Source: Candidatus Nanosynbacter sp. BB002 (GTDB lineage: Bacteria; Patescibacteriota; Saccharimonadia; Saccharimonadales; Saccharimonadaceae). Taken from it: a DNA stretch of 32,000 nucleotides. Below the pieces are notes generated by a model. That model worked only from the letters and a program-made list of their open reading frames with translations. It was not told where the DNA came from and did no database searches. Positions 1 through 32,000 of this stretch are shown here, piece after piece; positions within the stretch are counted from its first letter, which is position 1; each line of letters opens with the position of its first letter. The stretch spans positions 420,001 through 452,000 of the forward strand of contig NZ_CP146064.1 of assembly GCF_037013405.1 (NCBI RefSeq), read 5' to 3'. A program made the translations under genes and the position numbers.

Positions 1-79
1 ATAATAATCTCACCTTGGTTCATGACGTTATTACCCTGTCTATGCTATGATTGTGGTATAAGACGAAAGGAACTCTTAA

Positions 80-421
80 ATGAATAAACAACATCATCTG
101 TCTAAAGAATGGCTTATAAAGAAGCTGGTTTTTTGGTTTTGGCTGCACATGATTACATTTGGTGTAACCGCTTGGCTCGCCTATAGAAAATACCGCAACG
201 TTTCTTTTGAGCTGACAGATACCGCCATCAAGTTCAGAAATGGTAGGCTCACTCGTACAATCAATTATCGAACGATAGAGGGCTTTGTGCGAAATGGCAA
301 TACCATCGGGATTACGACGATTGGCGAAAAAATCATTGGTGGTTCGCTTGTCATCTCCGACATTGAAAATATTGACGAGTTTGAGTCTCATCTGGAAAAA
401 TACCTTGAATCTGCCAAATAA
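80..421 (+). CDS. Membrane-anchored bacterial PH-domain (bPH_2/YdbS-like) protein; moron-like gene on the opposite strand
   Basis: N-terminal hydrophobic hairpin (LVFWFWLHMITFGVTAWLAY) followed by a roughly 80-aa beta-rich domain. RBS AAAGGAA lies 8 nt upstream. An extended -10-like TGGTATAAG sits at 54-62. It is the only plus-strand gene in the structural module. Confidence 0.45.
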   Translation: MNKQHHLSKEWLIKKLVFWFWLHMITFGVTAWLAYRKYRNVSFELTDTAIKFRNGRLTRTINYRTIEGFVRNGNTIGITTIGEKIIGGSLVISDIENIDEFESHLEKYLESAK

Positions 422-423
422 CC

Positions 424-720
424 CTACCATTTTGCCTGCTTCTCCAATAAACTGATTAGCTTGTTGGCCTTTTTGCCACCAAGCGCAGCGGTAATTATCG
501 CCATTTGCTGTAACGCCTCTTGTGCCTTGAATACACGAGCTGCTTTGATTAATAATTCAGAGTCTCCGTATGGCATCTCTACCGCCTCAGCAAACGGTAT
601 TTGATAGTAGTAAACTAGAGCAGCAGCGGTGATTTTCTGATTCTTCAAAATATCCTTGGTCTGTTTTTCAATCAGCAAGGCTAGCTTTTCTGGATCGTAC
701 TGCTGCTCGTGGTCTTCCAT
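424..720 (-). CDS. Tail assembly chaperone, T segment (likely also expressed as a G-T fusion by -1 frameshift)
   Basis: Sits immediately after the G-like ORF with a TAATG overlap, in the -1 frame relative to it. This is the canonical position downstream of the major tail protein. Confidence 0.5.
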   Translation of the reverse strand: MEDHEQQYDPEKLALLIEKQTKDILKNQKITAAALVYYYQIPFAEAVEMPYGDSELLIKAARVFKAQEALQQMAIITAALGGKKANKLISLLEKQAKW

Positions 721-1103
721 TACTGCAATACCTCGACCCCCTCAGCACGAAGTGTTGCGTAATCCTCAGTCGCTAGTCTGAATAGCTCTGTCATGAATGC
801 TTCGAGGTTTTCATCTCCGATTAACTCGACGAGTTTATCTACTTCTGGTGCGCCATCAATTGGCTCTAGATTAGAAAGCAGCTCACCACTTAGCGAATTG
901 GAAACGATTGCCTGTAGCTGTGCACCGCCCACGCCCTTGACGCTACGCCTAGCATCATATTGAGTTGCAACCACTTTTGTGCGGCTCAGTCGCGGAACAA
1001 CATATTTCAAGGTACTCACATTACCGTTGTCGCTCATTTCAAGCGCCATGACAACACGCGGCGCACTAGTCTGGCTTTGAGTTTTATTAAACTTAAACGC
1101 CAT
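720..1103 (-). CDS. Tail assembly chaperone, G segment
   Basis: Acidic roughly 127-aa ORF directly after the major tail gene. I chose the ATG at 1103 because GGAGGA lies just upstream; the ORF track starts at 1115. Confidence 0.5.
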   Translation of the reverse strand: MAFKFNKTQSQTSAPRVVMALEMSDNGNVSTLKYVVPRLSRTKVVATQYDARRSVKGVGGAQLQAIVSNSLSGELLSNLEPIDGAPEVDKLVELIGDENLEAFMTELFRLATEDYATLRAEGVEVLQ

Positions 1104-1192
1104 CTTATCCTCCATTTCATAGTTGTAAAAACTACATTACTTTTTATCAATTTAGGTATTGACACGGTGTTTTTAGTACCGTGCCACCCCTG

Positions 1193-1699
1193 TTACGCAA
1201 ATGTCAGTTCGCCCTCGACAAACTGACCGTTGACAGTAACTTCGTACTCAGTCAAGCCATCTTCCAGTGACCAGTCAGTTAATGTTGCGTCTGCATCTAA
1301 AATATAAATAGTATGCTTCGCCTGTGATGCCAATTTAGGTACCAGCTTTAAGGTACCGGGCACTTGTGTCGAAGAGCCCTTTTTTAATCCAACTTGGACT
1401 GCACCACTTGTGCCGACAGTAACACCGTCTACGTTGTCGATTCTCTCACCACTGTCATAAACATGACCTGGTACGATATTCTTCAAGTTCTCCTGACCAA
1501 TATCGGTAACTTTAAACTTCATACTCGAAGTAAACTTCTTGACCACTTTTAGGCTTGTGCCGTCTATAAAATCGCGCGTCACCTTGTCATCGTCATTGTC
1601 TGGTTCGAGATCGTGTACGCCCAGAATTTTCTTAAAATTCTTGCCGTCTTTTGTACCAAAGTACAAATCGTGTGTCAGCCCAGAATATTCAATTGCCAT
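1193..1699 (-). CDS. Major tail protein
   Basis: 168 aa and beta-rich. Position is between the tail terminator and the chaperones. RBS AAGGAGAG. Confidence 0.55.
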   Translation of the reverse strand: MAIEYSGLTHDLYFGTKDGKNFKKILGVHDLEPDNDDDKVTRDFIDGTSLKVVKKFTSSMKFKVTDIGQENLKNIVPGHVYDSGERIDNVDGVTVGTSGAVQVGLKKGSSTQVPGTLKLVPKLASQAKHTIYILDADATLTDWSLEDGLTEYEVTVNGQFVEGELTFA

Positions 1700-1718
1700 T
1701 GCTTTCTCTCCTTTTGCC

Positions 1719-2105
1719 TTAATCTTTCAAAACTAATGTTACAGATTGGGCACTCCATACCCCCATCCGTAGTTCAGAGGCTTCGTAGGCACTGTCTTGC
1801 ATCGGAAATACACTCACACGAATGAATCTCGCGTCGGTGTATGGCAATTGCATCAATGCCGTTCTCAGCTTGCTGTCAAGCTCGTACAGCTCGGCCGCAT
1901 CGGCTTTTACTACGGTGATAGTTAGCTCGGTAGTCAGCTTGGTATTACCTAAGTTACCGCCGTCGTATTCACCGCCGCTAGCCGCAACTGCTACCATGCC
2001 GTCCTGGATCTTACTTGCCGGCAACCGCCCGACGAACACATTTTTGCCAAGCTCTCCGCCAATGGCAGTAGCCACAACTTTTGCAATCTCCAATGTTACA
2101 TTCAT
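1719..2105 (-). CDS. Tail terminator / tail completion protein (DUF3168-like)
   Basis: Size and synteny fit. ATGA overlap with the upstream gene. Confidence 0.4.
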   Translation of the reverse strand: MNVTLEIAKVVATAIGGELGKNVFVGRLPASKIQDGMVAVAASGGEYDGGNLGNTKLTTELTITVVKADAAELYELDSKLRTALMQLPYTDARFIRVSVFPMQDSAYEASELRMGVWSAQSVTLVLKD

Positions 2106-2443
2106 CTAAAAAACCTCTTGTAATCTTTCATGGTGCTTCTCACACCCCCGTCAACGAAACCTTTGCCAGTGCCGGCCGTGGTGTACTTACGTACCACATG
2201 TGTGCCATTCGCACGCTTGCCGCGGTTCTGGTACTGCGAGTAAACCGGCTTCCACGTCAATCTGATAGCGTCTCTACCGATTCGCCTCACCTCGACATTG
2301 CGAGACTTGAGCGACCCCCTACGCTTGAATGGTGCGGTGAGGTTAGCAACCATCAGCGTGTGATTTGCCATGGCGTTTAGTCCTGTAGCCGCCTGATTCT
2401 GGAAGAATCGTTTAACAGCGACTGTATTGTCGACCACCGGCAT
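2102..2443 (-). CDS. Head-tail joining protein (HK97 gp10 / SPP1 gp16-like)
   Basis: Synteny fits. The ATG at 2443 lies just after the upstream TGA and follows GAGAGG; the track start at 2449 is a GTG. Confidence 0.4.
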   Translation of the reverse strand: MPVVDNTVAVKRFFQNQAATGLNAMANHTLMVANLTAPFKRRGSLKSRNVEVRRIGRDAIRLTWKPVYSQYQNRGKRANGTHVVRKYTTAGTGKGFVDGGVRSTMKDYKRFFR

Positions 2444-2445
2444 GA

Positions 2446-2793
2446 TCACACCTCTCTGTCGAGCCTTGTCAGCTCAATCTCGACATGCTGTACTGTACCG
2501 CTGGTGACAACCGCTCTACCAACTGCCACATTAGCAACGCGGTACACTCGCTTAACGCCAAACAGCGTCACTTCGGCAAAATATCCCTCGATCGAGTATC
2601 CAGTTGATGACAACCAGCTATCTCGGCCGTCCAGATACGCTCTAGCATCACCTGTCATGGCATCGTAGCTACCGCCGCGGGTCAAGCCACTTGTCTGCTC
2701 GATGACACACTTCACATTGTGCCGCTCGCCTCCCGTCTGGCGGTATACACCGTCTACGGGTGCGACCAAGGTGATGCTATCGCGGAATATCAT
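2446..2793 (-). CDS. Head closure / head-tail adaptor protein (SPP1 gp15-like)
   Basis: Synteny and size fit. ATG at 2793 is preceded by GGAG. Confidence 0.4.
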   Translation of the reverse strand: MIFRDSITLVAPVDGVYRQTGGERHNVKCVIEQTSGLTRGGSYDAMTGDARAYLDGRDSWLSSTGYSIEGYFAEVTLFGVKRVYRVANVAVGRAVVTSGTVQHVEIELTRLDREV

Positions 2794-3427
2794 AGCGATG
2801 AACTCCACGCTGGCTCAGTGGTGCACCGAACGTATCACCAGATACTACACACGAGCTGACTGGCCGTACGAACTTCGCCAGTAGGTCGACATTCGCCTCG
2901 GCGAACTGGTCAATAACTTGTTTGGTGTTGTCATACGTCACTGAATGACTCAGCACCGTCTCAGATTTTACGTTGTTGTAAAAACTACCTTGATTAGCTA
3001 TTGACAGCGTGTCAAATAGCCTTGCGATGAGGATTTTCAAGCCGTATGGCAACGGCTCGCCATATCCCCACGCTGCTTTGACGACATGTCGCCCCGTCTC
3101 CAGTGGCTCAGCCATCTCAATGATGTTGAACCAGCTGGCGTTCAGTTCGTCAAACTGACTTACACACTTGACTACCAGCGGCTTGCCACTCTCAGTGGTT
3201 ACCTCTGGTAGTAAGCTGGTGAACGGATCGACAATTAGAAAACGTGAGCCGCAGGCTGCCTCATACCGACGTGACGTATTTGCCTCGCCCTGCATCTTGA
3301 CATCCAGCAGCGCTTCCAGTGTCTCTGTCACCTGCTGCAATAGCCGTTCAAAGTAAGTATTTTCGGTATCAGAAAGGGGGCGTAAAAGTACGCCCTCGAT
3401 ATCTTCTTTAGTTACCAGTGCTGCCAT
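2777..3427 (-). CDS. Head-tail connector (gp6-like) protein
   Basis: First gene after the capsid gene. The N-terminus (TKEDIEGVLLRPLSDTENTYFERLL) is typical of gp6-like connector proteins. Confidence 0.45.
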   Translation of the reverse strand: MAALVTKEDIEGVLLRPLSDTENTYFERLLQQVTETLEALLDVKMQGEANTSRRYEAACGSRFLIVDPFTSLLPEVTTESGKPLVVKCVSQFDELNASWFNIIEMAEPLETGRHVVKAAWGYGEPLPYGLKILIARLFDTLSIANQGSFYNNVKSETVLSHSVTYDNTKQVIDQFAEANVDLLAKFVRPVSSCVVSGDTFGAPLSQRGVHRYDIPR

Positions 3428-3445
3428 CTCTTACACCCCTCTCTG

Positions 3446-5344
3446 TTAGGCTACATGTTTAATAGCCACTGCTGTCGCGATGCCGCTCAAGCCACCACCT
3501 GCGAAGATTTCCTGCAAGTATTCGTGCTTGTTCTGCTTCAACGCAAAGTTGGTGTAGCTCTCGATTGATTGATCGCCGACTACCTTGTATCGATTGAAGA
3601 CAATCAGATATGCGTCGTTATCAGGATCATTGGTGTCGTTGAACCACTGCGGTGTGATTTTACCAGCCAACTCCAAATCCTCTAGGATATTGACACCTGG
3701 CGTATACAGCATGTGTCCATCGCTACCACGCTCATCTTTCAACGAAGTGATGTAGCCGCGTTTTGCAACGATGTAGACATCACCCTCGGCTTCAATCAAG
3801 TCCATCGCATTCAGAATTGAAGTACGACGGCTTTCTTTGGCTTTCGGCGTGTAGGTTTTAGCAAACACGTTGCCAGCCTTAGCGTCAGCTTTGACAGACA
3901 CAAACGATTTGATCTTGTCGTCGCTAGTATCCTCTAAACCATCGCCAATAACCACTGCACGCTCGATTGACGCGATAATCCGCTTTGGCAATTCCTGCAA
4001 TACGTAACGCAACAGCGCGCCAGTGCTCTTGTTCTTGCGGATAGTCTCTTTGTCAAGGGTGAGGTACTTGTAGATGTACTGACCCTCAAGCACGCGGTTC
4101 TCGATGGCAATCGTAGCCTCTTTCTTGTCTTTACCAGCCTGGTGTCCCAACGCACCGTCAGTATTGGTGTCCCAAGCTGTGTTGTAGGCATCCAATCCAG
4201 TCTTGTCGACCAGATTCCAAATCGGGCCGCCCGCCTTGAATGCACTCTCAATCGCTTCAACGACTGGTGTTGGGAATAGTTTGTCGGCACCAGTGACAGC
4301 CATCTGTACACCGTTAGCCTCAAGCTTGTCCATCCACGCTTCACGAACAGCGGCCGCACCAGCACCTGCCTGTGCTACCAGCACGTCAGCAAAATCTTCT
4401 AATGCCTTTGGCGTGTCCAGGTAATTTACGACAGTACCTTTGTCGACAGCTGCTGGATCAGCTGGTTCTTTAACTTGCATCTTTGCAATATCTTTCGGAT
4501 CCATTTCCGTATCCTCCTCAGGATTGTTATCAGTTGGTTCATCCGGCTCTGATTGCTCAGCTTCGTCAGTAGGCTCTGCCTCTGGCGCGGCTTCCGGTAC
4601 CGCTGTTTCGTCAGTCTTCGTTTCAGGTTCAGGTGCATTTTCGGTCGGCTCTGCCGCCTTAGCTGCTTCAGCCTCTGCTTTCGCCTTGATTTGTTCAACC
4701 AGGCTCTGCATTGGCTTGGCATCTGCCTGCTTTACGGCCGACATACTAAACGCAAAGTTCATACCCATCGCATTTTGCACGCTCTCGTCTTGTTTTTGCT
4801 TCTCTGGTGCTTCAGACACCTCATCGGCAAAACCAAGCTCGACAGCCTTATCGGCAAGCATCCACGTTTCCGCCTCCAGCAACTCAGCGATCTTTTCATC
4901 GCTCAGCCCTGTTCGCTTGGCGTAGATAGGCGTGATGCCCTCCTCGATTTTCATCAGAACGTCTTTGGCTTTCTCCATGTCGTCCACCGTGCCAGCCGCG
5001 TAAACGGACGGGCGGTGAATCATGATCATTGAGCCTGGCGACATGATAATCTTGTCGCCTGCCATCGCAATTACTGATGCAATCGACGCCGCTAAACCAT
5101 CAACTCTGACAGTGACATTTCCGTTATGATTCACAAGTGCGTTATAGATTGCCAAGCCTGCAAATACGTCGCCGCCGGGGCTGTTAATGACAACTGTCAA
5201 ATCGCCCGCATGCTGCTTGAGTTCTTCGCGAAAGAGGTCGGGTGTGACTTCGTCACCCCACCAGGTATCGCTCGCGATAGGCCCGTCAAGTATAAGCTCT
5301 TGATTATTCGACGAAACGGAATTGCTCCACTTCCAGAACTTCAT
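3446..5344 (-). CDS. Fusion of ClpP-like prohead protease, acidic linker and HK97-fold major capsid protein
   Basis: N-terminal S14/ClpP motifs (VINSPGGDVFAGLAIYNAL, LAASIASVIAMAGD, MIHRP). A roughly 100-aa Ala/Glu/Pro/Thr-rich linker follows. The C-terminal roughly 330 aa resembles an HK97 capsid. Confidence 0.8.
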   Translation of the reverse strand: MKFWKWSNSVSSNNQELILDGPIASDTWWGDEVTPDLFREELKQHAGDLTVVINSPGGDVFAGLAIYNALVNHNGNVTVRVDGLAASIASVIAMAGDKIIMSPGSMIMIHRPSVYAAGTVDDMEKAKDVLMKIEEGITPIYAKRTGLSDEKIAELLEAETWMLADKAVELGFADEVSEAPEKQKQDESVQNAMGMNFAFSMSAVKQADAKPMQSLVEQIKAKAEAEAAKAAEPTENAPEPETKTDETAVPEAAPEAEPTDEAEQSEPDEPTDNNPEEDTEMDPKDIAKMQVKEPADPAAVDKGTVVNYLDTPKALEDFADVLVAQAGAGAAAVREAWMDKLEANGVQMAVTGADKLFPTPVVEAIESAFKAGGPIWNLVDKTGLDAYNTAWDTNTDGALGHQAGKDKKEATIAIENRVLEGQYIYKYLTLDKETIRKNKSTGALLRYVLQELPKRIIASIERAVVIGDGLEDTSDDKIKSFVSVKADAKAGNVFAKTYTPKAKESRRTSILNAMDLIEAEGDVYIVAKRGYITSLKDERGSDGHMLYTPGVNILEDLELAGKITPQWFNDTNDPDNDAYLIVFNRYKVVGDQSIESYTNFALKQNKHEYLQEIFAGGGLSGIATAVAIKHVA

Positions 5345-5434
5345 GCTTTATTTCCTTGTTAAAGTTTGCTTTCGACTCCTGCTTGCCCGTCCAATTTGAG
5401 CGTTTTGCTCTCGTCTTATTTCTAAGACTACAGA

Positions 5435-7747
5435 TTACGATTTATCGAACTCATAACGCACCTGGTCGTCTGTCGAGGTAGCGTTGACGATCTTGATGTT
5501 GTTGACGTGCTTGCACTTCGCATTGCTACAACGCACCTGTGCGATCATCTGCGTGACACCCTTGATGTTTAGGTAGCGGCCGCACTCCTCGCATCGCAAA
5601 TCTAAATCAGCCATCTCGTCATCGATAATTCGCCGCTCAGCATTGAGATACGCCTTGACGACGCGGTACTTCGGATGGCAATGACCGTTCGGGTGGACAT
5701 CATAGCCATCGTTCTGTGCAAAGTTGTTGATGAATATGCCGCCGTCCCTGCCAATGATTGCTTCATTCAGATTCAGGATCGGCTCATCAACTGCCACCCA
5801 CTTATCGATTAGCGTGGCACAAAACTCACACGGCTTGCCGGTCTCACTCTCCATCGCTTTCTCGATCAGCGTTCCTGTTTGGTTTTGCACCTGCTTCATG
5901 GCTTCAACGCTTGACAGTGCGTCAGCTCGTGATATCTCAGTGCGAGCCATTCGCTGCACCCGCCATTCGTCGGTCTTCATAATGCCACGCAGCTTCTCCT
6001 CTAGCTCAGATTGTGCCCAGCCGTGCGATGCTGCATGATCAAGCACACGGCGGATTGAGGCGGCCGTATCGTCAGCATATGAGCGAGCCACATTTAGTAG
6101 ATATGCTCGGTATGCTTCCTGTGTTGATGCTGCCACCACAAAACCCGTTAGCTCGGCGGTAGACACTCCGTTATCTATCAGTAGCTGCTTACCATCCTCA
6201 AAGTAAATTGCGCCCTGTACAATCATCAACGCCACGATAATCAGCAGCAGTGCCTCGGCAAATTCGTTTTGCTCGTCGTCCTCTTCAGTGCTGTTTTCGG
6301 CCGTCTGGCGTGATTCAGCAATCGCTCGGTCGACTTGCTTCTGCATAAACTCAGTCGTTGCGTCATAAATCAGCTGCTCAAAATCATCGAGCGTCTGCGG
6401 CTGATCATCGGCTGATGCTTTTGGGCTGGTGCCGTTCGCTTCTCCCCAAACCCCCGTGTCGCCAACCTTGCGGCGGTCTGGCGCGTCTGCCACTTCATCG
6501 CCCTCGTCAACATCTGGCTTATCATTTTCAATCTCTGGCGGTTTATAGTCGCCCTTACGCAATAGCTTGAAATTATTAGGTAGCTTTAGTGCATCAATGA
6601 TGCTCTCGGTGCTATAGCCTGCTGCCTCCAGCTTCAAAATGGAATTGATACGAATATCATCAGCTTCAGCCTGCACTTTGACCTCATCGACAACCTGCGG
6701 AATAGCAAACTCGTAGGTGATGGCCACGCCCATGCCGCCGGTGATTCGGTTCAGCTCGTGCGTCAGCTGTGTGTAGTTGCGTAGCAATAATGGGTCAACG
6801 ACGTTCTCAGCAAACACCTGCTTTGACACTTGTGCGTTAGCGTACGTAGCTGTGTCATCGATACCTTTCATAATCGCCGATACGCCAAATGACGTATCAA
6901 TTCGCCTATCCACCTGCTTAAATAAGTTCTCGAAGTCAATATCTTTGTTCGGTTGCGAGAACGGCACCCACTCAATGGCTGCACTGCCTGACGGGATGCC
7001 AGTCTTTATATTGACTGGACGGTGCGTGTATGTGATGTTGTTATTATTGCCAGCTCCGCGATGAGAATCTTGCAACATTGCCACGCTTTCTTGAAACAAC
7101 TGTTGTGTTGGTGCGGTAATAATGAATTGCCCAGCCGGCACTGCTCCATTCTCGAAGAAGCCAGCTTGGAAATCGGCAATGTAGTCGTCGAGTGTTGCCC
7201 AACGGCGTGATGCTTCAGACGGTGAATAGCCAGCGTACAGGTCGTTTGGATCAACGCCGCCAGGCAGCACTAGCACCTCGTCCTCAGTGAACGTCTGCGA
7301 GCCAACCGTATATGTCGTCTTGCCGCCAACTCTAGAGACTCGTGGAAACTCCAGGAATGTAAAGCCGGCGATATTCTTGCCGCCCTGCCCCATGAAGTCG
7401 CCGCCAGGTTTTGCTGTGCCGCCGTAGTTACTCCATACCAAAATGTATGTCTTACGCAGTGACAGTGTCGATACGGCTACCTTTTCTGCGAACGCTACGG
7501 AGCTGTCAGACTTGTTTGGGTGGTACAGTGCATTGATGACTTCGTGTGGCACCTGCTTGCCGTTGCCGTCAATAGCAAACGGCCGCACCGTCATGTACTT
7601 ATTGGCAATCGTGCGAATATTAGGATAAGCCGTCGCGTAACTGCTGGCTCGGTAATGATCGAACATCGATAATCTTTGAAAAGCAGGGTCGACACCACTC
7701 ACCCGGCGCTCGCCCCTTAATCCCATAGCTGTTTTAATAATTCCCAT
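5435..7747 (-). CDS. Portal protein fused to a MuF-like head morphogenesis domain and a C-terminal Com-like zinc ribbon
   Basis: The N-terminal roughly 430 aa is portal-like. MuF motifs are present (WRVQRMARTEISRA ... CEFC ... HPNGHCH). The C-terminus LRCEECGRYL...VRCSNAKCKHVNNI...DDQVRY resembles phage Mu Com. Confidence 0.75.
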   Translation of the reverse strand: MGIIKTAMGLRGERRVSGVDPAFQRLSMFDHYRASSYATAYPNIRTIANKYMTVRPFAIDGNGKQVPHEVINALYHPNKSDSSVAFAEKVAVSTLSLRKTYILVWSNYGGTAKPGGDFMGQGGKNIAGFTFLEFPRVSRVGGKTTYTVGSQTFTEDEVLVLPGGVDPNDLYAGYSPSEASRRWATLDDYIADFQAGFFENGAVPAGQFIITAPTQQLFQESVAMLQDSHRGAGNNNNITYTHRPVNIKTGIPSGSAAIEWVPFSQPNKDIDFENLFKQVDRRIDTSFGVSAIMKGIDDTATYANAQVSKQVFAENVVDPLLLRNYTQLTHELNRITGGMGVAITYEFAIPQVVDEVKVQAEADDIRINSILKLEAAGYSTESIIDALKLPNNFKLLRKGDYKPPEIENDKPDVDEGDEVADAPDRRKVGDTGVWGEANGTSPKASADDQPQTLDDFEQLIYDATTEFMQKQVDRAIAESRQTAENSTEEDDEQNEFAEALLLIIVALMIVQGAIYFEDGKQLLIDNGVSTAELTGFVVAASTQEAYRAYLLNVARSYADDTAASIRRVLDHAASHGWAQSELEEKLRGIMKTDEWRVQRMARTEISRADALSSVEAMKQVQNQTGTLIEKAMESETGKPCEFCATLIDKWVAVDEPILNLNEAIIGRDGGIFINNFAQNDGYDVHPNGHCHPKYRVVKAYLNAERRIIDDEMADLDLRCEECGRYLNIKGVTQMIAQVRCSNAKCKHVNNIKIVNATSTDDQVRYEFDKS

Positions 7748-7951
7748 CTACTTATTACTCCTGTATAAATAAACCGACCAAAATATTAGCTGCACACCGA
7801 CAAATACCACTGTGGCGACCTTGCCGCCATAATATAGCCAAATACAAAACGGCACACCGATGAACATCAGCAGCCCTATCCACGCCTCAATGACAGTGTC
7901 CCTGTCTGGCTTTTGAAACTTTAATTTGCGCAAAAAGTCTTTCAATTTCAT
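7748..7951 (-). CDS. Small two-TM membrane protein
   Basis: 67 aa with two hydrophobic helices. RBS AGAGGA. Abuts the portal start codon. Confidence 0.5.
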   Translation of the reverse strand: MKLKDFLRKLKFQKPDRDTVIEAWIGLLMFIGVPFCIWLYYGGKVATVVFVGVQLIFWSVYLYRSNK

Positions 7952-7978
7952 ATAGTCCTCTAACTGTAAATATACGGA

Positions 7979-9376
7979 TTACATAATTCCGCCCCACTCC
8001 ATCACTACCTCGTGCTTCAGCTGTAGCCAGAGACCCATCAATACAGAGTCGAATATGTCAGGCGATTTGCCGAGCCGCTTCTTGATTGATTCCTTGGATT
8101 CCAACACGAACACCTTGTCTTTGTACTCGTGGTGGTGCATCTGTGCCTCCTTGATAAACTCATTGAGAAACGGAAAGCTCTCGAGTATTTTGACCTTGCC
8201 GCTGTCTAACCCCATCGCCAGCATATACGCCAACTGTGAACGTAAATTATTAAACGCCATCAGCTCCTGTGAACGCTCAGCGTCCTCTCGGCTCTTTGGC
8301 TCGTCGCCAAATGTCAAAAATGGATCAGGTGCAAAGCCGGACTTAAATACCGCAAACTCAGCACCGCGGTCTTTACCGCCATCGATAACACCAACACCAA
8401 CGCCCACGCCGTCAATGGCAATATTCTCATAACCAATCGCGAAGTTATCTGAATGCTCGATCAACCACTCTGCCTGCTTGCCTGTTTCCATCTGCTCGCT
8501 TGAGTCTTTCGTGATACTGCCATCAATCAGTGTCAGGTTCTCCCAGTCTGCCGCCACGCTGCGGTCAACACCATCACGCGCCACGTCGTAGCCAGTCGTC
8601 TTACGTCCTGGATCGTAGCTCTTGACGATTGCCTTGGCGAAAATACTCGAACGGAATATAGTCTTGCTCTCGTCCTGGTATTCCCAGTTATTTTTGAGGT
8701 ACCGCTCAACCCACCATGTCGGGTTGGTCATCATTGCATCGATATCTGATTGCATCTGCCATGAATCAGATAAATCGAACTCGACCACACGAATATTTGA
8801 CGGTAGTGGCTCATACTTGCCGTTTCCGCCATACTTCCAGCGCATATATACCTCTTTAATGTGCTCAACATCGTTTGGGTTTAGGGTGATAATGGCGATG
8901 CTCGGCTGTCCGTTAGTGTTGCGGCGTCCTTTGCGAGATTTAGCCGTGGTAAACATCGTCAGCGACAATTCGTCAGCCTCGTCAATATGGCTAGCGGTAG
9001 CGTTAATACCTTTAATTTTCTGGCCGCTCCTATCTTTTGTCTCGTCCGCCTCCACAAATCCAATCTTTGAGCCGTTAGGGAACTTAATCTCGTAATCTTG
9101 GCCATTGTACGTGTAATCCTCGCCCTCCTTGAAGTTCTTGCGGTCGAGCATAGTCAGGTATGACGGAATCACCGACCGCTTCGCCGTGCTGATATTCTTG
9201 CGAAAAACCGTCCAATATGTCTTCTCAAATGTGTCACAAATATCGATGCCGATACTCGCCGCGATGTCTGTCTTGCCGGTGCCAACTGCACCAATCAAAT
9301 AAATAGTATCGACTTCAGGGCAGTCGTTAATAATATCGACAACGCTTTGCTGCTTCGGCTTTAATTCTAGCGACAT
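7979..9376 (-). CDS. terL: Terminase large subunit
   Basis: Walker A GAVGTGKT and Walker B HIDEADE. A nuclease-like C-terminal half. Located upstream of the portal. Confidence 0.85.
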   Translation of the reverse strand: MSLELKPKQQSVVDIINDCPEVDTIYLIGAVGTGKTDIAASIGIDICDTFEKTYWTVFRKNISTAKRSVIPSYLTMLDRKNFKEGEDYTYNGQDYEIKFPNGSKIGFVEADETKDRSGQKIKGINATASHIDEADELSLTMFTTAKSRKGRRNTNGQPSIAIITLNPNDVEHIKEVYMRWKYGGNGKYEPLPSNIRVVEFDLSDSWQMQSDIDAMMTNPTWWVERYLKNNWEYQDESKTIFRSSIFAKAIVKSYDPGRKTTGYDVARDGVDRSVAADWENLTLIDGSITKDSSEQMETGKQAEWLIEHSDNFAIGYENIAIDGVGVGVGVIDGGKDRGAEFAVFKSGFAPDPFLTFGDEPKSREDAERSQELMAFNNLRSQLAYMLAMGLDSGKVKILESFPFLNEFIKEAQMHHHEYKDKVFVLESKESIKKRLGKSPDIFDSVLMGLWLQLKHEVVMEWGGIM

Positions 9377-9379
9377 GGG

Positions 9380-9925
9380 CTATTCGCCTTTCGTTTTGCG
9401 CGGCTTGATGGTCGATACAATCTTTGGCGGCTGCTTCTCGCGAACATCGACAGACAAATCAACATGATCAACTGGCTTGCCAAAAGCTCGGTCTAGCATG
9501 TCCTTAATAGCTTTGTTGTCTGGCTTCTGCGTGGCGATGAAATAGTACTCGTCATCCACGCCATCAAGCTCACCGTCGAGAAATGCCGCAATCGTTTCGG
9601 GGTCAGTAACTTGCTCAGCCGGTAGTCGATTGCCTTTTCGGTCGGTCTTTATCACAAACAGCAACTGCACGCCCGTCGCCAGTCGGAACTGTGCCTCATA
9701 CAGCTTGTCAGCGTTTCTGGTGATTCGATCCAAAATACGCTGCTTCTCTTTCATACGGTCGAGAACCTTCTGGGTCTTTTTGCCCTTAATTCCGCCGCTG
9801 CCTTTCCTAGCTCCGCCATGAGTTGATGGTGACGTACGTTTACAACCAGCTACATGGATATCGTAATTGTCTTGCCGCTTATACTTTCGGCCGCATTTAG
9901 GACATGATTTGAAGTCATCTTTCAT
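9380..9925 (-). CDS. Putative terminase small subunit with an N-terminal zinc finger
   Basis: Lies immediately upstream of terL. Has a CPKC...H..GC motif and a basic region. The call rests mainly on position. Confidence 0.4.
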   Translation of the reverse strand: MKDDFKSCPKCGRKYKRQDNYDIHVAGCKRTSPSTHGGARKGSGGIKGKKTQKVLDRMKEKQRILDRITRNADKLYEAQFRLATGVQLLFVIKTDRKGNRLPAEQVTDPETIAAFLDGELDGVDDEYYFIATQKPDNKAIKDMLDRAFGKPVDHVDLSVDVREKQPPKIVSTIKPRKTKGE

Positions 9926-9935
9926 GATTATAATT

Positions 9936-10256
9936 CTAGAGATTGACGCGTAGTTCTTTTGGTATTGACTGCTCAGAGACAGATGAAATATACACGCCGT
10001 AACTGTTTGCGATGAGCTGTGCTTGCATGAGAGTCAGGTCTTTAGTGCTTTGTAACTTGCGTAGCATATTCTGGTATGGTTTTTTGTTTCGATCTTGCCA
10101 AGACTGCAAGAGGATGTAGTGCGACAACGGCTTGCATTTTCGCTCATCACCAATAATAATTGCCTGTTTCGAAATATAATAAATGGCGACCTGCCCGATC
10201 TCCTGACGGCGTCGCCTTGTCTTGTCTTGTTTGTCGATTTTTAGCCATTTGACCAT
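9936..10256 (-). CDS. Hypothetical phage protein (first gene of the late module)
   Basis: 106-aa basic ORF. Follows a 150-bp intergenic region containing two hairpins. Confidence 0.5.
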   Translation of the reverse strand: MVKWLKIDKQDKTRRRRQEIGQVAIYYISKQAIIIGDERKCKPLSHYILLQSWQDRNKKPYQNMLRKLQSTKDLTLMQAQLIANSYGVYISSVSEQSIPKELRVNL

Positions 10257-10405
10257 GTTTGTTATCCCTCCTCTACCTCTGAAATATACAGATTAGGCGC
10301 TGGCAATCGCGGCCTCCCAACCGCTCAATCTCACCAGCGCCTAGCTATAAAATGCTTTGACTGTTTTATCAAGCAGTCAAGCGTTCCACTTCAGTCATAA
10401 ACCTC

Positions 10406-11365
10406 TCAATCGTTCGATTGCTCTTGTGATTTCGGCGGAATGACGATCAGCTTGTCAAACGGTAGGATGAATGCTTGACGTCCCAACAGCTGCTTCACTT
10501 CAATCACCGCTTCGCCTCCTTTTATCGCAATCACATCGCCGCACAGCGCCTCTATCGGTTCGTCGCCATGCTTAAATGCAACCCTGTCGCCAACTTTAAC
10601 CCCTGGCGTTTCAGGCTGCGCGCATTTCTCGTCGGCTTGAGATTTAACACCATCAGCAATTGCCTTTGACGCGGCGCTAGCATTTTTAGCTACCGCTTCA
10701 AAAGAGCCAGCGGCAGGCTTCAGCTTCCAGCTCTTGATTCTCAAAACGTTTTTCCAAGTAAACGACCATCGACGACAGCTTTTAACACCGTGATGCATCT
10801 CCGTTTCAATCTCTTCAAGATTCGTGAGACTCAAGAAATACCCTCTACGATAATTGACGTCAAAATTGCTGTCCGAGTAATAAATAGCAGCGCCACTCAG
10901 GTCAGCGTCCCTCAGGTCAGCGTCCCTCAGGTCAGCGCCACTCAGGTCAGCGTCCCTCAGGTCAGCGCCACTCAGGTCAGCGCCACTCAGGTCAGCGTCC
11001 CTCAGGTCAGCGCCACTCAGGTCAGCGTCCCTCAGGTCAGCGTCCCTCAGGTCAGCGCCACTCAGGTCAGCGTCCCTCAGGTCAGCGCCACTCAGGTCAG
11101 CGTCCCTCAGGTCAGCGTCCCTCAGGTTAGCGTCCCTCAGGTCAGCGTCCCTCAGGTTAGCGTCCCTCAGGTTAGCGTCCCTCAGGTCAGCGTCCCTCAG
11201 GTCAGCGTCCCTCAGGTCAGCGTCCCTCAGGTCAGCGTCCCTCAGGTTAGCGTTATCGTCAACAGCTGCTTCAACTGCTTTTTTCATCGTGGCGTTGTCT
11301 GATTCGTACTCAAACAATACATCTCCGCTGAACCATGATTTAATTTCAATTTTTACTTTGGACAT
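10406..11365 (-). CDS. Pentapeptide-repeat protein (24 tandem A[D/N]L[R/S][D/G] units) with a roughly 140-aa C-terminal domain
   Basis: Translation shows uninterrupted [15 protein letters not shown] repeats. RBS AGGAG. Confidence 0.85.
10896..11255. repeat. 24 tandem 15-bp units (CTCAGGT[C/T]AGCG[TCC/CCA]) encoding the pentapeptide repeats
   Basis: Counted directly. There are only three unit variants plus a terminal variant, and synonymous positions are identical between units. Confidence 0.95.
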
Positions 11366-11374
11366 TTTAGTCTC

Positions 11375-11800
11375 CTATTTAGTTATTGATTCGATAAACT
11401 TAATGGCCTCATCACAGCCTTTGCAGACAACAGTCTCAACACCGGCCTCGTTGAGTGTCTTAATCCACTTCTTTTGGTTCCCTGATGTCACGCCTCCTTT
11501 CTTGCGTTTCATTTCGATGAACACCAAGCGGCTAATAGGCTGGTCGTAATCAGCGCTATCGTCGCTATCAAGTGTTTCTACGTAGACTCGTCGTGTTCCT
11601 GTGTTAGGCACAACTACGGCCAAGTCTGGCACACCAGAACTCACGCCAAGCTTCTTATTCTTGATTCGCTGCTTATGGCTTTTGGTATAGGTTTCGTTAG
11701 GTACTCTGAAACGTGGATAGCCGTTATCGTCCAACCATTTAACAAACGCCTCCTGCTCTTGGTCTTCGTATGGATTATCTATGTTTGCGAGATTAGGCAT
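11375..11800 (-). CDS. VRR-NUC domain nuclease
   Basis: Motifs GVPDLAVVV and LVFIEMKRKKGG..S..Q..W. The start at 11800 is preceded by GGAGGAGGA; the longer track ORF has no RBS. Confidence 0.7.
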   Translation of the reverse strand: MPNLANIDNPYEDQEQEAFVKWLDDNGYPRFRVPNETYTKSHKQRIKNKKLGVSSGVPDLAVVVPNTGTRRVYVETLDSDDSADYDQPISRLVFIEMKRKKGGVTSGNQKKWIKTLNEAGVETVVCKGCDEAIKFIESITK

Positions 11801-12068
11801 TTCCTCCTCCTTTCTCTTTAGGCACTCTGTAGCGTATCTGTATTGGCATTCGCCACTCCTTAACCATCCACAATGGATACTGATAAATCTCAAAATACTC
11901 AACAAAGAATCTTTTTCTGATGCGCAATCTTGCGGCAGCGATAGCGTCGTCACGATCCTTAAAGGCAACAACTTCACTAATAGCATTCTTGAGTAGATAA
12001 TCTTCGTTAATATGCGGATTGACTATTCGAACGATATATACAACATCAGAATTAAAGTTTTTTCTCAT
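11793..12068 (-). CDS. Hypothetical phage protein
   Basis: ATG at 12068 follows GGAGG. Its 3' end overlaps the VRR-NUC start by 8 nt. Confidence 0.45.
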   Translation of the reverse strand: MRKNFNSDVVYIVRIVNPHINEDYLLKNAISEVVAFKDRDDAIAAARLRIRKRFFVEYFEIYQYPLWMVKEWRMPIQIRYRVPKEKGGGNA

Positions 12069-12375
12069 ATTTTTCATTGCCTCCAGCCTTGAAGCACTCA
12101 CTCGGCTTCCTCAAAAAGCGTTCGGTGTTCTCGCCATCTTTCATTTCAACCAGCACCTTGGTAACTTTTCGGGTTTTGGATATTACGAAGAGTCCATCAA
12201 GTAGGCGCGTAGTATGTTGCTCCTCGGTTACTCCGCCGGCAACAACAACGCCAAGTCCATATCTGTCGGGATTACTTTTTCTTTCATCTCGATAGGCGAA
12301 ATACACTTTATCGCCGACAGCAAGCCCGTCAAAAGACTGCCGAAACGCCGACTCTTTAAGTTCGATTCTGTCCAT
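12052..12375 (-). CDS. Hypothetical phage protein
   Basis: 107-aa ORF, translationally coupled (TAATG) to the upstream micro-ORF. Confidence 0.5.
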   Translation of the reverse strand: MDRIELKESAFRQSFDGLAVGDKVYFAYRDERKSNPDRYGLGVVVAGGVTEEQHTTRLLDGLFVISKTRKVTKVLVEMKDGENTERFLRKPSECFKAGGNEKYEKKL

Positions 12376-12497
12376 TACTTCCTCCTCTTCTTAGATTCAT
12401 CTAGCCACTCTCGATACTCGATCTCGTCCTCGATTGCTGGCACGATTAGGACTGTTAGTATTACGATTGCGAAAATTACCGCGATTATTATGGTCAT
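12375..12497 (-). CDS. 40-aa single-TM micro-protein (below the ORF-track cutoff)
   Basis: MTIIIAVIFAIVILTVLIVPAIEDEIEYREWLDESKKRRK. ATGA overlap with the upstream stop and TAATG overlap with the downstream start. Confidence 0.45.
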   Translation of the reverse strand: MTIIIAVIFAIVILTVLIVPAIEDEIEYREWLDESKKRRK

Positions 12498-12937
12498 GAT
12501 TGTTTCTCCTCTGGCTTCTTAATTCGCACCAGGCGACAATTTGTAATGTACGTGCCCATAATGCTTGTCCTGTCGCCAGTCTCTAATGCTCTAAGCGCCG
12601 GTAATCCCACGCCACACATCTCTACAATCTGACAGACGATATTAATCTTATTGCCAGTCTCCGCATCTGGATAGACAACCAAAACATAATCGTGCATCCG
12701 CAACTTGTCATCGTCGCCTATTTCCCAATCGTCGTAGGTGAAATGACTTAAAACCAGGTCGCAGCATGCTGCGTGGTTGTAGTTGTAGTCGCTGTGGTCT
12801 AGCGGTTCTTTAACATAATCGTCCCATAGCGGCTGGCCGCAGTTGTGGCACTCTGGACGACCAGCGCAATAGCACAGATCGTGTCCATCGTTGCATGACA
12901 GCGCGCGAGGGTCGCCTCGCTGTTTTATGTCAGTCAT
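12494..12937 (-). CDS. Cys/His-rich hypothetical phage protein
   Basis: 147 aa with clustered Cys (CNDGHDLCYCAGRPECHNC, HAACC). Overlaps the upstream gene by 8 nt. Confidence 0.5.
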   Translation of the reverse strand: MTDIKQRGDPRALSCNDGHDLCYCAGRPECHNCGQPLWDDYVKEPLDHSDYNYNHAACCDLVLSHFTYDDWEIGDDDKLRMHDYVLVVYPDAETGNKINIVCQIVEMCGVGLPALRALETGDRTSIMGTYITNCRLVRIKKPEEKQS

Positions 12938-13148
12938 CGTCCAGCTCCTCTAACCTCTTTTTATTTACGTAGTCAATAAGGCTCTCGTAATCTATGTTCA
13001 TAGTCACCTCAATGCGCGGCAACAGTAGCATAGTCCCGTCAACTCCGCTTCTTGCAATGGAATCAAACTCGAAATTAGCAAAAGCCAAACATGAATCAAT
13101 ATTATCTTTGATGTAGTCTATGACCTGTTTTTGATCAGCCTGCAACAT
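12930..13148 (-). CDS. Hypothetical phage protein
   Basis: 72-aa acidic ORF. First gene after the 650-bp non-coding gap. RBS GAAAGGGA. Confidence 0.5.
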   Translation of the reverse strand: MLQADQKQVIDYIKDNIDSCLAFANFEFDSIARSGVDGTMLLLPRIEVTMNIDYESLIDYVNKKRLEELDDD

Positions 13149-13801
13149 AGTGTCCCTTTCTTCCGTCTAATTTCAACCGCATAACTGGTGGCTATATAAG
13201 GTGATGATTTGCCGAGTTTTAATTTCCTCGAATATGAGGGAATTAGGTTTCGTAAAGTCACATCACACGACATTTTTCCAGCCGATAGCTGCCTTAGTGT
13301 TCATCGTGGTGCTGTCGACAATTCTGTCAGCTTTAATCTCATCAAGCCGTCAAGGATGCAAACCCAAGACGAAAATAATGAGAGAACACGCGTCTACCTA
13401 TTCCGCCACTTATATAGCCATTCAGCAACACCATTTGTAAAGCACTAATATGGTTAATTTGTCTTGATGATGTTGCCAGTTGATAGCACCAAAATATAGT
13501 TGTTTAGAATAGCTATAAATAGGTATACAATTTTTTCCCTAAGTAACAATTAAAGGTGCGTTGGCGCTACCAGTTGAACAGACGATACACGTTACACTGC
13601 GGTTGTATGAGCCGACTCACAACGTTTCACGATTTTTGCCTGACACGCCGGGGTGGGATGGCGTACGGCGGATAAGGAGTTGTGCATATCATCTGTCCAG
13701 TTGAGTAGACGATATGTGGAGGTCGTCTACCCAGTTATGCGGTTGAATTGTTAATGTTCACCCAGTTTTTCGACGTATGGTAGGTCAATGGTAAACAGCG
13801 T
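13149..13801. promoter_or_regulatory. Non-coding region with CCAGTT(G/A/T) iterons and long-range inverted repeats (candidate origin or regulatory hub)
   Basis: CCAGTTGA-type motifs at 13477, 13571, 13698, 13732 and 13763. An exact 17-bp inverted repeat at 13173-13189 and 13732-13748. A 12-bp inverted repeat TGGCTATATAAG at 13190-13201 and 13410-13421. No convincing ORF. Confidence 0.5.
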
Positions 13802-14788
13802 TTATATGTTCATGTTCATCTGCGAGTCGCCATCGATCCGCTTTTTACTGGTTGCGAGATAGTGCGATCCGGTCAGATTGCTATCGACGTAATTGTCGGC
13901 CAAAATATTGACGAACATCATTGCGTCACGGTTATCCATGATGATAATGCCGTCATTATTGTCTGTCATGAGCGCCAAGTTCATTTCGTCAGCATGATCA
14001 ACGACCCTTTGTCGGTCTGGTAGATGTTCAACGTCTAGCTTTAGCAGTGTGTCGGTCAGCGACCTACTATTGTCAGCTAACTCTTCCAACGACAAGCCCT
14101 CTGGGAATGACAACGCAAACTTCTCAGTTAGGTGTTTGGCGATTCGCCTAGTTACAATGTCGCTTGACGGATCTTGCCTAAACAGGTTGACGAACTTTTT
14201 CGGATTGAACGCGAACACTTTGTCGCCGGCGATTAGCACTTGGTTGTCTGCTGGTATTTTGAATGCCGCATCAGCCTTGAGTTCACCAAACTTGCTGCCA
14301 CTGGTCTGCCACGTAAGGCTGCCGCTCAACATCTGCGACCGCTGGAGCTGTTTGGCGACGTAAAAGGTCTTGTCTGGATCCTTTGGATCGCTAAACCGCG
14401 CTACAATACCGTGCATACGCTTCAGTTCGTGTTCTTGATCGTCGAATTGAGAGATGCGATCATCACCAAGGAAATAAACGAGAGTATGAGCACGCTGGAT
14501 GCTTTCAAGCTCGCTGTACATCAGGACATTGTCTATCTGATCGTTTGTTGCATAGTCTTTGATTGACAGTCCAGTCGCTGCTCCGGTTTGAACCGCGTTA
14601 AGTATTTCATAGAGAAATAATACTCGCATCTGCTCTTCCATCTTCTCTGAATCCAATGGCAAGACATATGGTGTAAAGTTTTTGTTGAAAATGAACAGGT
14701 CAATGAGTAGGTCTTTCTTATGTGCGTCAGCCCAGTTTGCCCACTGGAATATGTCGAATTGGTTGTCGTCGATCATTTTTCCCACCAA
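13802..14788 (-). CDS. Hypothetical protein, possibly DUF4868/KwaB-like
   Basis: About 325 aa. The resemblance to DUF4868 proteins is from memory only (for example DKVFAFNPKKFVNLFR). No adjacent KwaA-like membrane gene. Confidence 0.3.
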   Translation of the reverse strand: MVGKMIDDNQFDIFQWANWADAHKKDLLIDLFIFNKNFTPYVLPLDSEKMEEQMRVLFLYEILNAVQTGAATGLSIKDYATNDQIDNVLMYSELESIQRAHTLVYFLGDDRISQFDDQEHELKRMHGIVARFSDPKDPDKTFYVAKQLQRSQMLSGSLTWQTSGSKFGELKADAAFKIPADNQVLIAGDKVFAFNPKKFVNLFRQDPSSDIVTRRIAKHLTEKFALSFPEGLSLEELADNSRSLTDTLLKLDVEHLPDRQRVVDHADEMNLALMTDNNDGIIIMDNRDAMMFVNILADNYVDSNLTGSHYLATSKKRIDGDSQMNMNI

Positions 14789-15012
14789 AATCCTTTCTGC
14801 TCAGCCGCAGCCTCAGGTTGCTTTTCACTATCCTGTAGGCTGCCAGCTGGCTTATTGTTAATTTTTACCGCAATATCCACGCTGCGAACGCCGTGCTCCA
14901 GCAGCCATTTCTTAGCTTTCTTGGCTGCCACCTCTGTTTCGTAGGTTTTCGCGTGCGGCTTGTTTTTGTCGTCACTCCAGCGAACGGTGAATGTGTAATT
15001 CACTAGAGACAT
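14773..15012 (-). CDS. Hypothetical phage protein
   Basis: 79-aa basic ORF. RBS GGAGG. Overlaps the downstream gene. Confidence 0.5.
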   Translation of the reverse strand: MSLVNYTFTVRWSDDKNKPHAKTYETEVAAKKAKKWLLEHGVRSVDIAVKINNKPAGSLQDSEKQPEAAAEQKGFWWEK

Positions 15013-15080
15013 TACGTAGCCTCCAATTTCTTGCGCTTGCGGCGCTGTTTTTTGCGAAGTGCTTTTTTAGTCACGACTCC

Positions 15081-15407
15081 TCAATCTCCAAACCTCTCAT
15101 ACATACAGTTTTCGTGCATGTCTGGATAGTCTTTTCGCTCTGCGTCAGATTGAATGAGCGCCAAATTGCACATACTGCATCTGCCGTACGGTGCGGTTTG
15201 TTCAAATTCAGCCAGCTCGTCATTTTGTTTGGGTCTACGTTTGCTGATCCGTCCGCAAATCCGAGCTGCCTCCCGATTGAGTGCAAAGCCAGTTTTGCTG
15301 CCCCTTGACCTCGATCCGCCCTTTCTGCCGATTTCACGGTAGAAGTTTGGGTTTTTCGCGAGAATTGTTGCGGCAGCTTTTCTGCCGCCGGCTTCCGTTC
15401 CTGCCAT
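15081..15407 (-). CDS. KGG-repeat (stress-induced acidophilic repeat) protein
   Basis: GGRKAAATILAKNPNFYREIGRKGGSRS is typical of KGG-motif general stress proteins. RBS AGGAG. Preferred over the overlapping 15071-15337 frame. Confidence 0.55.
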   Translation of the reverse strand: MAGTEAGGRKAAATILAKNPNFYREIGRKGGSRSRGSKTGFALNREAARICGRISKRRPKQNDELAEFEQTAPYGRCSMCNLALIQSDAERKDYPDMHENCMYERFGD

Positions 15408-15420
15408 GATTCTCCTTTCC

Positions 15421-15879
15421 TTAAAATGGTATTTCGCTCAAATCAATCGGCGCGTCGAGGTCGATATCCTCGGTCGCTTTCGCTGCTTGATTAGTCGTTG
15501 TGTTTGTCGCTTTAGCGTCGGCTTCGGCGTATCGCTCAGTAGCTGGCACAGCGTTATTGCCGCTACCCTTGGCGTCGCTCAAAAACTGGAACTGGTCGAT
15601 GATGACTTCAGTGGCTTTGCGCTTGATGTCGTCCTTCTCCCAGATTCTGGTTTGCAATCTGCCAGTTATGCCAATCTGCTTGCCTTTCGGTGCATATTCT
15701 GCCAGTAGTTCGGCTGCTTTATTCCAGGCAACGCAATCGATAAAGCTAGCGTCGGCATCTTTGCCGTATCCATCAACCGCTAGTGCGAATGAGGCTACGG
15801 ACTTGCCGCTATTCGTCGTTTTGACTTCAATGTCTCGGACGACGCGACCGATTAGAGTTACTGTGTTGATTGCTGCCAT
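15421..15879 (-). CDS. ssb: Single-stranded DNA-binding protein
   Basis: OB-fold N-terminus (NTVTLIGRVVRDIEVK...) and an acidic C-terminal tip DLSEIPF. Confidence 0.9.
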   Translation of the reverse strand: MAAINTVTLIGRVVRDIEVKTTNSGKSVASFALAVDGYGKDADASFIDCVAWNKAAELLAEYAPKGKQIGITGRLQTRIWEKDDIKRKATEVIIDQFQFLSDAKGSGNNAVPATERYAEADAKATNTTTNQAAKATEDIDLDAPIDLSEIPF

Positions 15880-15881
15880 GC

Positions 15882-16688
15882 TCAGAAACTCTTTTCCTCG
15901 CGGATTTCAACACCTGGGATTTCACGTAGCCCATTGGCGATGGCTTCGCGGATTAGTTTGTCGCTCGGCTCACACAAGTAGCGTGGCACTAACTCAGGAT
16001 TGGTAACCGTGAATACCGTTTTCGTTTTAATACCAGACTTGACGGCTGGCTTCTGTGTTTTAGCAGCTTTGGCTGCTTCAGCCTCAGCAATCTCTTGCTC
16101 GCGTTTACGCTGTGCTGCCAGCTTGGCTGCTTCAGCTTCGTCGCGTTCGGCGGTCGTCAATTCGTCTTTACGTGTCAGCAGTTCGTTGATGGCTTTGGTG
16201 AATGCTAGCTTGATTTCAGCATGGTTCTGATCAGCTTCTGGTAGCTCAGCGAATACCTGCTTCAATTCAGCACCTCGCTCATCGCAGGCTTTCTGGCTGC
16301 GTAATGATTTAGCGTTGGTAGCGAACTTGGCGCAAATAGCGTCAACGCGTGCCGCTTCCTGTTTTGCCAGTCGCTCCTGCTCCTCTTGATAAGCCAGAAT
16401 CTTTTGGCTGATATTCTCTAACGCCTCTTCGGCCGGTGCCAGTACATCCTTTTCAGCGTCGATGAATTGTGACTTGACGCTGTCAAAGTTGCGAGTGATC
16501 GCCAGCCGTGCATTCTTGACTTCAGTACGGTGAGAGGTGATCAGCTTGCGGATTGCGACTGCTTCTTTAGCGGTAGTGTCGTCGGTTATCTCTTTAGCTT
16601 TGGCTTGTTCCAAAAGCTCTTGCGATTTGATTTTGAACGGCGATATCGTAGCAACCTGCGAATCGACGTATTCTTGTAGTTGTGACAT
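15882..16688 (-). CDS. Coiled-coil recombination-module protein (DUF1351-like)
   Basis: 268 aa and highly helical. Located between the Sak4-like ATPase and SSB. Confidence 0.35.
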   Translation of the reverse strand: MSQLQEYVDSQVATISPFKIKSQELLEQAKAKEITDDTTAKEAVAIRKLITSHRTEVKNARLAITRNFDSVKSQFIDAEKDVLAPAEEALENISQKILAYQEEQERLAKQEAARVDAICAKFATNAKSLRSQKACDERGAELKQVFAELPEADQNHAEIKLAFTKAINELLTRKDELTTAERDEAEAAKLAAQRKREQEIAEAEAAKAAKTQKPAVKSGIKTKTVFTVTNPELVPRYLCEPSDKLIREAIANGLREIPGVEIREEKSF

Positions 16689-16697
16689 ATTCCTCCT

Positions 16698-17525
16698 TTA
16701 CTTCCTGTCTGCTTCAGATTTACCAAGGCGAGCGCCGGTCATTTCGACGCGTGAGCTTGGAATGGTTGGTTTGGCAGCCGCTTCAATCTGCTCTCGGCTC
16801 GCCAGTGTCGGTGCTGGTGCAATCCACGCGTACTCAGCGTCGCCTCTTACGCCATCGACGATTTTCGTGAAATCTGGCTCGATGTAGCGGCCTAGCCGAC
16901 CCGTGCGGTCTTTGGCAACGTACTTGTCACTAGCTGGATCAACGATAATCAGGCGCTTGGTGTCGCCAGTTTCGGTATCATTGATCGTCGTCATGTAGCC
17001 GACGATATCCACCAGATTGACCAGTTCCTCAGATAGTCTTGTGGCGACCATCGGACGTTTAATGACGCGGCCGTCATCGTCTTTTTCCTGAACGTGAGCC
17101 ACGATAACGATATGCTTACCGCTATCGCGCATGGTTTTCAGAAAGTTTCGCATGGTCGATTTCAGCCAGCCCCAGCCAGCCATGGTCGGGTTGCCGTCGC
17201 GCTGGACCAGTTTACTGTCAGCTCTATTTCGCATATAGGCAATCAACTTCTCCATCAGCTCGCCAATCGGGTCGATAATTACCGTGTCGTAGTCCTCAGT
17301 AAGTGCGATTTGCATGAACTCCTGCATGTCGTCCCATTTTTCGATCAGTGCCACGTCGGCCGCGATACCGCGAAGTCCAAAGTATTTGCTACCATTTTCG
17401 CAGTCAGCGATGATAGGTCGTGGGGCGGTGGCTGCAAACGTTGTTTTACCGACACCGCCCTCGCCATACACAACCATCAGAATTGATGGTTTTTCGGTCG
17501 GATCTAAACTATTAAAGACTCTCAT
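16698..17525 (-). CDS. Sak4-like / AAA_24 RecA-fold ATPase
   Basis: Walker A YGEGGVGKTT and Walker B VIIDPIGE. Synteny with an exonuclease and SSB. Confidence 0.75.
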   Translation of the reverse strand: MRVFNSLDPTEKPSILMVVYGEGGVGKTTFAATAPRPIIADCENGSKYFGLRGIAADVALIEKWDDMQEFMQIALTEDYDTVIIDPIGELMEKLIAYMRNRADSKLVQRDGNPTMAGWGWLKSTMRNFLKTMRDSGKHIVIVAHVQEKDDDGRVIKRPMVATRLSEELVNLVDIVGYMTTINDTETGDTKRLIIVDPASDKYVAKDRTGRLGRYIEPDFTKIVDGVRGDAEYAWIAPAPTLASREQIEAAAKPTIPSSRVEMTGARLGKSEADRK

Positions 17526-17538
17526 ATTCTCCTTTCTT

Positions 17539-18306
17539 TTACAGGCTCCAGTCGCCTAACTCCCTCACCTCCTCGATGAGAAAGTTCGGCTCGCTGTCGC
17601 CAAACTTTATGATCTCGTCGACACACGTACGCAACTTGCGTTCGCCAGCTTCAACAAAATCGATGCCAGCAATCATGAACTGCACGCGGTATGGTGCGAC
17701 GGACTCAACCACACAGTAGGCAAACTTGACTAGCGCCGGGTCTAGCTCTAAGCTTGACGCCGTCACCAGCGTGTAAACTGCTGACTGTAAATCGTAATGC
17801 ATTGACTGTGCGGTTTTGAAAAACTTGTCGAACTTTGCGGTAGTTTTCAAGTCGGTTATCATGGCCGATTCATTAGTGCGAATCAGCACATCAGCCTTAC
17901 CTTTCATATCTACGCCGTCAGCGGTGCGAGCATACATTTCGTGCTCAAAGGTTGCGCCTTTAGCAAAAATGTATTGCTTCGCTAGCGGGTGGTTCTCGAT
18001 ATTCTTCAAAATCTGATCAGCAGCCTTGAACATGCCTAAAGTGATGATGTGTTTGCCAACAGCTTTCTGTTCGTTACGCCACGCCTTTGATTCTTTCGAG
18101 TAGAAGTTCTCAAACGGACTGATGGCGAATTGATCCTCGCCGCCGAGTATCAGCATGTGAACCAGCTGCCCCAAATCGATAGCTTTGCTGTCTAGGTCTG
18201 GCAAGTCTCCGCGTTTAGCTGCAACTGCATAATCGATACCGTGATCGAGAATCAGCTTCATTGACGAATATGACCACTCTGGTCGGCTATAGTAAGCGTC
18301 TGCCAC
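17539..18306 (-). CDS. PD-(D/E)XK phage exonuclease (RecE/DUF3799-like)
   Basis: Motif GKADVL...ITDLKT...YDLQSAVY. GTG start preceded by GGGGGAGG. Confidence 0.65.
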   Translation of the reverse strand: MADAYYSRPEWSYSSMKLILDHGIDYAVAAKRGDLPDLDSKAIDLGQLVHMLILGGEDQFAISPFENFYSKESKAWRNEQKAVGKHIITLGMFKAADQILKNIENHPLAKQYIFAKGATFEHEMYARTADGVDMKGKADVLIRTNESAMITDLKTTAKFDKFFKTAQSMHYDLQSAVYTLVTASSLELDPALVKFAYCVVESVAPYRVQFMIAGIDFVEAGERKLRTCVDEIIKFGDSEPNFLIEEVRELGDWSL

Positions 18307-18376
18307 TTACGCCTCCCCCGCCAAAGCTCGGTCAAGAAACGTCGGATCGATTAGGTTTTCCAATTTTTCAAACAAA

Positions 18377-18577
18377 CTATTTTCGTCCATAAAACTTGCC
18401 CTCAATCCACTTCATACCTTTGTCAAAAATCCGCAGCCACTTCGCTGCTTTGACCGACTTATCGAAGTCGTGGTCATTCAACTCGCGTAGCTTGTCAATC
18501 ACCCTGTCAAGTGGCTCGCGCTTATGCACCGACACCAGCTGAACTGGTGACGGCATCACGTTTACGTGTATCTTCAT
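18377..18577 (-). CDS. Hypothetical early protein
   Basis: I chose the internal ATG at 18577 because AGGAG lies upstream. The longer track ORF overlaps the upstream gene by about 100 nt. Confidence 0.45.
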   Translation of the reverse strand: MKIHVNVMPSPVQLVSVHKREPLDRVIDKLRELNDHDFDKSVKAAKWLRIFDKGMKWIEGKFYGRK

Positions 18578-18579
18578 CG

Positions 18580-18783
18580 CTAAATCTCCTTTCGCGATTT
18601 TAATTCTTGTATAGCTTCGTCGAACGCACCGTTCACAAACAGCACAATTGCCAGAACCGCGATTGCTACGAACTGCACCCACCAGAGACGCAGATCTGTT
18701 GGCTCGCTGATTGCGATTATCGCGGCTGGTAGTCCAACTACCCAGCTAATGATTTTTTTGATCTGTTTGTTTTTCGCTGCCAT
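18580..18783 (-). CDS. Small two-TM membrane protein, first gene of the early operon
   Basis: 67 aa with two hydrophobic helices. RBS AAAGGAG. Confidence 0.5.
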   Translation of the reverse strand: MAAKNKQIKKIISWVVGLPAAIIAISEPTDLRLWWVQFVAIAVLAIVLFVNGAFDEAIQELKSRKEI

Positions 18784-18992
18784 TTTTCAGCTCCTTTCGT
18801 TTTACGTACAAGAGTGCTCGCAGTCACTCTCGTACTGTTAGATATCTCGTCTCTGTCGTGTTTTAAGCGGTTTGTAGTCCGCTGTCTCTAATTTCTGACC
18901 AGCTGTTACTCAAATCTCTAAAAACCCGCTCTGACGTTTCAATGAAGCTACAAACGCTGAACGTACAGGATTTCTAGCCTCATTTTTACGTC

Positions 18993-19023
18993 AAATAAAA
19001 AAGAATCGACGCGAAGTCGATTC
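18993..19023 (-). terminator. Rho-independent terminator (minus strand)
   Basis: 8-bp perfect stem GAATCGAC/GTCGATTC with a 5-nt loop, followed on the minus strand by TTTTTTATTT. Confidence 0.7.
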
Positions 19024-19205
19024 ATGGTTGATAGATTTAACTAACAGAGGTAGTCGCTGTTTATATCATGTAAGATTATTTCGTGATTTATATATATCAG
19101 CTTTTGCACATGCAGAGGCCGGCGTTTCGCCTGGAGCCACCAGGCTGGAGACGCCCCACTCCGCGGAGAATAGCCTTTCTCCGCCCGACTCCAGAAGGAG
19201 TTATC

Positions 19206-19664
19206 ATGAGCGAGGGAGACATTAGATGTGGCGACAACTGCATTTTAAGGCGGCTCTCCAACGGATAGCACTATGTGACAACACCAAGTGAGGCCCCCAC
19301 CGGATCCAGTGTGTATGAGTGCAATTTCGATTCAGACTTGAGATATCAGATTCTGTCTCATGGTACGGTCGTGATTCACCGTAAGTCTCAGTGCCCGTCC
19401 TGCCAAGGGCGATCTAATAGCCCTCTTAGAGAGTCTGGTCAGTTTGACGGCAGAAGTGCGGCTGTATACCGTTCTCCCGGCACAACCAACATACTCTACG
19501 GCGGCAGGAGCGGTAACACTCCTGACGATGGCCATGGCCATGTCAGAGCAACAGGCGGCCCCACTGGTGAGAACATCGTATTCTGGAGACTTCCAGAGGA
19601 CGAAGGCGGTCAGACGATCGTCGACAACTCGTGGGACGTTACTGGAGGTAATGATCTGCGATGA
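19206..19664 (+). pseudogene. Cassette 1 small protein (split zinc ribbon plus GHGH-motif core), interrupted by an in-frame TAG at 19266-19268
   Basis: The ATG at 19206 has RBS AAGGAG. The same frame continues through the TAG into the 19275-19664 ORF. The core aligns with cassette 2. Confidence 0.55.
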
Positions 19665-19748
19665 CAGAGCTTAGGCTCTGGAACCATTGACCCGGACAAG
19701 TCATAAAACTGTCCATACTTCTTAAATGTAGGTTATAATCATAGGACT

Positions 19749-20150
19749 ATGAAAAATAGCATCAAATTATCTTTGCCAAAGTTTATAACCGAGGCTTTCC
19801 CTGTTCTTGAAGACGCAGAATATATACGCTCTTTCGCAGGACTTTTTATATTGTACCCAGATACCCAATTCTATTTATTCCAAAGCGCAGGCCACGATTC
19901 ACTACGCTCATTTATCCTTGTTGCTACGGACTATTCTGACCCGTTTGACCAAAGCTACGAATTAAAGGAGATGACAGGTAAATACGAGTTTGAGTTTACG
20001 CGTATTGTCGCTCCATATAGAAATAATAAGTTCATAGAACTTCGCCAACATGACGATATGGAGGCAGGTTACGACATACGAGATCCTCATGGGAATTGGT
20101 GCTACTATTTAACGGAGGCGACATACAGGCCAGATTGGGTGGAGCGATGA
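19749..20150 (+). CDS. Cassette 1 partner protein (immunity-like, acidic, 133 aa)
   Basis: Paralogue of 20702-21085 (shared EAFP, PDT, TDY, G.YEFEFT, PY...IE.R). Own TATAAT at 19734-19739. Confidence 0.7.
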   Translation: MKNSIKLSLPKFITEAFPVLEDAEYIRSFAGLFILYPDTQFYLFQSAGHDSLRSFILVATDYSDPFDQSYELKEMTGKYEFEFTRIVAPYRNNKFIELRQHDDMEAGYDIRDPHGNWCYYLTEATYRPDWVER

Positions 20151-20374
20151 TCGATAGCGTCTTTATAGAATGAGTTTCATACAATTCACTCCTCAGGTAC
20201 ATAAATCAGACCACCTTCATCAGCGGAAGTTGTCACCCAACTGCTCATAATCTCATCATAATAAGATTCAAATACTTGCTTATTCTTTATTTCAGCTCCT
20301 CCCCAGCTAGTATGAATGAGGGAATTCCCACTTCGCGGAGAGTATTTCCCTGCCCGACTCCAAGAGGAGTTATC

Positions 20375-20639
20375 ATGGAGCAACGCGGCCGCTTTGACGG
20401 AAGAGAGGCAAAGATCTATCGGTCCGGAGGAATGATCAATATCTACTACGGTGGTAGGTAGATAACATTCCTAACGATGGCCACGGTCATGTGAAAGCTA
20501 CAGGTGGCCACTTAGTGAAAATATCGTCTACTGGCGACTACCTACTGATGAAGGAGGCAACACCATAATAGACAACAGATTCACGACCATGAATGGCAAC
20601 AATCTGAGACTAGATGTCTATCTGACCGGCCTATATTAG
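20375..20639 (+). pseudogene. Cassette 2 GHGH-motif protein, degraded (TAG at 20459 plus two 1-nt deletions)
   Basis: Nucleotide alignment to 19431-19664 needs frames 2, then 1, then 0. The reconstructed peptide is RFDGREAKIYRSGGMINIYYGGR/NIPNDGHGHVKATGG/ENIVYWRLPTDEGGNTIIDN. Confidence 0.65.
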
Positions 20640-20701
20640 GCCAACAGACATGGATAAGTCATAAAACTGTCCACTTTTCTTGATATAATTAAGGTTGCTG
20701 T

Positions 20702-21085
20702 ATGAATAATTATTCAAATATCCTATTTCCGGAAATAATCAATGAGGCTTTTCCAATTATCAATGATGCGTCGTATGTTCGCCAGCTGGCGTCGCTTATA
20801 CCACTCTGTCCTGATACGGCATTTCATCTGTTTGCTGATAAAAATGGATCCTTCTTCGCGCTAGTAATGACTGATTATCCCAACCCCACTAATCAGAGTG
20901 TAGAGCTCAAACAGATTTCCGGAGAATATGAATTTGAATTCACCAACCTCGTCAAGCCGTATACCGACGATAAGTATATAGAAGTTCGTGAGAATGATGA
21001 GATGAATGAATCGTTTTCCGTTCCAGATCCGAATAGTTATTATCATTATTATCTGGCAACAGTGAAGCAAAAGCTGAACTGGTGA
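20702..21085 (+). CDS. Cassette 2 partner protein (immunity-like, 127 aa)
   Basis: Paralogue of 19749-20150. Extended -10 TGATATAAT at 20681-20689. Confidence 0.7.
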   Translation: MNNYSNILFPEIINEAFPIINDASYVRQLASLIPLCPDTAFHLFADKNGSFFALVMTDYPNPTNQSVELKQISGEYEFEFTNLVKPYTDDKYIEVRENDEMNESFSVPDPNSYYHYYLATVKQKLNW

Positions 21086-21088
21086 TAG

Positions 21089-21664
21089 CTAGTCCACAGC
21101 AGACTGTCGCCTTAACACATGCTGTTGCAGCCAGCAATACATCGCTACAGTCGCTGCCGCGCCGACATTGATGGAGCGGGTCGAGCCAAACTGTTCAATG
21201 GCCACTATCTTGTCCGCCGCCTGTGCCATCTCCTCAGAGATCCCTGGGCCTTCTTGGCCAAACACTAGCACCGCACGCTCTGGTAAGCTCGTCTCCGCCA
21301 TATTGACACTGCTTGGGATATTGTCAATCGCAATAATCTCCCTGCTCTCCTCACGCATCTTCTCAACAAATTCTTCTGTCGTCGCCAAATATGTAATGTG
21401 CAAATATTTATCCGTCATCATGGCACCTCGCTTGTTCCACTGCCGCCTGCCGATGACGTAAATCTGCCGCACACCAAACGCATTGGCACTCCTGACGATA
21501 GTCCCCATATTAAAATCCCGCTCGGTGTTCTCCAGAGCAATCACCAAGCCGTGATCCTTGGCGTCCAGCTCCTTTACGATCTCCGCCTCACTCCGACCTT
21601 TGAATTTGTCAATCACATTTCGAGTATCTTGCATCTCTGTTATTGTAGCAAAATCATCAAACAA
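21089..21664 (-). CDS. SpoU/TrmH-family RNA 2'-O-methyltransferase
   Basis: Motifs NMGTIVRSANAFGV, LVFGQEGPGISEE and STRSINVGAA. Confidence 0.8.
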   Translation of the reverse strand: MFDDFATITEMQDTRNVIDKFKGRSEAEIVKELDAKDHGLVIALENTERDFNMGTIVRSANAFGVRQIYVIGRRQWNKRGAMMTDKYLHITYLATTEEFVEKMREESREIIAIDNIPSSVNMAETSLPERAVLVFGQEGPGISEEMAQAADKIVAIEQFGSTRSINVGAAATVAMYCWLQQHVLRRQSAVD

Positions 21665-21686
21665 AAGACAAAGTCCCGTATATCTA

Positions 21687-21715
21687 TTGACTTTTTAGCA
21701 TAAGTGTGATATAAT
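21687..21715 (+). promoter_or_regulatory. Near-consensus sigma70-type promoter
   Basis: TTGACT, a 17-nt spacer ending in TGA, then TATAAT. Confidence 0.65.
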
Positions 21716-21781
21716 GAAAATCAGCTTTCGTTGATGAGTTGAGTAAATCCTTGTCCAAAAGTGAACTTTGACAGGCAATCG

Positions 21782-21844
21782 AATACAAGATGAGGTTTTA
21801 TTTCTTTTTTGAACGCTAAGAGAGATAAAATCTCATCTTGTATT
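21782..21844 (+). other. 24-bp-stem hairpin in the 5' leader of 21906-22307
   Basis: AATACAAGATGAGGTTTTATTTCT pairs with AGAGATAAAATCTCATCTTGTATT (two G-U pairs) around a 15-nt loop. Confidence 0.7.
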
Positions 21845-21905
21845 GTAAAGAACAGTACTTCACTGCACACTCGCAGAGATGAGGATCGAAGACGAGGAGA
21901 GTATC

Positions 21906-22307
21906 ATGTCATCAGATGACATTGCCCGCGAAGTTATCACCCTGGATGAAACGTGGCACAAAGTTGTCACTCTAGTATGCAAGGAGGGGTATGCTTCAAT
22001 GTTCCAAGTTAGGCGGTTCATCCATCTCATTAGAAGCTTCACTGCGTGCATAGAAGATTTGGAGACATATGTCGAGAATCATCTCTCCACAGGTGATATC
22101 ACTGACGACGTCGATGACGTTGTGATGGCGTTTGAAGCGGTCGATCGCTTCATCCAAAGGCATATCGCCCTATCCAAAGAGGATCTGTCACTATATAGAT
22201 CTCTGAAGAGCGAGATGGAAGACCACCTCCTTCACCTCCTCTATCTAGGAGAGGAGGTGAAACTCGATGATGGGCTACTGCTCGTCATCTGCGTCCCCAC
22301 CCACTAA
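21906..22307 (+). CDS. Acidic helical hypothetical protein (133 aa)
   Basis: ATG at 21906 is preceded by GAGGAGAG. The track start at 21879 lacks an RBS. Confidence 0.55.
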   Translation: MSSDDIAREVITLDETWHKVVTLVCKEGYASMFQVRRFIHLIRSFTACIEDLETYVENHLSTGDITDDVDDVVMAFEAVDRFIQRHIALSKEDLSLYRSLKSEMEDHLLHLLYLGEEVKLDDGLLLVICVPTH

Positions 22308-22379
22308 GCTCTAGTCTGCATGACAGGCAATTGTTCTTTTACGATTGCCTGTCATGTAGACCCTGAATTTTACATTACT

Positions 22380-22410
22380 AAAATCACCCTAGCCCAGGGT
22401 GATTTTCTTG
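22380..22410 (+). terminator. Rho-independent terminator
   Basis: AAAATCACCCT/AGGGTGATTTT stem followed by a T-rich tail. A second 13-bp hairpin lies at 22320-22357. Confidence 0.55.
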
Positions 22411-22451
22411 TAGTTAGCGCAATCACCAAAACCTAGTGTAGATACTATGTT

Positions 22452-23126
22452 ATGATAAACATAACCGTTATGCGTAAAGTTAGCTATGTCAAAAAATTCT
22501 GGTTCTACCCTATCATTAGTGCTTTTCTGTCCTTTAGTTATTTGGTGTACATGGACGGATTTGTCTCTGTCAAAGATCTTGTCCAAGAAAAAACTGGACA
22601 AACCTCTTGGCAGCGGCCCAAGCAGTGGAAGCGAATCAATAATTTGAGTTATGAAACAGATGATTACGTCTATGCAGGCTTTGGTGATAAAAAGCTCAAA
22701 GACAATAAGTCAGAATCATTAGTGTATCTGTCACAAAGTCGTGAGCCTGTCGCCCCAGCCAACGCCTCAACCCAAATATACAACAGGTTGCGAAGGTCGC
22801 TGATGACAGAACAGCACATCAGAAAAACGCTTGAGCAATCCCTGAAGAATAGTACTACCATTGAGTGCACCACAGACCCCTCTTCTACTCAAGTCATAGA
22901 TCACAAAGAATACGGCAACACAGTGGGAATCGCCTACATAACGATCAGCTGCGAGGTCGGCAGAGCGACGTTCGTCACCAAAGCTCGCCTGACTGTTGGT
23001 AAAAATGATGGACTGGCGCGGTTTATCGCCATCAGTACAGACGGCGACATCTGGGAAAAGAACGCTCAGGCCTTTGAAGCCATGTTAAATAACGTCTCAG
23101 AGGTTGGCGATGAGAGATATGTATAA
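22452..23126 (+). CDS. Membrane-anchored exported protein of unknown function
   Basis: N-terminal TM (FWFYPIISAFLSFSYLVY) followed by a roughly 170-aa mixed alpha/beta domain. The start codon is uncertain. Confidence 0.5.
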   Translation: MINITVMRKVSYVKKFWFYPIISAFLSFSYLVYMDGFVSVKDLVQEKTGQTSWQRPKQWKRINNLSYETDDYVYAGFGDKKLKDNKSESLVYLSQSREPVAPANASTQIYNRLRRSLMTEQHIRKTLEQSLKNSTTIECTTDPSSTQVIDHKEYGNTVGIAYITISCEVGRATFVTKARLTVGKNDGLARFIAISTDGDIWEKNAQAFEAMLNNVSEVGDERYV

Positions 23127-23267
23127 ATTGGTTTATGGCAGGAATTTTGAAATCTTGTCTTAATACCTAACCCCAGCCGGCAACGTCGCTGGTACCGCTG
23201 GTGACGCATCCTCAATTGACGCGCATGGGTATGAGCAGTAGTCAACTAACGGATGATTTGGTTATCA

Positions 23268-23357
23268 CCTCGCTCCGGCCCTTGAATTTGTCAATCACAT
23301 TTCGTGTGTCCTGCATCTCTGTTATTGTAGCAAACGCCAGGAAAAGAGACAAAAATC
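23268..23357 (-). repeat. Displaced duplicate of the trmH 5' end and upstream region
   Basis: Aligns with 21586-21675. The core of about 54 nt has 3 mismatches. Encodes ..TITEMQDTRNVIDKFKGRSE and then diverges into stops. Confidence 0.8.
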
Positions 23358-23398
23358 TTATCATCACGAGGAATGCAGCTCACACTCAAGCTTCCACA

Positions 23399-23677
23399 CT
23401 ATCTCACAACAAACGAAACTTCAATCACATCGCCGATGGTGATCTGCTCTTTCTGACGGACTTTCGCGGGCAGCGCCAGGAACTGCGAACCATCACCCAT
23501 CGGCAATAGTGACGTCTGCCATGATGAGCCGCCAACCGTGGCTTCTACTGCCACCAAACCTCTCACCGCGAGCGGCTTGAGCTCGTCAGTGAATTCTTGA
23601 GGCGCAGCAACATAATACCAGCCACCAGCCTGCGGAAATAAGCACACCTCGGCTGTAAATGTATATGGTTTTGCCAT
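23399..23677 (-). CDS. DUF1905-family protein
   Basis: 92 aa. The pattern GGWYYVAAP...VEATVGGSSWQTSLLPMGDG...GDVIEVSF is typical of DUF1905. Confidence 0.65.
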   Translation of the reverse strand: MAKPYTFTAEVCLFPQAGGWYYVAAPQEFTDELKPLAVRGLVAVEATVGGSSWQTSLLPMGDGSQFLALPAKVRQKEQITIGDVIEVSFVVR

Positions 23678-23679
23678 GG

Positions 23680-24054
23680 CTATTTTGCCTGCTCCACTAT
23701 GTCAACTGTCACACCAGCAGGGTCAGTCACCATAAAATGAGTCTGTCCCCATTCTTCGGTGGTCAGCGGATGGTATATCTCAGCCGAGGTTTTTTGCACA
23801 CGCTCGTATTCACTCTTTGCATCATCGACTTCAAAGCTATAAACAATACCCTTACCGTCAAACTCAGCATGTAATTGAGCAGGCTGATTGTCGAGGTCTG
23901 GCTTCATAAAAGCTAACTCTACACCGCTCGGTTTGTGCAGCAGCTGTATATACCAGTCTGCCTCAAACACCACACTAAAACCAAATGTGTCTACATAGAA
24001 TTCCTTACATTCATTCAATTTGGCCGTGATGGTAATTGGATACATTGCTTTCAT
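23680..24054 (-). CDS. VOC/glyoxalase-family protein
   Basis: Paired beta-alpha-beta-beta-beta module motifs (FYVDTFGF, FEVDD, HFMVTDPAGV). Confidence 0.7.
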   Translation of the reverse strand: MKAMYPITITAKLNECKEFYVDTFGFSVVFEADWYIQLLHKPSGVELAFMKPDLDNQPAQLHAEFDGKGIVYSFEVDDAKSEYERVQKTSAEIYHPLTTEEWGQTHFMVTDPAGVTVDIVEQAK

Positions 24055-24121
24055 GTTATCTCCTTATTATAGATTTCCCACTTAAACTATACCTTGGTGA
24101 AAGTTTAATGTATTGTAAAAA

Positions 24122-24889
24122 TCAGACATCAAATGTTCCTGCGTAATTTTTCGGTGTATAGCCAGTAATTCTCCGAAATGAGCGGATAAAGTGCGATTGG
24201 TCAGTATATACCGTGAGATAATGCTGGTTAAATGATTGTTGTAGTCGAACAACTTTAAGAAAATCGTGCGGAGAAAAACCTATCATTTGCTTAAAAATAC
24301 GCTGAAGCTGCCGAGGCGATAGATTTACTACATTTGCCATATCCGCTACGGTATGTATAGTATCTAACTGATCAAGAATCATCATAATATATTTGTTTGG
24401 TGCTATCACATTTTCAGCAGTTAGATTCTTGGTAAATTGCACCAGCACCTTTTGTTGGGCGAAAGATGGCCGCCCACATAGACGGTCATAAACTTCAGCT
24501 ATCGGCTGAGTTCCAATCTGTGATACATCAATGTGACCGCCCACAACATTTGCTATATCATCCCGCCACACACCCGGCAACAGCCGTATACCGACATAAC
24601 GGAATGATTTACCGAGATTTAATGTAGTCGATGTGGTATATGGCGTCATAATCGTCGCCATCCGACGAGATGATAAATCAAACACGATATCCACACAAGC
24701 ATCGGGCAGCACATGGTAATGAAAATCGCTCGGTAGCAACGTATCAGTCTGTAGCCACCAAAAACAATGCACTAATTTCGCTAAAGTGTCTGGCGGTGCT
24801 GTCTCGGCATATCGTACCGAATGCACCGCTCTTTTTATCCCATTCTGGGTGGGTATATACATAGTCGTATTATACCCAAAGTAAACCAT
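24122..24889 (-). CDS. AraC-family transcriptional regulator
   Basis: C-terminal double HTH (SPRQLQRIFKQMIGFSPHDF ... SHFIRSFRRITGYTPKNY). Confidence 0.8.
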   Translation of the reverse strand: MVYFGYNTTMYIPTQNGIKRAVHSVRYAETAPPDTLAKLVHCFWWLQTDTLLPSDFHYHVLPDACVDIVFDLSSRRMATIMTPYTTSTTLNLGKSFRYVGIRLLPGVWRDDIANVVGGHIDVSQIGTQPIAEVYDRLCGRPSFAQQKVLVQFTKNLTAENVIAPNKYIMMILDQLDTIHTVADMANVVNLSPRQLQRIFKQMIGFSPHDFLKVVRLQQSFNQHYLTVYTDQSHFIRSFRRITGYTPKNYAGTFDV

Positions 24890-24900
24890 AAGCTCTAGGC

Positions 24901-24923
24901 AAAAAACCGCCCAAATGAGCGGT
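24901..24923 (-). terminator. Terminator downstream of tRNA-Leu(CAG)
   Basis: ACCGC/GCGGT stem followed by T6 on the minus strand. Confidence 0.5.
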
Positions 24924-24945
24924 AATTTTCGTAACTCTGCTACCT

Positions 24946-25032
24946 TGGTACGGATGAGAGGACTTGAACCTCCACGTTCTTGCGAACACTAGCACCTGAA
25001 GCTAGCGCGTCTACCAATTCCGCCACATCCGC
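24946..25032 (-). tRNA. tRNA-Leu (anticodon CAG), CCA encoded
   Basis: Hand-folded. Acceptor GCGGATG/CATCCGT, anticodon loop TTCAGGT, long variable arm, T arm GGAGGTTCAAGTCCTCT. Confidence 0.85.
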
Positions 25033-25095
25033 GCATGGTTTGGATTGCACAGCTAATTATACGACACCAATGGCTGATACGCAAGAGATTTGAGT

Positions 25096-26700
25096 CTATG
25101 ACTTCGTGCGACACCACACGTTGAGCTCGTCAGCCAGTTCTTTGGCCGGGACTTCTTTTTTGATGTCAGGCATCAAGATGTTGGCTGGGTCGAAAATGTG
25201 TTTTATCTGAGAATAAATGGCTGTTTCGTCTGGTGAGACGGTTGCTTGCATCAAACCAGCTTTCAGGCGACCATCGCCGTAGCGACCAGCGACATTGCCG
25301 CGGCTTTCGGCGACTAACTTGGCAATTTCTGGAATTAATTTTAATAGTACTCGACGCTCGCTCACTTTGTGCAGGTTGAAGATTGGTAACAAATCAACGT
25401 AGCCATTGACCGCGTCCACGAAAACTGGCAGCGCCAGCTTGGTCTCAGCTTCCACTTTGCGTAGTTCGCTCAGAAATCCGTCCAATCGTTCTAGTGGCAG
25501 CCATAGTCCTGAAAATACCGCTGGACAGGTTGCACGTTCTTCAGTTGAGTGCAATATGAATGACAATGGAGTATAGAGTGAAGCGACTTCTTGGGTTTGG
25601 ATATCGTGGATGGCTAAGCCAACTGGATGAATATTCTCTAGCTTGCGAGCTAATTTTTTGGCGGCGCGCCCGCGAGCCCTGTCAGAGAACTCGCTCATGG
25701 TGATGATGACTGCTGCGCCTTTGAACGCTTCACGTGGCGCCCAGGAGAATTTCTTGCCTTCACTAGCAGCCCGTGCCATGATTCGCCCGTCGATGATGTC
25801 AACTTTGGAAACTTTGTGCTTCAGGGCTTCGTCAACTGCCGCTTGCGCCTCAGACATATCGCCAAATGTTGCCGTGATGGCCGTTGCGTCATTGCTGCTG
25901 TATTCTGCTTTCATGATCACTTCGCTGATGATACCTAGTGCGCCCTGAGAACCCACAAACAGTGGCGTTAGGTCAAATGAGCCGTCCTCGTCCTTGACTT
26001 TGGTGATTCCCCAAAATCCAGCTGTGCTTTTTTCGCGGCGCTTGATAGCGTCGATGATTTGCTGATTATCCTCCAGCAGGTTATCCACTTGACGATAGAT
26101 CTCGCCTTCCAGTGTTGACAGGCCTTTTTTCTTTGCTAATTCGCGCTTGTTGATGCGGCCGGTTTGGATAACGTCGCCATTTGCTAAAACGATTTCCATC
26201 TGAGAGATGGCGTCAGTGAACAATGTCGTTAAGCCGACAGAGGAAGCTACCGCGCCGGAGGCGATTGCTCCACCGATGGTTCCGTCTTGACCGATGGCTG
26301 AGACTTCTGGCAGTGCTAAATTTTTATACATAGACAACAGTTCGCGCACCGCGCTGTACTTCATGCCAACTTGCATGTGGACCAATTGTTGTTTTGGGTC
26401 GATACCTTTGGCGTGGCGCATGTATGCTTGCATATCCAAAGATACGCCGCCGCCAGTAGCAGCACCGTTGCTGTCGGTGCCTGCTCCGCGAACGACCACA
26501 GAAAGGATGTGACCTTTGTCAGCTAACTGCGAACAAAACCGCATGATTTTACGAATGTCATTGACGTTTGACGGCCGAGCGATCATCTCTGGGCGACGCG
26601 CCAGGACACTACCGTCTGATTGCGCCGCATCCAATAGCAAATCATTGACCAAAACCTCTCCAGTCAAATGTCCATTTAGATACGTCGCAACCTTATTCAT
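25096..26700 (-). CDS. FAD-linked oxidase (GlcD / D-lactate dehydrogenase family)
   Basis: FAD_binding_4-type motif VVRGAGTDSNGAATGGG plus a C-terminal FAD-oxidase domain. Confidence 0.75.
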   Translation of the reverse strand: MNKVATYLNGHLTGEVLVNDLLLDAAQSDGSVLARRPEMIARPSNVNDIRKIMRFCSQLADKGHILSVVVRGAGTDSNGAATGGGVSLDMQAYMRHAKGIDPKQQLVHMQVGMKYSAVRELLSMYKNLALPEVSAIGQDGTIGGAIASGAVASSVGLTTLFTDAISQMEIVLANGDVIQTGRINKRELAKKKGLSTLEGEIYRQVDNLLEDNQQIIDAIKRREKSTAGFWGITKVKDEDGSFDLTPLFVGSQGALGIISEVIMKAEYSSNDATAITATFGDMSEAQAAVDEALKHKVSKVDIIDGRIMARAASEGKKFSWAPREAFKGAAVIITMSEFSDRARGRAAKKLARKLENIHPVGLAIHDIQTQEVASLYTPLSFILHSTEERATCPAVFSGLWLPLERLDGFLSELRKVEAETKLALPVFVDAVNGYVDLLPIFNLHKVSERRVLLKLIPEIAKLVAESRGNVAGRYGDGRLKAGLMQATVSPDETAIYSQIKHIFDPANILMPDIKKEVPAKELADELNVWCRTKS

Positions 26701-26801
26701 ATTCCCCTTTCCTATTTATGTTTAATTTTAGCACAACCAAAAACGAAAATGAATATTATTTGGGTGGTAATTTGGCCGCGCATATGCTACAATCACCACA
26801 T

Positions 26802-26844
26802 GCGGCAGTGGCGGAATTGGTAGACGCGCTAGCCTTAGGAGCTA
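26802..26844 (+). tRNA. 5' half of a split tRNA-Leu(UAG): acceptor, D arm and anticodon stem-loop
   Basis: GCGGCAG-TG-GCGGAATTGGTAGACGCG-CTAGCCTTAGGAGCTA followed by non-tRNA sequence. TACAAT -10 at 26788-26793. Confidence 0.85.
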
Positions 26845-26900
26845 ACAAGCTCGCTTGCCTGTTCTTGTATTTTATAGGGTTAATATAGCCTTTTCTTACT

Positions 26901-26937
26901 AAAAGAGGAGTCTATTCTTGCAACAGACTCCTCTTTT
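26901..26937 (-). terminator. 13-bp-stem hairpin terminator downstream of the integrase remnant
   Basis: AAAAGAGGAGTCT/AGACTCCTCTTTT. T-runs on both strands make it potentially bidirectional. Confidence 0.6.
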
Positions 26938-26952
26938 AGACTCCTTTATCGT

Positions 26953-27585
26953 TTATAAGGATGTTTTTGCTTGATCATTGTCGTTATGTTTATTGTAAAT
27001 TTTATCGGTTACAGCGAGAAGTGCATTTGATTTTTCTGTTTCGGTTGAGTGAGTATAGATTTGCAAGGTTGTTGTTATTGAAGAATGCTCAAGGATAACT
27101 TGTGCGTCTTTTGCCGAGACGTTAGCTTCTTTGAGCATTGTAGCAACGCTGTGGCGAATCTCATGAAGCGTTATCTCTTTTAATCCCACTTTTCGAGCAG
27201 CATCTTTAAATGTTTTGATAAAGCTTCTACCGTCTATCGGGTTGTCTTTTTTAGTAAGGTAGAGAAGTTCGTCGCCATCTGGATAGAGCCATCGTTCATA
27301 TTCTGCTTGCAGCTCCTGTTTTATACTCAGCAGAAGTGGCAGATCGCGAGCACTTGTCCTTGTTTTGAGTGAGCCGATTTTTGACTCATGTCCTACGAGA
27401 TAAACTTGCTGCCTGATATGTATAGTTTTTCGGTAAAGTCAATGTCTTTCCAGTGCAAGCCAAACGCTTCACCGCGTCGTAATTCATAATGACACATGAT
27501 AAGGAATAAACCGTAGTATGGATGGTCTGTTATAGAGTAAAATGCCTTAAAAATGCTATAATATCTCCAGTATAGGCAACACGTT
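26953..27585 (-). pseudogene. Tyrosine recombinase (phage integrase) remnant: 5'-truncated with one frameshift near 27420
   Basis: ELRRGEAFGLHWKDIDF sits in one frame. The adjacent frame is open through VGHESKIGSLKTRTSARDLPLL...HEIRHSVAT...LEHSSITTTLQIYTHS. No N-terminal core-binding domain remains. Confidence 0.8.
27554..27562 (+). promoter_or_regulatory. Extended -10 (TGCTATAAT) for the EXLDI gene
   Basis: TGnTATAAT about 39 nt upstream of the ATG. RBS AAGGAGG at 27588-27594. Confidence 0.55.
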
Positions 27586-27600
27586 TAAGGAGGAAAGATT

Positions 27601-27972
27601 ATGGATTATAAAGAAATAAAGCTTAATGTTTCAAATGATAAAATTAAAGAATATAAGCAATTTGAGGGCTTAAAAATATATTCTGATATTTTTAAATCTG
27701 AAGATGAAAAGGTATTGATCAACAAAAGAATATATATTACAAAAAAACAGAATTATGTTTATTACGAAAGAACGGATGTAAATTGGAATTATTGGTCAAG
27801 CGAAAGAAATTATAATTCAACATTTAATCCGGAGAATGATAGTAAACACAACATTATATTTGAAGTTTCATCAGAATTAAGCGATTTTATTAAATATTTA
27901 GGAGAAGAAATAATTCGGAAGATTGAATTGAAACAGCACAATGGAGAAATTGTTGAGATATTAGATATTTGA
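27601..27972 (+). CDS. EXLDI-family-like small protein
   Basis: 123 aa ending in the name-giving motif E-I-L-D-I. Strong RBS. Confidence 0.6.
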   Translation: MDYKEIKLNVSNDKIKEYKQFEGLKIYSDIFKSEDEKVLINKRIYITKKQNYVYYERTDVNWNYWSSERNYNSTFNPENDSKHNIIFEVSSELSDFIKYLGEEIIRKIELKQHNGEIVEILDI

Positions 27973-28072
27973 TTGTGTTATGAAGAATAAAGCATTGACT
28001 GAAAATATAATATCTACTCAAGCACGTAAAATTCCTAATCTTAGTAATATCAATTAAATAAAAATAGTATAA

Positions 28073-28109
28073 AAACAGTAAATCAAAAAGGTTTACTGTT
28101 TTTTCTTTG
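28073..28109 (+). terminator. Rho-independent terminator after the EXLDI gene
   Basis: 10-bp stem AAACAGTAAA/TTTACTGTTT followed by TTTTCTTT. Confidence 0.65.
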
Positions 28110-28269
28110 CTTAAAAATAGAAAGAGAGGAAAAGAAAAAATGAAAATATAAAAGAAAAAAATTTTAATGACAGATGAAGAAATCAAGCAGCTACAAAACA
28201 AAGGAAAAAAGCTCATCAGCCAACAGAAACAGGAAGGAAGAAAGAAAAAAGAGAGATAAAAGAATATAT

Positions 28270-28292
28270 GAAAAAGTCGCTTTTCAAGCGAC
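28270..28292 (-). terminator. Terminator downstream of the island tRNA
   Basis: GTCGCTT/AAGCGAC stem followed by T5 on the minus strand. Confidence 0.5.
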
Positions 28293-28314
28293 AATTTCGA
28301 AAAAATTCAGATTT

Positions 28315-28399
28315 TGGTGCGGATGAAAGGACTTGAACCTTCACGCCGTGAGGCATATGCTCCTAAGGCATACGTGTCTACCAATTCCACCACATCCGC
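28315..28399 (-). tRNA. Island-borne complete tRNA-Leu (anticodon UAG), CCA encoded
   Basis: Hand-folded. Acceptor GCGGATG/CATCCGC, anticodon loop CTTAGGA, long variable arm. The T arm is identical to that of the split host gene. Confidence 0.85.
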
Positions 28400-28472
28400 A
28401 TATTTGATATTGTGAAATATTTCTGTAAGTAAGTATATCAGCAGATAAAATAAATTACCACATTTTTTAGCA

Positions 28473-29765
28473 TTATTTAACAGGAATCTTTTTTGCTAAG
28501 TCTGATAATAACTCAATTAATTGCGAACTCATAATAGGAGCTTCCTCTTTGCTTTTAAATAATTTTTTTGATTTTTTGACTTGATTATTTTCTTCATTAT
28601 TGAATATTCGGTATGCAACTGTTTTGATAATTTCATTTCTTAGTTCTACATCACCTTCAATACTTAGCAGATAAGGCTTTAGTGCTTTAAGTTGATGAGC
28701 TGTTCGTTGATTAGCTCGCTGTGCTTTGCGATGTTCGCTTGATTGAGTGGCCGTGTATCCTGCTATACCCCCAGCAAATAGCATAACAAATGCTCGAGCT
28801 ATTAAGAATTGCCATGAAGCATCCTTAGTGTGAATAATTTCATAAACTACCCAACAAGAAAATCCTAACATGATAAGCAATAAAATCGTTGTTATTACAC
28901 TCCACACATAAGCAGCTATTTTATCTTCCTTAGCACTACTAGAATAATCGTGGATTAGTGTTTTATCTCCAGCCATATTCAATAATTCATCTATTCTAGC
29001 AAGACTATCTTCTGCCTTCGCCTCAGTAGCGTTTAGCTTTTTATCTATGTCATCCGTAATGCGATCGGCTTCATCACTCTTTTTGCTAAATGTTTCTTCA
29101 ATTGTACGTTTCTGATCTTCGATGAATTTATTAACCGCCTCATTACGTATATTTTCAGATTTTGTAAATGATAGTTGCTGCTCGGTAGATATGCTATTTG
29201 ATGAATCTTTTATGTCTTTTAAATCTTTGTTAAGTTCATCTATTTTTACACCAAGTGCTTCAAACTCGTTTTTAGCTTCAGTAACTTTTTCGTCAATGGT
29301 CTTTTCTGCGGCAGTTCCTTTAACAGATATATTATTAATCTCTTTTGTTGTTACGCGCTTATATTGACCGACTGACCTATTCAATCCCGCAATAGCCTTG
29401 CGAGTTTCCTTTATGTCCATAGTGGGCGTTAATGAAGGAATGTACGACAATATATTATCGATATATCCATTCATGTAAGAAATACCTAGATACATATCAT
29501 CGCGAGTGTTTTGCCAGTTATCAAAACACGAACTTGCATTTGAAAGGTGACTGCTGATATTGTCAAGATTTGATATTGATAATAGACGACTATCTGTATT
29601 ATCAAGTCTATCCACTAAAAGCTCAATGACCAATTTTGCCCGATTGATAGCATCGATTGCTTCAAGAGACATACTGTCAGAGTCTATCTCATTAAACCTG
29701 GCTAATAATTTCTTGGCTGCAGTGTATGTGGCACTATTCTGTATACGATCTTCCCATTTACTCAT
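28473..29765 (-). CDS. Coiled-coil protein with a C-terminal two-TM module (SLATT-like?)
   Basis: 430 aa. It has a long charged helical region, then the TM helices VWSVITTILLLIMLGFSCWVVY and FLIARAFVMLFAGGIAGY, then a basic helix. Extended -10 TGATATAAT at 29826-29834 on the minus strand. Confidence 0.6.
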   Translation of the reverse strand: MSKWEDRIQNSATYTAAKKLLARFNEIDSDSMSLEAIDAINRAKLVIELLVDRLDNTDSRLLSISNLDNISSHLSNASSCFDNWQNTRDDMYLGISYMNGYIDNILSYIPSLTPTMDIKETRKAIAGLNRSVGQYKRVTTKEINNISVKGTAAEKTIDEKVTEAKNEFEALGVKIDELNKDLKDIKDSSNSISTEQQLSFTKSENIRNEAVNKFIEDQKRTIEETFSKKSDEADRITDDIDKKLNATEAKAEDSLARIDELLNMAGDKTLIHDYSSSAKEDKIAAYVWSVITTILLLIMLGFSCWVVYEIIHTKDASWQFLIARAFVMLFAGGIAGYTATQSSEHRKAQRANQRTAHQLKALKPYLLSIEGDVELRNEIIKTVAYRIFNNEENNQVKKSKKLFKSKEEAPIMSSQLIELLSDLAKKIPVK

Positions 29766-30075
29766 GAAGCATTATTCCTTTTTACTTAGTTGATTCGCCA
29801 CTCCTTATTAAAAACTTTAAACACCATTATATCACCCTTGTTTTTAAAATTGACCACCTCTAAGAGTAGAGAACTTTACTTATTCAATTTGGCTAATTAA
29901 ACTCCGCCCTAGACTCCAGAATTGACTCCTTGCGGCCCCGTACAATAACAAACAAAAACAACGAGTTAGAACTCTTATATCATTTTGCCTTTATTGCCCA
30001 TTACTTGCCCGCTGTAGGCCTCTTGTCGGCAGTGTGCGTAGTTCCCTCCGCTAAGTGAAAAGGAAACTTAATTAT

Positions 30076-30133
30076 CTAGCCTTAGGAGCTAGTGCCTTCG
30101 GGCGTGAAGGTTCAAGTCCTTTCTGCCGCACCA
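30076..30133 (+). tRNA. 3' half of the split tRNA-Leu(UAG): anticodon stem-loop, variable arm, T arm, acceptor, CCA
   Basis: CTAGCCTTAGGAGCTAG-TGCCTTCGGGCGT-GAAGGTTCAAGTCCTTT-CTGCCGC-ACCA. The acceptor is complementary to the 5' half at 26802. Confidence 0.85.
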
Positions 30134-30225
30134 GAATTGGTATTCAAAAATATCGCCTATAATGGTGATGTTTTTCTTATTACAAAGCGATTTATACAGA
30201 CTGATCTCAACAATAAAAATTCTTA

Positions 30226-30255
30226 TTGACTATATCAAAACGCATATGCTACAAT
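30226..30255 (+). promoter_or_regulatory. Promoter of the TasA-like gene
   Basis: TTGACT, an 18-nt spacer, then TGCTACAAT. Confidence 0.55.
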
Positions 30256-30320
30256 CGCGCCAAGATAGAAAATAATACAAGACATCTACTTTTAGGTAGT
30301 CGAGGAGGGTTTATATCACT

Positions 30321-30950
30321 ATGAGCAAAGCAAATAATTATTTCCAGCGGCAACGCATCGGCCTGGCGGTTGTCGGTGGTATCATGACGCTGATGGTAGC
30401 GTTTAGCTTGACACCGACGTTTGCGGGTGTTGTTGCAACCATCACCAACAGCGTAAACACCGCATCAACTGGTACATTAGTGATGGAAGAAAAGAACCAG
30501 GATGGATCAGTTACCTGTACTACTACAGGTAGTGGTAGTGCGACTTGTGCAACCATCAACAAATATGGCGGCCAAGCACTCGTTCCAGGCGGCAGCACTG
30601 ACACCACGGTGAAAATCACTAACAAGGGTAGTATCGCTGCCAGCGCCTTTACTGTCAAGGGTGGCACCTGTACAACTGAGAACGCACCAGGCGCATCAGT
30701 CTCTGGTACTGGTAATTTGTGTAGCAAAATGACTGTTACCGTCCGTGCTAACGGCACACAAGTATGGACTGGTACTGCAGAAGCTTTCCAGCAAGCAGCA
30801 GCACAAGACATCAAGACAGTCGTTGGTCACCCAATTGCACCGAACGAGACCGTCACACTGATCATCACCGCTGCACTCCCAGCAAACACTGACGCCAGCT
30901 TCCAGGGTCGCCAAATCTCACAGCCAATCACCTGGCAATTCAGCGCCTAG
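30321..30950 (+). CDS. Secreted TasA/camelysin-like protein with a SipW-cognate-type signal peptide
   Basis: Basic N-terminus, a TM helix, then FAGVVATITNSVNTASTGTL. Thr/Gly/Ala-rich mature part. RBS GAGGAGGG. Confidence 0.6.
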   Translation: MSKANNYFQRQRIGLAVVGGIMTLMVAFSLTPTFAGVVATITNSVNTASTGTLVMEEKNQDGSVTCTTTGSGSATCATINKYGGQALVPGGSTDTTVKITNKGSIAASAFTVKGGTCTTENAPGASVSGTGNLCSKMTVTVRANGTQVWTGTAEAFQQAAAQDIKTVVGHPIAPNETVTLIITAALPANTDASFQGRQISQPITWQFSA

Positions 30951-30991
30951 CATCTCATAAATAGCCGTAAAATCTGATACACTAAAGGGTA

Positions 30992-32000
30992 ATGAAATTT
31001 AGTAAGACCAGCATTTGGGTAGTCGCAGCACTGAGCCTACTGAGTTTGGGCTCAGTGCTCGTACTACACCTGGCTGGTTTTCGCTTTTTTACCATCGCAA
31101 CACCAAGCATGGGCGAAACCGCTCCAGTCGGAACACTAGTCGTCACTAAGCCGCAGCAATCTTACAACAAAGATGACATCATCACATTTTATCGTAGCGG
31201 CAGCGTCTACACTCACCGCCTAACTAAGATCAATGACGACCACAGCTACACCACTAAAGGTGACCTCAATGCCGTAGAAGATTCTCTGCCGGTGGCTAAC
31301 CGAGATGTGATTGGCAAGGCGGTGGTGATTGCGCCTGTGTGGGGCTGGGTCTGGCGGGCCGCACCAATTTTGCTCATTGGCTGGTTTATCGTCTATTTGC
31401 TTTCGTGCATCAAACGGCTACGCGAGCGCTGGCGTTGGCCAGTTCGCATCATTGGCGGGACATTGGTGGTTATTTTGGCGACGCTGATCCTCAACCCATG
31501 GCTTCGCGCTGACATGCTCAGTATCGCTACACACCAGAAAAATGACGTGCGACTTCACATTGTCAACACGGGCATTTTCCCCATTCGTGATGATGACGGC
31601 AACCGTGTTCACACTGGTCAAACTGCCATCGTTCGCGCCACCGAAACTGACGCGCAGGGGCATTACATTTACGTGCCACGACCGTCCCTTGGGCCAACGG
31701 GCGTGGTGTTTGCGCTGTTGTGGTGTCTGTTGCCGCTCTTCATAGCGCTATTGGTAAAATTGCCACCACCAGAAGAAGAAATCACTGGGCTGCAACTTGT
31801 TCATGAGCGGAATCGCAACATGGCACTGCTCGCTATTATCATCTTGTTTGAAGTAGTGCTTCTGACCGTACAATTATCTTCCCTAGCAGGATTTACCGCG
31901 ACCATACAAAATAGCACCAACCACGTTCAAGCTCGCGCCTACTTTAAGTGCTCTGAGGCCACCTGGAGCCGTTCACAGATCCGTCCAAATCCTCAGCCGT
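30992..32000 (+). CDS. SipW-type (S26B) signal peptidase I with a long multi-TM C-terminal extension; partial, runs off the window
   Basis: My own translation shows no stop from the ATG at 30992 to 32000. Motifs PSMGETAP (Ser), YTHRL (His) and TKGDLNAVED. Not in the ORF track because it is open-ended. Confidence 0.7.
   Translation, partial: MKFSKTSIWVVAALSLLSLGSVLVLHLAGFRFFTIATPSMGETAPVGTLVVTKPQQSYNKDDIITFYRSGSVYTHRLTKINDDHSYTTKGDLNAVEDSLPVANRDVIGKAVVIAPVWGWVWRAAPILLIGWFIVYLLSCIKRLRERWRWPVRIIGGTLVVILATLILNPWLRADMLSIATHQKNDVRLHIVNTGIFPIRDDDGNRVHTGQTAIVRATETDAQGHYIYVPRPSLGPTGVVFALLWCLLPLFIALLVKLPPPEEEITGLQLVHERNRNMALLAIIILFEVVLLTVQLSSLAGFTATIQNSTNHVQARAYFKCSEATWSRSQIRPNPQP

Follow-up and report, generated by a model that had tools for sequence, protein, structure and literature searches.

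Polymorphic toxin-immunity systems with orphan modules were reportedly defined by Zhang, Aravind and colleagues. These systems (CdiA-CT/CdiI, Rhs, LXG/type VII and MafB) combine a conserved N-terminal with a variable C-terminal domain, place a small cognate gene immediately downstream, form arrays of displaced or degraded toxin remnants with retained orphan immunity genes, and spread horizontally. Here, we analyzed a window of 32,000 nucleotides from an oral Saccharibacterium (TM7), Candidatus Nanosynbacter sp. BB002, in which two tandem paralogous two-gene units (19206-20150 and 20375-21085) resemble polymorphic toxins in each of these respects, with a spread that includes an integrative element. 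Each unit consists of a small 'GHGH' gene followed by a gene for an acidic partner of ~130 amino acids; in the window, the small gene is broken in each unit and the partner gene is intact in each (Table 1). In contrast to polymorphic toxins, the whole GHGH protein comprises 80-155 amino acids, in many cases a bare C-terminal domain, and no secretion, trafficking or repeat domain was recognised in it. Moreover, the GHGH and partner families both lie outside Pfam and NCBIfam, and a promoter and structured RNA leader form part of the exchangeable unit of the cassette.

Several other described systems show partial likeness. Colicin and pyocin operons also encode an acidic immunity protein right after the toxin and under its own promoter, and immunity is retained in strains no longer making the toxin; the cassette, however, lacks receptor-binding/translocation domains, a lysis gene and an SOS box, and the presumed GHGH toxin is acidic, with no detectable nuclease or pore-forming domain. 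Type II toxin-antitoxin modules (higBA, hicAB, mqsRA, brnTA) share with the cassette the order of toxin, then neutraliser, similar protein sizes, an extra internal promoter for the second gene, an association with mobile elements and multiple copies. They differ in that the GHGH protein is predicted to be all-beta and resembles the RelE, HicA, MqsR and MazF folds neither in sequence nor in profile, that no DNA-binding domain such as HTH or RHH could be recognised in the partner, and that the cassette has swapped N-terminal domains and orphans under strong constraint. Finally, DUF1771 (PF08590) is normally found N-terminal to Smr nuclease domains. In distant GHGH relatives carrying a DUF1771-like segment, the GHGH domain takes the usual Smr position, but it is all-beta, without Smr similarity, and can occur in tandem, and the window proteins contain no DUF1771. 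A search of the literature on toxins, immunity and toxin-antitoxin systems of Saccharibacteria/Patescibacteria, and on DUF1771 toxins, found no prior description of the cassette.

Table 1. Features of the two-unit array and its borders (positions within the window)
Feature	Position	Strand	Basis or assignment
Prophage/chromosome junction in unit 1's promoter	19085..19096	+	Alignment with L012, L014, L019
Unit 1 structured 5' leader RNA, four hairpins	19096..19205	+	Covariation, covariance model
Unit 1 long-form GHGH gene, 152 codons, TAG-interrupted	19206..19664	+	Intact orthologues
Inverted repeat GGACA-N11-TGTCC, unit 1, gap between GHGH gene and partner 1	19694..19714	+	
TATAAT -10-like hexamer, 9 nt 5' of partner 1 ATG	19734..19739	+	
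Partner 1, 133 aa, pI 4.8, intact	19749..20150	+	Proposed immunity/neutraliser
Unit 2 leader remnant	20282..20374	+	Covariance model, shared sequence
Unit 2 short-form GHGH pseudogene	20375..20639	+	Alignment with intact orthologues
Inverted repeat GGATA-N11-TGTCC, unit 2	20652..20672	+	
TGATATAAT extended -10-like element, 12 nt 5' of partner 2 ATG	20681..20689	+	
Partner 2, 127 aa, pI 4.4, intact	20702..21085	+	Proposed orphan immunity/neutraliser
SpoU/TrmH-type methyltransferase gene (trmH)	21089..21664	-	Orthologues assigned PF00588

An original prediction, made from the DNA alone, had described two paralogous tandem units of the same architecture, and the core motif it proposed is indeed shared between them in the proposed form. 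Their resemblance is far beyond chance, and the cassette occurs in more than 160 independent loci, with several genomes carrying more than one. The array is flanked by hisS and by the convergent trmH, which forms the right-hand boundary of the locus outside the cassette; as originally noted, a gap of 3 nt separates the stop of partner 2, ending at 21085, from that of trmH, beginning at 21089. The upstream DNA is a prophage, encoding portal, terminase, protease/capsid, Sak4 and exonuclease proteins, but any tie between array and prophage that the prediction implied was not supported. Prophage-free relatives carry the same array at the same site, and homology with them (L012, L014 and L019) starts at ~19089 (ATATATATCAGC...). 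Phage DNA substitutes for unit 1's native -35 (TTGACA) and for the TG of its extended -10, whereas the promoter TTGACA-N17-TGATATATAT is found in ~40 loci; an identical prophage junction is present in L027. As judged from these alignments, the array is native to the chromosome and the phage a later arrival in unit 1's promoter. We rejected the cassette as prophage cargo because it was found neither in IMG/VR viral contigs nor in GenBank phages or PLSDB plasmids, and because prophage-free relatives carry the array between hisS and trmH.

The two GHGH genes were lost by different routes. In unit 1, the predicted in-frame TAG occupies codon 21 (19266-19268), where intact relatives encode Gln (CAG); it is specific to this strain, with CAG in the closest genomes (L013 and L027), whose 152-aa allele departs from that of the window at this codon alone. 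The gene starts with ATG at 19206, preceded by AGGAG at 19196-19200, and stops at 19662-19664. It encodes an N-terminal Cys-rich domain (~19206-19409) and the GHGH beta domain (~19434-19628, GHGH itself at 19530-19541), and a GTG at 19275, 6 nt beyond the TAG, opens a 129-codon reading frame with the entire GHGH domain. Intact homologues, expected in related genomes, were found at their full length of 152 amino acids in the closest relatives (L012-L019 and L027-L029). Stop-codon reassignment was ruled out, since trmH itself terminates in TAG. The unit 2 pseudogene extends from ATG 20375 to its original stop at 20637-20639, with GHGH at 20479-20490. Alignment with intact orthologues places 1-nt deletions at 20460/20461 and after 20507, which shift the reading frame from 0 to 2 to 1. 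Both deletions had been predicted; the TAG listed beside them (20459-20461), however, is not a separate lesion but a by-product of the first deletion. All eight close relatives examined share this first deletion, and among them only L013 and L019 have the second. Copy 2 would thus have suffered an old frameshift common to its relatives and then a second, younger one, and copy 1 would have lost its -35 to the prophage insertion before acquiring a strain-specific nonsense codon. Both putative toxins would be disabled in the window, with both candidate immunity genes still there.

That the similarity of the units reflects chance or an assembly artefact, and the broken frames sequencing errors, is extremely unlikely. 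The strain-specific TAG at 19266, read as CAG in L013 and L027, would fit such an error; against it stand the frameshifts of copy 2 (the first recurs in all eight relatives, each assembled independently, and the second in two of these), the recurrence of the cassette across loci and the match between the two partners (BLASTP E 1e-39). For copy 2, the alignments already contradict this explanation.

The same match confirms that the partners are paralogous, although their identity is 42% and not the ~45% estimated earlier. A conserved palindrome and a private -10 were expected ahead of each partner, and both elements were recovered in both units. The inverted repeat accompanies 49 of the 50 partner copies that follow a GHGH gene or its remnant, and 1 of 20 stand-alone orphans; its arms co-vary (GGATA/TATCC in L093), and it could be an operator. 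Of 81 partner copies, 67 have a -10-like hexamer 6-16 nt 5' of their ATG. The unit 1 TATAAT would yield a near-leaderless partner 1 transcript, and the unit 2 TATAAT is at 20684-20689; a generic sigma-70 scan of the window called neither, because no -35 accompanies them. Scans of 11 partners against Pfam, NCBIfam, PADLOC and PHROGs gave no meaningful match and, specifically, no DNA-binding family. The structure model of the partner is unreliable (pLDDT 52), with a tentative alpha-beta-beta-beta-alpha-beta-beta order.

Beyond these local features, we followed the two genes across genomes. A scan of metagenomes, using a narrow query alignment, revealed a partner homologue within 450 nt downstream of the GHGH gene in 83 of 83 copies. 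The pair is also carried by a Streptomyces integrative conjugative element, beside transfer and integration genes, so that the two genes do co-occur elsewhere, as the original prediction required. Homologues are present in Actinobacteria. Conversely, a census based on the partner, and therefore blind to loci that have lost it wholly, showed intact partners in 81 of 82 copies from 80 species genomes. An intact GHGH gene lies upstream of 31 of these 82 copies; in the others it is broken (19), replaced by another small gene (10) or absent (20), or the copy lies at a contig edge (2). The lesions are of many independent kinds, comprising frameshifts, nonsense codons (the window, L030 and L074) and 5' truncations (L076, L085, L093, L100 and others). 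Constraint is equally strong on orphan and on paired partners (dN/dS 0.127 versus 0.126), and intact GHGH domains have a dN/dS of 0.18. The idea that orphan partners outlive their toxins is thus borne out by the intact counts and by equal purifying selection. Comparative genomics supports a toxin/neutraliser pair and, with it, the central reading of a toxin/immunity-like tandem array, in which the small GHGH protein is probably the toxic component.

The predicted fold and conserved residues of the GHGH protein bear on what it might do. AlphaFold2 modeled the core with a pLDDT of 83-93 as an all-beta fold of six strands, without a helix after the GHGH strand. Across the family, His-x-His is invariant, Trp-Arg nearly invariant and an EGG segment conserved. 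The protein is acidic (pI 4.6-5.7), which is unusual for a nuclease toxin and offers no charge complementarity to the acidic partner. The beta-beta-alpha-metal nuclease suggested earlier is not supported: besides the acidity and the missing helix, the Asn of 'IVDN' varies and no HNH-clan match was obtained. Both proteins do belong to unrecognised families, as had been proposed, and neither matched a family outside biological conflict. Searches of Pfam, NCBIfam, PADLOC and PHROGs returned nothing meaningful for the four window proteins or the alternative small ORFs, and 104 GHGH family members gave zero matches in Pfam, NCBIfam and PADLOC, including the known toxin-antitoxin toxin superfamilies such as RelE/ParE, MazF/CcdB, HicA, VapC and Doc. 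Profile searches of the PDB yielded chance matches only, with no PDB sequence or Foldseek match. Giant fibronectin-III repeat proteins retrieved in an exhaustive HMM search were spurious, owing to a short W..P..GG motif.

GHGH proteins occur either as a bare domain of ~80-88 amino acids, the short form without N-terminal extension (88 amino acids in the intact L001 allele), or behind a Cys-rich N-terminal domain of ~65 amino acids. They contain no signal peptide or known secretion/trafficking domain, and their N-termini have no Pfam or NCBIfam match. In distant relatives of 343-435 amino acids, the DUF1771-like segment lies within a long coiled coil, and some proteins have two tandem GHGH domains behind the coiled coil, an arrangement as compatible with a binding module as with an enzyme. 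The N-terminal 65 amino acids of the window long form are 66% identical to those of a 155-aa protein in L033 (E 1e-30), and the C-terminal domains of the two are unrelated; in L033, the swapped protein is followed by different small ORFs and then by an orphan partner. Yet another N-terminus is found in P0005. Such an exchangeable N-terminus on unrelated C-terminal domains is a hallmark of polymorphic toxins. At least four types of small ORF lie behind the same promoter and leader, and a private small acidic ORF follows each type. Three of the four types show no evident mutual similarity, type C resembles a divergent type A, and hhalign detected no relationship between the GHGH family and 'type B' small proteins. 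Furthermore, a divergent GHGH subgroup (Microbacterium, L190) is paired with a different conserved small ORF. Measured against polymorphic toxins, we thus found swapped C-termini, a downstream partner (presumed to confer immunity) in all 83 metagenome copies, and orphans, with 51 of 82 partner copies lacking a confirmed intact GHGH gene, but not an N-terminal secretion or trafficking domain of a known export system. The Saccharibacteria lineage is not known to have a T5, T6 or T7 secretion system. A T4SS-like locus has been reported (PMC7427843).

These data also bear on the possibility that the GHGH protein is not a toxin at all but a metal-binding, adhesive, host-directed effector or regulatory protein, with the partner acting as its chaperone or independently. 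Loss of the small gene would then reflect dispensability or antigenic/host-range variation instead of self-harm. An acidic, Gly-rich, all-beta protein with an invariant HxH fits metal binding, the tandem domains behind long coiled coils are compatible with this role, the size, pI and tentative fold order of the partner recall secretion chaperones (albeit from a poor model), and the partner is kept whether or not the small gene is present. We nevertheless consider a non-toxic role quite unlikely. A chaperone would be expected to decay without its client, yet orphan partners are fully constrained; the one-way linkage of small gene to partner is strict; every alternative small-ORF type has a private downstream ORF; and a separate partner is dedicated to the divergent subgroup. 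For these reasons, neutralisation specificity fits better than chaperoning.

Upstream of the GHGH genes, the proposed conserved leader of ~50 nt proved real as a shared element, but that of unit 1 is longer, at ~110 nt. It folds into hairpins at 19100-19119, 19121-19155 (nested), 19163-19184 and 19187-19202, the last of which pairs ACTCC with the Shine-Dalgarno sequence GGAGT. RNAalifold predicted 35 base pairs from 20 leaders, nine of them with compensatory changes; 98.9% of alignment cells are paired, and none of 500 shuffles reached the observed covariation. The minimum free energy is -59.1 kcal/mol (z = -5.5). The covariance model scores unit 1 at 133.7 bits and unit 2 at 39.8 bits, the latter being conserved only in the last two hairpins (~20327-20371) and without a promoter of its own. 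A search of 18800-21200 against Rfam gave no match with E up to 1, and among the loci examined the leader is restricted to Saccharibacteria. Leaders that sequester the Shine-Dalgarno sequence (type I toxin mRNAs like tisB/hok, RNA thermometers and translational riboswitches) likewise have a terminal anti-SD (ACUCC)-SD (GGAGU) hairpin, immediately 5' of the start of a gene that is presumably harmful, and are backed by covariation, whereas the cassette leader has no Rfam counterpart and three further conserved hairpins upstream. The predicted pairing indicates that the leader conceals the ribosome-binding site, and a regulatory role would follow from this.

Such concealment, as for a gene needing silence, would also befit an intracellular toxin-antitoxin module involved in addiction or stress, with the toxin gene first and the partner as an antitoxin in excess through the internal promoter. 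Orphan partners would then be anti-addiction genes or neutralise paralogous toxins from elsewhere in the genome. The small size and missing secretion signal of the proteins, the conserved toxin-first order with a separate partner -10, the pair on the Streptomyces element next to transfer and integration genes, and the multiple loci of several genomes agree with this alternative. It remains a serious but unlikely one: the partner has no detected DNA-binding domain, no known toxin or antitoxin family was matched, the constraint on orphan partners, equal to that on paired ones in many species, is poorly explained by anti-addiction alone, and exported polymorphic toxins typically show what is seen here, an N-terminus exchanged among unrelated C-terminal domains and displaced cassettes in arrays.

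Our tentative reading, to which we give nearly even weight, is that each unit is a toxin-immunity cassette of an undescribed family circulating in oral Saccharibacteria (Nanosynbacter). The upstream gene would encode a small all-beta GHGH protein that harms bacterial cells, with His-x-His, Trp-Arg and the EGG segment probably making up an active or metal-binding site and the ~65-aa Cys-rich N-terminal domain being exchangeable. The leader would repress translation of the toxin, its last hairpin burying the Shine-Dalgarno sequence. The downstream partner would neutralise the GHGH protein, most likely by direct binding, and would be in excess because it could be made from its own -10 just 5' of the start codon in addition to the bicistronic message. 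Toxin may also arrive from outside, via rival epibionts or possibly the Actinobacteria that have homologues, so that the partner would serve as population-wide immunity. We favor an outside source because orphan partners are intact and under selection in most species, even where the toxin gene next to them has decayed, been replaced or is missing. Toxicity, neutralisation by binding and intercellular delivery are what we infer from these patterns.

A bolder extension, speculative and on the whole unlikely, would be an exchangeable module of strong promoter and SD-masking leader serving at least four types of small protein, of which GHGH would represent a new toxin fold, with signal-free delivery to rival epibionts or the actinobacterial host and horizontal sharing of the cassette with the host phylum, as the Streptomyces element suggests. 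The ~130-aa partner would then be a new immunity family kept population-wide and, if this held true, no interbacterial toxin-immunity system would have been described earlier for the Candidate Phyla Radiation. The genomes of Saccharibacteria and other ultra-small epibionts are tiny, and little is known of how these cells compete with one another, prevent superinfection or harm the Actinobacteria they live on. That selection maintains the presumed protective half of a widely conserved cassette even where the harmful half is gone points to toxins that circulate among these cells in the human mouth. The cassette might further provide three new parts (a candidate toxin fold in which HxH never varies, a family of immunity proteins and a structured leader RNA as a possible regulatory switch), and it could help to trace gene exchange between epibionts and Actinobacteria. 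Its predictions are directly testable, given that genetics exist for related strains, with TM7-008 as the strain used (PMC13622651). TM7-008 itself has a locus of this cassette type.

Frame analysis of positions 19121-21088 revealed two units of one design arranged head-to-tail, each pairing a small gene of the GHGH family with an acidic partner. The layout of paired units with leader, palindromes, TATAAT boxes and a 3-nt gap between partner 2 and the convergent trmH stop lay where the original prediction had placed it, and its claim that both small genes are broken and both partners intact was borne out by the reading frames and by alignment with intact orthologues. Codon 21 of the unit 1 gene is TAG. 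Relative to its orthologues the unit 2 gene lacks two single bases, one at 20460/61, whose loss created its TAG, and one after 20507. Since these lesions are common to independent assemblies, an artefact was excluded for copy 2. The two partners share 42% identity (E 1e-39).

Features of the two GHGH-partner units and their surroundings
Feature	Position	Strand	Remark
Terminator-like hairpin	19003-19023	-	prophage end, just upstream of junction
Prophage junction	19085-19096		
Unit 1 leader	19096-19205		
Last leader hairpin	19187-19202		
Unit 1 GHGH gene	ATG 19206, TGA stop 19662-19664	+	152 codons, AGGAG before ATG
Premature stop, unit 1	19266-19268		TAG
Palindrome, unit 1	19694-19714		
TATAAT box, unit 1	19734-19739		
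Partner 1	19749-20150	+	133 aa, intact
Terminator-like hairpin	20211-20226	-	spacer between units 1 and 2
Unit 2 GHGH gene	ATG 20375	+	protein traceable only via frame 0 -> 2 -> 1
Premature stop, unit 2	20459-20461		TAG
Palindrome, unit 2	20652-20672		
TATAAT box, unit 2	20684-20689		
Partner 2	20702-21085	+	127 aa, intact
tRNA-Leu (CAG)	24946-25032	-	downstream of locus
tRNA-Leu (TAG)	28315-28399	-	downstream of locus

At 19275, 6 nt past the unit 1 TAG, a GTG starts a 129-codon ORF containing the entire GHGH domain, and residual expression by re-initiation may be possible there. A locus in another genome, L030, bears an independent TAG with a GTG immediately after it. Early premature TAGs were seen in three independent cases (window 19266-19277, L030 about 2555, L074 about 2680), two of which have a possible restart codon directly after, leaving the GHGH domain ORF whole; the database protein P0003 (117 aa, 22 member sequences) represents such a restart product. 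GC content is 55% in the core gene region, 41% in the partner and 47% in the whole window.

Exhaustive HMM and profile searches recovered about 130 GHGH relatives, nearly all of 75-155 aa; among them are proteins of Streptomyces sp. NBC_01235 and of two Microbacterium strains. Intact long forms (P0001 and the proteins of loci L012-L019) measure 152-154 aa, and an intact short form (P0009) 88 aa. The core consensus reads FDG..A.V...(x)..[IV].[VIF]YYGG...PDG.GHGH[VI]......I.YWRLP..EGG..[VI]ID; across 104 sequences both His of GHGH are invariant, and F, YGG, the glycines flanking both His, V, I, WR and P nearly so. Intact GHGH domains are under purifying selection (median dN/dS 0.18). AlphaFold2, using the family alignment, predicted a six-stranded all-beta core (pLDDT 83-93) and a low-confidence N-terminal stretch of about 70 residues. 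The beta-beta-alpha-metal nuclease guessed at originally found no support: the strand with GHGH is not followed by a helix, the Asn varies among family members and the protein is acidic (pI 4.6-5.7). Neither GHGH protein nor partner matched Pfam, NCBIfam, PADLOC or PHROGs, PDB sequence profiles and Foldseek against PDB and BFVD gave no match, and profile and structure searches linked neither to a non-conflict family.

In many members the N-terminus is extended by a short Cys-rich stretch containing CxxC-type motifs (P0034, P0038, P0063, P0064, P0115, P0143, P0147), which probably binds zinc; in the long form of the window (N-terminus encoded by 19206-19409) the cysteines are C8, C12, C39, C63 and C66. 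Short GHGH proteins (for example P0035, P0108, P0120) share the C-terminal tail [DE].L..H[LM][ST]..[FWL]-COOH, which could be a recognition signal, an export signal or a partner contact; long forms lack it and end at GNDLR. Six larger relatives (P0065, P0067, P0070, P0084, P0183, P0185; 343-435 aa) combine a long coiled coil, holding a DUF1771-like segment, with two tandem GHGH domains. One such gene (L107 5184-6242) lies amid restriction-endonuclease-like genes, followed by a 105-aa ORF with faint, non-significant likeness to the partner.

Linkage of the two genes was assessed from both sides. Among 80 metagenome loci retrieved by the GHGH profile, a partner homologue lay directly downstream of every one of the 83 GHGH copies, which, together with a Streptomyces pair, confirms that both genes co-occur elsewhere. 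All 80 genome loci recovered by the partner profile belong to Saccharibacteria or Nanosynbacter, mostly oral, and partner homologues bear a JGI name from candidate division TM7. The partner was intact in 81 of 82 copies from 80 species-representative genomes; upstream lay an intact GHGH gene in 31, one broken by frameshifts, nonsense codons or 5' truncations in 19, a different small ORF in 10, nothing in 20 and a contig edge in 2. Co-occurrence is thus strict one way only: a GHGH gene implies a partner, not the converse. Orphan partners are not decaying, as their median dN/dS is close to that of partners adjoining an intact GHGH gene (0.127 versus 0.126).

The putative toxin side is modular, with exchanged N- and C-terminal domains. 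The first 65 residues of the long form in the window are 66% identical (E 1e-30) to those of a 155-aa protein at L033 whose C-terminal domain belongs to another family, 'type B'; beyond it lie two further small ORFs and, after them, an orphan partner that bears the same palindrome. In P0005, a third N-terminus is joined to the GHGH domain. A divergent subgroup (L022 in Microbacterium; L190 in a genome of 49% GC) has no partner homologue beside its GHGH genes and is paired instead with a conserved 108-116-aa ORF, which may represent an alternative neutraliser family. This ORF (L022 5243-5569, L190 3244-3594, both on the minus strand) is helical and convergently transcribed, with ALEAPG and FELR motifs in common. 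In Streptomyces sp. NBC_01235 (L020/L021 1-10252), a GHGH gene precedes a 127-aa partner homologue (37% identity, E 2e-17) within an integrative conjugative element encoding a resolvase, DUF3846, a TraB/FtsK-like translocase, Replic_Relax, an excisionase-like HTH protein and an integrase. Its GHGH protein is 62-65% identical to those of Saccharibacteria, suggesting that the cassette passed between the epibionts and their host phylum.

One-way linkage, partner retention, constrained orphans, modularity and the divergent subgroup's own partner are signatures of polymorphic toxin-immunity loci, and the GHGH gene and its partner probably form a toxin and a neutraliser of some kind. An unlikely reading, in which GHGH is a small protein without toxicity and its partner acts like a chaperone or on its own, is suggested by the acidity of the protein, by the invariant HxH, which could merely bind metal, and by relatives in which a DUF1771-like coiled coil precedes two GHGH domains. 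Within the toxin readings we tentatively favour an intercellular toxin against which the partner would give population-wide immunity, because orphan partners are constrained, an N-terminal domain has been swapped and the cassettes form arrays. Second, and less likely, ranks a toxin-antitoxin or addiction module that has its toxin gene first and acts inside the cell; the small size, the lack of any export signal and the pair's location on an integrative element speak for it. Toxin-immunity cassettes with orphan immunity are already known as a kind of system; the searched libraries and literature gave no description of the putative toxin fold, of the partner family, of a promoter and leader RNA exchanged as one module, of a cassette lacking any recognisable delivery domain, or of such a system in ultra-small epibionts. 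A putative cassette of this type is of clear interest for the fields of CPR bacteria and interbacterial antagonism.

The final 22 nt of the leader, GACTCCARRAGGAGTTATCATG, occur before four kinds of small ORF: the GHGH family (type A), a Gly-rich HDHY type with the motif SFGxG...GHTLI...HDHYG (type B), a 71-aa type resembling a very divergent GHGH (type C) and a basic 74-aa type (type D). Types B, C and D, none with a Pfam match, share promoter and leader with type A and each have their own small ORF next downstream (for example L101 2297-2567, L078 1829-2099, L043 232-445, L052 1814-2036). Twenty non-identical full leaders folded into four hairpins with 98.9% of cells paired and compensatory double changes in 9 of 35 pairs, a covariation reached by none of 500 column shuffles; slid controls fell to about 50% paired. 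For the unit 1 leader the MFE is -59.1 kcal/mol (z = -5.5), and its last hairpin pairs ACUCC with GGAGU of the ribosome-binding site. We infer that the leader would limit translation of the small gene. Within the window a covariance model recovered the two expected copies and no others (unit 1, 133.7 bits; truncated unit 2 leader, 39.8 bits); elsewhere it recovered 57 copies in 50 Saccharibacteria loci, with none in Streptomyces, Microbacterium or other distant loci; Rfam gave no match.

Consistent with the separate promotion of partners in the original prediction, a TA[TCG]AAT hexamer, resembling a -10 element, lies 6-16 nt before the partner ATG in 67 of 81 copies, including 17 of 20 stand-alone orphans and 0 of 10 copies after a type B cassette. 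This pattern fits an independent, nearly leaderless partner transcript, to which co-transcription would add a second route. The junction between GHGH gene and partner is marked by the inverted repeat GGAYA-N11-TRTCC, seen in 49 of the 50 copies that have a GHGH gene or a remnant of one versus 1 of 20 orphans; its arms co-vary, and it could act as an operator or a 3' stem-loop.

Window positions 1-18800 are a prophage, to judge from their genes for a portal, a terminase, a protease/capsid protein, Sak4 and an exonuclease. Close relatives free of it keep the order hisS, 152-aa GHGH gene, partner 1, broken short GHGH gene, partner 2, trmH, so the array is native chromosomal DNA and phage cargo is ruled out; in another species this hisS-trmH site holds one intact cassette (88 aa and 127 aa). 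The cassette was not found in viral contigs, phage records or plasmids of the databases searched. In about 40 loci the promoter TTGACA-N17-TGATATATAT precedes the leader. Homology to the prophage-free relatives begins at about 19089, within this promoter, indicating that the phage removed the -35 of unit 1: at the junction, phage DNA replaces TTGACA together with the TG that extends the -10. The same junction occurs in a GTDB species representative (L027 2330-2348) with an intact 152-codon GHGH gene; insertion therefore came first, and the TAG of the window is a later, strain-specific event. Just past trmH lies the region's best sigma-70-like promoter (21687-21715; TTGACT-17-TATAAT with TG, 11 of 12 matches), separated by a leader of about 160 nt (21716-21878) from an ORF at 21879-22307.

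Follow-up and report, generated by a model that had tools for sequence, protein, structure and literature searches.

A tRNA-Leu(UAG) gene of Candidatus Nanosynbacter sp. BB002 bisected by a small island that encodes its own tRNA-Leu(UAG)

Among the integrases that target tRNA genes, the Williams 2002 classification is said to distinguish an anticodon-loop class, with HP1 and P22-type enzymes as examples. In the canonical anticodon-loop systems attP carries the whole 3' portion of the tRNA and the gene is regenerated upon integration. Integrative elements may also decay while keeping their att sites, and such remnants (CIMEs) can be mobilised by the recombinase of a related element. The disruption of a tRNA gene combined with its replacement from the incoming element is known from some phages and has not been reported before for the kind of element and host considered here; the principle, named tRNA-dependent lysogeny, was shown experimentally, in 2024, in actinobacteriophages only (Fionnbharth K4, Cluster L, Gaia X, and the Gordonia CQ2 and DL phages; Guerrero-Bustamante & Hatfull, mBio 2024, PMC10865867). 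In Caldiarchaeum subterraneum a recombinase-encoding insertion of about 2 kb separates a tRNA fragment from its gene (Sugahara et al. 2012, PMC3293823).

The locus described here lies in contig NZ_CP146064.1 of Candidatus Nanosynbacter sp. BB002, within the 32,000-nucleotide stretch from position 420,001 to 452,000 that was analysed as a whole and is called the window; its features are collected in Table 1, numbered from the first letter of the window. The host tRNA-Leu(UAG) gene is present as two halves that, once joined (26802-26844 plus 30092-30133), are recognised by ARAGORN as an 85-nt tRNA-Leu(UAG). The 16-bp repeat CTAGCCTTAGGAGCTA occurs at both junctions (left copy 26829-26844, right copy 30076-30091), identity ending directly outside it, and the insert amounts to 3,231 bp (26845-30075) plus one 16-bp copy of the core. 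The halves, the duplication and their coordinates had been described in the initial annotation and were all recovered, as was its claim that the gene is regenerated at neither junction: ARAGORN found no tRNA in either junction taken separately, and the left junction scored 18.1 bits in Rfam, below the gathering score of 29. Its expectation that relatives free of the island would have contiguous halves held in three genomes (L049, L090, L142), where an uninterrupted tRNA identical to the joined halves lies between the same FAD-oxidase and orf209 genes; 26802-26844 has the same sequence as the 5' part of that intact tRNA, and in the empty-site comparison the alignments of the left and right flank share the 16-bp repeat and nothing more. 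An assembly artefact was considered and ruled out, since more than 40 independent assemblies show the same structure. Both halves equal the intact gene sequence in the window and also in L148, though island and flanks diverge by 5-8%; a recent or independent arrival would fit this identity better than a single old insertion. The 16-mer CGCATATGCTACAATC ahead of the orphaned 5' half has an exact second copy at 30241-30256, ahead of orf209, and the copy in 30226-30255 scores as TTGACT-18-TACAAT with an upstream TG.

Table 1. Features of the split tRNA gene and of the inserted island (window coordinates).
Feature	Position	Strand	Basis or description
Promoter-like motif CGCATATGCTACAATC (extended -10)	26779..26794	+	Directly upstream of the orphaned 5' half; putative function
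Host tRNA-Leu(UAG) 5' half (attL junction)	26802..26844	+	Acceptor strand, D arm, anticodon stem-loop
Left arm	26845..26952		Hairpin 26899-26939 (inverted repeat); three GGAGTC/GACTCC motifs 26907-26944
Tyrosine-integrase remnant	26953..27533	-	Pfam PF00589; catalytic domain only
orf123, EXLDI-family small protein	27601..27972	+	NCBIfam TIGR04342
Terminator-like hairpin, then T run	28276..28292	-	Directly downstream of island tRNA
Replacement tRNA-Leu(UAG), complete, encoded CCA	28315..28399	-	ARAGORN; Rfam 59.6 bits
Invariant 19 bp ATTTCACAATATCAAATAT (coding strand)	28400..28418	-	Upstream of island tRNA; presumed promoter -10 region
orf430, coiled-coil protein, two C-terminal transmembrane helices	28473..29765	-	Weak SLATT/PycTM similarity
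Right arm	29876..30075		Three direct T(A/T)(A/G)ACTCC repeats, 12-bp spacing, 29898-29929
Host tRNA-Leu(UAG) 3' half (attR junction)	30076..30133	+	Anticodon stem-loop, variable arm, T arm, acceptor-CCA

The island has a GC content of 23-40% against about 50% in the flanks, and contains a complete tRNA-Leu(UAG), an integrase remnant and two cargo genes. A diverged tRNA-Leu(UAG) with a terminator of its own had already been proposed, and both the gene and the hairpin with its T run could be confirmed. None of the 85 sites of this tRNA varies among 20 distinct copies of the island, the 19 bp upstream of it being likewise invariant (20/20), and in L165 the integrase, orf123 and the 5' half have all been lost and the tRNA kept; divergence of island DNA among copies reaches 13%. 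The spacing of CACAAT in ATTTCACAATATCAAATAT, a motif similar to the host TACAAT, suggests a promoter role, and the island tRNA is presumably expressed. Its sequence is also that of the native tRNA in L084 and L098, which are other Saccharibacteria, and of the joined halves of L201.

The integrase remnant is 67% identical to residues 190-369 of the closest full-length integrase (P0286, 377 aa) and aligns to about residues 190-370 of P0138-P0140. About 190 N-terminal residues are missing, the Pfam match covering model positions 25-171 only; the N-terminal arm-binding and core-binding (SAM-like) domains are absent, and tblastn found no N-terminal remnant anywhere. The catalytic motifs ELRRGE, LKTR, HEIRH, GHSS and IYTH are present, but in the window a 1-bp deletion between 27426 and 27427 (frame analysis and alignment to intact 193-aa copies) interrupts the ORF, which also has no start codon, the ATG at 27531-27533 having become ATA. 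The integrase is therefore both truncated and frameshifted, as first annotated, with a different reach for each defect: every copy of the 3.2-kb island family has the N-terminal loss, and the window lineage, with a few mosaic copies such as L163, has in addition the frameshift and the changed start codon. Across copies the remnant is disrupted by at least three different lesions. Since the N-terminal DNA-binding domains are gone, the start codon is lost and the frame is shifted, the window island is locked in place, and this copy is unable to move on its own. The 193-aa ORF is intact in L130, L139, L148, L155, L172 and L173 (PF00589 98 bits on intact copies), and its dN/dS of 0.10-0.43 points to purifying selection in some copies, which one would not expect of a dead gene.

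The arms show a common motif. Exact AGACTCC has four matches in the 32-kb window, all four within the island arms, and clusters of GACTCC lie beside the integrase genes of full-length relatives and in the arms across this integrase clade; the GGAGTC/GACTCC motifs of the left arm are candidate arm-type integrase-binding sites. The right arm is conserved even in variants with swapped cargo (L180, L183). As for the cargo, residues 3-123 of orf123 match profile positions 1-124 of TIGR04342 (E = 8.6e-31, 106.8 bits, cutoff 32), with dN/dS of 0.07-0.34. The similarity of orf430 to NCBIfam SLATT_1 (residues 270-372, E = 3.5e-4) is sub-cutoff at 20.5 bits (cutoff 41), and its match to PADLOC PycTM has E = 0.006; it has 329 homologues, the best 120 of the 329 being at least 93% identical, and dN/dS of 0.19-0.5. 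The EXLDI protein and the two-transmembrane SLATT-like protein probably form a conflict or defence module. A PHROGs search with orf430 and orf123 gave no matches, and the island contains no phage, structural or lysis genes.

More complete elements were found among its relatives, which encode full-length integrases (371-382 aa) and comprise small Int-Xis islands and ICE/AICE-like elements (Replic_Relax, TrwB-like coupling protein). In L201 and L202 a complete element of 6,449 bp with the layout of the island lies between 12-bp repeats, adjoining the same FAD-oxidase/SpoU/HisRS neighbourhood: the 5' half is followed by an integrase of 377 aa (67% identical), an HTH_17 Xis, a tRNA-Leu(UAG) belonging to the element and encoded on the opposite strand, a cargo gene for 1336 aa, and finally the 3' half. 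Junctions without a rebuilt tRNA also occur in L191 (tRNA-Leu UAG), in L203-205, where a large ICE-like element occupies the same site, and in L200 (tRNA-Leu CAA). Copies of the island occupy five different host tRNA-Leu(UAG) variants, the two halves in each being complementary to one another. In hosts with a CATGC stem attL reads ...CATGCCTTAGGAGC followed by TAACA and attR AATTATCTAGCCTTAGGAGC followed by ATG..., and the hybrid attL and attR of CATGC- or TATGC-stem hosts bound the crossover to GCCTTAGGAGC, inside the anticodon loop. The common core, 16 bp long in the window, measures 12 bp in L201 and 11 bp where the host stem is CATGC.

Taken together, we are highly confident that the insert is a decayed member of a family of Saccharibacteria integrative elements that bisects tRNA-Leu(UAG) and supplies a replacement. 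In the mechanism that we propose, a tyrosine integrase would recombine a short attP core with the tRNA-Leu(UAG) anticodon stem-loop, which the core (CTAGC-CTTAGGA-GCTA) would mimic. As attP would share only 11-16 bp with the gene and lack the 3' portion of the tRNA, the gene would be bisected and rebuilt at neither junction, and the element would compensate with its own complete tRNA-Leu(UAG), on the opposite strand and with its own promoter region and terminator. With the integrase dead in the window genome, the cell would most likely read CUA codons only through the island tRNA. An attP junction, as expected of a circular or excised form, was sought in metagenome and viral collections and none was found. 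All 3.2-kb copies share the same truncation, yet they occupy five tRNA variants, which points either to a helper integrase or to mobilisation before the truncation followed by spread through recombination.

For the window lineage itself, the island may have come from a related strain in an already decayed state, through natural transformation and homologous recombination in the flanking genes or the tRNA halves, with no integrase action in this lineage, an account that we consider a real possibility, somewhat short of an even chance. In its favour, the islands of the species group are 99.8-100% identical, a figure biased towards identical islands by the choice of L002-L011 through an identical 430-aa protein, against 87-95% for the FAD-oxidase gene and about 92% for orf209, and the genomes are mosaics of near-identical and diverged blocks. 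The island of L163 is itself a mosaic, its left part resembling that of the window (97%, same frameshift) and its right part reaching 87%, the attL of L155, L139, L158, L159 and L172 combines two types of 5' half in a chimera, and every 3.2-kb copy has a truncated integrase. To enter each of the five tRNA variants for the first time, however, the island had to cross over within 11 nt, a length typical of site-specific recombination at which homologous recombination does not work, and this counts against import for the first entries; moreover, import touches only the route of arrival and not the nature of the structure.

Saccharibacteria genomes measure about 0.8 Mb and have minimal tRNA sets. 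Host genes use CTA at 12.7 codons per 1000. Among the matches listed, contigs of 0.55-1.0 Mb have a single tRNA-Leu(UAG) pattern match each and at least about 120 Saccharibacteria loci have one per stretch; no second intact tRNA-Leu(UAG) was found in the island-bearing assemblies examined. This genome would accordingly have no other tRNA-Leu(UAG), and the bacterium most likely now relies on the tRNA of a decayed mobile element for an essential isoacceptor, a dependence that, as read from the genomes, is well, if indirectly, supported by the one match per large contig, the use of CUA codons and the invariant island tRNA. The host could be independent of the island if another functional tRNA-Leu(UAG) lay elsewhere, and a divergent copy would escape the general pattern used; the matches listed and the lack of an extra intact copy in island-bearing assemblies speak against it, as does the fact that the island tRNA and the 19 bp preceding it stay invariant in islands that elsewhere show divergence or deletions, and we deem such independence improbable.

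Canonical integration could once have rebuilt the tRNA at the left junction, the rebuilt 3' portion being deleted later, as regeneration is the rule among tRNA-targeting integrases and the island shows clear decay. This is very unlikely: attL (...GGAGC followed by TAACA(A/G)(A/G)CTCGC) is constant in all copies and all host tRNA types, the 3' end of the integrase with its terminator hairpin and the arm motifs are all intact, and the complete elements of L201 and L202, with full-length Int and Xis, also leave the gene unrebuilt, sharing 12 bp. That the halves work as a split tRNA assembled in trans, in the manner of Nanoarchaeum, or that the insert is a giant intron, for either of which we know of no bacterial precedent, is hardly credible, since the retained promoter-like motif of the 5' half and the identity of both halves to the intact gene of relatives are set against an anticodon stem-loop that is duplicated rather than divided, the lack of complementary leader sequences beside the halves as read from the sequence, an insert with integrase, arm sites and foreign GC content, and other copies with chimeric or mutated halves, L165 even being without the 5' half.

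Starting from the bisect-and-replace reading, a broader view can be put forward tentatively, as one that may well prove wrong: non-phage elements of oral Saccharibacteria, from ICE-like elements down to the 3.2-kb mini-island with defence-type cargo, would take an essential tRNA hostage by destroying the single tRNA-Leu(UAG) and supplying one foreign allele, would become unlosable once the integrase decays, would leave the same acquired tRNA across several species, and, in the case of the mini-island, might still be mobilised in trans by full-length integrases of its clade. If so, a core component of translation would have been laterally replaced in a way that acts as an addiction mechanism, several species with five native tRNA-Leu(UAG) sequences would now share one horizontally acquired tRNA, and the full-length integrases of the clade might mobilise the mini-island through the conserved GACTCC arm sites. 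The disrupt-and-replace strategy appears to extend to non-phage integrative elements and to the reduced genomes of CPR/Saccharibacteria, and the window would make the end state visible, with a decayed integrase and a perfectly kept tRNA, hence an essential translation gene laterally replaced and a remnant that cannot be lost. For annotation and for quality checks of MAGs, a native tRNA that seems missing or fragmented may be complemented from an island, and island-finding tools that assume a regenerated tRNA plus a fragment would overlook or misjudge such elements. Genetic work on Saccharibacteria is difficult, and an Int-Xis-tRNA cassette of the L201 type could provide a self-selecting vector for integration in them, the same use having been proposed for phage-derived plasmids in a mycobacterial study (PMC10865867).

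Compared with the systems outlined above, the island family and the anticodon-loop class of integrases both cross over in the 7-nt anticodon loop, with the symmetric stem as core-type sites, and differ in that the island family shows no regeneration. Like a CIME, the island keeps its att core and arm motifs with a defective recombinase of its own, and full-length integrases of the same clade, with GACTCC, exist in other Saccharibacteria; unlike in CIMEs, trans-mobilisation is only a candidate here, and purifying selection still acts on the 193-aa catalytic fragment in some copies. The case of Caldiarchaeum subterraneum (PMC3293823) is archaeal, is linked to intron gain and has no replacement tRNA on the element, and prophage Lj965 of Lactobacillus johnsonii (Ventura et al. 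2003/2004, as reported in PMC10865867) is, unlike the island, a full prophage in a Firmicute. The closest likeness is to the phages of PMC10865867, which share with the island a tyrosine integrase, an attB overlapping a tRNA gene (a tRNA-Leu gene in Gaia as well), a short common core (8-17 bp in the phages, 11-16 bp here), no functional tRNA at attL or attR, and an element-encoded tRNA with the same anticodon that compensates the loss, of the same isotype in the window, L201 and L202. Those elements, temperate phages that infect Actinobacteria, have full-length integrases that bind arm sites, and their phenomenon is defined through lysogeny phenotypes, whereas this is a 3.2-kb non-phage island in a CPR bacterium, known from sequence alone; it works like tRNA-dependent lysogeny but, with no phage genes, is not a case of lysogeny. 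In contrast to the phages, the island carries defence-like cargo, and the integrase function has been lost in the window copy, which makes the replacement permanent.

The host tRNA-Leu(UAG) gene is interrupted by a 3.2-kb island, and sequence reading, ARAGORN and Rfam bore out the coordinates, the duplicated 16-mer and the split halves reported in the initial annotation. The 16-mer CTAGCCTTAGGAGCTA lies at both island junctions, with no identity directly beyond its edges, and the two halves fused over a single copy of it give an 85-nt tRNA-Leu(UAG) accepted by ARAGORN. The claim that neither junction regenerates the gene also stands, as ARAGORN found no tRNA at either junction alone and the left junction scored 18.1 bits in Rfam (gathering score 29), the tRNA carried by the island reaching 59.6 bits. 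Two tRNAs were detected by ARAGORN in the window, both on the minus strand: tRNA-Leu(CAG) (24946-25032) and the island tRNA-Leu(UAG), which is encoded opposite to the split gene and has a terminator-like hairpin, as had been described. The GC content of the insert is 23-40% vs. ~50% in the flanks. A pattern scan for Saccharibacteria-type tRNA-Leu(UAG), with one genome per species, returned at least 120 loci, among which L049, L090 and L142 hold an intact tRNA exactly matching the fused halves and flanked, as in the window, by the FAD-oxidase gene on the left and orf209 on the right. Their alignments to the left and right flanks of the window overlap by precisely the 16-bp repeat, and we read this locus as the empty site, i.e., the uninterrupted gene predicted for island-free relatives. 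Both the initial observation and its interpretation are supported.

A further identical 16-mer, CGCATATGCTACAATC, occurs at 26779-26794 and 30241-30256, upstream of the orphaned 5' half and of orf209, and resembles an extended -10 promoter of the host, shared by the two. An apparent tandem tRNA-Leu(UAG) duplication in another locus (L066, 2294-2407) was discarded as an assembly artefact, being an N-run scaffolding gap with the tRNA start repeated on either side.

Features of the island, its target gene and the prophage-like block (window coordinates)
Feature	Position	Strand	Remarks
Prophage protease-capsid fusion	3446-5344		
Prophage portal	5435-7747		
Prophage large terminase	7979-9376		
Prophage SSB	15421-15879		
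Prophage AAA_24 ATPase	16698-17525		
Prophage PD-(D/E)XK nuclease	17539-18306		
Host tRNA-Leu(UAG) 5' half	26802-26844		GCGGCAGTGGCGGAATTGGTAGACGCGCTAGCCTTAGGAGCTA
Left arm	26845-26952		hairpin and GGAGTC/GACTCC motifs
Integrase remnant	26953-27533	minus	catalytic domain alone, PF00589
orf123	27601-27972		EXLDI-family protein
Island tRNA-Leu(UAG)	28315-28399	minus	terminator-like hairpin; invariant 19-bp segment upstream
orf430	28473-29765	minus	coiled-coil, two transmembrane helices, weak SLATT/PycTM similarity
Right arm			~200 bp, conserved; three T(A/T)(A/G)ACTCC repeats, 12-bp spacing
Host tRNA-Leu(UAG) 3' half	30076-30133		CTAGCCTTAGGAGCTAGTGCCTTCGGGCGTGAAGGTTCAAGTCCTTTCTGCCGCACCA

Island copies occupy at least five variants of the host tRNA-Leu(UAG), in differing genomic neighbourhoods, and in every variant the acceptor stems of the two halves are complementary (e.g., GCGGATG/CATCCGC and GCACGAG/CTCGTGT), so that each pair derives from a functional gene of its own type. 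In some island hosts the anticodon stem is CATGC...GCATG, not CTAGC...GCTAG. Here attL reads CATGCCTTAGGAGC followed by TAACA and attR reads AATTATCTAGCCTTAGGAGC followed by ATGTGC, and these hybrid junctions place the exchange within GCCTTAGGAGC, that is, the anticodon loop and its closing pairs. An exchange at this position is characteristic of an anticodon-loop-type tyrosine integrase acting by site-specific recombination. Joining the right end of the island to its left end gives the predicted attP, AATTATCTAGCCTTAGGAGCTAACAAGC, in which AATTATCTAGCCTTAGGAGC is followed by TAACA; its core mimics the stem-loop without the remainder of the tRNA. This excised or circular form was not present in any of the loci matching the attR pattern (30 metagenome and five viral loci).

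The integrase of the island was correctly described as truncated and frameshifted: only the catalytic domain is left, and the window remnant has lost 1 bp between 27426 and 27427 and begins with ATA where intact copies found elsewhere have the ATG start. Even the intact form has merely 193 aa, which align to residues 190-369 of P0286, the closest full-length integrase (377 aa, 67% identity to the remnant), and to residues ~190-370 of other relatives (370-382 aa). A natural "mini-integrase" family resembling FimB/FimE was rejected, since the nearest relatives among 1.84 billion representatives have 370-382 aa and the 193-aa form matches only their C-terminal halves. The N-terminus was sought by tblastn, using residues 1-195 of the related integrases P0138, P0139 and P0140 as queries, and neither the window nor any of the island copies gave a match; relatives of P0138 in viral collections (≤32% identity) were too distant to inform. 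The 193-aa reading frame is intact in 6 of the 24 copies examined and broken in the others by at least three different lesions, and where it is intact its dN/dS of 0.10-0.43 is unexpected for a protein that lacks both DNA-binding domains. A second integrase able to act in trans was sought by tblastn of the window with the remnant and with P0010, another related integrase, and the remnant itself was the sole match.

Every 3.2-kb copy has the same integrase truncation, yet five tRNA types are occupied. Either a full-length integrase of the clade moves the 3.2-kb copies in trans, which the conserved arm motifs would fit, or the truncated variant has been passed among pre-existing copies by recombination, which mosaic islands and chimeric attL sites would fit. 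Five loci (L155, L139, L158, L159 and L172) have such an attL, in which the acceptor and the start of the D-arm are of the local GCGGATG type and the remainder of the 5' half (GACGCGCTAGCC) is of the window type, a structure which suggests that island-bearing loci of different lineages have recombined with one another. Genomes that diverge by 6-8% in the flanks share an island of 100% identity, in a comparison where the lookup demanded an identical 430-aa protein. A recent selective sweep was considered because of this discrepancy and dropped as a firm claim, given the bias of the lookup and the ~100% identity of other nearby blocks; the identity of the island falls within a generally mosaic, recombining population. 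The FAD-linked oxidase gene beside the att site (25096-26700) is a divergence hot spot with 87-95% identity between genomes, while the blocks next to it (23000-25100 and the island) keep 98-100% identity in the same genomes, which indicates allelic mosaicism by recombination.

The cargo of the island is variable. The 430-aa product of orf430 is identical on more than 20 contigs, including CP040004.1 (782 kb) and Candidatus Nanosynbacter sp. BB002, which assigns the window to an oral Saccharibacterium (TM7). Neither PADLOC nor PHROGs gave a convincing assignment for orf430 or orf123. In two island variants (L180 and L183) the tRNA and the right arm are the same as in the window and orf430 is swapped out for a single 1200-aa helicase-nuclease with an MTES_1575 nuclease part (PADLOC PDC-S37, E = 1e-69; Hhe- and MkoA-like), an AbiJ_NTD3/Hypoth_Ymh (AbiJ-like) protein and an ORF of 413 aa. 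It appears that the island serves as a carrier of exchangeable defence-type cargo. Two structural differences were also observed among copies: a 41-bp deletion equivalent to 26889-26929 in L009 and L148, which takes out the greater part of the left-arm hairpin along with two of three GACTCC/GGAGTC motifs, and an indel of 129 bp (28143-28271) in the stretch from orf123 to the tRNA terminator, which divides the copies into two subtypes.

None of the 85 positions of the island tRNA varies over 20 distinct copies of the island, nor does any of the 19 bp upstream of it, vs. up to 13% divergence in other island DNA. One decayed copy (L165) has lost the integrase, orf123 and the 5' half and kept the tRNA, orf430 and attR. 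The codon CTA is used 12.7 times per 1000 codons in host genes and, among the expected leucine anticodons, CUA can be read by UAG only. Large Saccharibacteria contigs have a single tRNA-Leu(UAG) pattern match each, among the matches listed. Considering this single match, the small genome and the pattern of conservation, we regard the dependence of the host on the island tRNA, raised as a possibility in the initial annotation, as probable.

Complete relatives follow the same strategy. The element encoding P0286 (L201/L202) spans 6,449 bp between 12-bp repeats, with, in order, the 5' half, the 377-aa integrase, an HTH_17 Xis-like gene, a 90-aa ORF, its own tRNA-Leu(UAG) on the strand opposite to the split gene, a 1336-aa cargo (no PADLOC match) and the 3' half. 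It adjoins the FAD oxidase, SpoU methylase and HisRS genes, which is the neighbourhood of the window, has a GC content of 0.40 vs. 0.54 in the flanks, and its GACTCC/GGAGTC motifs cluster at both ends. The joined halves of its host gene are identical to the island tRNA of the window, which is therefore an ordinary Saccharibacteria allele; the same sequence is native in L084 and L098, and it differs from the commonest allele only in the 27:43 base pair. A larger ICE-like element at the same site (L203-205) encodes a restriction enzyme, an MT-A70 methylase, a TrwB-like coupling protein, Replic_Relax, Xis and a 371-aa integrase; its 5' halves are left unrebuilt, no intact tRNA was found in the 21-kb L203 locus, and L191 has an unrebuilt junction of the same kind. 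Adjoining this element (L203, 11253-11480, also in L204 and L205), the promoter and 5' half of tRNA-Leu(UAG) occur in two tandem copies ~180 bp apart. The non-tRNA sequence that comes after them differs from one copy to the other, and the pair may stem from repeated integration at a single site. Elsewhere, the P0140 integrase abuts a tRNA-Leu(CAA) 5' half ending in the anticodon loop (L200, 7560-7704), and the P0010 integrase has a complete tRNA-Leu(CAA) as its neighbour, amid genes for Replic_Relax and a coupling protein (L189, 1529-1615); both may represent a disrupt-and-replace strategy on a second leucine isoacceptor.

The window also contains a prophage-like block (1 to ~18700), with tail-type ORFs besides the genes listed in the table, no ends visible inside the window and no integrase within it. 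Relatives without this block (L002, L005-L008) have HisRS directly after the SpoU methylase region. A 319-aa ORF in the block (10406-11365, minus strand) consists mostly of tandem pentapeptide repeats, and near the right edge of the block two small paralogous ORFs (19749-20150, 133 aa; 20702-21085, 127 aa) share the motif FP(V/I)...DA.Y(I/V)R...PDT.F.LF.

A comparable system, tRNA-dependent lysogeny, has been experimentally described in mycobacteriophages and Gordonia phages, where the core is short, the tRNA is not reconstructed and the cognate tRNA is carried on the element; prophage Lj965 is mentioned there as an earlier hint (PMC10865867). Among 20 of the 23 papers that a full-text search for "tRNA-dependent lysogeny" matched, no title or opening of an abstract concerned Saccharibacteria. 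The island of the window has the structural hallmarks of this system; however, it is not a phage, its clade comprises Int-Xis islands and ICE-like elements of a CPR phylum, and the copy in the window survives as an immobilised remnant.
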